Shown here: one piece after another, positions 1 to 64,000 of the stretch
Numbering within the stretch: position 1 is the stretch's first letter
Layout of the letters: each line of letters starts with the position of its first letter
IMG/VR virus record: IMGVR_UViG_2751185836_000001
Source of the DNA: a virus
Taxonomy: Duplodnaviria > Heunggongvirae > Uroviricota > Caudoviricetes
Length of the DNA: 64,000 nt
Reading direction: 5' to 3' (one strand)
Position numbers and translations under genes: made by a program
Notes under the pieces: generated by a model
What the model was told of the DNA's origin: nothing
The model's input: the letters and a program-made list of their open reading frames with translations, nothing else
Database searches by the model: none

Positions 1-468
1 AAGGTGATGAGAAGATAAGAGAAGCCCTTGCAAAGCAGGAGAGGTCCTGCGGCGCAGGGGCTTATTAATAAAACATGTGGATGCGATGATGAGAATGATC
101 GCTTGACTCCATATATGGAAAGGTAGGGCCGGGACGGCCCGAACCAATACGCTTGCGGAGATCCGGGGAAAACTACTCCATGTGAGTGTGATAATAACCG
201 GGATCGTTGAAACAAGAAGCCACGACCTCTAAGCATTGCGTAGGGCGTGGTAGTTCACCAAGCAGAAGCATCCGCTACAAATAAATCCGCGTTTCGTAAA
301 TGGATGCAGGAGCATGTGGAAAAATAAAAACCAGGACGCACACATTGGTTGTCGGGTGTGCGATCCTGGAAAAAACGATGGGAGTTTACCTCCTAATTCC
401 GTATTTTATATTAAATAATGTTTCTTGTCAACTTTATGTTCGGAAACAAAATGGCCGGGAGAGGTAGT

Positions 469-663
469 TCATATCTTCCGGCCATTTTCATCCTGTATCT
501 CCATATTATCTAAAGCAAATTCCAGCGCCTCGTTGATCAACTGATTTCGTGAAATATTAGCTTTTCCGGCAATTGAGGTATATTGTTCCTGCAATACTTT
601 TTTGATCCGTATTGTCATATACACATATGCGTCATCATTTGCTTTAACGATGAATTTTTCCAT
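469..663 (-). CDS. ribbon-helix-helix (CopG/Arc-like) small DNA-binding protein, possible antitoxin/regulator
   Basis: 64-aa ORF with strong RBS (AAGGAGGA). The beta-strand plus two-helix pattern YMTIRIKKVL...SRNQLINEALEFAL is typical of RHH proteins. The longer 119-aa track ORF has an implausible N-terminal extension. Confidence 0.45.
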   Translation of the reverse strand: MEKFIVKANDDAYVYMTIRIKKVLQEQYTSIAGKANISRNQLINEALEFALDNMEIQDENGRKI

Positions 664-1001
664 ATAATTTATCCTCCTTAGATTTATTTTATAATTACAG
701 TAATCATAATTCAAAAACATATAGACTATTAAAATTAAATACGATAGTATATTATTTTTTAATTTGTCATTTAATTCTCTAACGATTAGTGATATGATAG
801 AATAAGCGAACATATCATGGATCAGCATATGCTTCTCCAGGCGGGATACAGGTGGCGGCTCATGTTCGTCTGAGAAAATTTGCTTGCAGCCTGTTGTGTT
901 ATCATTATCTCAGACGGGATGAAAATACGACAACCAAGGCAAGCCGCCCGTTCAGCGGAGGATCCGTTCGCGCTTGTCAATATAATTGGAGGGAACGAGT
1001 T

Positions 1002-4000
1002 ATGAAGAAACAGGCTATCAAAGCAACGACAGCCGTTGCCATGGCGGCAGTGGCGGCCTCTTCTGTAGCGGCCCCTGTGGCACAGGTTGTCCAGGCGGCG
1101 GATGAGGCAGCGAATTATGATGAGGCAAAAGCTAACCTGGAAAAAGCCCAGGCCGAGAACGCTAAAGCAGATCAAGCTGAGAAAGACGCGAAGGCGAAGT
1201 ATGACGCAGCAAAGAAAGAGGCGGATGATGCCATGCAGGCGGCGATCGATGCGGTAAACGCAAGCACGAATGCCGTTGACGAGGCAAAATCACAGTTTGA
1301 GAAAGCAAAATCGGATGCGGATCAGTTATTTGTAAATGCCGGCCTTCTGCAGGACGCGAGCCAGGAGAACCTTCTGGCGGCACAGGCTGCTGTAAAGGCT
1401 AAACAGGAGGCGTATGATAAAGCCGTGGCTGCTCTGGATGAGGCCACAGCGAAGCTGGAGCAGCTCCAGCAGGAGATAACAGTAAAAGAGGAAGATGTAA
1501 CAGCCAAGAAAGGCGAGCTTGACGCAGCCACCGCAGATCTGGCGGAGAAACAGAAGGCTGTTGACGATGCTCAGGCTAAGATTGATGAGTTAGAGGCGCT
1601 CCAGCAGACATCCACGGAGGAGTATGCCCAGGCGGAGCAGGCCCTGAAGGATGCCCAGGAGGCAAAAGAGACTGCCGAGAAGAACGTGATAACCACGCAG
1701 GCGGCTTATGACGAGGCCAAGCGTGTATATGACGAGGCGGTAGCCGCAGCGGCGGCAGGTTCCCCTGAGTACAATGCAGCATTACAGGCCGTGGAGAGCG
1801 CCCAGGCGGAACTGGACTCCGCAACAGCCACCGTTAATCAGAAAAAGCAGGTTCTTGATCAGGCGCAGATGAATGTTTCGATCGCTCAGAACGCTTATGA
1901 TACTGCCGAGGACATGGAGACACTTGCCCAGGCGGAAAAGGAACTGGCGGACATGGAAGTGGCAGCCGCCCAGGCCCAGGCGGACTATGACGCCGCCCTT
2001 GCCGTACAGAGCGAGAAGCAGGGGGCGTATGACACGGCTTATGGGACACTGCAGAGTGCCCAGGCAGTAAAGGATCAGAAAGATCAGGCCGTTGCGGATG
2101 CCAATGCGAAGCTGACAGAGGCGCAGAACAATTATACCGCGGCACAGCAGGCGGTAACGGATGCACAGACAGCGGCCGATACAGCAAAGCAGACAATGGA
2201 AACCGCCAATGCGACCTACGATCAGGCGGTAAAAGACACTGCTGCGGCCCTTGAGGCAAAGAATGATGCGGATGCTGCAGTGACAACGGCGCAGGAGAAC
2301 GTTAATGCCAAGCAGACAGTATATGACGCAGCGGTGAAGGCATATGAAGATGCCCAGAGTAAAGTTAGTACAGCGGCAGATCAGATTGCGAAAGGTTCCC
2401 TTGGCTTTTTTGAAGAGATGGGTTCACAGGACGCAATTAATGTTTTGAATGATGTCCGTGCCCAGGCTCATACAAATATTGGTGCAACAGGCGACGCTAC
2501 CTCGCTGGAGAACATGAAAGCTGCTCTGGAGCAGTTGAAGACATATTATGAAATCCTTGAAAGCGAGGAGCAATGGGATGCGATCGATGGGGCAAACCCT
2601 GTATATGTTTCCGACAGAATGATGGCGATTGCGCAGATACAATCCAATGAAAGTTCTTTTATATTAAATCATACGGGATGGTATCTTAACCAGGGCGTTG
2701 GAGAAAATCTTGCATTTACCAGTTCAAATAGAAACTACGACCCTTATGATGGATGGTATTACGATGAAAAAAATAATTTCATAACGGGGAATGGTGGGCA
2801 GACTGGTCATTATTTTAATATCATTGATAGGGGTACAACATCAACAGGGTTCGCTATCAATCAGTATGGTTCAACTTATGGCCACACATATGGTCAGGTT
2901 TTTGGCATTACGGGAATAGGTAGCAATCCAGAGGAAAATGGCTATTATACATTTGACGAGTATTATTCTAGGTTCATGGACTATTACAATAGTCTGACGA
3001 ACGCTCCTACAATTGCAGAGCAGGCTAAAGCGGCTATGGACGCTGCCAAAGGTGAGCTTGACGCTGCCAAGGAAGACCTCACAAAAGCGGAGCAGGCAGC
3101 ACAGGCCGCAGCTCAGACTTATACAGATAAGCAGGCGGCTGAGTCAACCGCGCAGAAGAACGCGCAGCAGGCCGCTTCTGATTATCAGGCCGCTCTTGGC
3201 ACTTTAGAGGAGAAGAACGGGGCTCTCGCGACAGCTCAGACAGCTGTTGATAATGCTGAAAGCGCTGTGTCCGACGCCCAGGGAGAGGCATCCGCGGCTC
3301 AGACTGACGTGGACAACGCCCAGAAGGCTGTTGATGACGCCCAGGCTGACCTCGATGACGCCAAGGAAGATGCCGACGCTAAGAAAGCGGATGCTGACGG
3401 CAAGGTGAAAGCCTTTGAGGATAAGCTCGAAGAGCTTGAATTTGCCGGGCTTCGGATCTATCAGCAGGGCCACAAGGTAGGAACTGTTTCTGAGGCACAG
3501 GGTCGGCAGACACAGGCCGGGACCAATCTCACCAACGCACAGGCTGACAAGGCAGAGAAATCCGATGCCCTGGATGCCGCCAAAGAGGCAATGACAGGAC
3601 CGCAGACAGAGTATGACGAGGCATTAGAAGTCGAGGCGGAGAAGCAGGCTGCTCTGGAAGCTGCTGAGAATAGAAGAGATGAAATCGAGGATGCGATCGC
3701 GGCAGATATCGCAGAGAAGCGTGCTGACATGGAAAGCAAGGAAGCAGCACTTAACGATGCCAAGAATGCTCTAACAAACGCAACAGGGGATGTGACAAGC
3801 GCTGAAGCCACCCTGACTCAGGCTGACAACAAGCTCACGGAAGTAAACAGACAGCTTGCGGATGCTCAGACAGTATATAACGATGCGGCAGATGCCAGAG
3901 ACGACTCACAGGATACAGTGAATACTCTTCAGGACGAGTATGATGACCTGGTAGAGGCGATCACTCCGCTCAGGGAGGCTCAGGCTGCCGAGAGGGAGGC

Positions 4001-4559
4001 TTCTGACGCTAAGGATACAGCGGCAACAGAACTCGGCAACGCAGAGGCAGATGAACTCCAGGCGCAGGCGGATCTTGAAGCAGCAATCAAGGCATATGAG
4101 GAAGCAAAAGACCTCAAAGACCGTGCAGCTCTCCTTTCCTATGAGGATGCACTGGAGAACCCGGTTACAGATCCCGATTTTGCATATCTGAACGATTACA
4201 TCAATGCCATTGCTGATGCAGATGCTGCTGTTGTTGAAGCACAGAAACTGGCTGAAGAGAAATCAGCAGCCCTGGCTGATGCGGAGAAAGTATACGAAGA
4301 TGCAAAAGCAGCGCATAAGATCACACTGGCCAACCTTGCGGCTGCACAGGCAGACTATGACAGATTTGCCCAGGAAGAAGCTGACAGGCAGGCGGCAGAG
4401 AATGCCAAAGCGACTGCCGTTACACTGGATGCAACTGCTACGAAAGCAGCCCGGACAGGCGATAACGCGCCGATCATTGGCTATGTGGCTGCCGGAACTC
4501 TGGCACTTGCTGCAGTTGCAGTAGCCAGACCAAAAGTTCGGTACAGAAAACAGAAATAA
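1002..4559 (+). CDS. large cell-surface protein: signal peptide, Ala-rich coiled-coil repeats, central Gly/Tyr/Asn-rich domain, C-terminal hydrophobic anchor plus basic tail (no LPXTG)
   Basis: ATG at 1002 preceded by GGAGGG. N-terminus MKKQAIKATTAVAMAAVAASSVAAPVAQVVQAADEA is a signal peptide. Hundreds of residues follow an A/E/K/D/Q heptad-like composition. C-terminus GYVAAGTLALAAVAVARPKVRYRKQK is a TM anchor. The track ORF start at 852 is upstream of the SD. Confidence 0.8.
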   Translation: MKKQAIKATTAVAMAAVAASSVAAPVAQVVQAADEAANYDEAKANLEKAQAENAKADQAEKDAKAKYDAAKKEADDAMQAAIDAVNASTNAVDEAKSQFEKAKSDADQLFVNAGLLQDASQENLLAAQAAVKAKQEAYDKAVAALDEATAKLEQLQQEITVKEEDVTAKKGELDAATADLAEKQKAVDDAQAKIDELEALQQTSTEEYAQAEQALKDAQEAKETAEKNVITTQAAYDEAKRVYDEAVAAAAAGSPEYNAALQAVESAQAELDSATATVNQKKQVLDQAQMNVSIAQNAYDTAEDMETLAQAEKELADMEVAAAQAQADYDAALAVQSEKQGAYDTAYGTLQSAQAVKDQKDQAVADANAKLTEAQNNYTAAQQAVTDAQTAADTAKQTMETANATYDQAVKDTAAALEAKNDADAAVTTAQENVNAKQTVYDAAVKAYEDAQSKVSTAADQIAKGSLGFFEEMGSQDAINVLNDVRAQAHTNIGATGDATSLENMKAALEQLKTYYEILESEEQWDAIDGANPVYVSDRMMAIAQIQSNESSFILNHTGWYLNQGVGENLAFTSSNRNYDPYDGWYYDEKNNFITGNGGQTGHYFNIIDRGTTSTGFAINQYGSTYGHTYGQVFGITGIGSNPEENGYYTFDEYYSRFMDYYNSLTNAPTIAEQAKAAMDAAKGELDAAKEDLTKAEQAAQAAAQTYTDKQAAESTAQKNAQQAASDYQAALGTLEEKNGALATAQTAVDNAESAVSDAQGEASAAQTDVDNAQKAVDDAQADLDDAKEDADAKKADADGKVKAFEDKLEELEFAGLRIYQQGHKVGTVSEAQGRQTQAGTNLTNAQADKAEKSDALDAAKEAMTGPQTEYDEALEVEAEKQAALEAAENRRDEIEDAIAADIAEKRADMESKEAALNDAKNALTNATGDVTSAEATLTQADNKLTEVNRQLADAQTVYNDAADARDDSQDTVNTLQDEYDDLVEAITPLREAQAAEREASDAKDTAATELGNAEADELQAQADLEAAIKAYEEAKDLKDRAALLSYEDALENPVTDPDFAYLNDYINAIADADAAVVEAQKLAEEKSAALADAEKVYEDAKAAHKITLANLAAAQADYDRFAQEEADRQAAENAKATAVTLDATATKAARTGDNAPIIGYVAAGTLALAAVAVARPKVRYRKQK

Positions 4560-4671
4560 GATATGAACTAAAAGATCCCCCGGCATTGACACTACCGGGG
4601 GATTTATGATGTATTTATAAATGTCGATGGATAGTATAATAAATGATGATTAACCGCTTACAAAATGGCCA

Positions 4672-5085
4672 TTACTTTGAAATGTTTATATACAATTCTT
4701 TTTCTGATATTTTTTGATATTCAGCAATACTTCCATCGGATAGAAGCATTACATTTGAGTGGGTATTGAGCAAATATTCCACAGGTTTATTTACTCTTTC
4801 TAAAGTGTATATATTATCTGATATGCTTTTCCATCTGCCTTCTGCAATTACAGAAAATTGATTATATTGTATATAATTGCCATTTTCCTTAAGTACAATA
4901 TACTTTCTAATCGAGTGTTCATTTTCCTCTTTAATACTATATGTACCTTCTATTCGTTGGTTTTTATCGGCTTTATAAATTGTATTTATTACTAAAATAC
5001 AATTTATAGCGATAGAGATAAGCAATATGTAAAAGAGGTACTTTTTACCTAGAGCTTTCAAATTAAGCATTAAACCCTTCATCAA
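4672..5085 (-). CDS. hypothetical membrane-anchored protein
   Basis: 137-aa ORF with an N-terminal hydrophobic segment (LFYILLISIAINCILVI). Low GC and AT-rich codons, as in neighbouring genes. Confidence 0.45.
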   Translation of the reverse strand: MMKGLMLNLKALGKKYLFYILLISIAINCILVINTIYKADKNQRIEGTYSIKEENEHSIRKYIVLKENGNYIQYNQFSVIAEGRWKSISDNIYTLERVNKPVEYLLNTHSNVMLLSDGSIAEYQKISEKELYINISK

Positions 5086-5370
5086 TTGATCAAATATCTA
5101 ATTCCATTTAAAAATAACTATTCTGAGTAGAATAATGGTCTATTTTGCCATTGGACCCACCTCCTTTATAAGAATATATTACCGGATATAATTTTTATCC
5201 AAAAGCAAACGACATGTTACATGGGGGAAACATATAATTGCGAAACGATATTGTTTCTACAAAAAAATGATATTTTGTGGTCTTACTGTAAATGATGTAA
5301 TTCCATTGACAATTGATATTCAATAATATACGATTTTATTAAGTTTCTTATTGTACGAGGGGGATGTAAT

Positions 5371-5904
5371 ATGAAACTGGGAAAGAATTTTAAATATTAC
5401 AGAGAGTTAAACGGATACTCTCAAGAAGATGTTGCCCAAAAGTTAAATATTTCACGGCAAGCTATTTCGCGCTGGGAAAATGATTGGAATATTCCTGATA
5501 TTGAAAATCTTAAGGAACTTTCCAGATTATATAATGTTAGTTTAGACGAATTATTAAATGAATATTCACCTGCCAATGAAACTGACAAAAATAATAATAA
5601 AAATAGTGAGAACAACATTGACTCAAATGAAAAAACACATCAGAAAATAATCAATACGCAAACAATCTTGATATTATCGATTTTGATTATGGGATGTTTT
5701 CTCAATATTTTTGGGATTATAATATCTTGTTTTATACTATATTATCTAAGAAAAGAGGAAAACAAATCAATAGCAATCTACATATGTTGTATGATTGCAC
5801 TCTGTATAAGTATTTGGAATACTTGGTGCTTTATAAATACTTTTTTTCTTGGATATGGAACTGCCACATTTGAAAAAGTGGCAAATATGATTTCCAACAT
5901 GTAA
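5371..5904 (+). CDS. XRE-family HTH transcriptional regulator with C-terminal transmembrane segments
   Basis: N-terminus YSQEDVAQKLNISRQAISRWENDWNIPDIENLKELSRLYNVSLDELL is a canonical Cro/C1-type HTH. The C-terminal 70 aa are hydrophobic. RBS GAGGGGGA. Confidence 0.75.
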   Translation: MKLGKNFKYYRELNGYSQEDVAQKLNISRQAISRWENDWNIPDIENLKELSRLYNVSLDELLNEYSPANETDKNNNKNSENNIDSNEKTHQKIINTQTILILSILIMGCFLNIFGIIISCFILYYLRKEENKSIAIYICCMIALCISIWNTWCFINTFFLGYGTATFEKVANMISNM

Positions 5905-5964
5905 TATTAATAAATATGCCTCCACATTATGCGGAGGCATCATAATAATATAATTATCTGGGGA

Positions 5965-6438
5965 CTATATCATTTTTATGCTCATTTTAGTTCCTTGAAT
6001 AGTGGAACGAACACCAGTTGATTTGCCCACAACACCAGCATAATAAGTCAAATACAGACTAGCCTGTTTGTTACTTTCCACCTTTAATCTCCCTATATCA
6101 ATCTTTCCTATAAAGGGAGTAGCATACGGGGAATATGCCGATATTATATTGTTTCCATTGATTTTGACTTTATATCCTGCCGTCCAGCAACCAGTAGATG
6201 TATATTTCACATTATACACTCCATTCGCCACTCGCGAAATGGGAGACTCTTCAGAAATAGTAACAATTCCCATGTTACCATCAGGTTCTTCGACATAAAA
6301 TGTCTGTTGCCCACCAATACTGAGATCGTAATATTCTACCTTGTATGGTTCTGATTGTTCTGCTGCAAAACATGTGCTTCCTAAAGATAAGATAAAACTA
6401 AATAGTAATGTAATTATTATTGATTTACTTGCTTTCAT
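5965..6438 (-). CDS. secreted hypothetical protein (signal peptide)
   Basis: MKASKSIIITLLFSFILSLGSTCFAAEQ gives a cleavable signal peptide. RBS GAGGAGGAT upstream on the minus strand. Confidence 0.55.
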   Translation of the reverse strand: MKASKSIIITLLFSFILSLGSTCFAAEQSEPYKVEYYDLSIGGQQTFYVEEPDGNMGIVTISEESPISRVANGVYNVKYTSTGCWTAGYKVKINGNNIISAYSPYATPFIGKIDIGRLKVESNKQASLYLTYYAGVVGKSTGVRSTIQGTKMSIKMI

Positions 6439-6798
6439 ATATCATCCTCCTCATTAGCATTTATCTGTATTATATAATTAGAATAATTAATGAATAAGTA
6501 ATAGGAACTTAACAAAGAGTAAGAAAAGATTACTGTGGTGATAATTGACTAATTTAGAATTCTATAGGATTAATCTATTGTTGAGAAAAAGCAGATTGCA
6601 AATGCCATAATATTCAAAGAAAACACCTCCACAGAATGCAACTATGCCTGCGGGGGGGGCTGTCACCGATAAAGTATATCCCAAGAGATAATATACTTTA
6701 TGCAGAAAGGGGTTTGGTGACCTTTTATAGTGTACCACATCCATTATTATTTTTATAGCCTGTTCTTCTTAAAGCGGAACCTGGTTCCGTTTATGCAA

Positions 6799-6905
6799 AA
6801 ATATAGACGCATTACCGCCGCACGCTCGTGACAATTGTGAGCATATGGCTACAACGCATGTTATGACATGATTGCAGTCACGGAAAACCAAGTGAAAGGA
6901 GTCGT
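6799..6905 (+). mobile_element. solo left-end fragment of IS200/IS605-family element A (TnpB-only IS)
   Basis: GCATTACCGCCGCACGCTCGTGAC followed by AATTGTGAGCATATGGCTACAACGCATGTTATGACATGATTGCAGTCACGGAAAACCAAGTGAAAGGAGTCGTCTAT matches the LE at 41141..41208 and 59084..59151. Similarity ends at the tnpB start codon position. Confidence 0.5.
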
Positions 6906-7760
6906 CTATCACATATGGATGTATCCTCACAGAGAGTACATATATTCTTTTAACCCCGGACGCAAAGGCTTCCGGGGGTTTTTATATGCGAGAAAACAAG
7001 AGATGAAGCTATCAATGTATAATATAACCATACCTAAGAGGCCATATATCTGCTATAATGAGGTGAGTATAATATATTAAGAAGAAAAGGAAATGTATAA
7101 AATGCATACGATCAACCATTATACCCTCAATACCGGAAATCTGCGTGTATCCTATCCGGAAGAGGTAAATAAGGATTTATTTTTTTTCCTTAAGAAGTAT
7201 ATCAATAGGGCTAAAAGAGGAAAGACACAACTGTTAGACGGAACATATGCACATCTTCCAGGTGGGAGACGATAAGCTCGTATTTACAGAGAGAAATGTG
7301 TTCGATTTTGTGTCGTCATTAATCCGGCTTACCAGGTAGCGGAAGACGTGGAAGCTGGTGGCATCGCCCTGGAAATAGATGGTGTTCTGCAATGGCATAC
7401 ATTCGGGAAAGATATGGGATGGATACCTGTCAGACCCCTCACGGAAAACGAAAAGATCTGCCATGAGATCATTGCAAAATACGGCAAATACGCCGGATGG
7501 AATACAAGAATGTAAAACTAATAGTCCCTGGAGGCAAACGCTTCCAGGGATTTATCTTTTACTTAGATAGTAAACATACACGTCCATGATATTCTTACCG
7601 CCATGGCCGGTGAACTTTCTGTTAGTTCTATTATACCCTCTTACAAAATTAATCGCAACTCTCAGATGGGAAAACGCATGGTCACGTGAGAAAATAAGGC
7701 TTCTCCCATATTCTGTATAATAGTAGTAAAGAGTAAACTGCGGTATGGGAGGAGTCTATC

Positions 7761-7997
7761 GTGAACAGGAAAAAGGATTATCGTGATCTGAAAAGGCACA
7801 GAGAGACCTGCCGTAAGCAGCATAAGAGGTACTACGGCAAGACCGCTTTTCTGTATGAAGGACGGGAGTGGACTTCAGCTGAAGACGACATGGTCGTGGC
7901 GCATACAGTCCCGGATACCGTCCTATCGGAACAGATCCAGCGGTCCGTGGGGGCGATACAGAGGCGGAGATGGTTCTTAAAAAAAATTCGGAGGTAA
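7761..7997 (+). CDS. hypothetical small basic protein
   Basis: GTG start with GGGAGGAG RBS. 78 aa, Arg/Lys-rich. No recognisable domain. Confidence 0.3.
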   Translation: MNRKKDYRDLKRHRETCRKQHKRYYGKTAFLYEGREWTSAEDDMVVAHTVPDTVLSEQIQRSVGAIQRRRWFLKKIRR

Positions 7998-8047
7998 ATT
8001 TTGATACTGAGCCGTCGCACACTCGTGACTTTAGTCGTGAGTAAGAA

Positions 8048-8584
8048 ATGCCCCGCTTATGGACACGGGCGAACGGCATCAATGACGATATCGCGGTCAA
8101 AACAGCAAGGTTTATCATTGAGGTGGCCGTCCTTTATAACGCGGATGTGATCGTGTTCGAGCATCTGGATCTGAAGGGGCGGAAACGAGGCTCTAAAAAA
8201 CAGCGGCTCCACTTATGGAAGGCCCGCCGTGTCCAGTCCATTGTAACGGACCAAGCCAATCGCCTTGGTATGCGCGTCAGCCATGTCAACGCCTGGAACA
8301 CCAGCCGCCTTGCCTTCGATGGCAGCGGACGCGTCCTCCGGGGCCGGCAGTCTGAAAAGACGGGTGGCTCCTACAGCGTATGCGAGTTCCAGAACGGAAA
8401 GGTCTATAACTGCGACCTGAACGCCACCTATAACATAGGGGCGAGATACTTTATCCGGACACTCTTAAAATCCTTGCCGGCAACGGAGAGGTTGGCCGTG
8501 GAGGCAAAAGTTCCTTCATGCGCTAAGAGAAGCACCTGCACCTTATCCACCCTCGTTAGCCTGTACGCGGTCCTGGCGGCTTAA
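8048..8584 (+). pseudogene. tnpB: TnpB C-terminal fragment (RuvC-II/III region) of IS element A
   Basis: 178-aa ORF about 97% identical to residues 264-441 of the 441-aa TnpB at 41209..42534. It lacks the N-terminal two thirds. Confidence 0.6.
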
Positions 8585-8702
8585 CAGCTGTCAGATGGCT
8601 GAGTTCAGGCCCTATGGTGGAAAGACTGTCCGATCCCCCTAAAGGGGAACCGCCGCCAGGCGGCACTAGGAAGCACGTGAATTTATTCATGTGAGGCTTC
8701 AC
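8585..8702 (+). ncRNA. predicted omega-RNA (reRNA) scaffold region of IS element A
   Basis: Conserved about 118 nt downstream of the tnpB stop in all three A copies. It contains the hairpins GGGGAACCGCCGCCAGGCGGCA and GTGAATTTATTCATGTGAGGCTTCAC. Sequence diverges exactly after ...GGCTTCAC. Confidence 0.35.
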
Positions 8703-8763
8703 GAGAGAATACAGTAAACCAGAAGCAACCTTTATTGATCTTGGCGCTCTTGGGGATAAGAAG

Positions 8764-8976
8764 ATGCAGGTCATAAGATACATCCTGGAGCATGTTAATG
8801 AGGAAACACGATTGCTTTTTATCACCAACAAAGAGCTGGCCGAAAAAGCGGGGGTCAGCACTGTAACTGTGAGCAAGACTCTCAAGATGCTGCAGGAAAA
8901 AGGGCTGGTCGAGAGAAAACCCGGGGTGATCAAGCTCACGCTACGAGGAGAGGAGGCGGATCATGGCGGAGAGTAA
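8764..8976 (+). CDS. small winged-helix/HTH DNA-binding protein
   Basis: 70 aa. NKELAEKAGVSTVTVSKTLKMLQEKGLV is an HTH plus wing pattern. It overlaps the start of the downstream HNH gene (operon-like). Confidence 0.5.
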   Translation: MQVIRYILEHVNEETRLLFITNKELAEKAGVSTVTVSKTLKMLQEKGLVERKPGVIKLTLRGEEADHGGE

Positions 8977-9325
8977 AAGGAAACGCTTATCAAAAGCGGA
9001 CCGGGAAGCTATTCATGCCATGTATGCCGGCCACTGCGCTTACTGTGGCGAGAAACTTCGGCTGGAGGACATGCAGGTAGACCATATGCAGCCATTACGG
9101 AAAGGTGGAGCAGACGAACTCTCTAACATGGTCCCCGCCTGCAGGAGCTGCAACCACTACAAATCGACGCTTACTGTGGATCAATTCCGAGAGTATCTGT
9201 CCCGGATACATAGCAGGCTTTTGAGGGACAGCGTAGCTTACAGGGTGGCCGAGCGTTTCGGGATTGTGAAGTATCATCCGGATCCGATCGTGTTTTATTT
9301 CGAGAAAGGAGGCAAACGTGGATAA
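8963..9325 (+). CDS. HNH endonuclease
   Basis: Motif CAYCGEKL...DHMQPLRKGGADELSNMVPACRSCNHYK (Cys4 zinc, His-Asn-His). Confidence 0.75.
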   Translation: MAESKRKRLSKADREAIHAMYAGHCAYCGEKLRLEDMQVDHMQPLRKGGADELSNMVPACRSCNHYKSTLTVDQFREYLSRIHSRLLRDSVAYRVAERFGIVKYHPDPIVFYFEKGGKRG

Positions 9326-10073
9326 TCTAAACTGCGTGAATATCATACTTAAGGGGCTCAGCATGGTGACAGGGGTCTGGGTAAAGGGGGATCTGCTGCG
9401 TGAATTCGATGCAAACGGAAAACTCCACTATTTTATCCACCAGGCGTGGAGTCCCGCGGTCACCACAAAGCATGAGATTGACCCAAATACAATCTGCAGA
9501 TGGACCGGCTTTACCAATTTCAAAAAAGAAGATATTTGGGAATATGACATCCTGGAGTATGTAGGGCCAGCGAAAAGCGACAAAAAGCTTCGGGGCCTGG
9601 TCTATATGCGGAACGGACAGTGGGTCTGCAGGATTGGAGATCAGGAGCCTATGGAGCTTGCCGAGTGCATGGAAGATATGATAAGGGTCGGTACGTATTT
9701 CGACAAAGGGAAAGGAAACAACTCCGATGACCTGTCAAAAGAAGAAAGTCCAGCGGATGTCGGCGAGCGTGAGCCAGGCAGTAGCCTCTTGGACATGATC
9801 AGCCGCAAGACGGTTTTGGCTGCTCTGGAGGTTTTTAGTGACGCGGAGCACGGGCACTCGCAATTCCTGGAAGGTGTACAGGCGGCCCGGAACCTGCTTA
9901 AGAAAATGCCGGCTTTCATTCCCCGAAAGATCATCTTAGGAGATCTGGCAGCGTTTTGTACAAACTGTAGGTGCTATGGAGTCCCGATCAACAGATTAGA
10001 TCCAGATGCCGGCATTGCTGCCCATGTTGGAATAATTAAGAAAATAGTGTTTATTTGGTGTAAGTGGAACTAA
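9318..10073 (+). CDS. hypothetical protein (phage-like)
   Basis: 251-aa ORF overlapping the HNH stop. No confident domain assignment. Confidence 0.45.
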   Translation: MDNLNCVNIILKGLSMVTGVWVKGDLLREFDANGKLHYFIHQAWSPAVTTKHEIDPNTICRWTGFTNFKKEDIWEYDILEYVGPAKSDKKLRGLVYMRNGQWVCRIGDQEPMELAECMEDMIRVGTYFDKGKGNNSDDLSKEESPADVGEREPGSSLLDMISRKTVLAALEVFSDAEHGHSQFLEGVQAARNLLKKMPAFIPRKIILGDLAAFCTNCRCYGVPINRLDPDAGIAAHVGIIKKIVFIWCKWN

Positions 10074-10150
10074 GTTCCACTTTTTTTCAATAACATACCG
10101 CTTGACAATACAATCTAAAAGTTGTAAATTTGATTTAGAGGAGAAAAGAT

Positions 10151-10489
10151 ATGAATATTCACACGTATACTTCTTCTTCTGGCAGAGATTTGATCATGGA
10201 GTATATCGATGGCCTTCCAGAAGATGAGAAAATCGATGGATTGTCAGTTTTAGGATGTCTTCAAAAGGGAGAGTTCGAAAAAATATTTTTTAAAAGATGG
10301 GAAAAGAAAATATATGAGGTATATTTTCGGAAACACAATAGAATATTCTATATAACAGTGGATCAAGATAATATTTATTTGCTGCACGCATGTCGTAAAC
10401 AGAAGAACAGCACAGAAAAAAGAGATAAAAAGCTTGTTATCAAGCGTGCCAAAGAGTTGGAAAAAGCTTTTGGAAAGAGATTTGTTTAG
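10151..10489 (+). CDS. type II toxin, RelE/ParE-superfamily (HigB/Gp49-like) candidate
   Basis: 112-aa basic protein immediately upstream of a small XRE-HTH protein. Toxin-first order is typical of HigBA. RBS GGAGGAGAAAAG. Confidence 0.5.
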   Translation: MNIHTYTSSSGRDLIMEYIDGLPEDEKIDGLSVLGCLQKGEFEKIFFKRWEKKIYEVYFRKHNRIFYITVDQDNIYLLHACRKQKNSTEKRDKKLVIKRAKELEKAFGKRFV

Positions 10490-10500
10490 GAGGTTATGTT

Positions 10501-10794
10501 ATGCCATTTACTAAAATTAATGTTCAAGATGAAATTGAAAAAAGAAAAGCAGGCTCCAAATCTTTTGCGAAGGCATGGGATGAAAGTCGCAATGAGTACG
10601 AATTGATTGGGGAAATGATTAAATTGCGGAAAAGCGAGAAAATTACACAGAGCCAGTTAGCCGCAATAACAGGAACAAAACAGCAAGTCATCTCAAGAGT
10701 AGAAAAAAAAGAGACAAATCCCTCTTTAAGGTTGGTTTGCCGTATGTTAAATGCCCTTGGTTATGAATTGAAGATTGTGAAAAAGGCAAGGTAA
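10501..10794 (+). CDS. XRE-family HTH antitoxin (HigA-like) candidate
   Basis: ITQSQLAAITGTKQQVISRVEKKETNPSLRLVCRMLNALGYEL is a canonical HTH_3. 12-bp spacing from the upstream toxin-like ORF. Confidence 0.6.
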   Translation: MPFTKINVQDEIEKRKAGSKSFAKAWDESRNEYELIGEMIKLRKSEKITQSQLAAITGTKQQVISRVEKKETNPSLRLVCRMLNALGYELKIVKKAR

Positions 10795-10795
10795 A

Positions 10796-11212
10796 ATGAT
10801 TGCAATATTCATGCTTGATGATAGAAAAGGAATGACGTTCAATCACAGAAGGCAGAGCCGGGACAGCAAGGTCATAGACAAAATCCTGGAACTGGCCGGG
10901 CATGGAACGATCCGGATGTCGCCCTATACAGCGCCGTTGTTTGAAGGGGCACAGGCTGATGCCCGTATTCAAGTGTCGGACCATTTTCTCGAAGAGGCCC
11001 AGGACAATGATTTCTGTGTTATTGAACGAGAACCTTCCTTCAATATAAATAAGGTAAAGAAATTGATCATATTCTGGTGGAACCGGAAGTATCCGGGAGA
11101 CGTTTTCTTCTCCGTGGATTTGGAAAACGGAACCTGGTTCCGCGAGTGTGTGGAAGAGTTTGCGGGATCCTCGCATGAGAAGATTACTATGGAGATTTAT
11201 AAAAGAAATTAA
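10796..11212 (+). CDS. hypothetical protein
   Basis: 138-aa ORF starting 2 nt after the antitoxin stop. It contains one copy of the GGAACCTGGTTCC palindrome in its coding sequence. Confidence 0.4.
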   Translation: MIAIFMLDDRKGMTFNHRRQSRDSKVIDKILELAGHGTIRMSPYTAPLFEGAQADARIQVSDHFLEEAQDNDFCVIEREPSFNINKVKKLIIFWWNRKYPGDVFFSVDLENGTWFRECVEEFAGSSHEKITMEIYKRN

Positions 11213-11237
11213 ACGAGGATGCCACAAAGGCACCCTC

Positions 11238-11906
11238 TTATTTTATGCTTTTGAAGCCGTCCAGGCACTCGTTGTATAGAAATTTTTTTAACTCTTCAGC
11301 TTTGGTATCATCCTCATAATAGCAGACGAGCAGGGTGAAGAACTCCTCTAGCCGCTCCTGGGAGACGGACAATACACCACAGCCATGCTGGATAAGAAGC
11401 TTGTTGGCTGCAAGCATGGCAATCCGCTTGTTTCCGTCATAGAAAAGCTGGCTTTTTGTCAGATACAGCATAAGGTCCAGCGCCCTCTCAGTCCACTCTC
11501 TGTTAGAAGAGAGGATGCTGCTGATAGCTTCTTCCACCTTATTCTGGACAGGGACGGGGGGAATGTAAATGCTGCCAGCAATCCGCACTTCATCCATCCG
11601 AAGAGAGCCGGAGTTTATGACTGTCATCCTTCCAATGATCAGGTGAAGCTTCTTTATATAGGTCAGATCCAGTGGGGTGTCTATGGTGTCGAACACCATC
11701 TGCCACCCATGCTTGAGCTGGACAATGCTGTTGATATCATCTATGCTTTTCCCCTGAACGCTGATGCCCTCGACAATTGTCTGTGTCTCAGGAAACGTCA
11801 CGCCGATACCTTCCAGGTTGGCGGACTTCCAAATGTAATCAACAAGATTTCTTTTAGCCCAGAAGATATTCTCTTCCCGGCTCATAGAATATTTTTTTTC
11901 GTACAT
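11238..11906 (-). CDS. Fic/Fido-like domain protein (degenerate Fic motif FYDGNKRIAM)
   Basis: Start at the internal ATG with GGAGGAAATA RBS (not the 238-aa track start). The motif LFYDGNKRIAMLAANKLL resembles HPFxDGNGRxxR with substitutions. Confidence 0.45.
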   Translation of the reverse strand: MYEKKYSMSREENIFWAKRNLVDYIWKSANLEGIGVTFPETQTIVEGISVQGKSIDDINSIVQLKHGWQMVFDTIDTPLDLTYIKKLHLIIGRMTVINSGSLRMDEVRIAGSIYIPPVPVQNKVEEAISSILSSNREWTERALDLMLYLTKSQLFYDGNKRIAMLAANKLLIQHGCGVLSVSQERLEEFFTLLVCYYEDDTKAEELKKFLYNECLDGFKSIK

Positions 11907-12131
11907 ATTATTTCCTCCATAAAAAAATATACCGAATACCAGAAGAGAAAGCAAGAGCTCAAAAGCAAACTCTCCTGTTATTTTGTTTTCTGCACATTAA
12001 ATTGAGCAAACCTGCGCAATAAAATACTCCAGGCATTTAAGATTGTCCCGGTATAAGTTGTGGAGGTTCACCGCAGAAAATGCCTCTTCACCGGGATTTG
12101 ATACTATATAAAAGAGCCAAGGAGGAATAGT

Positions 12132-12515
12132 ATGTTATTACCTGTAAGAGGAACCTATGAGAATAAAGTATTTTATGTAAGTGCTATGACCTACCAGCAG
12201 ATTGCAGACCATGTAGAGATTTGCAATGTATCACAGGAAGCTAATGCGAGCAAAGATGCGGACAGTGATCATCCAGAGCCTTTGCTGCTAAGTGTAAATA
12301 GTGGAAATCCAGACTGGTATGAGATGCGATATGCACCGACCGAAGGAGAGAAATACGATGGATTTGGCCTGCTAGAGATATCTGATAAGGAAAAATTCCG
12401 GCCTGTAAATGATCCTGAGCGAGTGATCGGGATCAGGGAAGCGCTCTGTCAGGATAAGAGCCTCGCAGGGCAGCAAATCCCCGTTATGCTAGTGGCCGGC
12501 AAGCTAGAAAAGTAA
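12132..12515 (+). CDS. hypothetical protein (partner of downstream AAA ATPase)
   Basis: RBS AAGGAGGAATAG. 127 aa. Followed 20 bp later by the AAA gene. Confidence 0.5.
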   Translation: MLLPVRGTYENKVFYVSAMTYQQIADHVEICNVSQEANASKDADSDHPEPLLLSVNSGNPDWYEMRYAPTEGEKYDGFGLLEISDKEKFRPVNDPERVIGIREALCQDKSLAGQQIPVMLVAGKLEK

Positions 12516-12534
12516 TAAGAGAGGAGTAAATTAC

Positions 12535-13416
12535 GTGAACGATTTTGAGAAAACACTTATCGACGCAGTATGCAGGAACGACCTGCGCAAGGCAAAGGAA
12601 ATAGCGAAGACCATATTGGAGCGGGACAAGACCCAGAAGAACCGGGCGTTTGTGAACTCCCGTCTGGCTCTTCTTAACAATTCTGCCATGAACCTGATGG
12701 AGTTACCAGCTAATCTTCAGAATATCCTTATCATGGAAGACGTTTCATTGTCTTTTAATGAAGAACGGTATTTTCTGAGCTTTAGGGAAGAGGACGTGGC
12801 CGCAAAGATATCCCTTATCAATAAGGCGTCACAGAAGCTGGCAGAGCTTGGGATCCGGTATCTCAATACAGTCCTTCTATATGGAGAGAGCGGAACCGGC
12901 AAGACCACTTTTGGTCGTTATATTGCCTACAAGATGGGCGTCCCCTTTGCTTATCTTAATTTCGGCCATGCGATCGACAGTTATTTGGGTGGCACACAGA
13001 AGAATATCTCACGGGCCTTCTCCTATGTGGCCCAGCAGAAATGCGTGTTCATGTTAGATGAGATTGACGCCATCGGGATGCGCCGTGGCGGCAGGGAAGA
13101 GGTTGGTGAGATGTCCCGGATCGTGATCACCCTCATGCAGTGCCTGGACACGCTGCCTAATGACGTCATCGTTCTGGGTGCCACGAACCGGCCGGATGTC
13201 ATAGACGAAGCACTTATGCGGCGCTTCTCAACCAAGCACGAGATCAAACGGCTGGATTACTATGAGAGAAAAGCCATGGTCAGCCGGTTCCTTCGGGATG
13301 TTGGGTATGACTATGACGGGGATTTCCTGGAGGAACTGTGTCAGCCAGACCGTACCCAGGCGGAGTTAATGAGTGAGCTCATTGAGGCGCTGGTCAGGAA
13401 ATACATTGCCGAGTAA
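12535..13416 (+). CDS. AAA+ family ATPase
   Basis: Walker A LYGESGTGKTT, Walker B VFMLDEIDAIG, sensor/arginine finger region VLGATNRPDVIDEALMRRF. GTG start with GAGAGGAG RBS. Confidence 0.75.
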   Translation: MNDFEKTLIDAVCRNDLRKAKEIAKTILERDKTQKNRAFVNSRLALLNNSAMNLMELPANLQNILIMEDVSLSFNEERYFLSFREEDVAAKISLINKASQKLAELGIRYLNTVLLYGESGTGKTTFGRYIAYKMGVPFAYLNFGHAIDSYLGGTQKNISRAFSYVAQQKCVFMLDEIDAIGMRRGGREEVGEMSRIVITLMQCLDTLPNDVIVLGATNRPDVIDEALMRRFSTKHEIKRLDYYERKAMVSRFLRDVGYDYDGDFLEELCQPDRTQAELMSELIEALVRKYIAE

Positions 13417-13742
13417 GAAGCTGGATATATTTGCCTTTTACTCAGCAAAAAGGTAAGATATAAGCAGTAGAATTATCGTAAGAACGGAGGAAAATCCTAT
13501 GAGAAACCCAAAATATATTATCCTGTATCCTGGCTGCGACGCTTTCATTTGCCGGGTGCGGGCAGGAAACCGACACAACAGAACCGATACAGCAGACCCA
13601 GGAGCAAGCGGATCCTTCACAGACAGACATTCCAGACTCTGGAGACCAGAGCTCTTCCATATCCCTTACAGACATCCCGGCGTATGATGGAGAGCCGTAT
13701 GTAGCGATCAATGACAATCAGCCGGATTTCTCGGAGGAGGAC

Positions 13743-14483
13743 ATGGCGACCAACTCCTTTGAGACCTACAGTGACTTGGACTCTTTGGGCAGGTGCGGCG
13801 TGGCTTACGCCAATATCGGGCAGGATCTGATGCCTTCGGAAGACAGGGGCAATATCAGTGATGTGAAGCCCTCTGGCTGGCAGTCCGTTGAATATGAGGG
13901 GATTGATGGCGGGTATCTCTATAACCGTTGTCATCTGATCGGTTTTCAGCTTACCGCCGAAAATGCCAATGAAAAAAATCTCATCACAGGGACCAGATAT
14001 CTGAATGTGGAGGGGATGCTACCTTTTGAGAATATGGTGGCTGACTATATCCAGGAGACAGGGAACCATGTTCTTTACAGGGTAACACCAATATTCAATG
14101 GAGACGATCTGGTGGCCAGCGGAGTCCAGATGGAAGCGAAATCCGTGGAGGACGACGGGGCTGGTATCCTGTTCAATGTCTTCTGCTATAACGTGCAGCC
14201 CGGGATCACGATCGACTACGCCACCGGAAACAGCCAGCTTACTGGGGATACCAGCGTGGGCGGCGCAGAGTCACAGACAGGAACCACCGGATCAGAGGCT
14301 TCTGATAACACGCAGCAGGCAAGCGAGAGTACATATATCCTGAACACGAATACAATGAAATTCCATCGCCCGGACTGCTCCAGCGTGAGCCAGATGAGTG
14401 AGAGCAATAAGGGAGAATTCACCGGGACGAGAGATGAACTGATCGCTCAGGGGTATGAGCCTTGCAAGAACTGCAATCCGTAA
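13743..14483 (+). CDS. DNA/RNA non-specific endonuclease (Endonuclease_NS_2 / DNA-entry nuclease family), likely a lipoprotein with a frameshifted 5' end
   Basis: Motif YNRCHLIGFQLTAENANEKNLITGTRYLN matches the DRGHLIA..NLxPQ..N nuclease signature. C-terminal KFHRPDC...CKNC metal-binding motif. Upstream in another frame (13499-13560) lies MRNPKYII / LSCILAATLSFAGC, a lipoprotein signal with lipobox FAGC. Confidence 0.6.
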   Translation: MATNSFETYSDLDSLGRCGVAYANIGQDLMPSEDRGNISDVKPSGWQSVEYEGIDGGYLYNRCHLIGFQLTAENANEKNLITGTRYLNVEGMLPFENMVADYIQETGNHVLYRVTPIFNGDDLVASGVQMEAKSVEDDGAGILFNVFCYNVQPGITIDYATGNSQLTGDTSVGGAESQTGTTGSEASDNTQQASESTYILNTNTMKFHRPDCSSVSQMSESNKGEFTGTRDELIAQGYEPCKNCNP

Positions 14484-14504
14484 CACGTAACAGGAGGAAA
14501 TGGT

Positions 14505-14792
14505 GTGGATGTCAAAGAAAAGCTACTGAGGAAGTGTGGTTTTCTCCAGAACACTTATGAGGAAGGCCAGTTCTGGGAGTTGGTCGTGGAAGATGACGAT
14601 GAAAGGAAGCGGCGCATCTGTGAGGCTTTTGGTGCCGATAAAGACCTGGGGCTGTCCGTGGATGACATTGACACTTTGATCCTTCAGTGCGACTCCTCTC
14701 TGGATAATTGCATATTTTATTACGACCTCAATCTATTTCATCTGAGTCCATACGAGTTTTTCCAGTGTCTGGAAACCTTCCAGAGATCATAA
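14505..14792 (+). CDS. hypothetical protein
   Basis: GTG start 7 nt after AGGAGG. 95 aa, acidic. Confidence 0.45.
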   Translation: MDVKEKLLRKCGFLQNTYEEGQFWELVVEDDDERKRRICEAFGADKDLGLSVDDIDTLILQCDSSLDNCIFYYDLNLFHLSPYEFFQCLETFQRS

Positions 14793-14819
14793 GGAACTAA
14801 AAGTAAGGAGGAATACTAT

Positions 14820-15044
14820 ATGGTTGCAAGAGGGCCTTTATATCTACAGAAAATGAGTGATGCACAACTCATCGAACACATGGAAATGGTTGAGGGTGTC
14901 AGGATATCTGGAAAGATATCAGAGCAGTTAAGAAATATCTGGGATGCCTGGTATGCTACCTCCGATCAGGCAGAGCTGGCAACGCTTTTCCGGGATACAT
15001 ATTTAGAGGCTGCATATCGGTTTTATCAAATAGTGCAAAAATAA
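14820..15044 (+). CDS. hypothetical protein
   Basis: RBS AAGGAGGAATAC. 74 aa. Confidence 0.45.
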   Translation: MVARGPLYLQKMSDAQLIEHMEMVEGVRISGKISEQLRNIWDAWYATSDQAELATLFRDTYLEAAYRFYQIVQK

Positions 15045-15084
15045 TAATATATCGATTATCATATAAGTAAAATGAAGGAGTATT

Positions 15085-15735
15085 ATGTTTTCAAAACGAG
15101 ATTTGGAAAATGTCATAGCTATCTGTGAGCAGGACGAGGATGCCCCGGCTCAGGCGGGCCGACTTAAGGAGCGTTGTGAGAGAGCGCTTGCATATCGGGA
15201 CTGTGAAATCCATATTACTGAGGAAGACAAGAGGTTTTTGTCTCAGTATTACGATGAGGATATGGATCCGGAGGCAAAGGAGACCCTTGACAAGGTTTTG
15301 GGCGGCGGAAAAAGCGATGTCCTAGGGAAAAGGGTCTGGATCTCGAAGCTGGCCCTCTCAAAAGGCGTGTACGAGATGGAGGTCGTCCGTGTATCTGAGG
15401 ACGGTAAAACCGTGTACGGACATGTCTGGAACGAGGCATATCGAGGCGAAGGCAGGGAGTGGCACCGGACAAAAGCGGAGGCTATGAAGAGGGCAAAAGT
15501 CCTCAAGGAAAAGAAGATTGCATCACTGAGAAAGCAGATCGATAAGATTTCAGCGCTGGACTTTGGCAACTTTGGCAATGTACCGGACAAGACAAACGAG
15601 GAGAGGATCAAAGAGATGTCAACGGAAGAACTGGCTGAGTATCTTTGCGCGGAAGGCTGGAAGATGAGTGATTACCAGGAGTGCCTTGCGTGGCTGCGTC
15701 ACAATCAAGAACAGGGAAAAGGAGATCTCATATGA
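15085..15735 (+). CDS. hypothetical protein
   Basis: RBS GAAGGAG. 216 aa. Confidence 0.5.
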   Translation: MFSKRDLENVIAICEQDEDAPAQAGRLKERCERALAYRDCEIHITEEDKRFLSQYYDEDMDPEAKETLDKVLGGGKSDVLGKRVWISKLALSKGVYEMEVVRVSEDGKTVYGHVWNEAYRGEGREWHRTKAEAMKRAKVLKEKKIASLRKQIDKISALDFGNFGNVPDKTNEERIKEMSTEELAEYLCAEGWKMSDYQECLAWLRHNQEQGKGDLI

Positions 15736-16652
15736 TTTATGCATTGACAATGACGCAAAATCAGGCTTCTGTCTTTCAAAAAGCCTGCTCTGAATACGAA
15801 GAACTGAGGTGGAACAAATGGAAAGCATTTGTGGAAGATGTGGGAAGCTCTGTCGGACAAAGTACCAGAGAACAGGCCTTAGAGGCGTTTGAAGGGGCTA
15901 TGCGGACTGCGTTTGGAAACATACCGACAAGGCCCACGGATGAAATGGAACATGCATTTTCCTTATCTTTCTATATGATGCCCCAGCTTCTGGAGATGGA
16001 CGAAGATGATTATATTACACTGGAGATGGACCAGGATCAAACTGAATTCGTACAAATGGTTTTGGAGGAATACTTTCGTCTGCGTCTCAATCAGTGGTTC
16101 GACTTTGCTACAGAAGTAGCTTGTAATGGCTATGTCTACGACAAGGAAGACCCGGACAATGGCAAGAAGTTTTCCGCTTATATAAAACGGAGGGATGCCT
16201 CCAAAGATAAATTTGAAAAAGCCATGCAGATGCTCGTGCCAAGATACGGGCGGCAGACAGAAGACATGCTGATCGCTCAGGACATCTGGCAGGTCATCCG
16301 GTACAGGCTGTATCTGGACAAGGGAGGGGACCCAAACGGGGCTGTCGTGGACGCTCGTCCGCCTATGCAGATTTCGCAGGAGCCTCTCCCGGAGTTTATA
16401 CGCAAAAAAAAGGAGTATAGGATGGCAGATAAGGATGGTAATCGACAGCTCACGCTGGCAGAGAAATGGGCAATCGATGCCATGGCATATGAGTCCGGCG
16501 CAAAGGTAAAGACTGGAAAACAACCCTGCAATGGGTGTATGTACCAAATAAAGGGAGATGCGCTGCATTGCGGGATTTATACTAAAGAACGGAAACCAAA
16601 ACCTGTCCTGTTCGGGCATGAGAAGTGTCCTAAATACAGGGAGGAAAAATAA
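15733..16652 (+). CDS. hypothetical protein
   Basis: ATG overlaps the upstream stop (ATGA). 306 aa. The track start at 15681 lacks an RBS. Confidence 0.5.
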
Positions 16653-16653
16653 T

Positions 16654-17097
16654 ATGAGTAAACGTGGACTATCCGCCTTGAGAAAAGGTGTTATAATATT
16701 TCTCCTATTTGCCAGTATATTATCCGACGTGGGATGCAGAGTAGAAAGAGACTCCGTAGAGGAGCCTGACCATTTAACGCAAAGACAGGAGGAGCTACTG
16801 GAAGAAATGGGCCTCCCGACAGAGTATGACAGTCTCACGGACTCGCAGAAGAACGCGATCACATCCATTGAGGATTGCCTTACATATCTGGAGGACAAAT
16901 ATCACGAGGAATTCCGCTATCTGTCTTATGCGAAAGCAGGTCCGCTAGAAGAGGAGCATCTGGAGGCATATCCGGCGTCAGAAACACCATCAGATGTGGT
17001 AACAGTGTACCGGACGTATGAGGACGGAGAGTATCATTACGAAGATGATTACAATAACCAAGCGGGAAAGCTGCCACTGGTAACAGTGTGCAGATGA
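16654..17097 (+). CDS. putative lipoprotein with C-terminus supplied by IS-B left end
   Basis: RBS GGGAGGAAAAATAAT. N-terminus MSKRGLSALRKGVIIFLLFASILSDVGC is a signal peptide plus Cys. The last about 15 codons (DYNNQAGKLPLVTVCR*) lie inside the IS-B LE that starts after TTAC at 17049..17052. Confidence 0.5.
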   Translation: MSKRGLSALRKGVIIFLLFASILSDVGCRVERDSVEEPDHLTQRQEELLEEMGLPTEYDSLTDSQKNAITSIEDCLTYLEDKYHEEFRYLSYAKAGPLEEEHLEAYPASETPSDVVTVYRTYEDGEYHYEDDYNNQAGKLPLVTVCR

Positions 17098-17147
17098 TAG
17101 CGCAACTATTAGTAAAAGCATCATTGACTCACAAGAGGAACAGTAAC

Positions 17148-18623
17148 ATGGCGCGTACCCGAACAGACAGCTTTATACTCGAACTGAAATTGAAGACTTC
17201 CCCGGCTGATGTCGCATACCTGGAAAAGTGCTTCTCCGCGGGCCACAGTATCTACAATATACTGGTCAGGCACTGCCGTGGGCGGATCGCTTCCCTCCGG
17301 CAGGACCAGACCTACCGGGAACTGCTGGCTGAATACCGCACCCTGCAAGAAGGAAATGAACGCAAGGCCGTAGCAGAACGGTTAAAAGTCCTCGTCGCTG
17401 CCTATGGGCTGACAGAATACAGCCTCCATTCCTTTGTAAAAGGACAGCAGAAAAAGCATAAAAATTACATCAACAGCCTGGTGGCACAAAAGATCGCCTC
17501 GTCCGTCTGGAAAGGCGTGGAAAAAGTCCTATACGGGAACGGAAAGTTTTTGCACTTCCGGAAATATACAGAGTTTGTTTCCCTGGAAGGAAAGAACAAC
17601 AGCACCGGGTTTATTTTCCAGGACGGCATTTTAAAAGTGAACAGTAGGCCCATTTATGTGTCACGTCATAAGAGAGACGGGTCCACCTCCCGCTTGTATG
17701 AAGATGAAGCTTTAAAGCAACGCGTAAAATACTGCCGGCTGGTGCGCAGGCCGATCGGCTCCTCCTGGCATTATTATGTCCAATTAGTCCTGGAAGGGAC
17801 GGCACCCGTCAAACACAGACTTGGGAGTGGCCGGGCCGGCCTGGATATCGGGACTTCCACGGCGGCGGTGGCTACAAGGCAAGAATGTATCCTCACGGTG
17901 CTGGGGGAAAGTGTTGAGGACATCGAAAAAGAACAGCGCCGCCTGCTCCGGAAAATGGACCGGTCCCGCCGGGCCATGAACCCGTGGAACTATAACCCTG
18001 ACGGCACGGTCAGGAAGGGGCGGAAGAAATGGATCAACAGCGCCCATTACCGCAGGATGCGCATGGAATACGCCTCCCTTCGCCGGAAACGGGCGGCTGC
18101 CCTGAAGCAGTGGCAGGAAGCTATGGCAAACCGGATCGTAAGCCAATGCGACACCTTGTATGTGGAGAAGATGAACTTCAAAAGCCTGCAGAGGAGGGCA
18201 AAAACATCAAAAGTTAAGGAAAACGGGAAACACACCAGGAGGAAGCGGTTCGGGAAGAGCCTGCAGGCCCGTGCACCCGCCCAGTTCTGCCGAACGCTGA
18301 AACGGAAGCTGGAAGCCCTGGGCGGCCAATATCTGGAAGTGGATACCAGAGCCTTCCGGGCCAGCCAGTATGACCATGTAACTGATACCTATACAAAGAA
18401 AAAACTCTCCAGACGCCACAATATCATCGATGGACGGTGGGTCCAGAGAGACCTGTATTCCGCTTTCCTTTTGAGCAACAGCGCTGAAGACCTGGCCCAC
18501 GCGGACAGGGATCGCTGTAACGAAACATTTGACCTTTTCCTTAAGAACCACGACGCCTGCGTTGCCAAGATCCGTAACACGAAAACAAAGATACCACGCA
18601 GCTTTGGGTTCCAAGCTGCATGA
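17148..18623 (+). CDS. tnpB: TnpB-like RNA-guided endonuclease (OrfB) of IS element B; RuvC-I/II/III residues present, zinc-finger degenerate
   Basis: N-terminus MARTRTDSFILELKLKTS..LEKCFSAGHSIYNILV matches the TnpB N-terminal pattern. GLDIGTST is RuvC-I, LYVEKMNF is RuvC-II, QRDLYSAFLL is RuvC-III. The expected CxxC..CxxC is replaced by RAFRASQYDH. Confidence 0.75.
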   Translation: MARTRTDSFILELKLKTSPADVAYLEKCFSAGHSIYNILVRHCRGRIASLRQDQTYRELLAEYRTLQEGNERKAVAERLKVLVAAYGLTEYSLHSFVKGQQKKHKNYINSLVAQKIASSVWKGVEKVLYGNGKFLHFRKYTEFVSLEGKNNSTGFIFQDGILKVNSRPIYVSRHKRDGSTSRLYEDEALKQRVKYCRLVRRPIGSSWHYYVQLVLEGTAPVKHRLGSGRAGLDIGTSTAAVATRQECILTVLGESVEDIEKEQRRLLRKMDRSRRAMNPWNYNPDGTVRKGRKKWINSAHYRRMRMEYASLRRKRAAALKQWQEAMANRIVSQCDTLYVEKMNFKSLQRRAKTSKVKENGKHTRRKRFGKSLQARAPAQFCRTLKRKLEALGGQYLEVDTRAFRASQYDHVTDTYTKKKLSRRHNIIDGRWVQRDLYSAFLLSNSAEDLAHADRDRCNETFDLFLKNHDACVAKIRNTKTKIPRSFGFQAA

Positions 18624-18850
18624 TAAAACGGGACCCCGGGCCCGACTGAGTCCGATGCCGCGAATGGTGCCACCAGGTGCCTTGGCATGAAATTCCATGA
18701 TAGAACGGATAACTATAACAAACGGAGTGTCTTTCCCAAAAGGAAATGACAGCTTCCAGAGGAAGCCGCCATTTTCCGAGAGGACATTGCCCAAGTGATG
18801 TTATTTTGTTTTTGGAACCTCCCGCTGGTAACAGCGTGGAGAGCAGTCAG
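18624..18850 (+). ncRNA. predicted omega-RNA scaffold region of IS element B
   Basis: The 227-bp segment between the tnpB stop and the RE terminus is conserved in all B copies and in the MITE. It contains multiple hairpins (CCCGGGCCCG..., GAGGAAGCCGCC...). Flanks diverge exactly after CAGTCAG. Confidence 0.35.
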
Positions 18851-19264
18851 GGAAAGATAGGAGCAAAACCACTGTATGAGAGTAGGGTAAGAGAATATGC
18901 CACTCAATCTTTCCCAGATAGTGGAGTAAAGGTCTTCAGTGATATCAGAAATTCTGGGCAGGGTACAGATAGGCAAAGTGTGACGGAGGAAAATGTGCTC
19001 CAAAAAGTCTCGGCAGTCACATACATCTTTATCTCCGATACTGTATGCACCAAGGAGCAGTTCCAGGATTTTATTGAGGACTGCGCGAAGTGGATGGAAG
19101 GTCAGTGCCAGGGCGTGGCCGCACAGTTCTGTCTGAGGCTCACGGATGTGGCACAGTGGGAGACGATTTACATGTTCAATTATGAAGACAAGCTCAGGGA
19201 AGATATATTTTCGGCTGAGGCCGAGTGTGGGATAACCGCTGCCGGAGAAGTCACGATTTATTAA
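18851..19264 (+). pseudogene. hypothetical gene whose 5' end is replaced by the IS-B right end
   Basis: The reading frame is open from inside the RE through 19264. It has no in-frame ATG for about 80 codons after the IS boundary. The only candidate start is GTG at 18980 with a weak RBS. Confidence 0.25.
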
Positions 19265-19407
19265 CAGGGAAAGCAAATTTAATCAGAGGAGGAAGATTAA
19301 AAAGGCAATTAAATACATTAGCGATGCGGGTCCACAAGGAGCGTTCAGGAAGCGCTCAGTGGAAAGGCGTATCTAACGATGCCCCCTCATTCGCAAAGCA
19401 GGAATAA

Positions 19408-19653
19408 TTGCAGGAATTCCGTGAAGTAGCACTGGAGCGGGATGCCGCCAACACCTCTGAGGAAGAAGATGCGTATGAGTCGGCCGCATATGTGACAGTA
19501 TTTGTTTGCGAGAAGTGTGGAAGCACTTTAACTAATACGGAGCGGGTGGCAACGCATAAGGCCGAAACCGGGCATGAGATTTATCGTGTGGTAACTAAAA
19601 AGGTGGTCACGCAGGAAGAAGCGGCTTCAGGAGTGGATTATAATGCAAAGTGA
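19408..19653 (+). CDS. hypothetical small zinc-finger-like protein
   Basis: 81 aa with CEKCGSTL...HKAETGHEIY (C2H2-like). The only start is TTG just after the upstream stop; RBS weak. Confidence 0.3.
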   Translation: MQEFREVALERDAANTSEEEDAYESAAYVTVFVCEKCGSTLTNTERVATHKAETGHEIYRVVTKKVVTQEEAASGVDYNAK

Positions 19654-20161
19654 AAAAATCGTTTTTCTCGATATCGATGGGGTTCTTAATTATTGCGGTT
19701 GGTACGATGAGGTGAGAGGTTTATCCGGCTACCATGAGCTCTGTCCCCGGAAGCTGGCTCTGCTGAAGGAACTGATCGACCAGACGGGCGCGAAGATCGT
19801 GCTCTCGTCTTCCTGGCGGGACCTGGCAAAAGAAGGGAAGGGAGAACCTCACCCCATGTACAGATATCTGGTGGAGACACTGGGTGATTGCGGCCTAGAG
19901 ATCGTAGACCACACGCCGCATATTAACGATGACCGGCCCCGGGAGATACTGGAATGGATTAAAAGGAACGCAGGTAATCAGGCCAGGTTCATAAGTCTGG
20001 ATGACGACTTTTCGCTCCTGGACTATGAGCGGTACGGGATAGGCGACTGCCTGGTACGCACCTCCTTTTATGAGCCGGACGGGGGCCTGCGGCAGGAGCA
20101 TATCGAGAAAGCTGTCGGGATATTAAGCGGGAATATGCAGCAAGGAGGAAGCTTATCATGA
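19643..20161 (+). CDS. HAD-superfamily phosphatase-like protein
   Basis: IVFLDIDGVLN (HAD motif I DxDG), SSSWR (motif II), SLDDD (motif IV-like). Overlaps the upstream stop. Confidence 0.55.
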   Translation: MQSEKIVFLDIDGVLNYCGWYDEVRGLSGYHELCPRKLALLKELIDQTGAKIVLSSSWRDLAKEGKGEPHPMYRYLVETLGDCGLEIVDHTPHINDDRPREILEWIKRNAGNQARFISLDDDFSLLDYERYGIGDCLVRTSFYEPDGGLRQEHIEKAVGILSGNMQQGGSLS

Positions 20162-20409
20162 CAAAATTAAGTAGTGTGCGCTCTCTGGGAAAGAAACGGG
20201 TTGCGGTGCGGGTGCGACGGATTGGTGGGTCTAACAAGTACGAAGTCGTTCCAGGCAGCATCACGATGCTTTCGGGAGAGGTGAAAGTTGGCGAGAGGGA
20301 TGGAGCCCTAATTGTGGACGAGAACGGGGAGGCCATGCAGCCAACTGGGAAATTCCTGTGGACCGCTGAGACCATCGATCCATTTCATCTGGTCACAGAT
20401 TTTTTCTAA
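20158..20409 (+). CDS. hypothetical protein
   Basis: 83 aa. ATGA overlap with the HAD gene. Confidence 0.4.
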   Translation: MTKLSSVRSLGKKRVAVRVRRIGGSNKYEVVPGSITMLSGEVKVGERDGALIVDENGEAMQPTGKFLWTAETIDPFHLVTDFF

Positions 20410-20465
20410 GAGAATTCAAATTTACAGATAAAAGAGCTGCCATTTGGGCAGCTCTTTCTTTCAAT

Positions 20466-21890
20466 CTAATGAAGTTTAATAACATCGAATGGTCCGTCCC
20501 TCCATTTCTCATAAGGAGGAAGAGGCCTGGAAGATGTTCTTACTTTCTCCCTATAATACTGTCGAAGATCGTACTCCGATAACAATTCATCCCATCCAGG
20601 GAGTATCCCCCATGCTTTGGGAAGAGAATACTTGATGCGGCACTTCTCAAACTCCTGCGGAGTTAGGAGCAGGTCTATCAGATAATCGCCTTTGGTATTT
20701 TTAAGAAGTAATCTGACCTTATCTCCTTCCTCTTCGATGATCTTGGCCCATGTAATCTTTCGGAACCACTTCTCTGGATCCTCTTCTTCAGCAAGATATT
20801 TGAAAGAATATTGGTTAGAAGTCTTATCATGGACAAAGAACCCTCCGTATGTGAGGGTAAGTTGAGCCAGTGTCCGCATGGACACTTTTTCCTCTGGGGG
20901 CATTGAAGGCATCAAAGATAGTATCCTTCTGGGATCGATAGTCCGCTTTGACTGATAAACCTCCGACTTTGCACTCTCGATATCCTCTCTTGTGATAGGA
21001 TTAGGAGCTTCTCTCTCTTCCATCCATTCCTCATAGGAAAGATTAATCCCCAGATAAAGTCTTTCTTTTTCATAGGATTTTCTGAGGTGGTAATTGGCGT
21101 ATAACCTCAAACCCTTGTATCTAATGACTGCATCCTCAAACTCTTTCTGTGTGAGCATAAAGGTGTATCCGGTTTCGTTCGGGATATCTACTGCGATGAA
21201 CGAACCAGCCTCAGCAAGGATCTTGGCCCTTACTATCCTTGGACTATAAAAGACAGCTCCTCCGGGCTTTACGATGCCACAATAGAGGTCCCCTTCATAA
21301 TCCTTGATTACCTTCAACCCGCAAAGCAGTTTGTGGTGGGACAACGCCTCCATGGATAGGAGAACTTCCTTGCATTGGTACTGATTGTCTATGCCAGACT
21401 CTTCAGGCTCATCCAGCGGAATGGGCTCCCATTCTGACGGCATCCCATCCTCCAAGTTGCCGAGTTTGATCGACACATTGTCCGGTTTCACACACAGTAA
21501 CCCGTACAGGATCGTGTCCTCGCCATCATCTACACAAATCGGGTGGATCCCTTCTGTTTTAGACAGATCATTGCCCAGGGCCTTATAGAAACCAGTGATG
21601 GCGACTTTTACATTTTCCGTGATAGTTCCATCAGAAGCTACTGAAAGCTTGGTGGGCGCTTCTCTTGGAAAGCCAACTGTGAGGGTCATATACTGGTGTA
21701 CTGTGACCAAGTCCGCCAGTGACTCATACTGAGTACCGCATTTTTGACAGGTGTAAGGACCTGTTGTGTGGTCTTCATAAAAACCAATATGATTGATTGG
21801 TTTGCCCGCCCCATCACATATCACATCAGCCTGAAAGATCCGGGTCGCTTTAAACTCCGTTCCCCCACAGGGGCACATTCTTTTTTTCAT
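20466..21890 (-). CDS. hypothetical protein with N-terminal zinc-ribbon (CPCGG...CQKCG)
   Basis: 474-aa ORF on the minus strand with a terminator-like hairpin downstream (GAGCTGCCATTTGGGCAGCTC, rc, at ~20434..20460). Confidence 0.55.
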   Translation of the reverse strand: MKKRMCPCGGTEFKATRIFQADVICDGAGKPINHIGFYEDHTTGPYTCQKCGTQYESLADLVTVHQYMTLTVGFPREAPTKLSVASDGTITENVKVAITGFYKALGNDLSKTEGIHPICVDDGEDTILYGLLCVKPDNVSIKLGNLEDGMPSEWEPIPLDEPEESGIDNQYQCKEVLLSMEALSHHKLLCGLKVIKDYEGDLYCGIVKPGGAVFYSPRIVRAKILAEAGSFIAVDIPNETGYTFMLTQKEFEDAVIRYKGLRLYANYHLRKSYEKERLYLGINLSYEEWMEEREAPNPITREDIESAKSEVYQSKRTIDPRRILSLMPSMPPEEKVSMRTLAQLTLTYGGFFVHDKTSNQYSFKYLAEEEDPEKWFRKITWAKIIEEEGDKVRLLLKNTKGDYLIDLLLTPQEFEKCRIKYSLPKAWGILPGWDELLSEYDLRQYYREKVRTSSRPLPPYEKWRDGPFDVIKLH

Positions 21891-22086
21891 TGATTATTCC
21901 TCCTCTTATATAAATATTTCGCTGGAATATGACAAGAAAACCGATAACAAATACGTAGGTATGGGACGGGAAGTGTGGGAGGGCGGAACCAGGTTCCGCA
22001 AATATTTTTTTGCCTGCCTGAGAAAATAGGGGTTCTATAGTATCATGCTACAATACTGGTAAAGAAACAAAACGGAGGAGAAAACT

Positions 22087-22332
22087 ATGAGAGGCGCTAT
22101 GATCGTGCTTGTACTGGTTGCATTGGCTACCACGGTAAATCCCTACAACCAATTCATTAGTCCTGTATCTTCCGATGTATTGGAAAGTTCCGAGGCTTCC
22201 ACGGCGTATGCAGGGGAGATGGATAACCTTTATATGTGCGTGGAGTGTGGAGAAGTTGTCAATGCTCGCTTTTATGGTATGGAGATCCATTCAGAGCAGT
22301 CAGGACATTATGGCTTTGCGAAATATGTATAG
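22087..22332 (+). CDS. small secreted hypothetical protein
   Basis: RBS GGAGGAGAAAAC. N-terminus MRGAMIVLVLVALATTV is a signal-like segment. It lies downstream of a CTGAGAAAAT-N21-TACAAT promoter-like module. Confidence 0.4.
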   Translation: MRGAMIVLVLVALATTVNPYNQFISPVSSDVLESSEASTAYAGEMDNLYMCVECGEVVNARFYGMEIHSEQSGHYGFAKYV

Positions 22333-22380
22333 TAATAAGGAAAAGCTGCCCGTAAAACAAAAAATCTTCCATATTTTTAT

Positions 22381-22836
22381 ATGAGAGTACAAAATATATT
22401 GAGTTATGTCATTGCGCACCCTACAAAAGCCATCTTTGTATTGGTAATAGTCGGGATCCTGGTCCCGGTGGGAGAGACTGTAACAAGTGCGGTTACCCGC
22501 CGCCGTGTTCTCCGTGGGCAATGGCATAGTCCCAACTGGCTTGGAGAATTTCAGAGAAGACCAGGGTGCTATGTGATCGTCATATACAACGATAACGGAG
22601 TCATGGAAAATTTGTATGTGGGACAGTCTGTCGATGTAAGGCGGCGCATCAAAGAGCACATAACAGGTCATGGAAACAAGAGAGTGTATCAGGATGTGCT
22701 ACAGAAGAAACAGATCCGGATCTTTCCTGTGTACTGCAAAGAGAAACAGCTCAACCGGCTGGAGAAAAAGCTGATCCGGGTGTTCCGGGCCAGAAAATCA
22801 TACAACATACAGAGAGGCGGAGCAAAGAAACGGTAG
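22381..22836 (+). CDS. GIY-YIG nuclease-domain protein with N-terminal TM helix
   Basis: GCYVIVIYNDNG...NLYVGQSVDVRRRIKEH carries the GIY...YVG and Arg/His/Glu hallmarks. N-terminus KAIFVLVIVGILVPV is hydrophobic. Confidence 0.6.
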   Translation: MRVQNILSYVIAHPTKAIFVLVIVGILVPVGETVTSAVTRRRVLRGQWHSPNWLGEFQRRPGCYVIVIYNDNGVMENLYVGQSVDVRRRIKEHITGHGNKRVYQDVLQKKQIRIFPVYCKEKQLNRLEKKLIRVFRARKSYNIQRGGAKKR

Positions 22837-22845
22837 CGGCTCCAT

Positions 22846-22914
22846 GCGGCTGACTTGACGGCCGGAGCGTGAGGGTGGTAGCCACTCACGAAAGCCTGCA
22901 TTAAGTAATTTGAG
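22846..22914 (+). promoter_or_regulatory. conserved 69-bp dual-hairpin leader-like element preceding repeat array 1
   Basis: GCGGCTGACTTGACGGCCGGAGCGTGAGGG...CCACTCACGAAAGCCTG. About 85% identical to 24206..24274. Hairpins CGGCTG/CAGCCG and CGTGAG/CTCACG. Confidence 0.4.
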
Positions 22915-23083
22915 GTTTGAGACCTGTGACAAATTACACAGGTGTCAAGGGGTTGCAAGCATGTGTAAGGGCGTTCTGAGCGTTTGAGACCTGTGACAAA
23001 TTACACAGGTGTCAAGGTTTACGGTCTTTTAGTTCAACAACAGGAGAATTTTAGACCTGCTCTATTTTGCATAGGTGTCAAGG
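22915..23083 (+). repeat. CRISPR-like mini-array 1: two identical 35-bp repeats plus a degenerate third, with 32-bp unique spacers, period 67 bp
   Basis: GTTTGAGACCTGTGACAAATTACACAGGTGTCAAG occurs at 22915 and 22982 with internal palindrome CCTGTG..CACAGG. The degenerate copy is at ~23049. Spacers are unique. No cas genes in the window. Confidence 0.5.
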
Positions 23084-23167
23084 TAACCTATGGCAAATGG
23101 CATCAAGATAAGGCTTCGCCACCACAAAAGCGGAGTTTTATAACTGTTTATATAAGGAGGGATTTAT

Positions 23168-24130
23168 TTGTTCTTGTCAACAGAAGAAAAAGATGAGCGC
23201 AGGCTGTTTGCCTATGAGGAGCGGAGCGCGGCCTTAAAGCGTTCCCGTGGACGTTGCGCTTGCTGCGGCAAGAAACTGACTACAAAAACCATGACAATGG
23301 ATCACATCATTCCCCTGTCGCGCGGCGGGAAGAACGAGGCGGAAAACCTGGTCGCTCTATGCGAGGACTGCAATAAGAAAAAAGGCAATATGCTGTATCT
23401 TCCGTATGGATATTATAATGCGCTTAACGGAATTAGCGATAGTGAACTGATCAAAATGGAAAAATACGTGGAAGCCTGGTTCCAACAGATCAAGGATCAG
23501 TTTGACATACAGCGGTTTCCCCTTATAGCTCCCGTTACGAATGTTCAGGTCATCCCATTCCACACGCGGGCTGTCAAGAAAGTGCAATACAATCCACAGC
23601 TTACCTACCGATGGAGTCTCATCGGCAAGGACTACTATGATGAGATAGAAGCAGTAACGGGTCTCGACCTCAGAAAAGTCCGGAGCACTATTTCGAAATA
23701 CCGAAGAGTCGAAAAAGAAGATCCTGAAGCGGGGGAACTGCCGGTAGCGCTTTATTCTTTCCGGAAACTTACGAACGATAAGATCATTGCCGTGACAGCT
23801 GTCCGCATCGAACCAGACTCTCATCATATGACAATCTATTTTCCATGGTGCATCTCTACAAAAAAGTATGCGCCGGAAATATTACGCTCTCTCGCCGAGG
23901 TTTTGATCCGCACCGTAGACAGGATAGCCAAGTTAGACCTTCTGGCATATACAATGATCAGCGATATCCCTGATGTACTTGTAAATATCCGAACAGAAGG
24001 AAGGCTGTATGATCCCAAGGCGGTATATACGGATGGCGGGTCATATATCAATATGGACACCGGAGAATGGGGATCAGATATATTGACAGTGTGTCGGCAC
24101 GAACCGCTGCAGGAGTATTACAATACGTAA
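23168..24130 (+). CDS. HNH-nuclease domain protein (N-terminal HNH, about 250-aa uncharacterised C-terminal domain)
   Basis: TTG start 7 nt after AAGGAGGG. CACCGKKL...DHIIPLSRGGKNEAENLVALCEDCNKKKG is an HNH with Cys4. Flanked on both sides by repeat arrays. Confidence 0.6.
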   Translation: MFLSTEEKDERRLFAYEERSAALKRSRGRCACCGKKLTTKTMTMDHIIPLSRGGKNEAENLVALCEDCNKKKGNMLYLPYGYYNALNGISDSELIKMEKYVEAWFQQIKDQFDIQRFPLIAPVTNVQVIPFHTRAVKKVQYNPQLTYRWSLIGKDYYDEIEAVTGLDLRKVRSTISKYRRVEKEDPEAGELPVALYSFRKLTNDKIIAVTAVRIEPDSHHMTIYFPWCISTKKYAPEILRSLAEVLIRTVDRIAKLDLLAYTMISDIPDVLVNIRTEGRLYDPKAVYTDGGSYINMDTGEWGSDILTVCRHEPLQEYYNT

Positions 24131-24205
24131 GCGAGAAAGCTATAGCAGTAAGCAAGTTTACCTGAGGAATGAGGAAAAACATAGATACGTTATACTATAG
24201 TTACA

Positions 24206-24274
24206 GCGGCTGACTTGACAGCCGGAGCGTGAGGGCATAGTCCACTCACGAAAGCCTGTGTTATATAGCTTGAG
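24206..24274 (+). promoter_or_regulatory. second copy of dual-hairpin leader-like element preceding array 2
   Basis: GCGGCTGACTTGACAGCCGGAGCGTGAGGGCATAGTCCACTCACGAAAGCCTG..., same orientation and same position relative to the repeats as at 22846. Confidence 0.4.
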
Positions 24275-24506
24275 GTTTGAGACCTATGAAGATTTACACG
24301 GGTGTCAAGTGCATTAGCCGCACTCCAAGGCATCATTACCGTTTGAGACCTATGAAGATTTACACGGGTGTCAAGTGTTTGCGCTGCCGACAGACACAGG
24401 GGATGCGTTTGAGACCCGTGATGATTTACACAGGTGTCAAGTATTGATCATTTTGCATTGTTGTCTGTTTTTGTTGAGACCTTTGCATTTATACACGGGT
24501 GTCAGG
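24275..24506 (+). repeat. CRISPR-like mini-array 2: four 35-bp repeats (two identical, one variant, one degenerate) with 30-31-bp unique spacers, period 65-66 bp
   Basis: GTTTGAGACCTATGAAGATTTACACGGGTGTCAAG at 24275 and 24341. The variant GTTTGAGACCCGTGATGATTTACACAGGTGTCAAG is at 24407 and a degenerate copy at 24472. Repeat ends GTTTGAGACC / GGTGTCAAG are conserved with array 1. Confidence 0.5.
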
Positions 24507-24643
24507 GAAAAAGCAGGGCGGCAACCGCCACTCACGGGTGTTAAGAAAGAAAAGAACGATATCTCGAAGAACGTAAAACAATTCCGCCAGCAATCGTGCG
24601 GCGGGCTGTCACGTATAACTATATTTTCAAAGGAGGTTATGCT

Positions 24644-25090
24644 ATGGCTAAAGTAACAATGGAAAATGGCTGCATCGCAAGAGGAAAGTATAGGTACAGA
24701 GAAGGGGAAAATGTCTTTGTAAAATACATTTCCGGTGGCAGGACATACTGGTGCTACGGAGAGATAGCAGCTGCCAGCGGACCGGTATTCGATGAAGACA
24801 AGCATAGTTTCAGGGCATTTCCGGTGTGCATGATCGAGAACAACGGAAGTGTATATCTCACAGACCGAAACATCATCTACATCATGCATCGAACACCAGA
24901 AGGGTACACTGAGGAAGAGATTGGCAATCTTAAGGCCGGGCGGATCATTGTGGCCGATGATCGGAACGATTTCCAGCATACAGACTACGCCGGGGCAAAG
25001 GCTGCGGAGCACGAGCGGGAGCGTTGCGGAGAGACTACTGAAGATTTAGAGGAAGACCGCGATTTTTCCGACGAGGATACTGAAAACTAA
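24644..25090 (+). CDS. hypothetical acidic protein
   Basis: RBS AAAGGAGG 6 nt before the ATG. 148 aa with an acidic C-terminal tail. Confidence 0.5.
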   Translation: MAKVTMENGCIARGKYRYREGENVFVKYISGGRTYWCYGEIAAASGPVFDEDKHSFRAFPVCMIENNGSVYLTDRNIIYIMHRTPEGYTEEEIGNLKAGRIIVADDRNDFQHTDYAGAKAAEHERERCGETTEDLEEDRDFSDEDTEN

Positions 25091-25122
25091 AAAGAATAGT
25101 TGATAAGCAAACAGGAGGACGT

Positions 25123-25323
25123 ATGAACAAATACAATAATCAGCGAAATTTTAGCCACAAATTATTCCTTGTAGGCATACATAGCGTATTGGTTTACATT
25201 TTCATGATGGTTTATTGTCATTTTACAAACCAAAATGTAAATCTTGCTGTTCTTTTTGTGGCCACGTTTTTTATTGCTATACCTCTGTATTTTTTCAGAA
25301 AAGAAGAATACACAGAAAAATAA
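25123..25323 (+). CDS. small hydrophobic membrane protein
   Basis: 66 aa with two hydrophobic stretches. RBS CAGGAGGACG. Confidence 0.35.
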   Translation: MNKYNNQRNFSHKLFLVGIHSVLVYIFMMVYCHFTNQNVNLAVLFVATFFIAIPLYFFRKEEYTEK

Positions 25324-25460
25324 GAAATATCTGAAAGAGAGGGGATGGAGCACAAAAGTGCTCCTCTTTTTTTGTTCATCTGAGAAAATAGCCCTGTCTC
25401 AGGTTTCGATATAATATAAGTACAGCAAAGAGGAAAATGTAAGCCAGGAGGAAGTAGGAT

Positions 25461-25958
25461 ATGTGGTACAGCGACGATCTTATTGTAAAAAGGGTCAGCA
25501 GGCAGGTCCGAGAACGAACAAGGGAAAACATGGAAATCTATAACATGTCTTTGTCAGACGCTTTCGAGGAAGCAGCCAGGAACTATGCAAAGCGAGGGTC
25601 AGATCTGTATCTGGCATTTTATACATCCGACTTTCGCGAGTATATCCCGAGCGCTTATCAGGAAGAGTATCTCGATTTTGAGAAATATCCTCTATCTTAT
25701 ACTCCGTCCGGGAAAGTACAGTTGGACCTGCAGACAGTACATAGCATTGACAACCCGCCTTTTATCCGGTGCCCGTATTGTGGCTCGGAGGAGTTTTTTG
25801 TAAAAGAGCATGTTTCCGGGCCGGTTCATATGAAGTTCCGCTTCGATGGTGAAGAAGCAGATAACGGAGACATGTATGAGGGAACGACAACAACGGAGAC
25901 AGGAGTCTTTGCTTATTGCTCCGGGTGCAGGAAACGGATATTCAGATACAGGAGATAA
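25461..25958 (+). CDS. hypothetical zinc-ribbon protein
   Basis: RBS CAGGAGGAAG. CPYCGSEE...CSGC near the C-terminus. It is downstream of a TTGTTCATCTGAGAAAAT-N20-TATAAT module at 25368..25420. Confidence 0.5.
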   Translation: MWYSDDLIVKRVSRQVRERTRENMEIYNMSLSDAFEEAARNYAKRGSDLYLAFYTSDFREYIPSAYQEEYLDFEKYPLSYTPSGKVQLDLQTVHSIDNPPFIRCPYCGSEEFFVKEHVSGPVHMKFRFDGEEADNGDMYEGTTTTETGVFAYCSGCRKRIFRYRR

Positions 25959-26003
25959 GTTAAGTAAATGAAATGTATGTTTCTTAGGGAGAGGAGTAAA
26001 AAA

Positions 26004-26234
26004 ATGAGTAAAAATAAAATGGATCAAGTTTGTAAAATTTTAGGATTAGATTTTTTTGAAAAATTCAATATTATTTCTCGATATCCAAATGCATTACACA
26101 TTAAAATATATGGGAAAATTCGTAATCCATATTATTTTACCGATGAAGGGTTGCAAAATAGAGACGGTGTTTTAGATAACCATAAATTGGCGGACTTGAT
26201 TACCGGATATTATGACTATGAAAAAGTAAAATAA
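26004..26234 (+). CDS. hypothetical protein
   Basis: Start at the internal ATG with GGAGAGGAG RBS. 76 aa. Confidence 0.4.
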   Translation: MSKNKMDQVCKILGLDFFEKFNIISRYPNALHIKIYGKIRNPYYFTDEGLQNRDGVLDNHKLADLITGYYDYEKVK

Positions 26235-26261
26235 AATGATTATTTAGTAGAGGTGTGCGCA

Positions 26262-26453
26262 ATGGTTAAAATACAAAAATGCAAGCGTCATGGTGTTTGC
26301 AATGACTGTGGGAAACAACAGTCGGAAGAGATAGATATCTGGGAAATAAGAGCATCGGTGACAGGACAGGGATGGAATACTTTGATGTTATGCAATGAAT
26401 GTATGCTGTCATTGCATACCGCTATAGCGATCACCGTAACGCAACAAAGCTGA
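26262..26453 (+). CDS. small Cys-rich hypothetical protein
   Basis: CKRHGVCNDCGK...CNEC zinc-ribbon-like. RBS AGAGG. Confidence 0.4.
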   Translation: MVKIQKCKRHGVCNDCGKQQSEEIDIWEIRASVTGQGWNTLMLCNECMLSLHTAIAITVTQQS

Positions 26454-26478
26454 CATTTTCGTAATTTGGAGGTGGATT

Positions 26479-26955
26479 ATGGCAAAAGGAATTATTGTGG
26501 TGGATATGCCAGAAATTTGCGAAAACTGTTTGTTTTCTAGGACACATGCGGCTCCGCTTCAAGATTGCCTGTATTGCACGGTTTTAACAAGGGGCGTTAT
26601 TCGTAAGAACCAAATCAAGAGACCAAATTGGTGTCCGATAAAACCCATGCCCGAAATAGCATATCGACATGAAAAAGGCGAACCAGGGCAGAGAAATTAT
26701 CGGATTGTCGACGATTTAATTGGCCGGAAAGCGGCGTATAAAGCATTTTCTGATTATCTCAATAGAAATTATATTGGAGAAATATCTTCTCAGACAGAAT
26801 TAAGTATTGGAGAGATAGCGAGCGTTATTAAGAGCATTCCGACAGCCTACGACCAGGAAAAGGTAATTGAGCAGTTGAAAGAAGAAGGCTGCATTGTTGA
26901 CGACGAGGCAGGACATAGAGTGGTTGAGATTATCGAGAAAGGCGGACTAAACTGA
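26479..26955 (+). CDS. hypothetical protein with N-terminal Cys cluster
   Basis: RBS GGAGGTGGATT. 158 aa. Confidence 0.5.
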   Translation: MAKGIIVVDMPEICENCLFSRTHAAPLQDCLYCTVLTRGVIRKNQIKRPNWCPIKPMPEIAYRHEKGEPGQRNYRIVDDLIGRKAAYKAFSDYLNRNYIGEISSQTELSIGEIASVIKSIPTAYDQEKVIEQLKEEGCIVDDEAGHRVVEIIEKGGLN

Positions 26956-26977
26956 CATTTTAGTGGAGGTTTGATGA

Positions 26978-27241
26978 ATGAAAATACCCAAGGAAATCAG
27001 AGAAAAGATTGAGCAGAAGATAAAGCTCGATGAAGAAATTAAGGACTGGATGAAAGAGAGTATTGATGTAGATGATATGTATTTCCCAAGTATGGAAATA
27101 ACCGAAAAGCCAAAAGGGGAATTCCAGGGAGAAGGAGAATGGTGCGATCAATCCGTAGGATACTGTGGAGATGATTTTTACGGGCACTACTATTGGGAGA
27201 TGGACAACGGAAAATATCTCTGTATGTATTATGAGTGTTAA
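26978..27241 (+). CDS. hypothetical protein
   Basis: RBS GGAGGTTTGATGA. 87 aa. Confidence 0.5.
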   Translation: MKIPKEIREKIEQKIKLDEEIKDWMKESIDVDDMYFPSMEITEKPKGEFQGEGEWCDQSVGYCGDDFYGHYYWEMDNGKYLCMYYEC

Positions 27242-27560
27242 GCGAACTAAACCGTGATTTATGGGCGGCGGCCGTCCAGCCAGGTGCAAAGTGGTTAGAG
27301 TCCATGAGCTTACAGGTTCGACTCTTGTAAGCGCAAGGTGCAAAACCTGGCATTTTCAAAATAGATTGTGATTTAAGGAGAAGTAGTGAGAATATTAGTC
27401 AGAAAGGAGTAACACCTATCCCGGTGAAACCGGGTTGTGCAGCGGAGAATGGGGATGGCTGTATATAAAATTTTCTCATCGTGGCTATAAGGCATAGGTC
27501 GGAAACGGTTTATGATATGTAGAGCAATCTAAATAATTAACCACATCACCGGCAAGGTGA

Positions 27561-28301
27561 GTGGTTGGTGTGAAAGAAAAACTTAAGGTGTGCTGGTTAT
27601 CAGCGGGAGTATCATCGTTTGTGGCAGGGTATCTGTCGGAAGGAGTGGATAAATATATCTATATTGATATTGAAAATCAGCATCCGGACAGTATGAGGTT
27701 TGTTAGAGACTGCGAAGCTGCTTTGAAGAGACCAGTTGAAATACTCAGGTCTCCATATCGTAATGTGGAGAATGTGATTAAACAATTTCAGTATATCAAT
27801 GGGGCCTATGGTGCGAAATGTACGCAGATACTCAAAAAGCGTGTTAGAAAAGAGTGGGAGGATAGGCATAAGGATTATGATATTACTTATGTGTGGGGGT
27901 TCGACATTGATGAAAAAAGCAGAGCCGAAAGGCTGAATGAGTCAATGGTAGAAATTAACCAAGAATATCCTTTAATAGATCGATGCCTGACAAAGCAAGA
28001 TGCACATGCTATCTTGGACAGGCTAGGGATTAAAAGGCCAGTCATGTATGACCTTGGGTATCAGAATAACAATTGCATTGGTTGTGTCAAGGGTGGCATG
28101 GGTTACTGGAACAAAATTAGGAAAGATTTTCCCGATGTATTCGAAAGAAGAGCAAAGCTGGAGCGTGAAATTGGACATTCATGCATAAAGGGTGTTTTTC
28201 TGGATGAATTGGAACCGGATAGAGGTCGGATGGAAGATGAGATCATGCAAGATTGTGGGATAATGTGCTATCTGGAAACTATAGACAAAATAGACCTTTA
28301 G
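27561..28301 (+). CDS. phosphoadenosine phosphosulfate (PAPS) reductase-family PP-loop protein (phage-type)
   Basis: VCWLSAGVSSFVAGY resembles the SGGKDS PP-loop. The size and C-terminal Cys pair (CIGCVKGG) fit the phage PAPS-reductase-like family. GTG start. Confidence 0.6.
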   Translation: MVGVKEKLKVCWLSAGVSSFVAGYLSEGVDKYIYIDIENQHPDSMRFVRDCEAALKRPVEILRSPYRNVENVIKQFQYINGAYGAKCTQILKKRVRKEWEDRHKDYDITYVWGFDIDEKSRAERLNESMVEINQEYPLIDRCLTKQDAHAILDRLGIKRPVMYDLGYQNNNCIGCVKGGMGYWNKIRKDFPDVFERRAKLEREIGHSCIKGVFLDELEPDRGRMEDEIMQDCGIMCYLETIDKIDL

Positions 28302-28325
28302 TTGAGAATATAAGGAGGGGGAAAG

Positions 28326-28487
28326 ATGTTCGAGAGCTCCGTTATATGTAATAAATGCGGCACTAAATTAACTTATCATAGCAACATCCACAAAAACATT
28401 TTAATTATGCTTGCTCGTGACTGTGGATGGACAATGGGGAAACGTCACTTATGCCCAAAATGTCGGACTCGGAATACTCGTCAATAA
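28326..28487 (+). CDS. unannotated 53-aa zinc-ribbon protein
   Basis: MFESSVICNKCGTKL...HLCPKCRTRNTRQ has two CxxC pairs. Below the 60-aa ORF-track cut-off. RBS AAGGAGGGGGAAAG. Confidence 0.35.
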   Translation: MFESSVICNKCGTKLTYHSNIHKNILIMLARDCGWTMGKRHLCPKCRTRNTRQ

Positions 28488-28569
28488 CCCGCCACTTGCG
28501 ACGACCTGACGCATTTCCGAGGGGCCCACTGCGGGTATTGCGGGCAGAAATTAGGATGGAGGCTTTAAG

Positions 28570-28725
28570 GTGAGAAAAATCATATATACTGCGGACGACG
28601 AGGAGCCAAAATGCGGTCAGTGTGACAATTTTGCTGATGGCGACGCCATATGCGAGCACTGCGGCCCTGCTTTTGGATGGGCCGGGTACACTCGGGAGGA
28701 ATTTATCGATGAGCGATCTTTGTAA
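28570..28725 (+). CDS. unannotated 51-aa zinc-ribbon protein (GTG start)
   Basis: VRKIIYTADDEEPKCGQCDNFADGDAICEHCGP. RBS AGGATGGAGG 9 nt upstream. Overlaps the next gene start by 17 nt. Confidence 0.25.
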   Translation: MRKIIYTADDEEPKCGQCDNFADGDAICEHCGPAFGWAGYTREEFIDERSL

Positions 28726-29152
28726 CCCACAAAAATATCATATTCACTACACTATCGGAGGACATACATATATGCGGACAGTTTCAAAGAAAAAAGACGG
28801 TAATCTTCCAGGGCAGATTTCATTCACAATGCTGACATCGGAGACTCCTGCCGAGGATAAGCCGAAGGAGAAACCACGGAAAACGGAGTCAGCGCCGGTC
28901 AAGAAGGATACGGTAGCTGAGAAAAAGCGGAACCAGGTTCCGCTCCTGGCCAAAGAGGTCCCTGTGGAGATGTACCAGGCGGCAAAGGAGCTTTTGGAAG
29001 GGTATTACCGGATCACGGCAGGGATCCTGGTCAACCATTTAAGGATCAGCGCTAATAAGGCCCTGGCTATCATGGACCGGCTACAAAAAGACGGTCTGAT
29101 CATGGAGGACGGGAAGCGTGTTAGCCAAAAAGGAAAGAAGTGGGGGAAATAG
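28709..29152 (+). CDS. DNA-binding protein with C-terminal FtsK-gamma-like winged helix
   Basis: ITAGILVNHLRISANKALAIMDRLQKDGLIMED resembles the FtsK gamma wHTH (LQRRLRIGYNRAARIIEQME..GIV). It contains the GCGGAACCAGGTTCCGC palindrome within its coding sequence. Confidence 0.4.
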   Translation: MSDLCNPQKYHIHYTIGGHTYMRTVSKKKDGNLPGQISFTMLTSETPAEDKPKEKPRKTESAPVKKDTVAEKKRNQVPLLAKEVPVEMYQAAKELLEGYYRITAGILVNHLRISANKALAIMDRLQKDGLIMEDGKRVSQKGKKWGK

Positions 29153-29246
29153 AAATGTTAGTCTGAAGTCAAAGAAAATCTTTTATGATTAGACCTTGTG
29201 CGCCTGGAATATTTACAGTGTTAGTCTGTTAGGAGGAATTACATAT

Positions 29247-29648
29247 ATGTCAGAAAATATTATTAAGGTACTAGATGAACTGGGAAAAAGATTTGGCATT
29301 GCAATTGACTGGTCATCTGAAAATGTAACACCTTATCTACAATCCCTTATGTCAAGATTTATAACTAATGAAATTATTACTTCCGCAATATTGATTGTAG
29401 TATCCATTGTTATAATTTTAGGACTTGTGATTGCAATAAAACAAATCAACAAATATGAGACAAAAGTCCTCAAAGAAAACAAATATTATCCAGATTGGCT
29501 TGATTATAAATATTTAATAATAATCATTTTCATCGTGATAATTGTAGTTGTGTTGTTATTTTTAGTTTCCATGGTGTTAAACATCGTCACTTGCTGCACG
29601 GTCCCGGAGAAAATCATTATAGACTACATAAATACATCGATTTCATAA
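29247..29648 (+). CDS. membrane protein, two TM helices (holin-like size)
   Basis: RBS TAGGAGGAATTACATAT. 133 aa with two long hydrophobic stretches. Confidence 0.45.
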   Translation: MSENIIKVLDELGKRFGIAIDWSSENVTPYLQSLMSRFITNEIITSAILIVVSIVIILGLVIAIKQINKYETKVLKENKYYPDWLDYKYLIIIIFIVIIVVVLLFLVSMVLNIVTCCTVPEKIIIDYINTSIS

Positions 29649-29737
29649 ATTAGTAGTATAAAATCAAATACTCAAAGGAGGTGATCTTATTTATGCAGCC
29701 GATGTATTGGGTCCTGCTCTTTGTCTTGCTGACCCTT

Positions 29738-29851
29738 CGCTAGAGCACCGGATCCCCAGCATCTGGACCAGAAGCGCTTTTATTGCCACGGTCGGGTCCG
29801 TCTCCCTGGAAACAGTTAAAGCATACATTGACTCACAGAAGGAACAGTAAA
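29738..29851 (+). pseudogene. tnpA: 3' remnant of IS200-type tnpA (last ~37 codons)
   Basis: Encodes ...PSLEHRIPSIWTRSAFIATVGSVSLETVKAYIDSQKEQ*, identical to the C-terminus of the intact TnpA at 53971..54366. Confidence 0.5.
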
Positions 29852-31327
29852 ATGGCACGTACCCGAACAGACAGCTTTATACTTGAACTGAAATTGAAGA
29901 CTTCCCCGGAGGATGCCGCGTACCTGGCAAAGTGCTTCTTCGCGGGCCACGGTATCTACAATATACTGGTCAGGCACTGCCGCAGGCGGATCGCTTCCCT
30001 CCGGCAGGACCAAGCCTACCGGGAACTGCTGGCTGAATACCGCACCCTGAAAGACGAAAACGAACGCAAGGCCGTATCAGAGCAGTTAAAGGCCATCGTC
30101 GCGTCCTATGGGCTGACGGAATACAGCCTCCATTCCTTTGTGAAAGTACAGCAGAAAAAGCACAAAAAATATATCAACAGCCTGGTGGCACAAAAGATCG
30201 CCTCTTCCGTCTGGAAAGGTGTAGAAAAAGTCCTATACGGGAATGGAAAGCTTTTGCATTTTCGAAAATATACGGAGTTTGTTTCCCTGGAAGGAAAGAA
30301 CAACAGCACAGGGCTCATTTTCCAGGACGGCATTTTAAAAGTAAACGGGCGGCCTGTTTATGTGTCACGTCATAAGAGAGACGGGTCCACTTCCCGCTGG
30401 TATGAAGATGAAGCTTTAAAGCACCGCGTAAAATACTGCCGGCTGGTGCGCAAGCCTGTCGGCTCCTCTTGGCATTATTATGTTCAATTAGTCCTGGAGG
30501 GGACAGCACCCGTCAAACACAGCCTTGGGAGTGGTCGGGCCGGCTTGGATATCGGGACTTCCACGGCGGCGATGGCTACAAGGCAAGAATGTATCCTCAC
30601 GGTGCTGGGGGAAAGTGTTGAGGACATCGAAAAAGAACAGCGCCGCCTGCTCCGGAAAATGGACCGGTCCCGCCGGGCCATGAACCCGTGGAACTATAAC
30701 CCTGACGGCACGGTCAGGAAGGGACGGAAGAAATGGATCAACAGCGCCCATTACCGCAGGATGCGCATGGAATACGCCTCCCTTCGCCGGAAACGGGCGG
30801 CTGCCCTGAAGCAGTGGCAGGAAGCTATGGCAAACCGGATCGTAAGCCAATGCGACACCCTGTATGTGGAGAAAATGAACTTCAAAGCCCTGCAGAGGCG
30901 GGCAAAACCATCATCGGTCAAGGAAAACGGAAAACACACCAGGAGGAAACGGTTTGGGAAGAGCCTGCAGACCCGGGCCCCAGCCCAGTTCTGCCGGACA
31001 CTGAAACGGAAACTGGAAGCCCTGGGCGGCCAATACCTGGAAGTGGATACCAGAGCCTTCCGGGCCAGCCAGTATGACCATGTAACTGATACCTATACAA
31101 AGAAAAAACTCTCCAGACGCCACAATATCATAGATGGACGGTGGGTCCAGAGAGACCTGTATTCCGCTTTCCTTTTGAGCAACAGCGCTGAAGACCTGGC
31201 CCACGCGGACCGGGATCGCTGTAATGAAACATTCAACCTTTTCCTTAAGAACCACGACGCCTGCGTTGCCAAGATCCGTAACACGAAAACAAAGATACCA
31301 CGCAGCTTTGGGTTCCAGGCTGCATGA
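29852..31327 (+). CDS. tnpB: TnpB-like RNA-guided endonuclease of IS element B
   Basis: About 93% identical to the 17148..18623 and 54368..55843 proteins. ATG immediately after the tnpA remnant stop. Confidence 0.75.
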   Translation: MARTRTDSFILELKLKTSPEDAAYLAKCFFAGHGIYNILVRHCRRRIASLRQDQAYRELLAEYRTLKDENERKAVSEQLKAIVASYGLTEYSLHSFVKVQQKKHKKYINSLVAQKIASSVWKGVEKVLYGNGKLLHFRKYTEFVSLEGKNNSTGLIFQDGILKVNGRPVYVSRHKRDGSTSRWYEDEALKHRVKYCRLVRKPVGSSWHYYVQLVLEGTAPVKHSLGSGRAGLDIGTSTAAMATRQECILTVLGESVEDIEKEQRRLLRKMDRSRRAMNPWNYNPDGTVRKGRKKWINSAHYRRMRMEYASLRRKRAAALKQWQEAMANRIVSQCDTLYVEKMNFKALQRRAKPSSVKENGKHTRRKRFGKSLQTRAPAQFCRTLKRKLEALGGQYLEVDTRAFRASQYDHVTDTYTKKKLSRRHNIIDGRWVQRDLYSAFLLSNSAEDLAHADRDRCNETFNLFLKNHDACVAKIRNTKTKIPRSFGFQAA

Positions 31328-31554
31328 TAAAACGGGACCCCGGGCCCGACTGAGTCCGATGCCGCGAATGGTGCCAACAGGTGCCTTGGCATGAAATTCC
31401 ATGATAGAACGGATAACTATAACAAACGGAGTGTCTTTTCAAACAGAAAATGACAGCTTCCAGAGGAAGCCGCCATTTTCCGAGAGGACATTGCCTAAGT
31501 GATGTTATCTTGTTCCCGGAACCTCCCGCTGGTAACAGCGTGGAGAGCAGTCAG
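31328..31554 (+). ncRNA. predicted omega-RNA scaffold region of IS element B
   Basis: Same conserved 227-bp RE as 18624..18850. Confidence 0.35.
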
Positions 31555-32468
31555 TGTTAATATTCGTGATCATGGTGCTCATCTCCTGTGTACAGGTAGT
31601 GCAGCAGTCCAGGGCGATCGTCATTGAACGGCTGGGGGCCTACCAGGCTACCTGGGGCGTGGGCATCCACTTCAAGATCCCGTTCATCGAGCGGGTGGCT
31701 AGGCGGGTGGACTTAAAGGAGCAGGTAGTGGATTTCGCGCCGCAGCCCGTGATCACTAAGGATAATGTTACCATGCGGATCGACACGGTTGTGTTCTACC
31801 AAATCACAGACCCAAAGTTGTTCTGCTATGGCGTGGCCAACCCAATCATGGCCATCGAGAACCTGACAGCTACCACGCTGCGGAATATCATCGGTGACCT
31901 GGAGCTTGACCAGACGCTGACCTCCAGGGAGACCATCAACACAAAGATGCGGGCTACCCTGGACGTGGCCACGGATCCCTGGGGTATCAAGGTGAAGCGG
32001 GTGGAGCTTAAGAACATCATCCCGCCGGCAGCCATCCAGGACGCCATGGAGAAGCAGATGAAGGCAGAGCGTGAGCGCCGGGAGGCTATCCTCCGGGCAG
32101 AGGGTGAGAAGAAGTCCTCCATCCTCGTGGCGGAAGGTAAGAAGGAGTCCGTTATCCTGGACGCAGAAGCTGCGAAACAGGCTGCCATCCTCAAAGCGGA
32201 GGCTGAGAAAGAGGCTACTATCCGTGAGGCGGAAGGCCAGGCCGAGGCCATTCTCAAGGTACAGCAGGCCAACGCTGACGGTATCCGGTTCCTGAAGGAG
32301 GCCGGCGCTGACCAGTCTGTCCTCACCATCAAGAGCCTGGAGGCCTTTGAGAAGGCGGCGGACGGGAAGGCTACCAAGATCATCATCCCTTCTGAGATAC
32401 AGGGGATTGCCGGTCTGGTGAAATCCCTGACCGAAGTCGCGGAGACAGATGGAGCGGGAAAGGCATAA
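31554..32468 (+). CDS. SPFH/band-7 (stomatin/prohibitin-like) membrane protein
   Basis: N-terminal TM, then RAIVIERLGAYQATWGVGIHFKIPFIERV...VELKNIIPPAAIQDAMEKQMKAERERR, a canonical SPFH. GTG start directly abuts the IS-B RE terminus. Confidence 0.7.
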   Translation: MLIFVIMVLISCVQVVQQSRAIVIERLGAYQATWGVGIHFKIPFIERVARRVDLKEQVVDFAPQPVITKDNVTMRIDTVVFYQITDPKLFCYGVANPIMAIENLTATTLRNIIGDLELDQTLTSRETINTKMRATLDVATDPWGIKVKRVELKNIIPPAAIQDAMEKQMKAERERREAILRAEGEKKSSILVAEGKKESVILDAEAAKQAAILKAEAEKEATIREAEGQAEAILKVQQANADGIRFLKEAGADQSVLTIKSLEAFEKAADGKATKIIIPSEIQGIAGLVKSLTEVAETDGAGKA

Positions 32469-32574
32469 GAAAAAAGAGTGTACAGGCCCCTTGGCATAAT
32501 GCCAGGGGGCTATTTATCTCCAACGAGTTATGGTACAATTAATATAATTTTCAAACGAATTGGAGGGGGATATT

Positions 32575-33087
32575 ATGGATTACTCATACTTAAAAAAGGA
32601 AGTTGAAAATCAGCAAGAAAAGGCAAAGAGGGAATTTTATGAGGCCTATGAACGTGAAAAAGAAAAAATAGCGGACTATATTTGCGTAGCTGTTGTAAAA
32701 CAAGTCGAAGGCGATGTCACAGAATATTATAAATTTCCTCAAGGTACTTTCTCTTATTTAAAAAGGCCCAACATTTTTAGAAGCTACTGGCTTTACTCTA
32801 ACACGTTAAAGGCAATAGCAATCAGAGGTAGAGATGACAATGATATAAAAGATATAAATAGGTATGGGACTATTAATTCTAAGTTCAATACAGTAATATT
32901 TAGAGATCATGATTATTATGATTTTATTACTGAAACGGCACATGTTCCGGTTTCTAAATTATCCGAATTTTGTGGAATGCTTAATAATAAGCTAAAAGAG
33001 AAGGACATACGTATCGAGCTAATAACCAACAAAGAAGGAAAACGGACAGGGGACGTCAAAATAATAGCAAATCTGGGAAAATTATAA
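32575..33087 (+). CDS. hypothetical protein
   Basis: Start at the ATG 4 nt after GGAGGGGGA. 170 aa. Confidence 0.45.
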   Translation: MDYSYLKKEVENQQEKAKREFYEAYEREKEKIADYICVAVVKQVEGDVTEYYKFPQGTFSYLKRPNIFRSYWLYSNTLKAIAIRGRDDNDIKDINRYGTINSKFNTVIFRDHDYYDFITETAHVPVSKLSEFCGMLNNKLKEKDIRIELITNKEGKRTGDVKIIANLGKL

Positions 33088-33222
33088 TTAATATCGTTTA
33101 AGAGACTCAACTTGAGTCTCTTTTTTATTCCTTTGTCTGAGAAAAATCGCTTATTGTAATACATGGTATTATTATATGTAGCAAAGATCGTAAAACACGA
33201 AAAACAGGAAGGGGGATTTCCG

Positions 33223-35391
33223 GTGGAAACCTTAAAAGGAACTGTAAAAAGGATCATATACAAAAACGAAGACACGGGCTTCCATATCATTTCGCTTCAG
33301 AACAATGACTTTGATGGCTGGGACAGCAGGGTGGTGGTCAAGGGAACCTTCTTCCCCATCGCGGAGGATGACGAGCTGACGATCTACGGAGAATATGCCG
33401 ATGATCCGAAATACGGACGGCAGTTCAACTGTGAAACCTATGAGGTCAACCTCCCCACAGACGCGAAGTCCATAGAAAAGTATCTGGCCGCCGGCATGAT
33501 CAAGGGGATCGGGCCGGCCAGGGCAAAGAAGATCGTAAAGCAGTTCAAGGATGATACCATGCGGGTCATCGAAGAGGAGCCGGAGCTGCTCACCCTCATT
33601 CCCGGCATCACGGACAAGACCGTGGCCCGCATCCGGGAGTCCATGACCGAGCGCCTGGGCCAGCAGCGGGTGATGATCCAGCTCTGCGGTCTTGGCGTGA
33701 CCCTTGGATTGGCCCAGAAGTTGTGGAAGAACTACAAAGAGAAGACCCTCCATATCATCCAAAGCGACCCGTATAAGTTAATCGATGACGTATGGGGCGT
33801 TGGCTTCTCAAAAACGGACGATATCGCCTTGAAACAGGGAATGAGCCGGACCGCCCCCAAGCGGATCCAGGCGGGTATCGTGTACACCCTGAAGACCAAC
33901 CGGAGCAGCGGAAGCCTTTACATGATGCTCCCGGACGTGAACCGGAAGTCAGCGGAGGTACTGCAGATAGATGAGACGAAGGTAGCCCAGGAAGTCCAGA
34001 ACATGGACGGCCACAGGCTCACCATCATGGGCAGGGACAATGACTATGTCTATCTTGACAAGGATTACCGTATAGAGAAGGAAACAGAAGAGGATATCAT
34101 CCGTATCAGCAAGGCGAAGATTGCTCCTAAGAAGCTGGACAAAACCTTATCCAAACTGGACAACACATTGGACGAGGTGCAGATGGGAGCGGTACGGACG
34201 GCTGCCGGCAGTGCCCTCATGGTCCTGACCGGAGGCCCTGGTACAGGAAAGACAACCACGGTCAATACGATCATCCGGTATTTTGAGCTTTCCGGTAAAT
34301 CAGTCGCATTGGCGGCCCCCACCGGGCGAGCGGCCAAAAGGATGATGGAGGCGACAGGTCGGGAGGCCAGGACACTGCACCGGCTCCTGGAGCTTGGACG
34401 GAGTGAGGACGGGGATATGGGCTACGGGAAAAACGACAGTGACCCGATCGACGCGGATGTGGTGATCGTGGACGAGACATCCATGATGGACATCTATATC
34501 GCCCATGCCCTGTTCGACGCGATCGAGACCGGAACACAGGTCATCCTGGTGGGTGATAAGAACCAGCTCCCCTCCGTGGGCCCAGGTAACGTGCTGGATG
34601 ATATCATCATGTCCGGTATTTGCCCGGTGGTGGAGCTCAAAAAGATCTACCGGCAGGCGGAAGGCAGTTTCATTATCGAAAACGCCCATCGTATCCTGTC
34701 CGGCCACGCCCTGAACCTGACAAACAAGACCTCTGATTTCTTTTTCAAGGAGTGCGATGATCCGCAAAAGCTGCAGGAGCTCCTGGTACACTATGTTGCT
34801 GACTCCCTGCCCGGCTTTACCGGCGAGTCCGAGATCCAGGTGCTTTCCCCTGTACGGAAGAGGCAGCTTGGCGTTGACAACCTCAACAAAGTGCTCCAGG
34901 ACCGGCTGAACCCAAGAAGAGACGGGGAGCCTGTTGCCAAGAATGGCTTCCGCATTGGTGACCGGGTGATCCAGACAGTCAATGACTACAACCGGGAGAA
35001 GGTGTTCACCAGGGATCTCCGGAAGAAAGAACTTGGCGTGTTCAACGGTGATCTGGGGACAGTGACCGCTATCGACCAGGAGGATGAAAAGGTCACGATC
35101 GAATTCGAGGACGGCTGGGCGGCTACCTATGAGTATTCCGAACTGGAGGCCCTGAGCCTTTCCTATGCACTGACGATCCATAAATCTCAGGGAAGTGAGT
35201 TCCCTGTGGTGGTCATCCCGGTGTATGACTATATCCCCATGCTCACCAGCATGAACCTGCTCTATACCGGCGTGACCCGCGCGAAAAAGGCCATCCTGCT
35301 GATTGGAAGCAAAAAGGTCCTTTACAACATGATCCGTAACGTAAAACCGACAAAAAGATACAGCGGGCTACTAAAGCACGTTGGGCAATAG
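33223..35391 (+). CDS. RecD2-like ATP-dependent SF1 DNA helicase
   Basis: GTG start 6 nt after GGAAGGGGG. N-terminus ETLKGTVKRIIYKNEDTGFHII is RecD2-type. HhH region present. Walker A LTGGPGTGKTTTV and Walker B VIVDETSMMD. C-terminal YALTIHKSQGSEFPVVV. Confidence 0.75.
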   Translation: METLKGTVKRIIYKNEDTGFHIISLQNNDFDGWDSRVVVKGTFFPIAEDDELTIYGEYADDPKYGRQFNCETYEVNLPTDAKSIEKYLAAGMIKGIGPARAKKIVKQFKDDTMRVIEEEPELLTLIPGITDKTVARIRESMTERLGQQRVMIQLCGLGVTLGLAQKLWKNYKEKTLHIIQSDPYKLIDDVWGVGFSKTDDIALKQGMSRTAPKRIQAGIVYTLKTNRSSGSLYMMLPDVNRKSAEVLQIDETKVAQEVQNMDGHRLTIMGRDNDYVYLDKDYRIEKETEEDIIRISKAKIAPKKLDKTLSKLDNTLDEVQMGAVRTAAGSALMVLTGGPGTGKTTTVNTIIRYFELSGKSVALAAPTGRAAKRMMEATGREARTLHRLLELGRSEDGDMGYGKNDSDPIDADVVIVDETSMMDIYIAHALFDAIETGTQVILVGDKNQLPSVGPGNVLDDIIMSGICPVVELKKIYRQAEGSFIIENAHRILSGHALNLTNKTSDFFFKECDDPQKLQELLVHYVADSLPGFTGESEIQVLSPVRKRQLGVDNLNKVLQDRLNPRRDGEPVAKNGFRIGDRVIQTVNDYNREKVFTRDLRKKELGVFNGDLGTVTAIDQEDEKVTIEFEDGWAATYEYSELEALSLSYALTIHKSQGSEFPVVVIPVYDYIPMLTSMNLLYTGVTRAKKAILLIGSKKVLYNMIRNVKPTKRYSGLLKHVGQ

Positions 35392-35544
35392 GCGGGGAAG
35401 GAGATATTATAAAGATGAGTAACGATACTTGGGTCTTGATTGAACATAACCTAAGCACGTAATCCCCTTCCTCGACAGGGGGGGAGTGCTTCGCTACCTG
35501 CCAAAGCTATCATGGCAATGTTGTCCATTGTCTACCAGTTTACT

Positions 35545-35595
35545 GTTGTTATCTTGTTTCAGGAACCTCCCGCTGGCAGCGTGGAGAGCAGTCAG
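35545..35595 (+). mobile_element. solo fragment of IS-B right end
   Basis: GTTGTTATCTTGTTTCAGGAACCTCCCGCTGGCAGCGTGGAGAGCAGTCAG matches the terminal about 50 bp of the B RE (one indel in the hairpin). Confidence 0.4.
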
Positions 35596-35756
35596 GCTGC
35601 TTCGGATTTTGCATATGGAAGAAATGGTATTTTCTGTTCTGCTGGCATATTATTTGTTTTGCCCGGGATGGGCTTGCATAAAATAAGCGGAAGGAACTAA
35701 TTTCCTTCCGTTTTTCCATGTTCCTTCGAAAGAAAAAGAAGAGGAGGAACACAAAA

Positions 35757-36374
35757 ATGGCAGAAAAAATGACAAGCCTCGATACGGCCAAACGCCTGAT
35801 CGAGGAGTACAGTATCAGGGAATTTGGGGAGATGGAGATCGACTTCTCTGACCTGTCAAAGATCCCTGTTGCAGCCACGACCTTCGATGAGGGCCAGCCT
35901 GGCGAGTATGAAGTCTCGGTTTTTCTGGACCTGGTGAACTACCAGCTCTTACAGTATATCAATGGTGAGTTGTATCACAAAGAAGAATATAACTCTCTGG
36001 AGGAGATGGTTGAACTGGTACTTAAAAGGCTGGAATTTGACCACCTTGTCTCCGTGGACAGGCCGGATGACGAAGAGGAAGAGGCAGTAAACATGGCTAT
36101 GGCCATCCGGCTGATCGAGGAGTACAGTATCAGAGAATTCGGGGATAAGGACATCGACTTTTCCGACATGGCGAAAATCCCTGTCGCCTCCACGATCATT
36201 GGCGAGGGGGATGACGATGAACGGGAAGTCCAGGTTTACCTGGATCTGGAAAACTATCGGCTCCTTCAGTATGTCGATGACGAGTTATATTATAAAGAAG
36301 AATACGACTCGTTAGGAAAAATGGTCGAATTGGCTATCAGGCCTTTGGACTTCGATCTCATTGTCTCAGTCTGA
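35757..36374 (+). CDS. hypothetical acidic protein with internal tandem duplication
   Basis: RBS AAGAGGAGGAACAC. Two about 100-aa repeats (RLIEEYSIREFGE..IDFSD..KIPVA..LQY..ELY.KEEY.SL..MVEL), related to the 43176/46621/47644 family. Confidence 0.5.
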   Translation: MAEKMTSLDTAKRLIEEYSIREFGEMEIDFSDLSKIPVAATTFDEGQPGEYEVSVFLDLVNYQLLQYINGELYHKEEYNSLEEMVELVLKRLEFDHLVSVDRPDDEEEEAVNMAMAIRLIEEYSIREFGDKDIDFSDMAKIPVASTIIGEGDDDEREVQVYLDLENYRLLQYVDDELYYKEEYDSLGKMVELAIRPLDFDLIVSV

Positions 36375-36699
36375 ACTTATTCTGCCAAGAAGGCTCCGAT
36401 AAGGGGCCTTTTTCTTTGGTGCAAATGTGTATTTATAGAAAATCGTGCGTTTCTTTCATATTCCTGCGAAATATTTTAAAGAGGAGGAAAAACTTCGTTA
36501 AAATGTATTAATGCGAGAACGTACAAGGAAACCTCAATCTTTACGGCACAAAACTACAGAAGTGTCAAACAATCGAGCCTTGATCTTAACAATCTTGAAT
36601 TTTTAGAATTTTATAGAGCTTATTGTAAAATTATTGAAAAATACAACGGAATAGTATATAATTATAATAACAAAAACAATTATGTGAATATAGCTGATT

Positions 36700-36834
36700 A
36701 TGAAAAAACTGTCTAAAAAAGAAGCCAAAAAAGTAATGGGTGGAAAGAAGTATCACTGTGATTATTGCAGTTTTTCCACAGACAGTCATGATGTAATGGT
36801 TATGCATTATAAGGGACTGCATAATATTACATGA
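36700..36834 (+). CDS. candidate bacteriocin precursor with double-glycine leader (44 aa; not in ORF track)
   Basis: MKKLSKKEAKKVMGG then KKYHCDYCSFSTDSHDVMVMHYKGLHNIT. Leader L-12, S-11, E-8, V-4, G-2G-1 fits the LSxxELxxIxGG consensus. Followed by a perfect-stem terminator and then ABC transporter genes, including a C39 peptidase exporter. The RBS is weak. Confidence 0.5.
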   Translation: MKKLSKKEAKKVMGGKKYHCDYCSFSTDSHDVMVMHYKGLHNIT

Positions 36835-36851
36835 CAGTAACTGGAGAACTG

Positions 36852-36883
36852 AAGAACCATGGCTAAAGGCCATGGTTCTTTTA
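36852..36883 (+). terminator. rho-independent terminator/attenuator after peptide gene
   Basis: GAACCATGGC-TAAAG-GCCATGGTTC (10-bp perfect stem) followed by TTTT. Confidence 0.5.
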
Positions 36884-36898
36884 CATAGGGGGGAAAAT

Positions 36899-39475
36899 AT
36901 GAATATCATTTATAAACTGACATGGCAGTATATGAAAAAAAATAGGAAACGCACAAAGGCGACGATTTTGGGAATTGTCTGTACTCTGGCCGTCCTGAGC
37001 GCCATCTATTTTTTCTCCCAGACTCTGTTAGGCGCAATCAGAAGCAGTATTATAGACGAGCAGGGCGGCTATCATGCCGTTTTCCACGAACTGGATCAAG
37101 AGCAATATTTGAAGTTAAGCCAGGACAAAAAGATCAAGCATGTTCAATTGGAGAACTGCAGTAGCCATGATGGGAAAAGTGCTTTGTGCGCCAGAGTGGA
37201 ACTGAAGAAGGTGAACTGGCTTATTTTTTCGACTACACAGAAGATAGCAGAACAGCTTGGAATGCGACAGCTTCCGGAAAATGAAAGGACAGAATTGCCA
37301 TACCGGGTGTCCGGGAAATACGATATTACATATCATATGGAGCTTTTGCAATATTATGGCATTAACCAGGTGGGGAAATTTGGCGTGGGGGTATTAATCA
37401 ATTTAATTCTCTTTCTCGTAATGCTTATGGGAAGCGTTTTAATTTATAATGCCTATGCCATCTCGACATTTGAAAAACTAAAGTATTTGGGAACGCTTGG
37501 CAGTATTGGGGCCACCGACTTCCAAAAGGCAAGCGTGGTCTATTGTGAAGGCATCCTGGAGGGGATAGCAGGCATACCTGTAGGGATTAGTGCAGGGGTG
37601 CTGCTGGTAAAAGGCATCGTTTTTGGCCTTCGGAAGCTTTTCTTTTATGAAGATACGCTCCTAGTGACCGTGACGGTAAAGGAGATACTCCTGCTTGTTC
37701 TTCTCGGATTTATCATGATCTTTTTCGCCTGTCTGTTTCCGGCGTGGAAAGCTGTCCAGGCGTCAGGATTAGACCTGGCTGTGCGCCCTTATACCATAGG
37801 GATAAAAATCCGCCAGAGGACGAATTTACTCGGAAAACACCGTATATTGGGGACGGTAGGGATGCTGGCGGCAAAAAACATCTGGATACGCCGGAAAAAT
37901 TATATATCCAATGGAATACTGATCATCCTTAGCTTTTGTGTAATCCTGGATGGGGCGGCTGCCATGCGGGGGATCAACGGGGACTACTACCCAAGGGATG
38001 ACCGGAGGCGTGAGAAATTACAGCTATGGGCAGAATTATATACAATGGATCAGGATAAAATCGAAAAATTCTATCAGGAAGTAAAAGATCTCCCGGAAGT
38101 CACTTCCGTTTCACTGGAACGAAATCTGGATTGGGGCGGGATATTATTACAGCCCGGACAGATCCAAAAGGACTTGCAGGAATTTGAGATATCGGGTGTA
38201 ACTGGCTTTGGTGGGCTTTCACGGGAAGAAGAAATGTCACAGATTAAGGGTGTGAAGGATATGCACTCAGGAAAATGGATAGAGGGATATTATCTGCGTA
38301 CGGTGATTGTTGGGTTAGATGACAATACGTTCCAGAATTATGTGGAAGCGGCGGGCTGTCAGATCCCGCGTCAGACGGGAGGGGCTTACTCCGTGCTGGT
38401 AGAAGATTATGAAGAGGTCCTGACTCCCCAGGGCGTGGATCAGCGGAGCATCCTGGATTTGCGTCCGGGAGATAGCTTATCCTTTTATTACAGCAGATAT
38501 GGGGATATGGAAGCCTATACGATAGGAAAATGGTATAGCGAACTTGATGAAATAAGACAGGGAAATTTTACGGTAATAGGGACCACGCAGGCCCCCCCGC
38601 CGTATCCTTATTTCTCTGGTATGCAAGATAATATAGATGGCTATCAGGAAAGAACGCTGGGTATTTGTCACATTTATATGTCTATGAGTGATTTTAAAAA
38701 GCTGCTGAAGGACCCTGCTTATCATGAGACTTATGGAGAACATCCAACGGATACGTATGCTTCTAATTATGAAAGCAAAAGCATTGCAACTTATGTAAAA
38801 TTCGAAATAAAAGGGTCGAGAAAAAACGATGAGAGCGGCTTATTAAGCCAACTACTGTACGGAGCAGAGTCATCTTCTCAAATGGAAAAGGAGAAGCGGA
38901 TAGGAGAAAAAATCAAAAAAATTGCCGAGGATGTAGGGCTTACGCAGGGAGAAGCGGCGGATTATAATTACATGCTTGCGGACGGAAGGGTATTGCCGGA
39001 AAATGACACCTTTGTTTTTAACAGCCGGCTGCTTTGGCAGAGGAACCAGTACTTCCATTCGGAAAAATTCTTCCAGCTGATCCTGGGATATGGGCTGGTA
39101 TTGTTGATCACAATACTGTCTTTAACCAATATTTTCCAGAATATTTCTACATCTATGAGGATGCGAAGGAAGGAGTTTTCGGCTTATCAGTCCATAGGAA
39201 TGTCTCCGGCTTCTTTAAGAAATATGCTGCTTTTCGAGGCCGCCATATATGGGGTGAGCGGTTGCCTAGCAGGCATACCACTAAGCTTTCTTCTCCTGTA
39301 TCAGGTATACCTTAGTTTTAAAGTAAATTATGCGATCCGCTGGGAAATGCCGTGGGATATGGTTCCTGTACAGATCGTGTTTGCAATCCTGATCATTGTC
39401 GTACCTGTTGTTTGTGCCATGTCCCAGCTGAAAAATTTAAATATTATAGACTCCATCCGGGATGAAAATATGTAA
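36899..39475 (+). CDS. FtsX-family (MacB-like) ABC transporter permease
   Basis: 858 aa. ATG 5 nt after AGGGGGG. N-terminal TM, large extracellular domains, and two clusters of 3-4 TM helices typical of double FtsX permeases. Directly followed by the ATPase gene. Confidence 0.65.
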   Translation: MNIIYKLTWQYMKKNRKRTKATILGIVCTLAVLSAIYFFSQTLLGAIRSSIIDEQGGYHAVFHELDQEQYLKLSQDKKIKHVQLENCSSHDGKSALCARVELKKVNWLIFSTTQKIAEQLGMRQLPENERTELPYRVSGKYDITYHMELLQYYGINQVGKFGVGVLINLILFLVMLMGSVLIYNAYAISTFEKLKYLGTLGSIGATDFQKASVVYCEGILEGIAGIPVGISAGVLLVKGIVFGLRKLFFYEDTLLVTVTVKEILLLVLLGFIMIFFACLFPAWKAVQASGLDLAVRPYTIGIKIRQRTNLLGKHRILGTVGMLAAKNIWIRRKNYISNGILIILSFCVILDGAAAMRGINGDYYPRDDRRREKLQLWAELYTMDQDKIEKFYQEVKDLPEVTSVSLERNLDWGGILLQPGQIQKDLQEFEISGVTGFGGLSREEEMSQIKGVKDMHSGKWIEGYYLRTVIVGLDDNTFQNYVEAAGCQIPRQTGGAYSVLVEDYEEVLTPQGVDQRSILDLRPGDSLSFYYSRYGDMEAYTIGKWYSELDEIRQGNFTVIGTTQAPPPYPYFSGMQDNIDGYQERTLGICHIYMSMSDFKKLLKDPAYHETYGEHPTDTYASNYESKSIATYVKFEIKGSRKNDESGLLSQLLYGAESSSQMEKEKRIGEKIKKIAEDVGLTQGEAADYNYMLADGRVLPENDTFVFNSRLLWQRNQYFHSEKFFQLILGYGLVLLITILSLTNIFQNISTSMRMRRKEFSAYQSIGMSPASLRNMLLFEAAIYGVSGCLAGIPLSFLLLYQVYLSFKVNYAIRWEMPWDMVPVQIVFAILIIVVPVVCAMSQLKNLNIIDSIRDENM

Positions 39476-39488
39476 GGGGGCAGATAAG

Positions 39489-40166
39489 ATGGAAGTGTTA
39501 AGGACAGAAGAGCTGACAAAAGAATATGGCTTTGGAGAAAATAAAGTCATCGCATTAGACCATGTATCCTTTTCCGTGGAAAAGGGAGAATTTGTTACGA
39601 TCCTGGGCCCATCCGGATCCGGGAAGTCCACGCTGCTCCATCTGGTCGGCGGCGTGGACAGACCGACACACGGGCAGGTCTTTATAGGCGGGCAATCCAT
39701 TTACAAAATGAAAAACCGGGATCTGACCGTATTCCGCAGACGGGAGATTGGACAGATTTATCAATTTTATAATCTCATTCCCGTGCTGGATGTAAAAGAA
39801 AACATCAGCCTTCCCGTGCTTTTGGATCATAAGAAGGTGGATCAGGAGGAGCTCCAGAAGCTGTTGGAGATACTTGGACTGGAAAAGAGGGCCGACCATC
39901 TGCCAAACGAACTGTCGGGAGGCCAGCAGCAGAGGGTGGCGATCGGGCGGGCGCTGATCAGCCAGCCCCAGTTGCTTCTGGCTGACGAACCGACCGGAAA
40001 TTTGGACCAGAAAAACAGTCTGGAAATTATCAATCTTTTCAAAGAGTTAAATGAGGTCTACAAACAAACCATTTTACTGATTACCCATGACGAGAAGATT
40101 GCCGGGAACAGCAGCCGGATTATCCGAATTGAAGACGGGAAGATCATAGAAGATATAAGGCGGTGA
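39489..40166 (+). CDS. ABC transporter ATP-binding protein
   Basis: Walker [11 protein letters not shown]-loop, signature [15 protein letters not shown], Walker [14 protein letters not shown]-loop ITHD. Confidence 0.8.
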
Positions 40167-40170
40167 GAAA

Positions 40171-40950
40171 ATGCGGTTTCGTGGAGTCTATCAACATGAT
40201 ACAAGGGATTGTGGAGTCGCATGCTTGGCTACAATCTGCAATTTTTATGGATTAAACGTTCCATTATCTTACATTCGAGAGTTAGAAAAGGTGAATATGA
40301 ATGGATCTAGTATCTATGGAATTTGCAAAGCTGCCGAGGTACTTGGAATGACAGCGGACGCTTATCAAGGAGAAATCGAAGATTTACTTTCTAATGTAAA
40401 CGAGACAAAGGAAATAGCAGTTCCATTTATAGTGCATACCATAAAAGATGATCTTTATCATTTTATGGTCGTAAAAAAGATAAGCACAAAATCAGTATGG
40501 CTTTTTGATCCAGATGAAGGAAACAGAAAAATAAAATTGGACGAATTTGCAAAGATCTGGACAGGCTATTTTATTGCTTTTCAATTGACGCCTCTTTTCA
40601 AAAAAGAAAATTTAAAAAAAGGAGCTTATCAAAATTATTCCTTATTATTTAAAAAATATAGAAAAGAATTTTTTACTATTCTGGGAACCTCTTTGTTAAT
40701 TGCGGGAATTACAATAGTAAGTACCCTCATTTTCCAACACATTATTGATCATTTTATGATGCACCCGAATTATGAATTAATGAGGGAAGTGAATACGATT
40801 TTCGCTATCATAATAGGTCTTTATATCTTAAGGTTGGGGATTTACCTTTTCAGGAGTATTATCGTAGCCATGCTTTTTCGCAATATAGAAAAGGATTTCC
40901 TTGAAAATTTTCAGGAAAACCTACTCAAAGTACCGTTGTCCTATTTTGAC
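40171..40950 (+). pseudogene. N-terminal part (C39 peptidase domain + first TM helices) of a bacteriocin-processing ABC exporter, cut by IS element A
   Basis: QHDTRDCGVACLATICNFYG is the C39 Cys-active-site motif. The ORF runs into the IS LE at 40951 (LPPHARDFSRE* is encoded by the IS). No TMD or NBD continuation is found after the IS. Confidence 0.65.
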
Positions 40951-41208
40951 GCATTACCGCCGCACGCTCGTGACTTTAGTCGTGAGTAAGGCGGTCTTAT
41001 ATTTTATTCTATTAATAGTTATTTTTTGTTATTGTTAAGATATGTATAAACAACATTTTTTCTAAGTTTTTTTGTTCATCTGATAAAAATGATCTTATTT
41101 GCATATTTGTTATAATGGATAAAAATGTATCTTAATTGTGAGCATATGGCTACAACGCATGTTATGACATGATTGCAGTCACGGAAAACCAAATGAAAGG
41201 AGTCGTCT

Positions 41209-42534
41209 ATGAAACTCATCTCCACATATAGTGTGAAACTAAAAGAATACAGACATATCTTCAAAGACACCATCCGAGTGTACCGTGCAGCGGTAGACTT
41301 CTTTCTCATGGTCTGTGACCAGGAATGGGAGAAAGTCTCTGACATCAGTACATCAAAATTTCAGATGACGTTTATAGAACAGCTCACACATAAAACAGCA
41401 AAAAATCCGGCCACAAAATATGATTTTGATGCAGTCTTTTATAAGTTTCCCTCTTACCTACGTCGAGCAGCCATTTATGAGACTTTAGGTAAATACTTTT
41501 CCTATCGATCCAACCTGGCAAACTGGGAAAGGGATCCGCAGGGGCGGAAACCTTCCTTCCCTAAAGCGGGATACGTGTATCCCTGTCTGTACCGGGATGG
41601 CATGTACGAGCGGACAGATATATACACAGCTCGGATCAAGGTCTATATCCGCAATACCTGGGACTGGATCGATATTAAACTTCGTAAAAGTGATGTGGAT
41701 TACATCCAACGTCACTGCTCCCACAGAAAGGAGTGTGCCCCCACTCTCCAGAAAAGGGGAAAAGAATGGTTCCTGGACTTTCCTTTTGAGGAACAGGTTA
41801 CATTGAACAACACACCTTCCAAAGAGCAGGTGATCGCTGCCGTGGACCTTGGCATCAACAGCGCCGCCACGGTTTCCGTTATGCGCGCGGATGGCACTGT
41901 CCTGGGCCGGCATTTCTGTCGGCTTCCCAGAGAAAAAGACTCTCTTGCGCATGCGGTGAACCGGGTCAAAAAAGCACAGCAGCACGGAGCCAGGAAAATG
42001 CCCCGCTTATGGGCACGGGCGAACGGCATCAATGACGATATCGCGGTCAAAACAGCAAGGTTTATCATTGAGGTGGCCGTCCTTTATAACGCGGATGTGA
42101 TCGTGTTCGAGCACCTGGACCTGAAGGGTCGGAAGCGCGGCTCCAAAAAGCAGCGTCTCCACTTATGGAAAGCCCGCCGTGTCCAGTCCATCGTAACGGA
42201 CCAAGCCCACCGTCTTGGTATGCGCGTCAGCCATGTCAACGCCTGGAACACCAGCCGCCTTGCCTTCGATGGCAGCGGGCGCGTCCTCCGGGGCCGGCAG
42301 TCTGAAAAGACGGGTGGCTCCTACAGCGTATGCGAGTTCCAGAACGGAAAGGTCTATAACTGCGACCTGAACGCCACCTATAACATAGGGGCGAGATACT
42401 TTATCCGGACACTCTTAAAATCCTTGCCGGCAACGGAGAGGTTGGCCGTGGAGGCAAAAGTCCCTTCATGCGCTAAGAGAAGCACCTGCACCTTATCCAC
42501 GCTTACTAGCCTGTACGCGGTCCTGGCGGCTTAA
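41209..42534 (+). CDS. tnpB: TnpB (OrfB) RNA-guided endonuclease of IS element A
   Basis: 441 aa. C-terminal NAWNTSRLAFDGSG...CDLNATYNIGARYF carries the TnpB RuvC-III D.NAA.NI signature. Confidence 0.8.
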   Translation: MKLISTYSVKLKEYRHIFKDTIRVYRAAVDFFLMVCDQEWEKVSDISTSKFQMTFIEQLTHKTAKNPATKYDFDAVFYKFPSYLRRAAIYETLGKYFSYRSNLANWERDPQGRKPSFPKAGYVYPCLYRDGMYERTDIYTARIKVYIRNTWDWIDIKLRKSDVDYIQRHCSHRKECAPTLQKRGKEWFLDFPFEEQVTLNNTPSKEQVIAAVDLGINSAATVSVMRADGTVLGRHFCRLPREKDSLAHAVNRVKKAQQHGARKMPRLWARANGINDDIAVKTARFIIEVAVLYNADVIVFEHLDLKGRKRGSKKQRLHLWKARRVQSIVTDQAHRLGMRVSHVNAWNTSRLAFDGSGRVLRGRQSEKTGGSYSVCEFQNGKVYNCDLNATYNIGARYFIRTLLKSLPATERLAVEAKVPSCAKRSTCTLSTLTSLYAVLAA

Positions 42535-42652
42535 CAGTTGTCAGATGGCTGAGTTCAGGCCCTATGGTGGAAAGGCTGTCCGATCCCCCTAAAGGGGAAC
42601 CGCCGCCAGGCGGCAGTAGGAAGCACGTGAATTTATTCATGTGAGGCTTCAC
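42535..42652 (+). ncRNA. predicted omega-RNA scaffold region of IS element A
   Basis: Same conserved 118-bp RE as 8585..8702. Confidence 0.35.
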
Positions 42653-42977
42653 TGTCCCTGTCGAAAAGCAGCCGGAGTTCTTTACACATCTGGTACGCTG
42701 CTACGAGACCGGCAGGACGGAAGACATCAAGACATTTTTGTACGAGACATCCATCGACGGATTTAACAAAGAAATGACCGTCCAGCCGCCTATTAATAAG
42801 GCGCAGTTTTCAGACATGATCGATATTATTAATTCCGACGGTAAGCCAGAGACGATTACGCGTGAAGCCCTGGCCATGAGGATCTTAGACGGGGACACTG
42901 TTCAGATCGTCAACGAAGCCGAGCCCAAAATCCCTCCCCGGTCATACGAAGAAGAGCAAATTGAGCCGGGAGATTAA
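42653..42977 (+). pseudogene. 3' fragment of an unrelated gene joined to the IS-A right end
   Basis: The frame is open from the IS boundary through 42977 (VPVEKQPEFF...QIEPGD*) with no plausible start. Confidence 0.3.
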
Positions 42978-43175
42978 TCCGGAGAACTAAATGTTCAGGA
43001 CTTAAAGCGGAACCAAGTTCCGCTTTTTATATTTCTCGGTTCCGCAATCGCCGGCATCTCTGCATATGCGTATCACTCATGCGAGGCTTCGCTCATATTG
43101 TCTTCATCCTCTCATTTTTAAATCCAGCCGTTTTTCCACTTTCCACTGTAATTAAAAGAAGAGGAGGAAACCATT

Positions 43176-43808
43176 ATGTACGATATTAACAAAACGCTGG
43201 AAAAGGTGGAAAAATTTGAATGCCAATTTCCCGGAGCCGCCGGGCTTGAGCTTTTCAAGGAGATACGGTGGCATCTCAATGAGCCTTTGTTGTCTTACTG
43301 TCGGCAGGAGGCTGTGTACCGGCTGAGTGAAGCGGGATATCATTCCCCGTCCGAGGTTCTGATCGAAGAAGCAACCATGGCGCTCTACACTAATGATCAA
43401 TTTATAAACTCAGAAGTGGCAGAGAGCACCATAGAGGCAGTTATCGCCGACCATGGTATTCATCTTTCGGATATGCTCGAAGAGGATGAGACCCTCGTGG
43501 ACTATACAATCTCTTCCTGTTACGCGACATACCATTGTATCATGCAGCGGAACGGGACGGATCTGGGAGGCGCGCTTGAGGATACACTTCACCGCATCAT
43601 TGATATGGATGGCGACGCGGAGGATATCCAGAGAATTATGGGCGCTGTCATCCCGGAAATCCCTAAAAAGGCTGAAGAAGATGCGGGTGAGGCTTGGCTG
43701 AAAGAAACATATCCTGACGGGTATCTTGACCTGGATCTGGGATACATCATCCCCGGATGCATCCTTACTATGGAAAAGAGGGTTGAGGAGGAAGCAAGAT
43801 GTGTGTAA
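43176..43808 (+). CDS. hypothetical protein, paralog family P (member 1)
   Basis: RBS AAGAAGAGGAGGAAACC. N-terminus LEKVEKFECQFPGAAGLELFKEIRWHLNEP. C-terminal GYLDLDLGYIIPGC, as in the 46621 and 47644 proteins. Confidence 0.5.
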   Translation: MYDINKTLEKVEKFECQFPGAAGLELFKEIRWHLNEPLLSYCRQEAVYRLSEAGYHSPSEVLIEEATMALYTNDQFINSEVAESTIEAVIADHGIHLSDMLEEDETLVDYTISSCYATYHCIMQRNGTDLGGALEDTLHRIIDMDGDAEDIQRIMGAVIPEIPKKAEEDAGEAWLKETYPDGYLDLDLGYIIPGCILTMEKRVEEEARCV

Positions 43809-44239
43809 TGAATGAAAAATATCCTCTTCCAACTGTGGAGCGCCGGATATGCAACAGCAATCCCACTCGGATAGCGAAAAGGATGATACAAGAAGGGGAA
43901 GAAGCGTGGTATAGGCTGGCAGGTGAATTGTATGATGCTCAGGCAGAGGATCTTCTTCGTCAGTTGGAAGAAGGTCCGGGCGAGTCAGGCTATGGAGAGC
44001 CGCAGGCGTATCTGGATCTTCCAAACAGCCGAACACTGGAAGTCACCCACGAGGAGTATGGACTTCCTAAAGAACAGCAGTTTTACTCCTGGCGCGTGAA
44101 CTGTTCAGATAAGGAATATGAACATGATGCCTATCATTGCACATGCGGGGTGATAGACCAGTCGTATTCTGATGATATTGATCTGGACACTTGTTCCCTG
44201 ATGCTGCAATGGGCCTATCGAGTGGCGAGGCTCTCGTAA
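43799..44239 (+). CDS. hypothetical protein
   Basis: Overlaps the upstream stop by 10 nt. 146 aa. Confidence 0.45.
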   Translation: MCVMNEKYPLPTVERRICNSNPTRIAKRMIQEGEEAWYRLAGELYDAQAEDLLRQLEEGPGESGYGEPQAYLDLPNSRTLEVTHEEYGLPKEQQFYSWRVNCSDKEYEHDAYHCTCGVIDQSYSDDIDLDTCSLMLQWAYRVARLS

Positions 44240-44515
44240 AAAATAGTAAATACCGTATGGCAAGAACGTCCTGAAGAGGGCGTTCTTTTTGTAATTCTGT
44301 TTTCTTCTATATACCAGTGATATTTTAAAGTTCCCTCAAACTCCATGCTGATCCGACAAATATTGTCTGCTGTTTTCCGAGCTATTGTTATTTCTTCCTC
44401 TTTTATAAATGATCTCGGAAAAATATGCGCAAACCCGGAAGTTGAGTTTCCGTTTTTTCCTTTCGAGATTATTACCATATTTTAATGATCATTTTTAAGA
44501 AGAGGAGGACGAACT

Positions 44516-44983
44516 ATGTACATAATTATGTTTGGGAACGATGAAAACCTTTACCACGAGGGCCCTTTTAAGACCTGGGAGGATGCCAGAAAAGTTTTTG
44601 AAAAACGATACGAGGAGCAGACAGCCAGCGTTGAGGAAGAATGGCTGGATATGTGCTGCCTGGGCAATGGCACCTATACGGTGTACATGAATGGGGAGTA
44701 CGTGATCAATGCGGAGATCTACAGTTATGAAGAGTTGTTCGGGATTTCCGCTGACGGACCTAACCCGGTTGAGGGAGTGCCGGACAAAGTGGAGCCCTCG
44801 GAACCTTCTAGTGAAGGCATCACCGGCCGGTATTACCTGGATGGGCAGGCACAAAAAGAAGGATCTTTTCTGTGTGTTCCCCGAAAGGGTGAAAATGTCA
44901 TGCTGGACAGCGGTGTGTATGAGGTACAGCAGGTTTGCCACTATGCGGACGATCCGCATCTCGTGGACATCTTCTTGGGATAA
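44516..44983 (+). CDS. hypothetical protein
   Basis: RBS AAGAAGAGGAGGACGAAC. 155 aa. Confidence 0.45.
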   Translation: MYIIMFGNDENLYHEGPFKTWEDARKVFEKRYEEQTASVEEEWLDMCCLGNGTYTVYMNGEYVINAEIYSYEELFGISADGPNPVEGVPDKVEPSEPSSEGITGRYYLDGQAQKEGSFLCVPRKGENVMLDSGVYEVQQVCHYADDPHLVDIFLG

Positions 44984-45087
44984 CGTACATGCAAAGAAGG
45001 ACAGGGACAGCAATGCCCCTGTTTTTCTTTTGCCATGCCATCTTTCATATTCCTTAGAAATGTTCGAGAAAAAAGGAGGAATACGAT

Positions 45088-45768
45088 ATGGTAAAAGAAA
45101 TAAAGGGTGACCTGTTAAAGGCGGGCACATATTACATCGCACATCAGGTGAACTGCCGCGGCAAGATGGGGGCCGGCGTGGCCTACCAGATCAGGCGGCA
45201 TGTATTGGGAGAGAGAGGGTACAACGACTACCGTGCCGTGTGCCGGAACAAGTCTCCCGAGAAGCTGCTCGGGACCAATCAGTATTACCCGGTCAAGGGT
45301 GGCCAGGTGGTCGTGAACATGTTCGGGGAGGATATCCCCACTGGCACGGAGAACGACACGGATTATGAAGCTCTCCAGAAGTGTCTGGAGAACCTGAAGC
45401 ACTCCATGGAAAGAGGGCACAGGGACGCTTCCATTCCCGGATACTTAGGCTGTGGCCTTGCCGGCGGATGCTGGGACTATGTTTACACGTCCATCATACT
45501 GCCGATCTTCAAGGATAGCAACCAGACCCTGTATATCATTTACAGGGATGACAGCATTCTCAAGCTCTGGAACGAGTTCCAGGATGTCCCCTGTACCAGG
45601 GGAGGGGCAATCTCGGAAAGCTGGCACGGCTTTGAAATCTTCACCGATACCTTTCTTATCTGGAAATGGTTCGAGGAGACGTTTGACCTGAGCGTCCGGA
45701 GGGATCTACTGAAAGAGAGGGACGACCTCACGCCGCTCTTTACACATCCTTTATCATCCGTTTCCTGA
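45088..45768 (+). CDS. macro-domain (ADP-ribose-binding/processing) protein; stop codon lies in MITE terminus
   Basis: GDLLKAGTYYIAHQVNCRGKMGAGVAYQI and GCGLAGGCW match macro-domain motifs (VNAAN..GGGV, TG.YG). RBS AAAGGAGGAATACGAT. Confidence 0.55.
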   Translation: MVKEIKGDLLKAGTYYIAHQVNCRGKMGAGVAYQIRRHVLGERGYNDYRAVCRNKSPEKLLGTNQYYPVKGGQVVVNMFGEDIPTGTENDTDYEALQKCLENLKHSMERGHRDASIPGYLGCGLAGGCWDYVYTSIILPIFKDSNQTLYIIYRDDSILKLWNEFQDVPCTRGGAISESWHGFEIFTDTFLIWKWFEETFDLSVRRDLLKERDDLTPLFTHPLSSVS

Positions 45769-46162
45769 CTGCTCTCCACGCTGTTACCAGCGGGAGGTTC
45801 CATAAACAAGATAACATCACTTAGGCAGTTCTCTCTCGGAAAATGGCGGGGTCCTCTGGAAGCCGCCGTTTCCTTTTTATGAAGACACTCCGTTTGTTAT
45901 AGTTATCTGTTCTATCATGGAATTTCATGCCAAGGCACCTGTTGGCACCATTCGCGGCATCGGACTCAGTCGGGCCCGGGGTCCCATTTTATTATACAGT
46001 CTGGAACCCAAAACTGCGGGTATCATAATGTAGTTCTATTATAATATAAAACGAAGAAAAATGCAAACGTATGTTCTTATTTCCGCTTTTCTTACAAGCC
46101 ATGCGAGAGTTTCGCTTTCATCTGCACACTGTTACCAGTGGCAGCTTTCCCGCTTGGTTATT
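45765..46162 (-). mobile_element. MITE/PATE derived from IS element B (LE joined to RE, no ORFs)
   Basis: The rc of 46118..46162 equals the B left end (AATAACCAAGCGGGAAAGCTGCCACTGGTAACAGTGTGCAG), with flanking GTAA as the rc of target TTAC. 45765..45990 is the rc of the 227-bp B right end. The ~130-bp interior matches the tnpA promoter region of copy 3. Confidence 0.6.
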
Positions 46163-46247
46163 GTAAAGACATCCCCGGCAGTCCCGGGGGTGTTTTTTTC
46201 ATAGACTTTTACAAGCGAAAAAGGAGCGGGAGACCGCTCCTTCCTCT

Positions 46248-46505
46248 TTACAGTGGCTTAAAGATGTACGTGCTTGTCGCCGTGCTCATGACCCACATGC
46301 CATCGTGAATGGCTTGTTCTTTCGGACGGACCACGAAGAATTCCTTCTGTCCGTTTTCGAAGGCCCATCCGCCCTCGTTCCTTTCATGTGCCTCCAGCGC
46401 GTGCTCGATCGGTATGGGCGTGTTGTCCGGCAGGGATTTTGCCCATTCCGGGCCAAACTTGGCCATCACCTGCTCGTTAGTCGTAAAACACAGTGTCACT
46501 TTCAT
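46248..46505 (-). CDS. hypothetical protein
   Basis: 85 aa. RBS GAGGAGGAACAAG on the minus strand. Confidence 0.45.
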   Translation of the reverse strand: MKVTLCFTTNEQVMAKFGPEWAKSLPDNTPIPIEHALEAHERNEGGWAFENGQKEFFVVRPKEQAIHDGMWVMSTATSTYIFKPL

Positions 46506-46620
46506 TTCTTGTTCCTCCTCTGGTTTTGCAATTTCGGATGAATATGGTTAAGACCAGGTTTTTATTTTCCGAGGCTTTTTCATATTCCAGAGAAATCATT
46601 TATAAGAGGAGGAATGACAT

Positions 46621-47226
46621 ATGCTGAAGAATGTCAACGAAACACTTGAAAAACTGGATCGTTTCGAGAAGACTGCGGATCCCGACCTGAAGGCTTTCCT
46701 TATGGAAGTTGGCTGGCACTTGGAGAACCTGCATCTCTCTAAATGTGTGCAGGACGCCATATTTCACTTGGGCGACAAGGGATATTACAACCCAAGTGAA
46801 GAGCTGTTAGAAAGGACAACCAAAGCCTTGTTTTATAACAAGGACATGCAGGAGCACCAAGATGAACATGCTGGAAGGATTGTAGGAAATGTCCTGTCGG
46901 ATATTCGTCCGCAGATTTCCTATTTCCTTGTACCGCCGAGAGATGTGATCGTGGATTACACGCTGAACACAGGAGACACGTTCCAGTGCATCATGAGGAT
47001 TTGGGACGCAGATTTTGAGAAAGCGCTGAAAAATACACGGGATTTGCTGCTCCGGCATGGCACAGACGAAGACGTAAAACGGATTATGGGGGCCTATGTT
47101 CCCGAAAGGGAGGAAGACAGAAAACTCAAAACATCCGGGAAGTACACCGACCTGGGGGATGGCTATATCCTTCCTGGTTACGTGATCAGTGTAGTGAAGA
47201 GGATGCCTGGAGAGGAGGAAGCCTGA
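46621..47226 (+). CDS. hypothetical protein, paralog family P (member 2)
   Basis: RBS ATAAGAGGAGGAATGAC. LEKLDRFEKTADPDLKAFLMEVGWHLENLHLSKCVQDA parallels members 1 and 3. Confidence 0.5.
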   Translation: MLKNVNETLEKLDRFEKTADPDLKAFLMEVGWHLENLHLSKCVQDAIFHLGDKGYYNPSEELLERTTKALFYNKDMQEHQDEHAGRIVGNVLSDIRPQISYFLVPPRDVIVDYTLNTGDTFQCIMRIWDADFEKALKNTRDLLLRHGTDEDVKRIMGAYVPEREEDRKLKTSGKYTDLGDGYILPGYVISVVKRMPGEEEA

Positions 47227-47537
47227 TGACAAATATCTACGAACTCAAAGAAGGCGTTGGTTTTGTCCGGTTGGTCGCGGTGTATTCCCTGGAACCGAAG
47301 GCTGCTCTGGTCGCCTATATCCGGCAGAGCATCCATAAGGATTTCAACACATGGACTTACCCAGAAGAAATCCCGGGGATGCGGGAGTCGGATACGGTAA
47401 AGGATCACTGGTACTATGATGACCATGCAGGTCGGAGAGTGATCAGTGCGTATCCGGAAAAAACTTGCCTATTTTCTACTCCTCGAAGAATGTGCCTCTT
47501 TGCCAATCCCGACGAGGTGGCGTACAAACGAGAATAA
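47226..47537 (+). CDS. hypothetical protein
   Basis: ATGA overlap with the upstream gene. 103 aa. Followed by a GCGTGC..GCACG hairpin plus T-run terminator. Confidence 0.4.
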   Translation: MTNIYELKEGVGFVRLVAVYSLEPKAALVAYIRQSIHKDFNTWTYPEEIPGMRESDTVKDHWYYDDHAGRRVISAYPEKTCLFSTPRRMCLFANPDEVAYKRE

Positions 47538-47643
47538 GAAAGATGATCCGTGAGTTAAAAGGCGTGCTTTGTGCACGTCTTTTTTTCTTGGTCTTCTTTT
47601 GGCATATTCCTGTGAAAATTTTAGATAAGAGGAGGACAAAAAT

Positions 47644-48552
47644 ATGTTAATTCACGTAGCAGACACGATTGAGAGGCTCAACGCCTTTGAGGAGACCGCG
47701 GATCCGGAGGTTCTTGCCCAGGTAAGGGATCTTTTGCGGGAGGTCCGCTGGCATCTGGAGAACCCGTCCCTTTCCATGTGCGTCCAGGAAGCGGCATTTG
47801 AACTGGGAGAAGAGGGATATGACCATCCGTCCCAGGAACTGCTGGAGGAAGCCACGAAAGCACTGTACTTCAGTGAGACCTTCATCGATGGCGAAACAGC
47901 GTATGACCTTGTAGAGAAGGTCATAGAGGAGAGAGGGCTGCGGCTGGAAGACATCATCGAAGACGGTGAAGTCCTGGTGGAATACGGGACAACAGTCATC
48001 CCGCAGGCCCACTGCATCATGGCCAAGGAAAGTGATGATCTCATGAGCGCACTGGAAGACACGCTCCACAGGATCCTCTTGATCGGCGATGAAGGAGATG
48101 TCAATGAGATCATGGGAGCACGCCGCGCGAACGATGCTGAGATGGACGCGCTTGCCGAGAATGACGAGGAGTTCATCGAAATCGATGACGGCTACATCCT
48201 GCCGGGATACATAGCCGGCATGAAAAAGCTGGAAGCTCGGCGGATCAAAAGCCTTGCGGACCTGCTCTTCCTGGATGACAGGATCGTGGAGTTCCGTACA
48301 ACCGCCTATCCGTTTCCCTTACACTGTATCATGGGGGAGAAGAAAGCGGTGACCGTGGAGAACATCAAGGCAGCTCTGAGTGTCACACTTGGGCGTATGC
48401 TCGGCAGCGGCGCGACGGAAGCGGATGTCAGGCATTTCCTTGGAGCGTTCATCCCAACGGATGAAAAGCACAAGTTTATGCTGACGCATGACCATTACTT
48501 TGATATCGGGCTTGGCTACATCCTGCTGGGCGAAATCCTGCTCAGTGAATGA
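47644..48552 (+). CDS. hypothetical protein, paralog family P (member 3, two tandem domains)
   Basis: RBS ATAAGAGGAGGACAAAAAT. Contains two repeats of the family domain (IMGA..P....GYILPGYI and FLGAFIP....GLGYILLG). Confidence 0.5.
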   Translation: MLIHVADTIERLNAFEETADPEVLAQVRDLLREVRWHLENPSLSMCVQEAAFELGEEGYDHPSQELLEEATKALYFSETFIDGETAYDLVEKVIEERGLRLEDIIEDGEVLVEYGTTVIPQAHCIMAKESDDLMSALEDTLHRILLIGDEGDVNEIMGARRANDAEMDALAENDEEFIEIDDGYILPGYIAGMKKLEARRIKSLADLLFLDDRIVEFRTTAYPFPLHCIMGEKKAVTVENIKAALSVTLGRMLGSGATEADVRHFLGAFIPTDEKHKFMLTHDHYFDIGLGYILLGEILLSE

Positions 48553-48647
48553 TCAACAGGAGAGAAGGCGTACCCATTGGTGCGTCTTTTCTTTTTGTAT
48601 TTTTTCATATTACAGAGAATTTTTTAATAAGAGGAGGAACAGAAAAA

Positions 48648-49616
48648 ATGAAAACAGCAGAAAACAAACAGAAGGTCTTTGAGGAATTGTCCCTGTATGA
48701 TCCGTTCATGTTCGCCAAGGTACTGAACGACCCGGAAAAGTGCAGAGGACTGTTTGAGCGTGTGATCGGGGAACCCGTCAAAAGCGTGACCGGGGTTCAG
48801 TCCCGCTATGATGGGACTACGGAGGCTGTCCTGGCGTTCCAGGCAGAAAGCGAGACGGATCTGTATTCCGTCTGTGTCCGCCATATTAAGCATGGCAACG
48901 TAGGAGCGGCCGGCGCTCATGCCATGGCAATGGCAGAGAACCTTTGTCGTGGGAAGAAGGTGCAGCCGCAGATCGTGGGCATCGTGATCACGCCCTTCGA
49001 CCCGTTCGGTAAGATGAGGGGAAAATATACCTTATCCTACTATGACAGGGAAGCGGATTGCGGCCTGAGCGGAGGCCCGCGCCAGATCATCCTGAGTACG
49101 GTGGGGAGAGGAGAAGACAAGAGTCTTCAGAATTTCCTCGACTATATGGCAGGACGGGCTTTGGTTTATCATGATGACTACATTGTTAGCCTCATGAACG
49201 CCGTAAAAGCAGTACGGGATAATCCGTTTTGGGCGGCCGAGTATCATGACCTTGCCCGATTAAGGGATACCGCTCTGCGGGATGGCCGCGTGGAAATGTT
49301 GAAAAGCGCACTGAAAAAAGGCGCAAAGGCAGAGTACATCAAGAATTTCCTTGGTGCTACAGACGAGGAGCTTGAAATGGCTACAACGGAGCAGCCGGGA
49401 GATTGTGAGAGGCCCAAGGCCAAACGCTTATTCAACCTGCATAATACCAACAAACCGGTGTATGCGGTCGCATACGGAGAAAACCTCCAGGATGCGGTGA
49501 AACGTACCTGCGATGAAATTAACCTGCATAAGCGTGGAGAAAGCACCGTCCCGGACGAATGGGATGGTGAAGAGTTTAATATCGATACGCACCATGGCGT
49601 GTTGATATTTGACTAA
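48648..49616 (+). CDS. hypothetical protein (weak resemblance to Rpn/YhgA-like PD-(D/E)XK N-terminus)
   Basis: RBS ATAAGAGGAGGAACAG. N-terminus LSLYDPFMFAKVLNDPEKCRGLFERVIG resembles the L.DP.D.VFK..F motif of Rpn-family proteins. Unverified. Confidence 0.35.
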   Translation: MKTAENKQKVFEELSLYDPFMFAKVLNDPEKCRGLFERVIGEPVKSVTGVQSRYDGTTEAVLAFQAESETDLYSVCVRHIKHGNVGAAGAHAMAMAENLCRGKKVQPQIVGIVITPFDPFGKMRGKYTLSYYDREADCGLSGGPRQIILSTVGRGEDKSLQNFLDYMAGRALVYHDDYIVSLMNAVKAVRDNPFWAAEYHDLARLRDTALRDGRVEMLKSALKKGAKAEYIKNFLGATDEELEMATTEQPGDCERPKAKRLFNLHNTNKPVYAVAYGENLQDAVKRTCDEINLHKRGESTVPDEWDGEEFNIDTHHGVLIFD

Positions 49617-49703
49617 TGTTCTGTTAGTTTGCTACATAAGAAAGCGCCCCATGTCGGGCGCTTTTTTTTATCAAAATTACGGCAAGGATACTCCATCTTC
49701 TTA

Positions 49704-50009
49704 TTACTCTGGCGTTTTAATCATCCCATATGACCGCAGCAGCAGGTACATGTCCCGCATACCTGTCATATACATGAGGTCATTCATATCCGTGTTATTC
49801 CGGTCGGTGGCCTCCAGGAGATCCTCCACAACTTCCCGCTGCCGCTCTGTGAGCGTGCTTTTGATTTCTATATATTGTTTTTCAGCTTTCCCGTGAGCCT
49901 CGGACGACTCCTGATATGCCTGGTCATTCTTGATAAAATCCATCATAGACTGCTCTTTGAGAAAAGCCAAGCCTTCTTTTAGCAGATCCTGCACCATGCG
50001 TTCATCCAT
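49704..50009 (-). CDS. hypothetical protein (YolD-like position next to Y-family polymerase)
   Basis: Start at MDERM with GGAGGTAATGAG RBS (the longer track ORF has a GC-rich implausible N-terminus). Divergent from the polymerase gene. Confidence 0.35.
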   Translation of the reverse strand: MDERMVQDLLKEGLAFLKEQSMMDFIKNDQAYQESSEAHGKAEKQYIEIKSTLTERQREVVEDLLEATDRNNTDMNDLMYMTGMRDMYLLLRSYGMIKTPE

Positions 50010-50215
50010 CTCATTACCTCCATCCTGTCTTATAAGCGGATTATACATTATATTTAGAAAAGATACGCCTTTCTCACATGAAGAAAAATATTTATGAATG
50101 AAAAAACGGAACCAGGTTCCGCCTTTTGCCAAAATAGCCCAGAACATATATTCGATTTTAATGTTGTCAGAACGTATGTTCTGTGTTATAGTTTTCTCAG
50201 AAAGGGGGTGGAAGC

Positions 50216-51688
50216 GTGAAAACCGAAAGAAGCTATATCTGCATTGACCTAAAGTCCTTTTACGCTTCCGTGGAGTGCCGGGAGCGGGGACTCGACCCAC
50301 TGACCACGAACCTGGTGGTGGCAGATGAAAGCCGGACAGACAAGACCATCTGCCTGGCCGTGACGCCGGCACTGAAAGAGCGGGGTGTGCCCGGGCGGCC
50401 CCGGCTGTTTGAAGTCAAGCGGAAGGTGCGGGAACTAAACTGTGGCCGGAACGGACCGGCTACGTCATGCGATAAGACGGTCCTGGATCGGCACCGGAAC
50501 ATCCGGATCGACTTTATCATCGCGCCGCCCAGGATGGCCCTCTACATGAACTACAGCGTCCGGATCTATCAGGTATATCTGCGGTATATTGCTCCAGAGG
50601 ATATCCATGTATACAGTATTGACGAGGTGTTCATGGATGTGACGGACTATCTGCGGACCTACAGGATGACCGCCCATGAACTGGCCTTAAAGATCATAAA
50701 GGACGTACTGAAGGAAACGGGGATCACGGCTACAGTTGGCCTGGGGACCAACATGTACCTGGCAAAGGTGGCCATGGACATCCTAGCCAAGAAGGCGGCT
50801 CCAGATCGGGACGGAGCCAGGATTGCCGCGCTGACGGAGAGTTCCTACCGGGAAAAGCTGTGGGGGCACCGTCCGATCACGGATTTCTGGAGAGTGGGCC
50901 ACGGCTATGAAAGGAAGCTGAAGAGTGTGGGCATCACCACGATGGGGGAGATTGCGAGATGCTCCATAGGAAAGTCTGGGGACTATTATAACGAGGATCT
51001 GCTATACAAGCTATTTGGTGTGAACGCGGAACTGCTCATCGACCATGCCTGGGGCTGGGAGCCGTGCACGATCCAGGATGTAAAGTCCTATAAACCATCC
51101 TCCAATAGTCTCAGTTCGGGGCAGGTCCTGCACGAGCCATATTCGCCTGATAAGGCCCGGGTCATCGTGATCGAGATGGCCGACAGCCTGGCCATGGATC
51201 TGACCCGCAAGGGTGTTGCTACAGACCAGATTGTGATGACCATCGGGTACGATGTCTCCAGTATCAAACCGGGGTTTAAGGGTTCGATCCACGTATATCT
51301 TGACTGGTATGGGCGGCCCGTGCCCGTGCATGCCCATGGAACGTACAATCTGCAGTATTTTACCGCTTCTAGTGCAGAGATCACCAGGGCGGCCGCCACA
51401 TTGTATGACCGGATCATCAACCCGGAGTTTATGATACGCAGGGTCAATATCTGTGCCACGCACGTGAAGGAAGCCCCGGAGGAAAATTTCGTGCAGCTGG
51501 ACCTGTTTACCGACTATGTAGGCCTGGAGCGGGAAAAGAAGAGGAAGGAACGGGAACTGAGGCTCCAGGAAGCGGTCCTGGATATCAAGGCCAGGTACGG
51601 GAAAAACGCCGTTCTCAAAGGCACTAACCTGCTAGAGGGAGCGACCATGCGGGAGAGGAACGAACAGATAGGAGGGCACAAGGCATGA
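50216..51688 (+). CDS. Y-family (UmuC/DinB-like) translesion DNA polymerase
   Basis: GTG start after AAAGGGGGTGGAAGC. N-terminus SYICIDLKSFYASVECRERGLDP. Palm/finger motifs SIDEVFMDVT. 490 aa. Confidence 0.8.
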   Translation: MKTERSYICIDLKSFYASVECRERGLDPLTTNLVVADESRTDKTICLAVTPALKERGVPGRPRLFEVKRKVRELNCGRNGPATSCDKTVLDRHRNIRIDFIIAPPRMALYMNYSVRIYQVYLRYIAPEDIHVYSIDEVFMDVTDYLRTYRMTAHELALKIIKDVLKETGITATVGLGTNMYLAKVAMDILAKKAAPDRDGARIAALTESSYREKLWGHRPITDFWRVGHGYERKLKSVGITTMGEIARCSIGKSGDYYNEDLLYKLFGVNAELLIDHAWGWEPCTIQDVKSYKPSSNSLSSGQVLHEPYSPDKARVIVIEMADSLAMDLTRKGVATDQIVMTIGYDVSSIKPGFKGSIHVYLDWYGRPVPVHAHGTYNLQYFTASSAEITRAAATLYDRIINPEFMIRRVNICATHVKEAPEENFVQLDLFTDYVGLEREKKRKERELRLQEAVLDIKARYGKNAVLKGTNLLEGATMRERNEQIGGHKA

Positions 51689-52086
51689 CAGAATACCAAG
51701 ATATGGTCACCAGGCCCCATCCGGACCCGAAATACCACACCCGGATGCCGATGGAGAACCGCGCGGCCCAGTTCGCGCCCTTTTCCGCACTGACAGGGTA
51801 CGAGGAAGCAGTAGAAGAGGCCCACAGGCTGACGGACCACAGGCCTGAGTTGTCCGAGGAGGAGAAGGATGCGCTCGACCGGGCCCTGCAGCAGGCCCTG
51901 GAAGAAATAGAGAGGCCTGTCACGATCACCAGGTTCATCCCGGACGCCCGGAAGGAAGGCGGCCGCATCGTGACCAAGAAGGGCCAGATCCGCCGGCTGG
52001 ACGCTTACCGCCGCCGGCTGGTACTGGAAGACGGGGACAGGATCCCCCTGGACGAGATACTGGACCTACAGAGCGGGAAGGAATAG
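51685..52086 (+). CDS. hypothetical protein (translationally coupled to polymerase gene)
   Basis: ATGA overlap. 133 aa. Confidence 0.45.
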   Translation: MTEYQDMVTRPHPDPKYHTRMPMENRAAQFAPFSALTGYEEAVEEAHRLTDHRPELSEEEKDALDRALQQALEEIERPVTITRFIPDARKEGGRIVTKKGQIRRLDAYRRRLVLEDGDRIPLDEILDLQSGKE

Positions 52087-52142
52087 TTGAAAAGCAACAC
52101 CGGCTCCTTTCTCCCATATTCAGGGGAAAGGAGTTCGTGTTT

Positions 52143-52577
52143 ATGGTAAGTATCACACACAGCATAGAAAGCCTCATGGCGCTCATACGGGAGGCGATGG
52201 ATGACGTCTTTGGCGAGGACGTCTATCTGAAGAAAGAGGAAGATTATAAAGGGGAAGGACTGGCCCCGATGCAGGGCGATGGTTACTTTCGTATGGAATA
52301 CCTGTACCGGCCTTTACGATACAGTATCATCTGGAAAGGAACCGTCGCTGATTTCAAGATCAAGCTCCGGGACGAGTCTGGAGCGTTCTGTCATATAGCC
52401 TCCGAAGAGCCAAGAGATATCATGGTCACTGACCGGGATATCCGGAAGCTGGCAAAAAGGGTCAAGCGCGCGATCGAGGATGGCCCCAGGTTTTACGCCT
52501 TCCGGATGGGCCGGCTGTACCGCCGGGTGGACGGGCGCTGGAAAAAGGTCCGGGCTGGAGGTGGCGGCGATGCGTGA
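52143..52577 (+). CDS. hypothetical protein
   Basis: ATG 9 nt after AAGGAG (the track GTG at 52137 is too close to the SD). 144 aa. Confidence 0.4.
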   Translation: MVSITHSIESLMALIREAMDDVFGEDVYLKKEEDYKGEGLAPMQGDGYFRMEYLYRPLRYSIIWKGTVADFKIKLRDESGAFCHIASEEPRDIMVTDRDIRKLAKRVKRAIEDGPRFYAFRMGRLYRRVDGRWKKVRAGGGGDA

Positions 52578-53109
52578 CCAGAGAAACAAAGGAATACATC
52601 CGCAAGGGATCACGCTCACTAACACGATCGCCTGGGTCGTCCTGGCGGCTGCCGGACTCTTATCCGTCTATCTGCCCAGGTCCGGTTACCTGTCCCTGGC
52701 CGGCGCGTTACTGGGAGCGGTGTTCTTCTGGGGAGCCCTGGCTATGCTCCTTCATGAGACGCGGGAGCATCCGCCAACATCAAAAGGGCAGAGCCGGCTG
52801 CGTATGATCGTGGCGGTCATTGCCGTCATCGCCTGTCTGTGGGTCACGAAGGACCCACTCCTTGATCTGGCCACGGGCCCGAGGGAAACAGTTCTGACGA
52901 ACGTGAGGGTATATAAGACGCTAAATGTCGGGATCATGCCGGACAGATACTACCTGGCCGGGGACAGCGCGGGCGGCCGGCACATTTCCCTGACCATTTC
53001 TTTGTCGGATTATGAGCGCATAGGGCAGGGCCAGCCCCTAAGTGTTACATACTATCGTTATACGGAACGGCTCATCCGATACGGCAGCACTGGCGAACAA
53101 TACTTGTGA
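52570..53109 (+). CDS. membrane protein (about 4 TM helices)
   Basis: ATG overlaps the upstream stop. Hydrophobic helices IAWVVLAAAGLLSVYL, LSLAGALLGAVFFWGALAMLL, MIVAVIAVIACLWV. Confidence 0.45.
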   Translation: MRDQRNKGIHPQGITLTNTIAWVVLAAAGLLSVYLPRSGYLSLAGALLGAVFFWGALAMLLHETREHPPTSKGQSRLRMIVAVIAVIACLWVTKDPLLDLATGPRETVLTNVRVYKTLNVGIMPDRYYLAGDSAGGRHISLTISLSDYERIGQGQPLSVTYYRYTERLIRYGSTGEQYL

Positions 53110-53123
53110 AAGGAATTACCAAT

Positions 53124-53312
53124 ATGGAAGAAAAAATCTTATGCTTTATCAGAGATTATATAGAGAGGTCCGGGTTCTCCCCGTCCTACAGAGAGATATC
53201 CAAGGGTGTGGGACTCAGCTCCACGTCCTCCATCCACCATCACATCATGAAACTGAAAAAGGAAGGAAAGCTGATCGGCGGGGAACTGCCCCGGACGCTG
53301 CGGCTTCCGTAA
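53124..53312 (+). CDS. LexA N-terminal (winged-helix) domain-only protein, no S24 peptidase domain
   Basis: MEEKILCFIRDYIERSGFSPSYREISKGVGLSSTSSIHHHIMKLKKEGKL matches the LexA DNA-binding domain pattern. 62 aa, then stop. Confidence 0.5.
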   Translation: MEEKILCFIRDYIERSGFSPSYREISKGVGLSSTSSIHHHIMKLKKEGKLIGGELPRTLRLP

Positions 53313-53463
53313 AAGAGCGATAGAACGTATCGCTCTTTTTTATGAATTTTATATAAGAAATGCGATTTTTCTCTTCTTAATATACATGCTGATTTGCTGT
53401 GAACCGAAACGGGTGCAGTTTTCCATGTTTTAAGGAATTTACAGATAAGAGGAGGAAAATATA

Positions 53464-53766
53464 ATGAAGGAATACAGAGTAAAACAAGAGATGGCTCCCC
53501 ACCTGATTTTTGTATTAGACCGGGATCATGTCCGGTATCGGTACTATACACCGAAAGGAGAGGACTATTTTCTTTTCTATGTGGACGCAAACAGCCACCA
53601 TTTTAAAATCCTCATGGAGGATGCTCACTGTGAAAAGCAGCGGCATCAGCATATCAGCAACATCCCGGTCTACTCGGAGCGTACGATCGCAAACCGGGAG
53701 AAGCTGGAACGGCTGCAGAAGCTTAACGGAAGAAGAGGATTTATACGGCTGCGAAAAAGAAAATGA
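53464..53766 (+). CDS. hypothetical protein
   Basis: RBS ATAAGAGGAGGAAAATATA. 100 aa. Confidence 0.45.
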   Translation: MKEYRVKQEMAPHLIFVLDRDHVRYRYYTPKGEDYFLFYVDANSHHFKILMEDAHCEKQRHQHISNIPVYSERTIANREKLERLQKLNGRRGFIRLRKRK

Positions 53767-53970
53767 CAAGGAAAGGAGAATAGCTATGACGGCTTTCGAG
53801 GTATATTACAATAACTAAGTGGGAAAGCTGCCACTGGTAACAGTGTGCAGATGAAAGAGCAACTCTCGCAAGGCTTGTAAGAAAAAAAAGAAGGTACCAA
53901 ACATATGTTTGTATTTTTCTTCGTTTCATATTATAATAGAACTATATTATAAATCTAGTGGAGTTATCCT

Positions 53971-54366
53971 ATGACAAAATACTACCGTACCCCTCATTTG
54001 GTTTATGACTGTAAATACCATGTCATATTCTGTCCCAAGTACCGGCGCGGTATTCTGATAAACGGGCTGGATGAACTGGTGAAATCAGTATTCCTTAAGA
54101 TCGCGGAACAGAAGAACTTTCAAATCGTCGAGATGGAAGTTATGCCGGATCATGTCCATTTGCTGATATCCTGTAACCCGCGTTTTGGCATCATGAATTG
54201 CGTCCGAGCCTTAAAGCGGTATTCCGCCGCACCCATGCGGGAGTTTGACCCTTCGCTAGAGCACCGGATCCCCAGCATCTGGACCAGAAGCGCTTTTATT
54301 GCCACGGTCGGGTCCGTCTCCCTGGAAACAGTTAAAGCATACATTGACTCACAGAAGGAACAGTAA
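53971..54366 (+). CDS. tnpA: IS200/IS605-family Y1 (HUH) transposase TnpA
   Basis: YHVIFCPKYRRGIL, HVHLLIS (HuH), and catalytic Tyr region RALKRYSAA. 131 aa. Confidence 0.8.
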   Translation: MTKYYRTPHLVYDCKYHVIFCPKYRRGILINGLDELVKSVFLKIAEQKNFQIVEMEVMPDHVHLLISCNPRFGIMNCVRALKRYSAAPMREFDPSLEHRIPSIWTRSAFIATVGSVSLETVKAYIDSQKEQ

Positions 54367-54367
54367 A

Positions 54368-55843
54368 ATGGCACGTACCCAAACAGACACCTTTATACTC
54401 GAACTAAAATTGAAGACTTCCCTGGCGGATGCCGCGTACCTGGCAAAGTGCTTCTCCGCGGGCCAGGGTATCTACAATATACTGGTCAGGCACTGCCGCA
54501 GGCGGATCGCTTCCCTCTGGCAGGACCAGACCTACCGGGAACTGCTGGCTGAATATCGCACCCTGAAAGACGGAAACGAGCGCAAGGCCGTATCAGAGCG
54601 GTTAAAAGTCCTCGTAGCGGCCTATGGGCTGACGGAATACAGCCTCCATTCCTTTGTGAAAATCCAGCAGAAAAAGCATAAAAAATACATCAACAGCCTG
54701 GTGGCGCAAAAGATTGCCTCTTCCGTCTGGAAAGGTGTAGAAAAAGTCCTATACGGGAATGGAAAGCTTTTGCGTTTCCGAAAATATACAGAGTTTGTTT
54801 CCCTGGAAGGAAAGAATAACAGCACAGGGCTCATTTTCCAGGACGGCATTTTAAAAGTAAACGGGCGACCTATTTATGTGTCACGTCATAAGAGAGACGG
54901 GTCCACTTCCCGCTGGTATGAAGATGAAGCTTTAAAGCACCGCATAAAATACTGCCGGCTGGTGCGCAAGCCTGTCGGCTCCTCTTGGCATTATTATGTT
55001 CAATTAGTCCTGGAGGGGACAGCACCCGTCAAACACAGGCTTGGGAGTGGCCGGGCCGGCCTGGATATCGGGACTTCCACGGCGGCGGTTGCTACAAAGC
55101 AAGAGTGTATCCTCACGGTGCTGGGGGAAAGCGTTGAGGATATCGAAAAAGAACAGCGCCGGCTGCTCCGGAAAATGGACCGGTCCCGCCGGGCTATGAA
55201 CCCGCAGAACTATAACCCCGACGGCACGGTCATGAAGGGGCGGAAGAAATGGATCAGCAGTGCCCATTACCGCAGGATGCGCATGGAATACGCCTCCCTC
55301 TGCCGGAAACGGGCGGCGACCCTGAAGCAATGGCAGGAGGCTATGGCAAACCAGATCGTAAGCCAATGTGACACCTTGTATGTGGAGAGGATGAACTTCA
55401 AAGCTCTGCAGAGGCGGGCAAAAACATCACCTGTCAAGGAAAATGGGAAACACACCAGGAGGAAACGGTTTGGGAAGAGCCTGCAGACCCGAGCCCCAGC
55501 CCAGTTCTGCCGGACCCTGAAACGGAAACTGGAAGCCCTGGGCGGCCAATATCTGGAAGTGGATACCAGAGCCTTCCGGGCCAGCCAGTATGACCATGTG
55601 ACTGATACCTACACAAAGAAAAAGCTCTCCAGACGCCACAACATCATAGATGGTCGGTGGGTCCAGAGAGACCTGTATTCCGCTTTCCTTTTGAGCAACA
55701 GCGCAAAAGACCTGGCCCACGCGGACCGGGATCGCTGTAATGAAACATTCAACCTTTTCCTTAAGAACCACGACGCCTGCGTCGCCAAGATCCGTAACAC
55801 AAAAATTAAGATACCCCGCAGCTTTGGGTTCCAGGCTGCATAA
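54368..55843 (+). CDS. tnpB: TnpB-like RNA-guided endonuclease of IS element B
   Basis: ATG 1 nt after the tnpA stop. 491 aa. Same motifs as 17148..18623. Confidence 0.75.
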   Translation: MARTQTDTFILELKLKTSLADAAYLAKCFSAGQGIYNILVRHCRRRIASLWQDQTYRELLAEYRTLKDGNERKAVSERLKVLVAAYGLTEYSLHSFVKIQQKKHKKYINSLVAQKIASSVWKGVEKVLYGNGKLLRFRKYTEFVSLEGKNNSTGLIFQDGILKVNGRPIYVSRHKRDGSTSRWYEDEALKHRIKYCRLVRKPVGSSWHYYVQLVLEGTAPVKHRLGSGRAGLDIGTSTAAVATKQECILTVLGESVEDIEKEQRRLLRKMDRSRRAMNPQNYNPDGTVMKGRKKWISSAHYRRMRMEYASLCRKRAATLKQWQEAMANQIVSQCDTLYVERMNFKALQRRAKTSPVKENGKHTRRKRFGKSLQTRAPAQFCRTLKRKLEALGGQYLEVDTRAFRASQYDHVTDTYTKKKLSRRHNIIDGRWVQRDLYSAFLLSNSAKDLAHADRDRCNETFNLFLKNHDACVAKIRNTKIKIPRSFGFQAA

Positions 55844-56069
55844 AAAATAGGACCCCGGGCCCGACTGAGTCCGATGCCGCGAATGGTGCCAACAGGTGCC
55901 TTGGCATGAAATTCCATGATAGAACAGATAACTATAACAAACGGAATGTCTTCTTAAAAAAGAAAAGACGGCTTCCAGAGGAACCCGTCATTTCCTGAGA
56001 AGACATTGCCTAAGTGATGTTATCTTGTTCTCGGAACCTCCCGCTGGTAACAGCGTGGAGAGCAGTCAG
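55844..56069 (+). ncRNA. predicted omega-RNA scaffold region of IS element B
   Basis: Conserved RE, as 18624..18850. Confidence 0.35.
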
Positions 56070-56087
56070 GAAAAATACAACAACATC

Positions 56088-56501
56088 ATGAAGTGGCTCC
56101 CGGAGGTGCTGGAGAAGGAGTTCAGGACCATAGACAAATATGGTCACCTTCTTGAGAACCATATCAACAAGAGTGATGAGTTCCTGATGCGAAGGAGCGC
56201 CAGGAAAAAGATCAATGCCTCTACCTTTGTGGGAAATGAGCATGAAATCGTGGCCCACATCCATAAGGAACTCATAGCCAAAGCTGAAATGATCGCGGAG
56301 TACCTGGCGGACGATGGGTACGGAAGCGACGATTATGAGTTAGAGTGTGATCTGGGACTTCTACAGGGGAAGACCTATCTGTATGACGCCAATCAACACG
56401 ATTGGAAGGATGGCCCAAAGTCATGCAGCAAGTTCTTTATCATCATAAAGAAAGGGAGGAGTACCAACCATTTCTTTATAAAATCAGTATATCCTTGCTA
56501 G
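56088..56501 (+). CDS. hypothetical protein
   Basis: First ATG after the IS-B RE end. 137 aa. Confidence 0.4.
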   Translation: MKWLPEVLEKEFRTIDKYGHLLENHINKSDEFLMRRSARKKINASTFVGNEHEIVAHIHKELIAKAEMIAEYLADDGYGSDDYELECDLGLLQGKTYLYDANQHDWKDGPKSCSKFFIIIKKGRSTNHFFIKSVYPC

Positions 56502-56547
56502 AAAAAAGACTGTCATGGAAGATCCATGGCAGCCTTTTTTGTCATAA

Positions 56548-56877
56548 TTAATATCCATACGGTTCCGCGAAGGTTTTGTGGCCGTGCTCTTTCATCCAGA
56601 GATGGATGCCGTGGTTTAGGATGAAATCCTTGTCTTCCAGGACGTCATAGCCCATACCTTCCAAAGCGTCCCTGTTATTGCCGGAAGCGTAGCAGACTAC
56701 CCGTCCGGAAAGCTTTGCGCCATGATATCTCCCGGTCATGACCTCCGGGTCGAAGGCGGGGATGATCTCATATCCCAGTTCAGAAAGCGCTTCTTCCGTT
56801 TCAGAAAGGGCGAAGAACCTGATATCATTTTCTGTATAAGTGCCATATTTGTTTAATATCGAAATAGTATTTTTCAT
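56548..56877 (-). CDS. hypothetical protein
   Basis: Start at MKNTIS with GGGAGGAATTC RBS. 109 aa. A GCGGAACATGGTTCCGC palindrome terminator follows at 56994..57010. Confidence 0.4.
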   Translation of the reverse strand: MKNTISILNKYGTYTENDIRFFALSETEEALSELGYEIIPAFDPEVMTGRYHGAKLSGRVVCYASGNNRDALEGMGYDVLEDKDFILNHGIHLWMKEHGHKTFAEPYGY

Positions 56878-57018
56878 AAAGAATTCCTCCCTGACGAGAT
56901 AGTCGTTTCTTGCATTAATCATATTGTAACATACCAGCTCGGTAAAGAAAATTGTCAGGTAAGATGTATATTTTTGTTCATAGTACAGAAAAGGCGGAAC
57001 ATGGTTCCGCCTTTAATT

Positions 57019-57252
57019 TTAGTTAGCACGATAATAAGCAAATAAACCGGAAATTGTGGAAGTAATTCTCGTTGCCGTGTTATAACTATCGCCGCCACCT
57101 CTGTGTATCCCTATTGCATATGCATCACCGCCGGTGCCGTTTCCCTTAAATACAGGAGAGCCGCTCATTCCACCTAAAGTATCTGCATTGTGAGAAATTA
57201 AATAGGAAGTTGTAGAAGATAAAACAGTACCAAAGGCAATAGCAAGCTTCAT
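57019..57252 (-). CDS. small secreted protein carrying only the C-terminal catalytic-Ser segment of an S1B (V8/glutamyl-endopeptidase-like) serine protease
   Basis: RBS GAGGAGG. MKLAIAFGTVLSSTT is signal-like. GGMSGSPVF...AIGIHRGG matches the GNSGSPVF...GIHWGG block of V8-type proteases. The His/Asp catalytic part is absent. Confidence 0.35.
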   Translation of the reverse strand: MKLAIAFGTVLSSTTSYLISHNADTLGGMSGSPVFKGNGTGGDAYAIGIHRGGGDSYNTATRITSTISGLFAYYRAN

Positions 57253-57256
57253 GGAT

Positions 57257-57604
57257 TTAGTCCTCCTCATAATGTTCAACGGAAATAATATTTGCAATCG
57301 TCGCAGGTGAGGTCTCTTCAATTTCTCCGCTATATTCAACAACTATCCTGTCGCCCTCATGCCATACCTCATGAGAAGAAAAGTAAGAATTGTCTATTCG
57401 AACCAACCCGATATTCTCTAATCTGCATATGCTATATGAGGCTTCTCTTTCTGAAATAGTCCCTTTTTCTATTGCATTGGTTCCAATTTGTGCTGAACAA
57501 GCAGAATTTCCTAAAATGCATAGAATTATGATACCGATCAAACAAAATGTTATCGCTTTTTTCATAGCAAAATACCGGAGAACAAATCCCCCAATTCCTT
57601 TCAA
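57257..57604 (-). CDS. putative secreted lipoprotein
   Basis: MKKAITFCLIGIIILCILGNSAC is a signal peptide plus Cys. 115 aa. Confidence 0.35.
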   Translation of the reverse strand: MKGIGGFVLRYFAMKKAITFCLIGIIILCILGNSACSAQIGTNAIEKGTISEREASYSICRLENIGLVRIDNSYFSSHEVWHEGDRIVVEYSGEIEETSPATIANIISVEHYEED

Positions 57605-57845
57605 CCTTTTTCCTGCGGGTTACAATAATATTCAGTTTCATAAACCAAGAGAACAAAATGAAAAAACCAACAATCACATCCTTTCGATATAGATTTTGGA
57701 AAGAAAAGAGTTATTTGATAATAGAATATCATATATCTCCTTACTTTCAAGATAATATAGCGAATAAAGAAAAATTTTAAAAAAATTAGTGTGATAAATT
57801 GTTCCCTGCCCTGTGAAGCAGGCAGAAATGCCTGTTGTCGATGCA

Positions 57846-58142
57846 TCAAGTATTATTTTTTCGTTTCAGATACTCTTTCCGCCTGGAGATCATACACCCA
57901 GGAATATACTTCTCTTTGCGGGGGAAATGCTCCCAGAGGCACTCCTCCAGATAGAGAGCCCGTGGAGTATCCAACTCCTCCAGAGACATCTTCTGAAACT
58001 CATTTCTATGCTTCAGATACAGAAGCGTCTCCCCTTTTGACAGGGCAGCCTCCTTCGTACCACAAATTTCCATGTTTTTCAGATCTTTTTCAGTCCCTTT
58101 TCTGGTGATGATCTCATCACCCGTGATTTTTACACCGTACAT
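57846..58142 (-). CDS. hypothetical protein
   Basis: 98-aa ORF, basic C-terminus. Confidence 0.35.
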   Translation of the reverse strand: MYGVKITGDEIITRKGTEKDLKNMEICGTKEAALSKGETLLYLKHRNEFQKMSLEELDTPRALYLEECLWEHFPRKEKYIPGCMISRRKEYLKRKNNT

Positions 58143-58251
58143 AAATAAGTGCTCCTTTCATATGTAAGAATATGGAAGATTTTAACAGGAAAACTCAACA
58201 CAGAAAAAAATACATATTTCAGCGATTATAAAAAAAGAGGAGGAATGGAAC

Positions 58252-58892
58252 ATGAAAAAGGATAAACTACTAACCTTCGCCAAAGGGGCTCTAAAGGAGA
58301 TGGAAACGTGTAACTCCCTGGAGAAACAACTCTCAATGTATCAGGCAATACGTGAATGCGCACAGCAAGATGGCTATTTCTGTGGGCCAGAGGACGAGGA
58401 TCTGATCCGATTGATCCGGGAATGGGATCAGCACAGAGACTATCCTTATTTTAAGGACAGGGATCATGTGCAGAGATATCTGGAAGAGCGGCCCGTAAAG
58501 CCAACGGAAAGATGGAAAGACGCGTTTGAGCGTGAAATCCGTTTCCTTCAGCGCAACAACAAATCCATCGTGGACGAAGGAGTCCTGCGCGACGAGGCAA
58601 CGCTTGCCGTAATCGAGCGGAAGTACGAGCAGGCACTAAACCTCGTAAGCGCACTTGCCACGGGTGAACAGTGGTTCTTGTATAGCAAGGACACCGCGAC
58701 TCCGATCAGAGGCCAGGATGACCTGTTAAAACTGATCCGGAGGGGTGCGGTGAAATTACCTTGGGTGAACATGAACCCAGATGGTTTTGAGGAGTATCTG
58801 GCAGCTTTAAAAGGCGGGCTTTTCGATACCACCGGAAACGCATGGGGATACATTACTGTATTTCGCTGCGGAGAAGTGGCTTTTCAGTTGAC
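58252..58892 (+). pseudogene. 5' part of a hypothetical gene interrupted by IS element A (continues in frame at 60597..60843)
   Basis: RBS AAGAGGAGGAATGGAAC. The frame ...CGEVAFQLT runs into the IS at TTGAC|GCATTACC. Deleting 58893..60596 restores an uninterrupted 296-aa ORF. Confidence 0.55.
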
Positions 58893-59151
58893 GCATTACC
58901 GCCGCACGCTCGTGACTTTAGTCGTGAGTAAGGCGGTCTTATATTTTATTCTATTAATAGTTATTTTTTTGTTATTGTTAAGATATGTATAAACAACATT
59001 TTTTCTAAGTTTTTTTGTTCATCTGATAAAAATGATCTTATTTGCATATTTGTTATAATGGATAAAAATGTATCTTAATTGTGAGCATATGGCTACAACG
59101 CATGTTATGACATGATTGCAGTCACGGAAAACCAAGTGAAAGGAGTCGTCT

Positions 59152-60478
59152 ATGAAACTCATCTCCACATATAGTGTGAAACTAAAAGAATACAGACATA
59201 TCTTCAAAGACACCATCCGAGTGTACCGTGCAGCGGTAGACTTCTTTCTCATGGTCTGTGACCAGGAATGGGAGAAAGTCTCTGACATCAGTACATCAAA
59301 ATTTCAGATGACGTTTATAGAACAGCTCACACATAAAACAGCAAAAAATCCGGACACAAAATATGATTTTGATGCAGTCTTTTATAAGTTTCCCTCTTAC
59401 CTACGTCGAGCAGCCATTTATGAGACTTTAGGTAAATACTTTTCCTATCGATCCAACCTGGCAAACTGGGAAAGGGGATCCGCAGGGGCGGAAACCTTCC
59501 TTCCCTAAAGCGGGATACGTGTATCCCTGTCTGTACCGGGATGGCATGTACGAGCGGACAGATATATACACAGCTCGGATCAAGGTCTATATCCGCAATA
59601 CCTGGGACTGGATCGATATTAAACTTCGTAAAAGTGATGTGGATTACATCCAACGTCACTGCTCCCACAGGAAGGAGTGTGCCCCCACTCTCCAGAAAAG
59701 GGGAAAAGAATGGTTCCTGGACTTTCCTTTTGAGGAACAGGTTACATTGAACAACACACCTTCCAAAGAGCAGGTGATCGCTGCCGTGGACCTTGGCATC
59801 AACAGCGCCGCCACGGTTTCCGTCATGCGAGCGGATGGCACTGTCCTGGGACGGCATTTCTGCCGGTTTCCCAGAGAAAAAGACTCTCTTACGCACGCGG
59901 TGAACCGGATCAAAAAGGCACAGCAGCACGGAGCCAGGAAAATGCCCCGCTTATGGGCCAGGGCGAACGGCATCAATGACGAAATCGCGGTAAAGACAGC
60001 TAGGTTTATCATTGAGGTGGCCGTCCTTTATAACGCGGATGTGATCGTGTTCGAGCACCTGGACCTGAAGGGTCGGAAGCGCGGCTCCAAAAAGCAGCGT
60101 CTCCACTTATGGAAAGCCCGCCGTGTCCAGTCCATCGTAACGGACCAAGCCCACCGTCTTGGTATGCGCGTCAGCCATGTCAACGCCTGGAACACCAGCC
60201 GCCTTGCCTTCGATGGCAGCGGGCGCGTCCTCCGGGGCCGGCAGTCTGAAAAGACGGGTGGCTCCTACAGCGTATGCGAGTTTCAGAACGGAAAGGTCTA
60301 TAACTGCGACCTGAACGCCACCTATAACATAGGGGCGAGATACTTTATCCGGACACTCTTAAAATCCTTGCCGGCAACGGAGAGGTTGGCCGTGGAGGCA
60401 AAAGTTCCTTCATGCGCTAAGAGAAGCACCTGCACCTTATCCACGCTTACTAGCCTGTACGCGGTCCTGGCGGCTTAA
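59152..60478 (+). pseudogene. tnpB: tnpB of IS-A copy 2 with +1 frameshift (extra G in GAAAGGGGATCC at ~59468)
   Basis: Split into 59152..59508 and 59519..60478 track ORFs. Copy 1 has GGAAAGGGATCC at the equivalent site. Confidence 0.6.
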
Positions 60479-60596
60479 CAGTTGTCAGATGGCTGAGTTC
60501 AGGCCCTATGGTGGAAAGACTGTCCGATCCCCCTAAAGGGGAACCGCCGCCAGGCGGCACTAGGAAGCACGTGAATTTATTCATGTGAGGCTTCAC
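60479..60596 (+). ncRNA. predicted omega-RNA scaffold region of IS element A
   Basis: Conserved RE, as 42535..42652. Confidence 0.35.
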
Positions 60597-60843
60597 TGAA
60601 AGATGTTGGGATGGCAAGAAGGTCATTGAAGCCGAGTTTTCTTGCTTTTCGGCTCCGTCTGAACTGACCGATCCTAAAATGCTGAACTTCACATGGCAAA
60701 GGACCGCATTCCTAAACGGTAACTTTGCCAGAGTGGAAGAGGGAGTGACAGCCCAGCTTTCTTCTCAGATTGCCAGGATAGAAGAAGCGCATGTCCCAGA
60801 AGAGCTTTTGCGCCGCGCCCTTCGGGAAGTGTATGTTTGGTAG
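60597..60843 (+). pseudogene. 3' part of the gene interrupted at 58892
   Basis: In frame with 58252..58892 after removal of the IS (...QLT|ERCWDGKKVIEAEF...EVYVW*). Confidence 0.5.
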
Positions 60844-60950
60844 CAACAGTTAGTGAAAAGTCCGGGGATTACTTCCCGGGCTTTTTGCTGTTCACCTGAG
60901 AAAATGAAGCGGATCCGTATTTTGCTACAATCGGAGAGAAGGAGGAAATC

Positions 60951-61382
60951 ATGCGACAGGAATTTAGAAACAGCCGGCCCCGGTATTGCCCGTTCTGCGG
61001 GCACCTGCTACAGGATCAGGGAAAAGAAGAAATCTGTTCCTGCCATATATGCGGAAACACTTATCTGGTGCATCCGTTCCAGGATAATCAGTATAGTGGA
61101 CAGGAGGAGTGGTATGACATCGCGGGATTTCTGGGGATATACCAGGTCAGTAGTCATCTCAGAGTCCGAAGCCTGGACCGGATAAGCGCCAGCGGCAGGA
61201 GACTGTCCGGCCGGCTCATGTCCACATACCCTAAGAAAAATGAACTGTATGTGGCGCTTTGCAAAAACGGGCGGCAGAAAGAGTACAATGTCCAGTCCCT
61301 CCTCTCAAAAGCGAAGCAGGAGAAGAGGCGTGTGGGCGGCCAGGAGGGTGTTGTCAATGAGCTGCGATTGAGCGTGGATTGA
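60951..61382 (+). CDS. NUMOD4-motif / HNH-homing-endonuclease-like protein with N-terminal zinc ribbon
   Basis: RBS GAGAAGGAGGAAATC. CPFCGH..CSCHICG. EWYDIAGFLGIYQVSSHLRVRSLDR is NUMOD4-like. GRLMSTYPKKNELYVALCKNGRQKEYNVQSLL is typical of the HNH_3 homing endonuclease N-terminal region. Confidence 0.5.
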   Translation: MRQEFRNSRPRYCPFCGHLLQDQGKEEICSCHICGNTYLVHPFQDNQYSGQEEWYDIAGFLGIYQVSSHLRVRSLDRISASGRRLSGRLMSTYPKKNELYVALCKNGRQKEYNVQSLLSKAKQEKRRVGGQEGVVNELRLSVD

Positions 61383-61474
61383 CAGTTTAGAAGGAGCGTC
61401 CGCTTATTTTGGAAAACGACCATATTAAAGAAAGTACATAACTGACAAGCGATATAAGAAGGGAGGGGAAAAGA

Positions 61475-61783
61475 TTGTCACAGAAAAGATCAGCTAAAGA
61501 CATGGCTTTCGAGAGAGAGCGTGCAAAATATCGGAAACAGATCCGGGAGCTTCAGTCGGAGCTCAGGGCGAAGGAAGCCCGGATCGCGGACCTTAAGGAG
61601 GAGTTGAGCGAAAAAGAAACAGAGATTGCCGAAAAGGAGGACTGGATCCGCCGCCTTCTGGAGTACACGGAGCTGTCACCGGAAGAACTTAAAAACCTGC
61701 TGGAAAAGGAGAAGGCGACCGCTGATATTATGGATGAGCTTTCTAAGATACAGGATGTTTTCCGCCGCTTCGGCATTTTTTAA
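61475..61783 (+). CDS. hypothetical coiled-coil protein
   Basis: TTG start 6 nt after GGGAGGGG. 102 aa rich in E/K/R/L heptads. Confidence 0.4.
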   Translation: MSQKRSAKDMAFERERAKYRKQIRELQSELRAKEARIADLKEELSEKETEIAEKEDWIRRLLEYTELSPEELKNLLEKEKATADIMDELSKIQDVFRRFGIF

Positions 61784-61853
61784 CGGTTCATCTGAGAAAA
61801 ATCCGAAACAACTATGGTCGGTATAATAATAGTAAGGGAAGGGAGAAAACGGT

Positions 61854-62297
61854 ATGAGCAAGACAAATCCAGGAACAGGATCAGATCTTATTAAGGCCCT
61901 GCGGTGTCTGGCCAGCCAGGACGCAGATGGGGATTGCCATATGGACAAGTATAACCGCTACTTAGACAACTGTAATTTCAGCAAAAAGAAAGAGTCACAG
62001 ATGTCTTGCAGCGGCACCAGCGAGGGCACGATACAGTGTCCATATCATCAGAAAACCTATGGCGTGTGCTTAGAGGACGGGGATTGCATGGACTGGCTCA
62101 GAACAGTGGCAGATATCCTGGAACGCACATTAGAAAAGAGTTCCGATAATCCCGCATTGGACGCATCCCAAAGAGAGATTGAGCTTCGCATGGTCTCTTC
62201 TTATGGGAAAAAGCGAGAAGGCCTCATAGAAGCATACGACATTATCAGCAGTTACATCGGAATAGAAAAAAAGCAGGGAAACACTGTAGGAGACTAA
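61854..62297 (+). CDS. hypothetical Cys-rich protein
   Basis: RBS GGGAAGGGAG. Downstream of a GGTTCATCTGAGAAAAAT-N19-TATAAT module. Confidence 0.45.
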   Translation: MSKTNPGTGSDLIKALRCLASQDADGDCHMDKYNRYLDNCNFSKKKESQMSCSGTSEGTIQCPYHQKTYGVCLEDGDCMDWLRTVADILERTLEKSSDNPALDASQREIELRMVSSYGKKREGLIEAYDIISSYIGIEKKQGNTVGD

Positions 62298-62552
62298 ACC
62301 AGGAGGGAAAGATCATGATCAGCACAGCGATGGGACTTTTTTCATTTCAGTACCCGATCAGCACCGCATTGTGCGCCTTTTGTGTCAATGAAACCGGAAA
62401 AGGCTGGCGAAACACATAAAAAATAATCGGTATCGCGTTGTTTGGCTACATTATGGCCATATTCGGATATTTGCTGGGATTTGCACATTCGCTATAAGCA
62501 ACAATATTGTCACCTAAACACAGTGATATTAAAAAGGAAAGGAGTATGTGTA

Positions 62553-63206
62553 ATGGGAACTAAGGAAGTGACCTATAAGCACCTGACAGTCGGACAGGAG
62601 GTCAAAGGAGTAAGAGGTGAAGGCAGATATCAAGGCTTTACGGGATACGTAGACGAAATCAATCCTGCATTTGTCACGGTCGCCATGTGGCGGATCGACG
62701 GGCGAAAGGAACAGTACAGTACGGACTATATGTTTATCGTAGAAATGACAAATGAAGAATACCGTGATAGATGGAACAAAAAGGCGGGGGAGGTTGTAAA
62801 GGCTCTACAGAGCCGGATGAACCCGAATGACATTGGCGGACATTCAATGTACAATGTCTGGATTTCTACAAATCCTTGGGAAATGGCAGAAGCTTGTGAA
62901 AAGCGGAAGCTGCATCTGCTTGGCTATTGCCCGGACATACCGGCAAGACATTCCGCATCCGGAGATCTTTTAGATATCGGCTTTTGCGTGGAGACGGAAG
63001 ACGGAAACCGCTTCTGGTGCCACGCCAGGTCTTCTTATCTGGAAGTCCTTGCGAGAAGATATCAGCGCTACCAGGAATGGCGGAAGGATCGCACATGTAA
63101 TATAGAGCTTGAGCTTGATGTAATCCCATACCAGATAGAGGAAGAGCGGGCGCTCAGGGAAGAGGCCCAAAAAAAGGCAGCCGAGAAGGAAAAAGATCAT
63201 GAATAA
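62553..63206 (+). CDS. hypothetical protein
   Basis: Start at MGTKEV with AAGGAGT RBS. 217 aa. Confidence 0.45.
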   Translation: MGTKEVTYKHLTVGQEVKGVRGEGRYQGFTGYVDEINPAFVTVAMWRIDGRKEQYSTDYMFIVEMTNEEYRDRWNKKAGEVVKALQSRMNPNDIGGHSMYNVWISTNPWEMAEACEKRKLHLLGYCPDIPARHSASGDLLDIGFCVETEDGNRFWCHARSSYLEVLARRYQRYQEWRKDRTCNIELELDVIPYQIEEERALREEAQKKAAEKEKDHE

Positions 63207-63241
63207 TGGAACTGCTTGAGTAATACTGGAGAGGAGACAAA

Positions 63242-63442
63242 ATGGACAAAGAAAAATTGGTGATAGGAAAAACATACCTTCACCACAGGAAGGTAGACAT
63301 TGGTGACAGGGAATTGGAGGGGGAACGCTGGGTCAAGTGTGTAGAGACAACCAAGACGGGAGCCTTATTCCAGCACGAGTTCGAGGTATTCGAGCTTAAC
63401 AACGAAAAGATCCAGGAAGAGATCATCCGGGCGTTTCCGTAG
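63242..63442 (+). CDS. hypothetical small protein
   Basis: RBS GGAGAGGAGAC. 66 aa. Confidence 0.4.
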   Translation: MDKEKLVIGKTYLHHRKVDIGDRELEGERWVKCVETTKTGALFQHEFEVFELNNEKIQEEIIRAFP

Positions 63443-63458
63443 GGAGGAGAGAGATTAA

Positions 63459-64000
63459 GTGGAAGCAGTTCTCAAATTTCCGGGAGCTAAGAACCGGCTG
63501 GCTCCATGGATCTTAAGCTTCATCCCGGAACACAAGGTATATCTGGAGCCGTTTGCGGGCAGCCTGGCCGTCCTCCTTAACAAGAAACGGAGCCATATTG
63601 AGACAGTAAATGACCTGGACGAGGAGATCGTAAACTTCTTCCGGGTCATGCGTGACACGCCAGGCACACTGAACTGGCTCCTTAAAGAGACTCCGTATTC
63701 CCGGGAAGAGTATAGCCACGCTTTTGAGCATTGTCTGGATCCCCTGGAACGGGCCAGACGCTTCGTTGTCCGCTGCTGGATGGGATTTGGTGCCGGGAAC
63801 CACTATAAGAACGGTTTTAGAAGCGGACAACAGAGTAATTCGCCCAACCCGGCAAAAGCATGGGCCGGACTGCCACAGACGATCACACTGGCATCCGAGC
63901 GTTTGCAGGGTGTCCAGATCGAGCATATGGACGCCGTGGAACTGATCCGCCGGTACGACACAGAGGATGTATTTATTTACGCGGATCCACCGTATCTACC
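63459..64000 (+). CDS. Dam-type (D12 class) N6-adenine DNA methyltransferase, 3' end beyond window
   Basis: GTG start after GGGAGGAGAG. LKFPGAKNRLAPWILSFIP...YLEPFAGSLAVLL (AdoMet-binding region). The last codons in the window read IYADPPYL (catalytic DPPY). Not in the ORF track because there is no stop inside the window. Confidence 0.7.
   Translation, partial: MEAVLKFPGAKNRLAPWILSFIPEHKVYLEPFAGSLAVLLNKKRSHIETVNDLDEEIVNFFRVMRDTPGTLNWLLKETPYSREEYSHAFEHCLDPLERARRFVVRCWMGFGAGNHYKNGFRSGQQSNSPNPAKAWAGLPQTITLASERLQGVQIEHMDAVELIRRYDTEDVFIYADPPYL

What the first reader, a model, noticed from the sequence alone, without database searches (positions are those of the whole stretch)
25368..25420. Recurrent promoter-like module TTGTTCATCTGAGAAAAT - N19-21 - TATAAT at seven sites, one inside the IS-A left end
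Occurrences are at 866 (CGTCTGAGAAAAT...TATCAT, upstream of the surface protein, with an extended inverted repeat CGTCTGAG..CTCAGACG), 22015 (CTGAGAAAAT-N21-TACAAT), 25371, 33130 (before the RecD2-like gene), 41075 (in the LE of IS-A, also in copy 2 at 59018: CATCTGATAAAAAT-N20-TATAAT, upstream of tnpB), 60893 (CACCTGAGAAAAT-N20-TACAAT) and 61785. The -10-like hexamer sits a constant about 20 nt after the motif. This is too far for the motif to be a sigma-70 -35 at 17-bp spacing. It suggests an activator or alternative-sigma recognition element, or a MerR-like long-spacer promoter. One copy inside a TnpB-only IS implies the IS borrows the same control.
Basis: seen in the sequence. Interest (0 to 1): 0.5.

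Follow-up and report, generated by a model that had tools for sequence, protein, structure and literature searches.

The report
Recurrent −35-less promoter module of a mobile element
A family of look-alike promoters, each with a normal −10 box, no −35 box and a shared 15-base upstream element at a fixed distance, drives about ten gene cassettes in a large integrated mobile element of a gut Clostridium relative; it is real and conserved, but it is an ordinary kind of thing for phage-like elements.

Summary
The window comes from Lachnoclostridium phocaeense Marseille-P3177. It carries nine strong and two or three weaker copies of [T-run]-TTCAYCTGAGAAAAT-N20-(TGn)TAYAAT. All are intergenic and all point the same way as the gene downstream. 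The C of CTGAG lies 30-31 nt before the −10 box. Chance expectation is below 0.3 copies. No site has a −35 hexamer at 16-20 bp. Spacer sequences differ while spacer length is fixed. Most sites directly follow a terminator.

The module, with an extended −10, is kept upstream of orthologous RecD2-like helicase and HNH genes in related metagenomic elements (98% to 55% protein identity). The 55% lineage uses a variant core, CTGYAAAAA. Homology between close relatives breaks at the module's 5' edge. The IS copy lies about 135 nt inside the left end of a TnpB element, and in the few contigs recovered the copies with readable flanks sit among genes of this element family.

Most likely these are housekeeping-sigma promoters in which a sequence-specific protein bound near −40 stands in for the −35 contact (class II-type activation). 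A repressor operator, an RNA polymerase-intrinsic upstream element and an alternative sigma factor remain open. A MerR-like mechanism is not supported. No transcription start sites or binding factor were determined, and the host chromosome could not be scanned. A second promoter-like class (CATATT box) was also found.

The parts
25347..25374 (+). Rho-independent terminator hairpin (25347-25364) plus T-run, directly in front of the reported module
   Evidence: (7-bp stem, 5 G-C pairs, tail TCTTTTTTTG). The same arrangement is called at 21983-21999 and 33100-33122. It can be read directly at about 60862-60885, 61755-61780 and 6955-6985.
25375..25389 (+). Upstream element TTCATCTGAGAAAAT of the reported site (about −47 to −33 if the −10 box is −12 to −7)
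   Evidence: highest PWM score, 31.8.
25410..25415 (+). −10 hexamer TATAAT of the reported site. The spacer 25390-25409 (20 nt) contains no −35 match. The downstream gene starts at 25461.
865..905 (+). Class A module upstream of the 1185-aa surface protein gene (1002-4559): TTCGTCTGAGAAAAT-N20-TGT-TATCAT. It is embedded in the inverted repeat 867-875 / 908-916.
6983..7023 (+). Weaker member: terminator, then GCGAGAAAAC-N20-TATAAT
   Evidence: PWM score 7.4.
7681..7721 (+). Class A module GTCACGTGAGAAAAT-N20-TATAAT upstream of the 78-aa gene 7761-7997
12067..12107 (+). Class A module TTCACCGCAGAAAAT-N20-TGA-TACTAT upstream of 12132-12515 and the AAA ATPase gene 12535-13416
22013..22054 (+). Class A module CTGCCTGAGAAAAT-N21-TGC-TACAAT, after terminator 21983-21999. 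It lies upstream of the 81-aa gene and the GIY-YIG endonuclease gene.
33132..33172 (+). Class A module TTTGTCTGAGAAAAAT-N19-TGG-TATTAT, after terminator 33100-33122. It lies upstream of the RecD2-like helicase gene (33223-35391) and is conserved in orthologous loci.
41075..41116 (+). Class A module TTCATCTGATAAAAAT-N20-TGT-TATAAT inside the left end of IS-A copy 1 (40946-42652), upstream of tnpB (41209-42534)
59018..59059 (+). The identical module in IS-A copy 2 (58888-60596), whose tnpB is frameshifted
60891..60931 (+). Class A module TTCACCTGAGAAAAT-N20-TGC-TACAAT, after a hairpin at about 60862-60879. It lies upstream of the NUMOD4/HNH endonuclease gene 60951-61382.
61787..61827 (+). Class A module TTCATCTGAGAAAAAT-N19-TATAAT upstream of the 147-aa gene 61854-62297
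50040..50082 (-). Weaker member on the minus strand: TTCATGTGAGAAAGG, with TATAAT 32 nt after the G. It lies upstream of the minus-strand gene 49704-50009.

Best explanation
The motif is the shared core of one promoter class (class A) of a large integrated mobile element, either a prophage or a phage-derived island, in Lachnoclostridium phocaeense.

Each copy is a self-contained cassette: the upstream gene's terminator and T-run, then the 15-nt element TTCAYCTGAGAAAAT at about −47 to −33, then a 19-21-nt spacer of free sequence, then a primary-sigma type −10 (TAYAAT, usually with TGn). A likely start lies about 6-7 nt further on, often at a GTA.

The promoters have no −35 box. I infer that the host RNA polymerase with its housekeeping sigma recognises the (extended) −10. 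I further infer that a sequence-specific protein bound to the upstream element, centred near −40 on a fixed face of the helix, supplies the missing upstream contact, as a class II-type activator or −35 surrogate does. This would put about ten scattered cassettes under one common control: helicase, homing endonucleases, TnpB of IS-A, and small unknown genes.

Shown: the existence of the module, its non-randomness, geometry, orientation and intergenic position, the lack of a −35, and its conservation with a variable spacer in relatives.

Inferred: that transcription starts there, that the primary sigma is used, that a protein binds the element, and that its effect is activation.
For: - Non-random, strand-specific and intergenic.
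- Fixed distance of 30-31 nt from CTGAG to the −10, although spacer sequences are unrelated.
- No −35 better than 3 of 6 at 16-20 bp in any site. Canonical TTGACA/TTGTCA-N17 promoters do occur in the same element or its near relative: 10100 region, the LexA-boxed Y-polymerase promoter at 50150-50190, and the beta'-like operon in L288. The host's normal promoter geometry is therefore standard and class A is a distinct class.
- Compensation: the three independent strong sites without TGn have a perfect TATAAT; five of the six with TGn have an imperfect hexamer, and IS-A has both.
- Phylogenetic footprint: upstream of RecD2-like orthologues at 98, 85, 84, 84/78 and 55% protein identity, the only invariant blocks are TG..AAAA and ATGnTAnnAT, and the spacer and flanks vary (alignment A1).
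- The HNH-320 orthologue is also preceded by the module in L268/L282, L283 and L285.
- Lineage-wide co-variation: the 55% lineage uses CTG[T/C]AAAAA at five sites.
- Terminators lie immediately upstream.
Against: - No transcription start data and no binding protein were identified. No sigma-like or obvious activator gene was seen in about 77 kb of this genome (window plus flanks) or in the further ~10 kb seen only in a near relative.
- Extended −10 promoters can work without any upstream factor, so the element could be modulatory or inhibitory.
- The invariant part (TG + AAAA) is short and A-rich, and could be contacted by RNA polymerase itself.
- I could not scan the rest of the host chromosome, so an element-specific versus host-wide distribution is untested.
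- The gene set under class A gives no clear temporal signature.
Confidence: 0.45

Rival explanations
1. The element is an operator for the mobile element's master repressor, as SPBRE is for MrpR in SPbeta. The promoters fire on their own through the extended −10 and are kept silent in the integrated state by a protein bound at −47 to −33.
For: SPbeta has about ten copies of a 15-bp element in promoter regions, bound by MrpR (PMC10516654). I recovered that element at seven SPbeta promoters. Perfect or extended −10 boxes could give factor-independent activity. Terminator insulation suits separately silenced units.
Against: SPBRE lies in the spacer and −10 of promoters that do have a −35 (TAGACA-N17-TATAAT). 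Here every site lacks a −35, and the element keeps a strict orientation and a +/-1 distance, which is unusual for a simple roadblock. The element is not palindromic. No MrpR-like or integrase-fold Pfam hit was seen among the genes examined in the window, although candidates were not compared directly with MrpR.
Confidence: 0.22
2. No extra factor is involved. The element is contacted by RNA polymerase itself, either as an UP-like A/T-tract for alpha-CTD or as a displaced −35-like nTGnnA read by sigma region 4. It simply makes −35-less promoters stronger.
For: The invariant positions across lineages are only TG and AAAA. A T-run lies at about −58 to −50 and an A-run at about −38 to −34. CTGAGA matches TTGACA at 4 of 6 positions (one search lists it at 22018).
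Against: The −35-like hexamer would sit 24 bp from the −10, about 7 bp beyond what the primary sigma spans (established knowledge). The UP proximal subsite is −46 to −38, not −38 to −34. TTCAY and CTG are conserved, which a pure A/T-tract does not explain. Lineage-wide co-variation (AG versus YA) suggests a co-evolving reader.
Confidence: 0.18
3. The element is the −35 region of an alternative sigma factor, host- or element-encoded, whose −10 specificity resembles TATAAT.
For: It is asymmetric, has strict orientation and spacing, and lacks a canonical −35. The element is large and only partly seen, so a sigma gene could lie outside the roughly 87 kb examined.
Against: The −10 is the housekeeping consensus with a TGn/TRTG −16 region. 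The 20-nt gap after the motif is longer than in any sigma-70-family consensus I know. No Sigma70_r2 or r4 hit was found in any called gene of the element.
Confidence: 0.1
4. The cassettes matter mainly as recombination joints, like the terminator/promoter PeSL modules of T4-like phages, where short shared sequences let unrelated genes be swapped. This can coexist with any of the regulatory readings.
For: The terminator plus promoter composite matches the PeSL description (PMC4122927). Between the window and L281 (RecD2-like 98% identical) homology begins at the T-run and motif and is absent upstream. Upstream neighbours of the RecD2-like gene differ in every lineage. Four modules drive selfish genes: GIY-YIG, NUMOD4/HNH, HNH-320 in relatives, and TnpB.
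Against: Only about 15 + 9 nt are shared, which is short for homologous recombination. A breakpoint at a gene's promoter is expected anyway if cassettes move as units.
Confidence: 0.05

Closest known systems
SPBRE (SPbeta repeated element) bound by the master repressor MrpR/YopR in Bacillus phage SPbeta
   Same: Both are about 15-bp elements repeated at about ten intergenic promoter regions of a large temperate element, giving scattered transcription units one common control (PMC10516654). The window also shares some gene content with SPbeta: YolD next to a Y-family polymerase, a non-specific endonuclease, and a bacteriocin-type ABC exporter.
   Different: The sequence is unrelated (caAATACAAAAAATATGTATataat). 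SPBRE fills the spacer and −10 of promoters that do have a −35 at 17 bp. Here the element is upstream, the spacer is free and there is no −35. No MrpR homologue was detected by Pfam, though no direct comparison was made. There is no BLASTP similarity to YonO.
Class II activator-dependent phage promoters (Mu Mor/C middle and late promoters; lambda cI at PRM; CRP/FNR class II)
   Same: Good −10, poor or absent −35, and an activator site centred at about −41 to −43 at a fixed distance (established knowledge, not tested here).
   Different: Those sites are dyad-symmetric, whereas this element is asymmetric. No Mor/C-like gene was found. Activation is inferred only.
T4 middle promoters (MotA box plus AsiA 'sigma appropriation')
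   Same: A housekeeping-type −10 is combined with a phage-specific box that replaces the −35 (established knowledge).
   Different: The MotA box (TGCTTtA) is centred at −30, 11-13 bp from the −10. Here the box ends 19-21 bp from the −10 and has a different sequence.
PeSL composite terminator/promoter cassettes of T4-like phages
   Same: Small terminator-plus-promoter composites are repeated between variable genes and coincide with mosaic junctions (PMC4122927, PMC2839356).
   Different: PeSLs use canonical early sigma-70 promoters. They occur in a different host phylum, and no sequence is shared.
Long-spacer primary-sigma promoters activated by Spo0A~P (spoIIG, spoIIE) and MerR-type promoters
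   Same: A −35-like sequence lies too far from the −10 (21-22 bp and 19-20 bp respectively) and needs a factor (established knowledge).
   Different: Here the gap from the −35-like CTGAGA is 24 bp. 0A boxes (TGTCGAA) are not present as such. A MerR-type dyad in the spacer is absent.

Membership tests
Primary-sigma (sigma-70/SigA) promoter | −10 hexamer close to TATAAT, with A at position 2 and T at position 6 | tested here: met
   TATAAT, TACAAT, TATCAT, TATTAT or TACTAT at all sites; invariant TAnnAT in the RecD2-like orthologue alignment.
Primary-sigma (sigma-70/SigA) promoter | −35 hexamer close to TTGACA, 16-18 bp upstream of the −10 | tested here: not met
   The best match at 16-20 bp is 3 of 6, and usually 0-2.
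Extended −10 (TGn / −16 TRTG) promoter | TG one base upstream of the −10 hexamer | tested here: met
   Present at six of the nine independent strong window sites and invariant (ATGnTAnnAT) in all six RecD2-like orthologue promoters. Absent at 7686, 25380 and 61792, which have a perfect TATAAT.
MerR-type long-spacer promoter | A 19-20-bp spacer between −35 and −10, containing a conserved dyad operator | tested here: not met
   Spacers are unrelated in sequence between sites and between orthologues, and no shared dyad exists. Only 25380 and 870 have a second TCTCAG, and at different distances.
SPBRE / MrpR operator of SPbeta | The 15-bp SPBRE sequence overlapping the spacer and −10 of a promoter that contains a −35 | tested here: not met
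   SPBRE was recovered from SPbeta (AAAAAATATGTAT core, TAGACA-N17-TATAAT context). It resembles class A in neither sequence nor position.
UP element | An A/T-rich −59 to −38 region with a proximal A-tract at −46 to −38 | tested here: inconclusive
   A T-run and an A-run are present, but the A-run is at about −38 to −34, and conserved C/G positions (TTCAY, CTG) are not part of the UP consensus. Transcription start sites are unknown, so numbering is +/-2.
Alternative sigma promoter (ECF, sporulation, SigH, SigD, sigma-54) | Family-specific −35/−10 (or −24/−12) pair at its characteristic spacing | tested here: not met
   Compared by eye with consensus sequences recalled from the literature; none has a TATAAT −10 with a 20-nt gap to an upstream CTGAGAAAAT. 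No sigma domain occurs in any called gene of the element. A formal matrix scan was not done.
Class II activator-dependent promoter | A sequence-specific activator bound at about −41.5 is required for transcription | not testable with these tools
   Only the geometry (centre about −40, fixed phase, no −35) is compatible. Binding and activation need experiments.
PeSL-like terminator/promoter shuffling cassette | A composite terminator plus promoter repeated at boundaries of variable genes, with homology breakpoints at the cassette | tested here: inconclusive
   The composite structure is met at five or six sites. One clear breakpoint lies at the module edge. The sample is too small to show enrichment.

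The most novel reading that the evidence does not exclude
The conserved nTGnnA-AAA block is a real −35-type contact held an obligatory 24 bp from the −10. On this reading the element reprograms host RNA polymerase spacing with a dedicated factor. One candidate is the conserved two-gene pair found about 14-17 kb beyond the window's right end: a 397-aa protein consisting only of a beta' N-terminal (clamp) domain, plus a 378-aa HTH protein. Alternatively, one factor reads the related CWGnGAAAT block at −42 in class A and at the start site in the CATATT class B promoters, switching between the two classes as phi29 p4 does.
Probability: 0.07. Interest if true: 0.7.

Novelty: new member of a known kind. 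Interest (0 to 1): 0.33.

Why it matters
It gives a concrete, testable regulon signature for a family of large and almost entirely uncharacterised mobile elements of human-gut Lachnospiraceae. The signature is a 15-nt element, a fixed 30-31-nt offset, and an extended −10. It marks transcription-unit boundaries in a region where about 80% of genes have no annotation. It also shows that a TnpB-only IS and several homing endonucleases use the element's own promoter type. A DNA pull-down with the element could identify the regulator. In kind, however, recurrent factor-dependent promoter cassettes are well known in phages.

Tried and rejected
1. Exact and degenerate motif scans of IMG/VR gave only single chance hits per contig (TTCATCTGAGAAAAT; TTCAYCTGAKAAAAW-N18-21-TAYAAT).
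3. Megablast of 20 kb against INPHARED phages found no match.
4. Protein-based searches of IMG/VR with the 165-aa protein and with the RecD2-like helicase found no relatives.
5. I tried to sample other parts of the host chromosome through identical IS proteins, but each protein is on record at one place in this genome only.
6. My early idea of an 'SPbeta-like prophage with a YonO polymerase' failed. The PF04997 protein beyond the window has no BLASTP similarity to YonO. It is a homologue of the bacterial beta' N-terminal domain. No virion genes were seen in the roughly 87 kb viewed.
7. The SPBRE comparison showed a different sequence and geometry.
8. Rfam found nothing in the window.
9. A −35 hidden in the spacer, or a −10 lying 17 bp after CTGAGA, is not present (and read directly from the sequence).
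10. CodY, Spo0A, LexA, SinR, IHF and ARG-box consensus sequences, recalled from memory, do not fit. A true LexA box is elsewhere, at 50169-50182.
11. The beta'-like plus HTH pair also occurs in an apparently chromosomal context that has no class A modules, so no specific link is shown.

Full report
**Source and setting.** A look-up by exact protein sequence places the window in chromosome LT635479.1 (3.50 Mb) of assembly GCA_900120345.1, reversed, at roughly 1,458,900-1,522,900. A culturomics table assigns this accession to Lachnoclostridium phocaeense Marseille-P3177 (PMC7596177, a retracted paper used only for the accession table).

Genes run almost entirely on the + strand and most have no Pfam hit. 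Those that do include:
- HNH, GIY-YIG and NUMOD4 endonucleases
- a RecD2/Dda-like helicase
- an AAA ATPase
- a non-specific endonuclease
- a Y-family polymerase next to a YolD-like gene with a LexA box
- HigB/HigA and Fic
- an FtsX/ABC/C39 exporter
- three IS200/IS605-type elements with 491-aa TnpB-like genes, and two and a half copies of a TnpB-only element, IS-A

In a near-identical relative a tyrosine integrase lies about 25 kb beyond the right end. No virion genes were seen in about 77 kb of this genome plus a further ~10 kb in that relative. I therefore call it a large integrated mobile element, a prophage or a phage-derived island, rather than a defined phage type.

**The observation.**
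- CTGAGAAAAT with up to one mismatch occurs 22 times against 6.9 expected.
- The composite pattern occurs 5 times (strict) or 10 + 1 times (loose), against 0.003-0.03 and 0.18-0.32 in Markov simulations.
- After ribosome-binding-site words, CTGAGAA is the most enriched 7-mer in the regions up to 160 nt upstream of called genes.
- A weight matrix adds sites at 7686 and 12072, and weaker ones at 6988 and, on the minus strand, 50077 in front of a minus-strand gene.

All strong sites are intergenic and point toward the next gene. The −10 box ends 20-97 nt before the start codon.

**Anatomy.** The invariant measure is the distance from the C of CTGAG to the −10 hexamer: 30 nt at seven of the nine independent strong sites and 31 nt at two. 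The A-run varies between four and five A's within that distance. The spacers share no sequence.
- No hexamer 16-20 bp upstream of the −10 matches TTGACA at more than three positions.
- Six of the nine independent strong sites have TGn.
- The three that lack it (7686, 25380, 61792) have a perfect TATAAT. Five of the six TGn sites have imperfect hexamers; the exception is IS-A, which has TGn and a perfect TATAAT.
- Five or six sites follow a terminator hairpin and T-run within about 10-25 nt (by direct reading).
- Downstream of the −10 a GTA/purine-rich stretch recurs (for example TATAATAGTAGTAAAG and TATAATAATAGTAAGG), which would fit a start 6-7 nt after the box. This is read from the sequence and not tested.

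With the −10 at −12 to −7, the element spans about −47 to −33.

**Class A is distinct from the host's ordinary promoters.** Canonical promoters with 17-bp spacing occur in the same element or its near relative:
- TTGACA-N17-TAAATT before higB (about 10100)
- TTGTCA-N17-TATAGT overlapping the LexA box before the Y-family polymerase
- TTGACA-N17-TACAAT before the beta'-like operon in the near relative

**Relatives.** A protein search with the RecD2-like helicase gave a graded series of homologues. Their contigs were fetched. The module precedes the helicase gene in every lineage from 98% down to 55% identity:
- L281: CTGAGAAAAGT-N19-TATCAT
- L268/L282: CTGAGAAAAAT-N19-TATCAT
- L275: GTGAGAAAAT-N20-TACAAT
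- L283/L284: GTGAGAAAAAT-N19-TAAAAT
- L285-287: CTGTAAAAAT-N21-TATCAT

In the alignment the only invariant blocks are T-G, AAAA and ATGnTAnnAT. The HNH-320 orthologue carries the module in L268/L282, L283 and L285. The 55% lineage uses CTG[T/C]AAAAA at five sites, a lineage-wide shift at the same two positions. One 55% relative (L272) and the 75% relative (L277) lack the module before the helicase gene.

Between the window and L281, homology starts at the T-run and motif and is absent upstream. The upstream neighbour differs in every lineage.

**The IS copy.** IS-A spans 40946-42652 and 58888-60596, and the module sits about 135 nt inside the left end. Copies in other metagenomic contigs that include this part of the left end carry it too. 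The copies with readable flanks lie in contexts belonging to this element family: the same flanks as in the window, or next to an NfeD gene as in L268. A decayed left-end remnant at 6806-6920 lacks the promoter segment.

**Mechanism.** The shown facts fit a promoter that depends on its −10 and on something bound at a fixed phase near −40: no −35, a housekeeping-type and often extended −10, an asymmetric and strictly oriented upstream element at a fixed distance, a free spacer, conservation across diverged relatives, and lineage-wide co-variation.

I take class II-type activation, or a '−35 surrogate', as most likely (0.45). The rivals are:
- a repressor operator in the manner of SPbeta's SPBRE (0.22)
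- an upstream element contacted by polymerase itself (0.18)
- an alternative sigma (0.10)
- a mainly recombinational, PeSL-like role, which can coexist with the others (0.05)

The MerR-type reading fails because the spacer is not conserved. For comparison I recovered SPBRE from the SPbeta genome. It lies in the spacer and −10 of TAGACA-N17-TATAAT promoters and has an unrelated sequence.

**Limits.** There are no transcription start data and no factor was identified. One 21-kb apparently chromosomal locus of another bacterium had no intergenic module, which is only a weak control.

**Verdict.** This is a real, conserved promoter class of a poorly known gut mobile-element family. Its geometry is unusual, but it belongs to a familiar category (recurrent, probably factor-dependent phage promoters). 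Interest is moderate to low.

Noticed in passing
window 21931(−), 35717, 44476, 45046, 46546(−), 46581, 47603, 48606, 53424, 53927, 58213; also 22370, 52115, 58174(−); L272 ~6005, 8280, 14800; L288 3673, 4645, 13405, 21144: A second and more numerous promoter-like module ('class B'): T-run, then (T)CATATTCC, then WGnGAAAT, then AAGAGGAGGA, then ATG. The C of CATATT lies a near-constant 39-44 nt before the start codon at 11 sites. The module often comes directly after a terminator and has no −35. CATATTC occurs 10 times against 1.4 expected upstream of genes. It also occurs in distant relatives, sometimes in tandem after class A (L285, before the RecD2-like gene). Its CWGnGAAAT part resembles the class A core.
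   Followed up: partly
window 22846-23082 and 24206-24506: Two CRISPR-like mini-arrays flank the HNH-320 gene (23168-24130), with 3 and 4 copies. The repeat is about 36 nt (GTTTGAGACCTGTGACAAATTACACAGGTGTCAAGG, with an internal 7-bp hairpin). Spacing is 65-67 nt with unrelated spacers of about 30 nt. Each array is preceded by an 83%-identical 'leader' of about 70 nt. There is no Rfam hit. In relatives this HNH gene instead has a class A promoter.
   Followed up: partly
L266 16561-18914 (− strand; corresponding to about 68.4-70.8 kb in window coordinates, beyond the window's right end); L288 10001-12354; L289 10001-12352: A conserved two-gene pair. The first protein is 397 aa and consists only of a beta' N-terminal domain (PF04997, 56 bits; 30-33% identity to bacterial RpoC). 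The second is 378 aa with a weak HTH_3 match. In L288 the pair is driven by a perfect TTGACA-N17-TACAAT promoter. It has no BLASTP similarity to SPbeta YonO. The pair also occurs in an apparently chromosomal context in another bacterium.
   Followed up: partly
window 36699-36833 (+): A small unannotated ORF encodes MKKLSKKEAKKVMGG|KKYHCDYCSFSTDSHDVMVMHYKGLHNIT. It looks like a double-glycine leader peptide just upstream of the FtsX/ABC genes. The C39-peptidase ABC gene (40171-40989) is truncated by IS-A.
   Followed up: no
window 6806-6920 and 8048-8702: Remnants of a third IS-A copy: a left end lacking the ~150-bp promoter-bearing segment, and a 3' tnpB fragment with the right end. Between them lie the class A site at 7686 and a 78-aa gene.
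   Followed up: partly
window 50140-50190: A LexA (Cheo) box, AGAACGTATGTTCT (50169-50182), overlaps a canonical TTGTCA-N17-TATAGT promoter in front of the Y-family polymerase / YolD-like pair. This is an SOS-controlled unit, as with yolD-uvrX in SPbeta.
   Followed up: partly
window 6776, 11129, 21985, 28929, 50108 (GGAACCnGGTTCC), with near variants at about 43010 and 57000; also L268, L272: The same hairpin core, (A/G)CGGAACCnGGTTCCG(C/T) followed by a T-run, recurs across the element and its relatives. Most copies are intergenic and look like terminators, but two (11129, 28929) fall within called genes. It may be a conserved bidirectional terminator or another shared cassette part.
   Followed up: no
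window 867-916: At the 870 site the class A core lies in a 9-bp inverted repeat (CGTCTGAGA ... TCTCAGACG) that brackets the whole promoter. This gives a second, weaker, divergent motif copy on the minus strand (913).
   Followed up: partly
window 18624-18990, 31328-31553, 35480-35600, 45769-46000 (inverted), 55844-56024: A ~200-nt conserved sequence follows each 491-aa TnpB-like gene of the IS200/IS605-type elements, and solo copies exist. It is presumably the guide (omega) RNA / right-end region.
   Followed up: no

What the first reader, a model, noticed from the sequence alone, without database searches (positions are those of the whole stretch)
40951..42652. TnpB-only IS element A: boundaries pinned to the base by an interrupted host ORF; three copies in different decay states
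Copy 2 (58893..60596) sits inside ORF 58252..60843. Deleting exactly 58893..60596 rejoins ...CAGTTGAC|TGAAAG... into one continuous 296-aa reading frame. This proves a scarless insertion 3' of TTGAC, an LE beginning GCATTACCGCC, and an RE ending GAGGCTTCAC. Copy 1 (40951..42652) has the same ends but is flanked by two unrelated gene fragments (C39 exporter N-terminus on the left, an ORF tail on the right), implying an IS-associated deletion or two-ended rearrangement. Copy 2 carries a +1 frameshift in a G-run of tnpB (GGGG vs GGG at ~59468). Copy 3 (8011..8702) keeps only a diverged LE hairpin fused to the last 178 codons of tnpB plus the RE. A solo LE of 107 bp lies at 6799..6905. The 118-bp RE contains two hairpins and is the expected omega-RNA scaffold.
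Basis: seen in the sequence. Interest (0 to 1): 0.5.

Follow-up and report, generated by a model that had tools for sequence, protein, structure and literature searches.

The report
TnpB-only IS200/IS605 insertion sequence copies
This is an ordinary small "jumping gene" of the IS200/IS605 family that carries only the RNA-guided nuclease TnpB and its guide RNA, present as one intact copy, one frameshifted copy and two decayed remnants. Its exact ends, its TTGAC landing site and an associated deletion can all be confirmed from related genomes.

Summary
Copy 1 (40951..42652) and copy 2 (58893..60596) share identical ends. Excising copy 2 restores a 295-aa gene. That gene exists uninterrupted in at least 7 related proteins and 8 DNA "empty sites".

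The element is a non-autonomous, TnpB-only (IS1341-type) member of the IS200/IS605 family. It inserts without duplication 3' of TTGAC/T and has subterminal hairpins at both ends. Its 441-aa TnpB keeps the RuvC D-E-D triad but has lost the C4 zinc finger. A roughly 165-nt structured omega-RNA scaffold, supported by covariation, spans the tnpB 3' end and the right end.

About half of 27 relatives in Lachnospiraceae and allied genomes carry a cognate Y1 tnpA upstream. The window has none; its only tnpA belongs to a different element that targets TTAC.

The suspected deletion at copy 1 is confirmed. An IS-free contig shows exporter C-terminus, a 169-aa gene, then TTGAC|109-aa gene.

Corrections:
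- The right flank is a whole gene minus its start codon, not a tail.
- The G-run is at 59474..59477, and the extra G is private to this assembly.
- Copy 3 starts at 8006.
- The solo LE is 6809..6909.

This is a well-documented new member of a known kind. Interest is low.

The parts
40946..40950 (+). Target/TAM pentanucleotide TTGAC flanking the LE of copy 1. It lies inside codons Y-F-D of the C39 exporter gene.
   Evidence: The same motif (TTGAC, TTGAT or TTGAA) sits about 16-17 nt 5' of the LE hairpin in 19 of the 21 related loci where the LE hairpin was found.
40951..42652 (+). Copy 1 of element A (1702 nt). It is the only copy in the window with an intact tnpB.
   Evidence: The identical junctions are seen in an independent metagenome contig, L039.
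40956..40995 (+). LE subterminal nested hairpin. The outer stem is ACCGCC/GGCGGT and the inner stem is CTCGTGAC-TTTA-GTCGTGAG. It is the presumed TnpA recognition structure on the top strand.
   Evidence: DNA fold. The outer stem covaries across relatives (CCGCC/GGCGG, GGCGG/CCGCC, CCACC/GGTGG).
41209..42534 (+). tnpB, 441 aa. The RuvC triad is D213, E301 and D386. The C4 zinc finger is degenerate.
   Evidence: Differences from the copy-2 allele (L044) are 13 synonymous to 4 non-synonymous.
42488..42652 (+). Predicted omega-RNA scaffold. It has a long-range stem, a nested stem across the stop codon, hairpin H1 (CTAAA loop), hairpin H2, and a terminal hairpin that doubles as the RE TnpA hairpin.
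   Evidence: RNAalifold and pair counts give 94.5% of cells paired and 19 pairs with compensatory changes, against 10.6 +/- 1.4 in shuffles (0 of 500) and 3-9 in slid controls. H1 and H2 form in all 21 sequences with different stem sequences. MFE is -68.3 kcal/mol, z = -3.4.
42653..42672 (+). Predicted guide segment of the copy-1 omega-RNA, taken from flank DNA immediately 3' of the RE.
   Evidence: Inferred by analogy with ISDra2 (PMC8612924). The matching TAM-plus-target sequence exists as an empty site in L047.
58893..60596 (+). Copy 2 of element A (1704 nt), inserted 3' of TTGAC (58888..58892) inside a 295-aa gene. Its tnpB is frameshifted.
59474..59477 (+). GGGG run, where copy 1, L044, L045, L038 and L039 have GGG. 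The +1 frameshift truncates TnpB after about 118 residues.
58252..58892 (+). 5' part (codons 1-213 and two bases of codon 214) of the interrupted 295-aa host gene.
60597..60843 (+). 3' part of the interrupted host gene.
8006..8702 (+). Copy 3, an internal-deletion derivative (697 nt). It has a 16-nt LE leader and the inner hairpin, fused to tnpB codons 264-441 (ORF 8048..8584), followed by the complete RE/omega-RNA region. It is flanked by TTGAT (8001..8005).
   Evidence: H334N falls at a residue that is invariant in the family.
6809..6909 (+). Solo LE relic. It is LE nt 1-24 joined to the 77 nt upstream of the tnpB start. The hairpin is destroyed.
40171..40950 (+). N-terminal 260 codons of a C39-peptidase ABC exporter, truncated by copy 1.
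   Evidence: Pfam Peptidase_C39 at E=5e-37. TIGR01193 positions 1-247 of 708 are matched. No second ABC nucleotide-binding domain occurs in the window.
42653..42977 (+). 109-aa gene whose TTG start codon formed the target TTGAC. It is now headless; the frame starts at 42654.
   Evidence: P0014 is 97% identical over the full length. The L047 empty site reads ...GGGATATTGAC|TGTCCCTGTC.

Best explanation
Element A is a non-autonomous, TnpB-only (IS1341-type architecture) insertion sequence of the IS200/IS605 family.

Shown here
- It has exact ends.
- It inserts 3' of TTGAC (TTGAT/A in relatives) with no target duplication.
- It has subterminal hairpins on the same strand at both ends.
- It encodes a TnpB with an intact RuvC D-E-D triad.
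- It has a conserved, covarying RNA structure spanning the tnpB 3' end and the RE.
- Nearly identical copies sit at several different sites.
- Autonomous relatives carry their own Y1 tnpA between the same LE and tnpB.

Inferred
- The element is moved as single-stranded DNA ('peel and paste') by a cognate Y1 HUH TnpA supplied in trans. That TnpA reads the two hairpins and cleaves 3' of TTGAC and 3' of ...TTCAC.
- The RE is transcribed into a roughly 165-nt omega-RNA whose 3' end (about 16-20 nt) copies the flanking DNA.
- TnpB loaded with this RNA cuts the empty donor joint (TAM TTGAC plus guide match). Repair from the sister copy then restores the element.
- Copy 1 can supply TnpB in trans to the omega-RNAs of copies 2 and 3.

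Deletion at copy 1
- The chimeric flanks of copy 1 mark a deletion of about 2 kb between two TTGAC sites.
- The most likely cause is homologous recombination between two directly repeated copies, one in the C39 exporter gene and one at the TTG start of the 109-aa gene.
For: - Ends and scarless insertion.
- RE end conserved to ...TTCAC in 25 loci whose flanks are unrelated.
- TTGAH target about 16-17 nt 5' of a covarying LE hairpin in 19 of the 21 relatives where the hairpin was found (two, L009 and L012, show no such motif).
- Hairpin folds.
- TnpB identity and D-E-D triad. RefSeq annotation of a relative as TnpB.
- Omega-RNA covariation.
- Cognate tnpA (YVYSLQYHIVW...MPDHIHLL...LWGGHLWNPSYF) directly upstream of tnpB in about 12 of 27 relatives that carry the same LE hairpin.
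- Recent mobility: copies at least 98.6% identical have 4-5 different right flanks (copy 1, copy 2, L038, L040, and copy 3).
- Purifying selection on tnpB (13 synonymous to 4 non-synonymous).
- Deletion: L047 versus the window, and no exporter NBD in the window.
- Recombination between copies does occur: L038 is a copy-2/copy-1 mosaic.
- Mechanistic precedent for ISDra2 (TTGAT; about 150-nt RE-derived RNA plus a 16-nt flank guide; donor-joint cleavage) is PMC8612924. Precedent for trans-mobilised TnpB-only elements is PMC10055086.
Against: - No cognate tnpA lies in the 64-kb window, and the rest of the genome could not be searched.
- Pfam OrfB_IS605 and TNB, and NCBIfam guided_TnpB, all score below their curated cut-offs.
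- The C4 zinc finger is missing.
- Rfam has no match.
- The consensus scan finds no sigma-70 promoter in the element. Only an extended -10 (TGTTATAAT, 41108..41116) is visible by eye.
- The single-sequence AlphaFold model was unusable (pLDDT 41).
- RNA expression, the TAM and cleavage are all untested.
- The two-copy recombination route for the deletion is inferred from its end points only.
Confidence: 0.85

Rival explanations
1. The copy 2 frameshift is an assembly or sequencing error, so copy 2 is intact. The window would then hold two functional tnpB genes.
For: Same-site copies in other samples (L044, L045) share the copy-2 SNPs but have GGG and a full 441-aa ORF. The difference is a single base in a homopolymer.
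Against: A 3-to-4 G run is short for a typical homopolymer error. Copy 2 also carries a second private, non-synonymous change about 120 nt upstream (A68D, 59354) that is absent from L044, L045 and copy 1. That fits real decay.
Confidence: 0.2
2. The deletion at copy 1 was made by the transposase itself. In this view an aberrant one-ended reaction joined the exporter's TTGAC to the LE of a single copy at the 109-aa gene, rather than homologous recombination between two copies.
For: Both deletion end points lie exactly 3' of a TTGAC. That is the site the LE-guided active site recognises.
Against: No such reaction is part of the documented IS200/IS605 cycle (PMC8612924 and PMC10055086). Two independent insertions at TTGAC sites followed by recombination explain the same end points. 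A mosaic copy (L038) shows that copies do recombine.
Confidence: 0.12
3. Element A is mobilised by the TnpA of the other IS605-type element in the window (element B, tnpA 53971..54366).
For: It is the only tnpA in the window and it looks intact (131 aa, HUH motif MPDHVHLL).
Against: B inserts 3' of TTAC, not TTGAC. Its end hairpins (CCACTGGTAACAGTGTG) are unrelated to those of A. Its TnpA is only 30-40% identical to the TnpAs that accompany A-type ends in relatives.
Confidence: 0.05
4. The tnpB genes are domesticated host genes (for example nuclease-dead, TldR-like regulators) rather than parts of a mobile element.
For: The zinc finger is lost and sequence-model scores are sub-threshold.
Against: The D-E-D triad is invariant in 24 family members. 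The gene always sits between a conserved LE and RE. Nearly identical copies lie at different sites, and empty sites exist.
Confidence: 0.02

Closest known systems
ISDra2 of Deinococcus radiodurans (IS200/IS605 family; TnpA + TnpB; PMC8612924)
   Same: Both use a pentanucleotide target/TAM of the TTGAT type. Relatives of element A use TTGAT and the window copies use TTGAC. Both insert 3' of the target without duplication and have subterminal hairpins. In both, an RNA of about 150-165 nt is derived from the tnpB 3' end and the RE, with the guide taken from the flank.
   Different: Element A lacks tnpA. Its TnpB is too distant from the ISDra2 protein to be matched in the PDB sequence search, where the best hit was 9nzp_A. 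Its TnpB lacks the C4 zinc finger. Its LE-to-tnpB spacer is an unrelated AT-rich 258 nt.
IS1341-type (TnpB-only) elements of the IS200/IS605 family, and the trans-mobilised ISGst elements of Geobacillus (PMC10055086)
   Same: The architecture is the same: LE, tnpB, then RE/omega-RNA, with no transposase gene. Both occur as multiple copies together with decayed and mini derivatives. Autonomous relatives share the same ends.
   Different: The TnpB subclade and TAM differ. Trans-mobilisation is demonstrated for Geobacillus but only inferred here.
Ruminococcus albus 7 plasmid pRUMAL01 TnpB WP_013483362.1 and 35 further loci in Lachnospiraceae and allied genomes
   Same: These belong to the same family. 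TnpB is 53-75% identical, and the RE end (...GTGTGAGGCTTCAC) and LE hairpin match.
   Different: The window's allele has compensatory changes in the RE hairpin (CACGTGAA/TTCATGTG versus CACGCGAC/GTCGTGTG). It has a TTGAC rather than a TTGAT flank.
IS608 of Helicobacter pylori (mechanistic model for Y1 TnpA)
   Same: Both show asymmetric spacing of the cleavage sites relative to the hairpins. In element A the spacing is 16 nt 5' of the LE hairpin and 9 nt 3' of the RE hairpin. Both produce a scarless donor joint.
   Different: IS608 targets the tetranucleotide TTAC. Element B in this window uses TTAC, but element A does not.

Membership tests
IS200/IS605 family | Insertion 3' of a fixed tetra- or pentanucleotide with no target-site duplication (scarless) | tested here: met
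   Excising copy 2 restores the gene, and 8 empty DNA sites exist. The empty site for the right junction of copy 1 reads TTGAC|TGTCCC.
IS200/IS605 family | No terminal inverted repeats; imperfect subterminal hairpins at both ends on the same strand | tested here: met
   The LE and RE hairpins fold as DNA on the + strand. They share the core CGTGAC-TTTA-GTCGTG in relatives and covary.
IS200/IS605 family | Y1 HUH transposase TnpA | tested here: not met
   tnpA is absent from all window copies. A cognate tnpA is present between the same LE and tnpB in about 12 of 27 relatives. The window element is therefore a non-autonomous family member (IS1341-type architecture), not an autonomous IS605.
TnpB (RNA-guided nuclease, OMEGA system) | Match to curated TnpB sequence models | tested here: inconclusive
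   TIGR01766 scores 42.5, above its cut-off of 32. NF040570 guided_TnpB scores 83.5 against 100, PF01385 scores 27.7 against 30.5, and PF07282 scores 21.2 against 26.3. The family profile matches PDB TnpB 9nzp_A at E=5e-11 and Cas12f at 2e-7.
TnpB (RNA-guided nuclease, OMEGA system) | RuvC-like catalytic triad D-E-D | tested here: met
   E301 (VFEHL) and D386 (NCDLNA) are invariant and D213 (AVDLG) is at least 90% conserved in 24 sequences. All three align with the catalytic motifs of 9nzp_A.
TnpB (RNA-guided nuclease, OMEGA system) | C4 zinc finger between RuvC-II and RuvC-III | tested here: not met
   The first CxxC is replaced by DGSG, and only C375 and C385 are conserved. Loss of the zinc finger is documented for some large TnpB branches (PMC10691335), so this does not exclude membership.
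TnpB (RNA-guided nuclease, OMEGA system) | Structured omega-RNA encoded across the tnpB 3' end and the RE | tested here: met
   There are 37 consensus pairs, 94.5% of cells are paired, and 19 pairs show compensatory changes (0 of 500 shuffles; slid controls 3-9). Two further hairpins form in all 21 sequences. Transcription itself was not testable.
TnpB (RNA-guided nuclease, OMEGA system) | TAM-dependent, RNA-guided DNA cleavage | not testable with these tools
   This needs a biochemical or plasmid-interference assay.
IS607 family | Serine recombinase TnpA adjacent to tnpB | tested here: not met
   No serine recombinase is present in the window copies or upstream of tnpB in the relatives, where the partner is a Y1 HUH protein. 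NF038280 IS607_TnpB scores 22.3 against a cut-off of 350.
TldR-like domesticated TnpB | Loss of catalytic residues and of transposon ends | tested here: not met
   The triad is kept and both ends are conserved.

The most novel reading that the evidence does not exclude
All eight empty alleles of the copy-2 host gene carry TTAAC at the target, whereas every occupied allele carries TTGAC. The most novel reading not excluded is that this split is a population footprint of TnpB homing. TAM-bearing empty alleles would be cut and converted wherever the element is present, so only TAM-mutant alleles would persist unoccupied. The plainer reading is that only the lineage that happened to have TTGAC could be hit. 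In addition, an empty TTGAC site with a full guide match does persist at the other locus (L047).
Probability: 0.08. Interest if true: 0.45.

Novelty: new member of a known kind. Interest (0 to 1): 0.15.

Why it matters
The practical value is for annotation.
- It gives base-exact ends, the target/TAM (TTGAC/T), and a covariation-supported omega-RNA model for a zinc-finger-less TnpB subclade common in gut Lachnospiraceae. That subclade has 324 50%-identity clusters at E<=1e-30.
- It explains three pseudogenes in this region: the C39 exporter, the 109-aa gene and the 295-aa gene.
- It documents an IS-mediated deletion of about 2 kb.

It opens no new biological question. A compact TnpB with a defined TAM and guide scaffold could be a candidate for genome-editing screens, as many such proteins are.

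Tried and rejected
- Rfam at gathering thresholds over the whole window gave no hit.
- The single-sequence AlphaFold2 model of TnpB had mean pLDDT 40.9 and pTM 0.32. It was unusable, so no fold search was run.
- The consensus promoter scan of 40800..42800 found no sigma-70-type site.
- A search for a cognate tnpA in the window found only the element-B tnpA and a remnant of it. Cross-mobilisation by B was rejected on its target (TTAC) and its hairpins.
- A search for the rest of the C39 exporter in the window found none. Close homologues in the protein database are themselves truncated (P0009, P0012) or chimeric (P0011), so no intact orthologue was recovered.
- A search of the phage collection gave one unannotated 67%-identical hit.
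- I considered whether copy 3 and the solo LE are two halves of one disrupted copy. I rejected this: copy 3 has its own TTGAT target, leader and hairpin, and tnpB codons 1-263 are missing from both.
- ISfinder could not be queried, so it is unknown whether the element already has an IS name.
Full report
**1. The observation**

Copy 1 (40951..42652, 1702 nt) and copy 2 (58893..60596, 1704 nt) begin with GCATTACCGCC and end with GAGGCTTCAC. They differ by 22 substitutions and two single-base indels.

Joining 58252..58892 to 60597..60843 gives an 888-nt frame of 295 codons plus a stop. A protein search with the rejoined product found seven uninterrupted homologues of 294-297 aa at 78-88% identity. 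All align without a gap across the junction AFQLT|ERCW.

At DNA level, eight contigs carry the empty site ...TTAAC|TGAAAGA.... The base after the target is therefore native, and the insertion is scarless.

A 2-nt ambiguity remains, because the flank ends ..GAC and the RE ends ..CAC. The family removes it in two ways:
- In 25 unrelated loci, conservation stops exactly after ...GAGGCTTCAC and the flanks then diverge.
- In 19 of the 21 loci where the LE hairpin was found, a TTGAC, TTGAT or TTGAA lies about 16-17 nt 5' of it; L009 and L012 show no such motif.

The RE motif and the LE hairpin each occur exactly three times in the window, with none expected by chance.

**2.

- The G-run is at 59474..59477.
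- Copy 3 starts at 8006, directly after TTGAT (8001..8005). Its inner hairpin is identical to that of copy 1. Its 16-nt leader differs and resembles that of autonomous relatives such as L004. The 3' arm of the outer stem is deleted.
- Copy 3 keeps tnpB codons 264-441 (178 aa, ORF 8048..8584). It differs from copy 1 at 15 synonymous and 3 non-synonymous codons, including H334N at a residue invariant in the family.
- The solo LE is 6809..6909. It is LE nt 1-24 joined to the 77 nt that precede the tnpB start. A 159-nt internal deletion removes the hairpin.

**3. What the protein is**

The 441-aa ORF (41209..42534) is a divergent TnpB.
- It passes NCBIfam TIGR01766.
- It scores below the curated cut-offs of NF040570, PF01385 and PF07282.
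- A profile of 24 family members matches PDB chain 9nzp_A (TnpB) at E=5e-11 and Cas12f chains at about 1e-7.
- RefSeq names a 67%-identical (DNA) relative on the Ruminococcus albus 7 plasmid 'IS200/IS605 family element transposase accessory protein TnpB'.

The RuvC triad (D213, E301, D386) is conserved throughout the family: E301 and D386 are invariant and D213 is at least 90% conserved. The C4 zinc finger is gone: the first CxxC is DGSG, and only two cysteines remain. Loss of the zinc finger in some large TnpB branches is documented (PMC10691335).

The subclade is moderately large. It has 324 50%-identity clusters at E<=1e-30 and 1506 at E<=1e-3.

Divergence between the copy-1 allele and the copy-2 allele (taken from L044) is 13 synonymous to 4 non-synonymous codons. 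This indicates purifying selection.

**4. What the element is**

In 36 related loci from Lachnospiraceae, Ruminococcus, Eubacterium, Mitsuokella and others, about 12 of 27 usable loci carry a Y1 HUH transposase gene. Its motifs are YVYSLQYHIVW, MPDHIHLL and LWGGHLWNPSYF. It sits between the same LE hairpin and tnpB (LE-to-tnpB distance about 530 nt).

About 9 loci are TnpB-only like the window, with an LE-to-tnpB distance of 75-280 nt.

Element A is therefore a non-autonomous, IS1341-type derivative of an IS605-type family whose target is TTGAT/C. ISDra2 uses the same TTGAT target (PMC8612924).

The LE outer stem covaries across loci (CCGCC/GGCGG, GGCGG/CCGCC, CCACC/GGTGG). The RE hairpin of the window shows compensated changes relative to the family. 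This is as expected for structures read as single-stranded DNA.

**5. The RNA**

An alignment of 21 sequences, running from 60 nt inside tnpB to the RE end, gives a consensus structure with four parts:
- a long-range stem (window about 42491..42500 with 42568..42577);
- a nested stem across the stop codon;
- two further hairpins, H1 (CTAAA loop) and H2, which form in all 21 sequences with different stem sequences;
- a terminal hairpin closed by GAAGC/GCTTC.

Pair counts support the structure. 94.5% of cells are paired. 19 of 37 pairs have changes on both sides, against 10.6 +/- 1.4 in shuffles (0 of 500) and 3-9 when the partners are slid.

The window sequence 42488..42652 folds to the same architecture at -68.3 kcal/mol with z = -3.4.

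This matches the omega-RNA layout of ISDra2, which has a scaffold of about 150 nt from the tnpB 3' end and the RE plus a roughly 16-nt flank-derived guide. Rfam has no matching family. Expression is untested.

All three copies keep the complete scaffold. One intact TnpB (copy 1) could therefore serve three guides; this is an inference.

**6. Copy 1 and the deletion**

The left flank is the first 260 codons of a C39-peptidase ABC exporter (Peptidase_C39 at E=5e-37; TIGR01193 positions 1-247 of 708). The window contains no second ABC nucleotide-binding domain.

The right-flank frame (42654..42974) is 97% identical over its full length to a 109-aa protein, P0014, which starts MTVPVEK.

In its contig L047 the gene starts TTG ACT GTC, so the empty site reads ...GGGATATTGAC|TGTCCCTGTC. 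It is preceded by a 169-aa gene and by the C-terminal 305 residues of an ABC exporter with Walker A and signature motifs. None of this 1.9 kb is found in the window.

Copy 1 therefore sits on a deletion of about 2 kb whose two end points are both exactly 3' of a TTGAC. The simplest route is two insertions in direct orientation followed by homologous recombination.

Two further observations bear on this:
- Contig L038 is a copy-2/copy-1 mosaic with a third right flank, which shows that copies recombine. An assembly chimera cannot be excluded for that 2.6-kb contig.
- The same copy-1 junctions occur in an independent sample, L039.

**7. Copy 2**

The same insertion site is occupied in other samples (L044, L045, L046; P0008 cluster). 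There the element shares the copy-2 SNPs but has GGG and an intact 441-aa tnpB.

The extra G and a second private change (A68D) are specific to this assembly, GCA_900120345.1 / LT635479.1. This is either a recent inactivation or, less likely, an error.

Fifteen of the 22 substitutions between copies 1 and 2 cluster in 41880..42057. Copy 3 is copy-1-like there, which suggests an imported patch in the copy-2 allele.

**8. Trans-acting transposase**

The only tnpA in the window belongs to a second element, B3 (53810..56069). Its exact ends come from the empty site in L044, which reads ...GGTATATTAC|GAAAAATACAAC....

B inserts 3' of TTAC, and its hairpins (CCACTGGTAACAGTGTG) are unrelated to those of A. 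Its TnpA is only 30-40% identical to A-type TnpAs.

Cross-mobilisation is therefore unlikely. The cognate TnpA must lie elsewhere in the genome or has been lost. I could not search the rest of the chromosome.

**9. Verdict**

It is a well-resolved but ordinary example of a known kind. It is a TnpB-only IS200/IS605 element with one intact copy, one frameshifted copy, one mini-derivative and one relic, plus an IS-associated deletion.

Its distinguishing features are modest. It belongs to a zinc-finger-less TnpB subclade, its TAM is TTGAC/T, and its omega-RNA model is supported by covariation.

Noticed in passing
window 53810..56069 (B3); about 17037..18855 (B1); about 29719..31559 (B2): A second, unrelated IS200/IS605 family is present, also in three states. 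B3 is complete, with Y1 tnpA at 53971..54366 and a tnpB of about 490 aa ending at 55843. B1 has lost tnpA. B2 is truncated on the left inside tnpA. The empty site in L044 (...GGTATATTAC|GAAAAATACAAC...) fixes the B3 ends and shows insertion 3' of TTAC. The end hairpins are CCACTGGTAACAGTGTG and CCGCTGGTAACAGCGTGG.
   Followed up: partly
window 58888..58892 versus L041-L043, L049-L052 and L054: All eight empty alleles of the 295-aa host gene read TTAAC at the target (a synonymous Leu codon). All occupied alleles (window, L038, L044, L045) read TTGAC. This fits a requirement for G at target position 3. Lineage effects are not excluded.
   Followed up: partly
window 41880..42057 versus 59824..60001: Fifteen of the 22 substitutions between copies 1 and 2 fall in this 180-nt stretch, and most are synonymous. 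Where it overlaps (from 41996), copy 3 matches copy 1. This suggests a recombination patch in the copy-2 allele. Contig L038 switches from copy-2-like to copy-1-like between 41880 and 41886.
   Followed up: partly
window 40171..40950; proteins P0009, P0012: The C39 exporter is also truncated at other positions in other metagenome assemblies (241-aa and 159-aa products with different out-of-frame tails). No intact close orthologue was recovered, so the gene may be decaying across this lineage.
   Followed up: no
window 8006..8702: Copy 3 keeps a target, the LE leader and inner hairpin, the RE hairpin and a full omega-RNA scaffold in 697 nt. It could still be mobilisable as a PATE-like mini-element carrying a guide RNA gene. 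It sits just after the stop codon of a 78-aa ORF (7762..7998).
   Followed up: no
window 33163..40166, 47644..53109 and 60950..64000; loci L041, L044: The gene content suggests an integrated mobile element or prophage-like region. It includes a RecD2-like helicase, FtsX/ABC genes, and a Y-family polymerase. Related contigs add YolD-like, LexA-like, NUMOD4, D12 methyltransferase and RNase H genes. Many of the small ORFs, including the 295-aa and 109-aa host genes, have no Pfam match.
   Followed up: no
window 41108..41116: An extended -10 element (TGTTATAAT) lies about 95 nt upstream of the tnpB start, inside the AT-rich 258-nt LE spacer. The consensus promoter scan reports no full -35/-10 site.
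   Followed up: no

What the first reader, a model, noticed from the sequence alone, without database searches (positions are those of the whole stretch)
45765..46162. 398-bp MITE/PATE made of IS-B left end plus right end (stand-alone omega-RNA module), inserted at the stop codon of a macro-domain gene
On the minus strand 46162->46118 is the B left end and 45990->45765 is the complete 227-bp right end. The ~130 bp between them matches the tnpA promoter region of copy 3, so the MITE would be transcribed into a guide RNA scaffold from its own promoter. GTAA (rc TTAC) flanks the LE side. The RE terminal bases CTGACT supply the TGA stop of the macro-domain ORF (45766..45768). A gene-less element carrying an intact omega-RNA region could be mobilised in trans by TnpA, and its RNA could load TnpB from other copies with a guide from the 3' end of the macro gene.
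Basis: seen in the sequence. Interest (0 to 1): 0.55.

Follow-up and report, generated by a model that had tools for sequence, protein, structure and literature searches.

The report
Gene-less mini-transposon carrying a guide-RNA module
A 398-bp gene-less derivative of an IS200/IS605 insertion sequence, made only of the two transposon ends plus the guide-RNA scaffold, sits exactly on the stop codon of a macro-domain gene in Lachnoclostridium phocaeense; it is a clean example of a kind of element that is already described.

Summary
Window 46162..45765 (minus strand) is the left end (LE) plus tnpA promoter of the local IS200/IS605-family element, fused to its last 265 bp. Those 265 bp are 38 nt of the tnpB 3' end plus the 227-nt non-coding right end (RE). 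TTAC flanks the LE.

Homologous empty sites show the ancestral gene end was ...GTT TCG TAA followed by a terminator. The insertion rebuilt it as ...GTT TCC TGA, so the protein is unchanged.

The RE-derived part contains the whole conserved, covarying RNA structure of the family (the putative omega-RNA). Its start lies about 20 nt downstream of the conserved tnpA -10 box.

A copy with the same internal junction occupies a second TTAC site in another strain. That site is empty here and in nine other fetched contigs, so the element most likely moved as a unit, mobilised in trans.

Three intact TnpB genes with a predicted TnpB fold, and one intact TnpA, lie in the window.

Transcription, TnpB loading and the genome-wide copy number are untested.

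Gene-less IS605 derivatives (PATEs) that often encode omega-RNAs were already reported by Meers et al. 2023. This is therefore a new member of a known kind, of modest interest.

The parts
45765..46162 (-). Whole 398-bp gene-less element (PATE/MITE): LE plus tnpA promoter fused to the tnpB 3' tail plus RE.
   Evidence: The same element sits at the same locus in L002, L093, L125 and L127.
46163..46166 (-). TTAC target / transposon-adjacent motif next to the LE. On the + strand it reads GTAA and holds the gene's original TAA stop (46164..46166).
   Evidence: TTAC precedes the LE at 9 of 9 independent insertions.
46122..46148 (-). LE subterminal imperfect hairpin CTGCCACTG-GTAA-CAGTG(T)GCAG (46144..46122), preceded by AAAG (46148..46145).
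   Evidence: DNA folds, sequence. Identical in copies 1 and 3.
46038..46067 (-). tnpA-type promoter: TTTGCA, 18 nt, TATAAT.
   Evidence: 10 of 12 consensus matches. The -35 and -10 boxes are conserved across LEs of family members whose TnpB is 70-100% identical.
46025..46029 (-). Deletion junction (ATTAT). LE-derived sequence ends here and RE-derived sequence (GATACCCGCAG...) begins. It lies 9-13 nt downstream of the -10 box.
45765..46024 (-). RE-derived putative omega-RNA scaffold, comprising the tnpB 3'-terminal hairpin, the conserved blocks and the covarying helices.
   Evidence: 54 of 57 consensus pairs are kept in this copy.
45765..45800 (-). RE subterminal hairpin CTCCCGCTG-GTAA-CAGCG(T)GGAG (45796..45774), preceded by GAAC (45800..45797) and followed by the tip AGCAGTCAG (45773..45765). 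The reverse complement of the tip supplies C+TGA.
   Evidence: The tip is invariant in all 10 family REs, and the flanks diverge immediately after ...TCAG.
45745..45764 (-). Flank that would be transcribed as the guide (GAAACGGAUGAUAAAG[GAUG]). It is antisense to the last codons of the macro-domain gene.
   Evidence: Position relative to the RE end. The guide role is inferred by analogy with published TnpB systems. The only near match to TTAC+guide in the window is the occupied site itself, where TCAG replaces TTAC.
45088..45768 (+). Macro-domain ORF (226 aa). Its last sense codon and its stop (TC|C TGA) straddle the insertion point.
   Evidence: PF01661, E 0.0014, below cut-off; DarG-like macro domain, E 1e-9, below cut-off. 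Homologs end at the same residue.
46165..46198 (+). Original intrinsic (bidirectional-looking) terminator of the macro-domain gene, now displaced 398 bp from the ORF.
   Evidence: -21.7 kcal/mol, z -5.5. In the empty-site homologs L086 and L088 it sits directly after the stop codon.
53810..56069 (+). Full-length autonomous copy: TnpA 53971..54366 (HUH at residues 61-63, Tyr124) and TnpB 54368..55843. Candidate source of both proteins in trans.
   Evidence: TnpB fold.
17053..18850 (+). tnpA-deleted copy with an intact 491-aa TnpB (92.5% aa identity to copy 3).
29730..31554 (+). 5'-truncated copy with no LE and an intact 491-aa TnpB (93.7% aa identity).
296..299 (-). Empty TTAC site (+ strand GTAA) that carries a copy of the same MITE in contig L124 from another strain.

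Best explanation
The element is a non-autonomous, gene-less internal-deletion derivative of the IS200/IS605-family insertion sequence present in this Lachnoclostridium phocaeense genome. In the literature such elements are called PATEs.

A deletion between the tnpA 5' UTR and a point 38 nt before the tnpB stop removed both genes. It kept three things. First, it kept both subterminal hairpins and their adjacent tetranucleotides, which is everything the Y1 transposase TnpA needs in cis. Second, it kept the tnpA promoter. Third, it kept the entire conserved structured RNA of the right end.

Shown: the anatomy; the exact insertion 3' of TTAC into the G-TAA stop of the macro-domain gene, with regeneration of Ser+stop; conservation and covariation of the RE RNA structure; and the presence of the same element at a second TTAC site in another strain.

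Inferred: TnpA from a full-length copy excises and reinserts the element as single-stranded DNA. The retained tnpA promoter transcribes the scaffold plus about 16-20 nt of flank as an omega-RNA. TnpB from copies 1-3 binds it in trans and cuts the vacated TTAC+GAAACGGATGATAAAG site after excision. Recombinational repair then restores the element, as in the published homing/retention model.
For: Anatomy and boundaries.

Family identity: TnpA matches PF01797 (E 9e-35) and NF033573 (133 bits, cut-off 55). The 491-aa protein matches NF040570 guided_TnpB over its full length (E 7e-17, below cut-off). Its AlphaFold model (pLDDT 88.7) has ISDra2 and ISFba1 TnpB-omegaRNA complexes as best PDB matches (E 8e-14 to 2e-12).

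Insertion rule: TTAC|LE at 9 of 9 independent LE flanks, and ...TCAG| at every RE. There are three empty/occupied comparisons.

RNA: the alignment covers 10 REs whose TnpBs are 62-100% identical. In it, 96.1% of cells are paired against 40-45% in slid controls. 21 pairs change on both sides against 2-7 in the controls, and 0 of 500 shuffles reach the observed values. Synonymous-site conservation in tnpB rises only in about the last 9 codons, downstream of the MITE breakpoint. This copy keeps 54 of 57 consensus pairs, with compensatory changes at columns 18/31 and 192/267.

Promoter: TTTGCA-18-TATAAT, conserved in the family.

Mobility: L124 carries the same junction plus 3 private substitutions at window site 295|296. 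That site is empty in the source genome and in nine other contigs fetched in the same look-up. A polymorphic TnpB-bearing insertion at 47073|47074 shows the family is recently active.

Trans partners: three uninterrupted TnpB ORFs and one TnpA in the window.

Precedent: PATEs that often encode omega-RNAs.
Against: There are no expression data, so the promoter is only a consensus match plus conservation. Three pairs of one helix are broken in this copy. Only one copy lies in the 64-kb window, and the rest of the 3.5-Mb genome could not be searched. The junction 23-mer had no hit in JGI metagenomes, and the RE 19-mer scan found no further MITE locus there. The second locus rests on one metagenomic contig that ends inside the element. 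Another short contig (L126) shows a chimeric or recombinant join at this repeat. The terminal helix could be conserved for TnpA recognition of DNA rather than for RNA. The TnpB clade is divergent: it has no CxxC motifs, scores below the curated sequence thresholds, and its nuclease and RNA-binding activity is untested.
Confidence: 0.72

Rival explanations
1. In-situ relic. A full-length IS inserted at the macro-domain gene's stop codon and later lost its interior by a microhomology-mediated deletion. The remnant has never moved and has no activity.
For: There is a single copy in the window. ATTA microhomology lies at the junction. The window also holds other one-off deletion derivatives: copy 1, copy 2 and the RE stub at 35544..35595. 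No extra MITE locus was found in the JGI scan. Three pairs are broken in one helix.
Against: The identical junction occurs at a different TTAC site in L124, with private substitutions and ten empty alleles. Both hairpins, both adjacent tetranucleotides and the promoter are unchanged. Some substitutions in the RNA helices are compensatory.
Confidence: 0.13
2. The second locus (L124) is an assembly artefact. Another LE-bearing element sits at that site, and the assembler walked from its LE tip into the macro-locus MITE.
For: The L124 contig ends inside the element. The first ~45 nt of the LE are identical among copies. L126 shows that a mixed join occurs at the RE tip of this repeat.
Against: L124 carries 3 substitutions not seen in any macro-locus copy. 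The MITE-type LE, only 84-87% identical to full-length LEs, continues right up to the TTAC flank. Even under this rival, an element did insert at that TTAC.
Confidence: 0.1
3. The main consequence is in cis on the macro-domain gene. The insert lengthens its 3' UTR by 398 nt, and a convergent promoter produces antisense RNA across the gene's 3' end. This would alter mRNA stability or termination rather than serve TnpB.
For: The native terminator is displaced by 398 bp. The promoter faces the gene. A terminator-like hairpin with a T-run lies on the + strand inside the element at 45858..45873. The insert is retained at this locus in strains that differ by 3-7%.
Against: The coding sequence is untouched. 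Nothing suggests selection for a regulatory role. This reading is compatible with, not alternative to, the PATE interpretation.
Confidence: 0.1

Closest known systems
PATEs (palindrome-associated transposable elements) of IS200/IS605 elements, e.g. those related to ISGst1 and ISGst5 in Geobacillus stearothermophilus (Meers et al. 2023, bioRxiv 10.1101/2023.03.14.532601)
   Same: Both are gene-less, keep the LE and RE of a resident IS605-family element, are presumed to be mobilised by TnpA in trans, and 'often encode omega-RNAs' that must be used by TnpB encoded elsewhere.
   Different: The host is different (a gut Lachnospiraceae) and the TnpB clade is divergent (~490 aa). Here the deletion places the omega-RNA start about 20 nt downstream of the tnpA -10 box, and two insertion sites are documented with empty alleles. 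No experimental data exist for this element.
IS608 (Helicobacter pylori), the mechanistic reference for IS200/IS605 transposition
   Same: Both have a TTAC target 5' of the LE, imperfect subterminal hairpins with an extrahelical T, and AAAG just 5' of the LE hairpin. The RE tip TCAG paired with GAAC parallels IS608's TCAA paired with GAAT. The IS608 values are from my own knowledge of Barabas et al. 2008; the local sequences are.
   Different: The sequences are unrelated outside these motifs. The cleavage-site/guide pairing has not been tested here.
ISDra2 TnpB-omegaRNA (PDB 8H1J, 8EXA) and ISFba1 TnpB (8IAZ)
   Same: These are the best structural matches of the local 491-aa protein. In both, the RNA scaffold overlaps the tnpB 3' end and stops at the RE boundary, with the guide read from the flank.
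   Different: Sequence identity is only 14-15%. The local protein has no CxxC motif anywhere, whereas ISDra2 TnpB has a zinc finger between RuvC-II and RuvC-III (my own knowledge). The local RNA matches no Rfam family.
PATE with IStron ends in Clostridioides difficile (Zedaveinyte et al. 2023, bioRxiv 10.1101/2023.11.20.567912)
   Same: It is a gene-less element in a Clostridia genome that keeps the LE and RE of a TnpB-bearing element.
   Different: IStrons carry a group I intron. No intron or other Rfam family is detected here.

Membership tests
IS200/IS605 family (parent element) | Y1 (HUH) transposase TnpA | tested here: met
   PF01797 at E 9e-35 and NF033573 at 133 bits against a cut-off of 55. 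HVH at residues 61-63 and Tyr124.
IS200/IS605 family (parent element) | Subterminal imperfect palindromes instead of terminal inverted repeats | tested here: met
   LE and RE hairpins with a bulged T and a GTAA loop are present in the MITE and in copy 3. The stem covaries between LE and RE and across relatives.
IS200/IS605 family (parent element) | Insertion 3' of a specific tetranucleotide without target duplication | tested here: met
   TTAC precedes the LE at 9 of 9 flanks. Empty versus occupied sites show no duplication.
IS200/IS605 family (parent element) | Accessory TnpB (RuvC-type RNA-guided nuclease) | tested here: met
   The predicted fold matches TnpB-omegaRNA complexes at E 8e-14. 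NF040570 is hit at E 7e-17 but below its cut-off, and PF01385 is also below cut-off. D233, E340 and D435 are conserved. Activity was not tested.
PATE / MITE (non-autonomous derivative) | Both transposon ends retained, with no protein-coding gene | tested here: met
   The only ORF inside is a 38-aa antisense ORF with no homologs other than itself.
PATE / MITE (non-autonomous derivative) | Copies with the same internal structure at more than one locus (evidence of mobilisation) | tested here: met
   The same junction occurs at window site 295|296 in L124, and the site is empty in 10 other alleles. The evidence is one metagenomic contig. The copy number in the source genome was not testable.
PATE / MITE (non-autonomous derivative) | A cognate transposase available in trans | tested here: met
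   An intact tnpA lies in copy 3, 7.6 kb away. Its LE and RE hairpins are identical to those of the MITE.
omega-RNA (OMEGA guide-RNA module) | Conserved structured RNA overlapping the tnpB 3' end and terminating at the RE boundary | tested here: met
   The whole conserved region is retained in the MITE.
omega-RNA (OMEGA guide-RNA module) | Transcribed, processed and bound by TnpB, with guide-dependent DNA cleavage next to the TAM | not testable with these tools
   Only a conserved promoter and the TAM/guide geometry are available.
Any curated Rfam RNA family | Covariance-model match at the gathering score | tested here: not met
   There are no matches at gathering score in the window. At E<=1 the only match is a spurious 12-bit hit.

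The most novel reading that the evidence does not exclude
The element may act as a free-standing guide-RNA gene. A deletion would have captured the tnpA promoter to drive an omega-RNA that programs TnpB made elsewhere. In addition, the two documented insertion sites of this MITE share 11 nt (CGTTTCGTAAA on the + strand), which is TTTAC|GAAACG in element orientation. That is 7 nt beyond the TTAC that TnpA needs, including the first 6 nt of the would-be guide. This could mean that target choice is biased by the omega-RNA seed, with TnpB assisting site selection, rather than by TnpA alone.
Probability: 0.05. Interest if true: 0.75.

Novelty: new member of a known kind. Interest (0 to 1): 0.3.

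Why it matters
It gives a fully resolved natural example of the modularity proposed for IS605 systems: ends, guide RNA and proteins can be separated and supplied in trans. The example has base-exact boundaries, two insertion sites with empty alleles, and a covariation-supported RNA for an unstudied ~490-aa TnpB clade that is abundant in gut Lachnospiraceae (more than 3,500 relatives). The TTAC target is the reverse complement of G-TAA, and the reverse complement of the RE tip is C-TGA. An antisense insertion into an NNG-TAA gene end therefore regenerates a stop immediately, which may make such insertions nearly neutral. None of this changes the current understanding of these elements.

Tried and rejected
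Rfam at gathering score and at E<=1 found no known RNA family and no group I intron, so the element is not an IStron.

BLAST of the MITE against the plasmid and phage collections found no match.

An exact RE 29-mer in the species-representative genomes and an RE 19-mer in IMG/VR each gave 0 hits. The source assembly is evidently not in that genome set, so a genome-wide copy count was impossible.

The junction 23-mer gave 0 hits in JGI metagenomes. The RE 19-mer there gave 20 loci. Of these, 9 carry the IS family or a short RE stub of it and none is a new MITE locus. Another 4 carry a tiny one-hairpin element, and 7 are chance matches.

A protein search with the junction-spanning antisense ORF returned only the identical 38-aa ORF.

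A profile search of the TnpB alignment against PDB sequences found nothing, so the fold search was needed.

I considered boundaries shifted by one base (TTA|C...TCA|G), because a first hand-joining of the flanks seemed to leave an extra G. This was rejected. Joining 45764 to 46163 gives ...GTT TCG TAA, exactly collinear with L086 and L088. RE flanks vary immediately after ...TCAG. The L099/window and L124/L132 pairs also break exactly at TTAC| and TCAG|.

The relatives in the species-representative genome collection have TnpB identity of 48% or less and lack the RE tip motif, so they were not used for the RNA alignment.

Full report
**Source.** The macro-domain protein encoded at 45088..45768 is found on NCBI record LT635479.1 (GCA_900120345.1), a single contig of 3,500,754 bp. 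That length matches the published genome of Lachnoclostridium phocaeense Marseille-P3177 (PMC8054182).

**The observation.** BLAST of the region against the window gives two matches to the full-length copy:
- Window 46166..46025 (minus strand) aligns to 53806..53950: TTAC, the left end (LE) and the region upstream of tnpA (86.5% identity, E 1e-45).
- Window 46029..45765 aligns to 55805..56069: the last 38 nt of tnpB plus the non-coding right end (RE) (91.8% identity, E 1e-103).

The two blocks meet at ATTAT (46029..46025). ATTA occurs in both parental positions of copy 3, which suggests a microhomology-mediated deletion. No tnpA sequence remains.

**The IS family in the window.**
- Copy 3 (53810..56069) is complete. 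It encodes a 131-aa Y1 transposase: PF01797 at E 9e-35, and NF033573 at 133 bits against a cut-off of 55, with HVH at residues 61-63 and Tyr124. It also encodes a 491-aa accessory protein.
- Copy 1 (17053..18850) has lost tnpA.
- Copy 2 (29730..31554) has lost its LE.
- 35544..35595 is a 52-bp RE stub.
- All three 491-aa ORFs are uninterrupted and 92-94% identical.

**Is the 491-aa protein a TnpB?** It is only weakly recognised by sequence models. PF01385 scores E 6e-4 and NF040570 guided_TnpB scores E 7e-17 over its full length; both are below their cut-offs. A profile search of PDB sequences found nothing. An AlphaFold model built from 25 homologs (mean pLDDT 88.7) has ISDra2 TnpB-omegaRNA complexes (8H1J at E 8e-14; 8EXA) and ISFba1 TnpB (8IAZ) as best matches, followed by Cas12f. 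D233, E340 and D435 are conserved in the family alignment. The clade has more than 3,500 relatives, mostly from gut metagenomes.

**Boundaries and insertion rule.**
- In an alignment of ten REs whose TnpBs are 62-100% identical, all end in ...GGAGAGCAGTCAG, and the flanks differ from the next base on.
- Nine independent LE flanks all end in TTAC, six of them in TTTAC.
- Contig L099 carries a TnpB-bearing copy whose RE abuts window 47073. The window reads ...GTTTTAC|GTCTTCG... at that point, uninterrupted.
- Both ends have a 9-bp imperfect hairpin with a bulged T and a GTAA loop.
- The tetranucleotide 5' of the LE hairpin is AAAG, and the one 5' of the RE hairpin is GAAC.
- From my own knowledge, IS608 has target TTAC with AAAG, and RE tip TCAA with GAAT. 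The local pairs TTAC/AAAG and TCAG/GAAC fit the same scheme, with one covarying position. This is a comparison from memory, not a test.

**The insertion site.** Homologs of the macro-domain protein at 77-79% identity end at the same residue. Their loci have no insert:
- L086: ...TCG GTA TCT TAA CGGCAT-CCCCGG...
- L088: ...TCT GCA TCG TAG AAACAT-CCCCGG...

In each, the stop is followed directly by a strong terminator hairpin. Removing 45765..46162 from the window gives ...TCC GTT TCG TAA AGACAT-CCCCGG..., which is collinear with both. The element therefore entered 3' of TTAC on the minus strand. That is between the second and third base of the last sense codon of a gene ending in TCG TAA. The reverse complement of the RE tip (C TGA...) turns TC|G TAA into TCC TGA. 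The result is the same serine followed by an immediate stop, so the protein is unchanged. The old TAA (46164..46166) and the terminator (46165..46198, -21.7 kcal/mol) now lie 398 bp downstream.

**Is the omega-RNA region complete?**
- RNAalifold on the ten-sequence RE alignment predicts 57 pairs.
- Counting on that structure gives 96.1% of cells paired, against 40-45% when partners are slid. 21 pairs change on both sides, against 2-7 in the slid controls. 0 of 500 shuffles reach the observed values.
- Two caveats apply. The structure was derived from the same alignment. The terminal helix is also the DNA hairpin recognised by TnpA.
- The first helix lies in the last 27 nt of tnpB. Synonymous-codon identity among seven tnpB genes stays near 0.5 along the gene. 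It rises only in about the last nine codons (CGC AGC TTT GGG TTC ...), while the two codons just upstream (ATA CCN) still vary.
- The MITE breakpoint is 38 nt before the stop, upstream of that point, so the whole conserved RNA is retained.
- This copy keeps 54 of 57 consensus pairs. Two of its differences from copy 3 are compensatory double changes, and three pairs in one helix are broken.
- No Rfam family matches.

**The promoter.** TTTGCA-18-TATAAT (46067..46038, minus strand) scores 10 of 12. Both boxes are conserved in the LEs of family members whose TnpB is 70-100% identical, upstream of the tnpA Shine-Dalgarno sequence. In the MITE the junction lies 9-13 nt after the -10 box, and the conserved RNA starts about 20 nt after it. 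A transcript from this promoter would therefore run almost directly into the scaffold and then into the flank GAAACGGATGATAAAG. The bidirectional terminator just outside the LE would block read-in from the convergent 85-aa gene. All of this is inference; there are no expression data.

**Mobility.** The macro-locus copy recurs in several metagenomic contigs, at 95.5% identity in L093 and about 99.5% in L002, L005, L125 and L127. A 38-aa antisense ORF happens to span the junction. An exact look-up of it found four contigs.
- L124, from a 20.5-kb contig, has the same junction and three private substitutions. Its LE flank TTTAC| continues into sequence 96.7% identical to window 296..2168.
- The window, and all ten alleles fetched around the neighbouring 64-aa gene, lack any insert there. 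Nine of them read ...CATTTAC|GAAA[C/T]GCGG...; the tenth (L131) is a divergent allele that reads TTTGC at this point.
- The same deletion derivative therefore occupies two different TTAC sites. This is best explained by transposition of the gene-less element in trans.
- The caveat is that the contig ends inside the element. A short contig, L126, shows a mixed join at the RE tip.
- The rest of the source genome could not be searched. The genome collection does not contain this sequence, and JGI metagenomes gave no further MITE locus.

**Mechanism.**
- Shown: the anatomy, the site, the RNA conservation, and a second locus.
- Inferred from the published IS605/TnpB model: TnpA from copy 3 excises and reinserts the element; the retained promoter makes an omega-RNA whose guide is the first 16-20 nt of flank; TnpB from copies 1-3 uses it in trans to cut the vacated site TTAC+GAAACGG...
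- The occupied site is immune because TCAG replaces TTAC.

**Comparison with what is known.** Meers et al. describe PATE-like, gene-less IS605 derivatives in G. stearothermophilus. [quoted passage not shown] A PATE with IStron ends is shown for C. difficile. The present element is a new member of that known kind, in a new host and a divergent TnpB clade. Its particular features are promoter capture by the deletion, restoration of the stop codon, and two documented sites. These are neat but not surprising.

**One unexplained detail.** The two MITE sites share TTTAC|GAAACG (see the novel case). RE flanks of the family are often (G)GAAA or AAAA, in roughly 7-8 of 17 flanks. A target preference may therefore account for much of the match.

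Noticed in passing
window 295|296 and 45764|46163; L124:240-260: The two insertion sites of the MITE share 11 nt (+ strand CGTTTCGTAAA), which is TTTAC|GAAACG in element orientation. That is 7 nt beyond the TTAC target and includes the first 6 nt of the would-be guide. RE flanks of the family are often A-rich, so a target preference may explain part of this.
   Followed up: partly
window 47073|47074 (TTAC reverse complement at 47074..47077); L099:1-1135: In another sample a TnpB-bearing copy of the same IS is inserted inside the 201-aa ORF 46621..47226, 3' of TTTTAC. The window has the empty site. The family is therefore polymorphic and recently active in this species.
   Followed up: yes
window 35544..35595; L100, L104, L114: These are solo RE stubs of 52-65 nt (hairpin plus tip) directly preceded by TTAC. 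They look as if everything from the first LE base to an internal RE position had been deleted. They recur at different loci, so they may be products of aberrant TnpA cleavage.
   Followed up: no
L095, L096, L097, L107 (other gut metagenome contigs): A tiny ~56-nt element: TTAC|AAAAAAACAAACTGAATTGAGAAAG-CTCCCGCTGCCTCAGCGTGGAG-AGCAGTCAG|. It has a single hairpin, with an LE-type AAAG on its 5' side and the RE tip on its 3' side. It may be a minimal one-hairpin derivative of a related IS.
   Followed up: no
L093:1030-1427; L092 and L094 contig ends: At the same macro-gene locus in other strains, the tip-proximal part of the element's RE is copy-3-like (99% in L092 and L094), while the rest of the element is MITE-like. 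This patchy similarity suggests gene conversion between IS copies.
   Followed up: partly
L126:1-20: A 575-bp contig joins the macro-locus MITE (with its LE flank) to 16 nt of the RE flank of the full-length IS seen in L111. This is either an assembly chimera at the shared 37-nt RE tip or a real recombinant.
   Followed up: partly
window 41209..42534 (+), with 40171..40989: A second, unrelated TnpB-like gene (441 aa; precomputed hits to PF27142 and, weakly, PF01385) lies directly after what looks like a truncated peptidase/ABC-transporter gene.
   Followed up: no
window 43176..48552 and L086: The macro-domain gene is weakly DarG-like (NF048014, E 1e-9, below cut-off). It sits among repeated paralogous acidic ORFs of 201, 210 and 302 aa with no Pfam match. 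A homologous locus carries a Lar_restr_allev gene. The region looks like an anti-defence or leading region of a mobile element, and it has five copies of one IS within 40 kb.
   Followed up: no
window 54368..55843 (and copies 1 and 2): The ~490-aa TnpB clade has no CxxC motif anywhere, yet keeps the D/E/D triad and a confident TnpB-like predicted fold. It has more than 3,500 relatives, mostly from gut metagenomes, and its RE RNA is absent from Rfam.
   Followed up: partly
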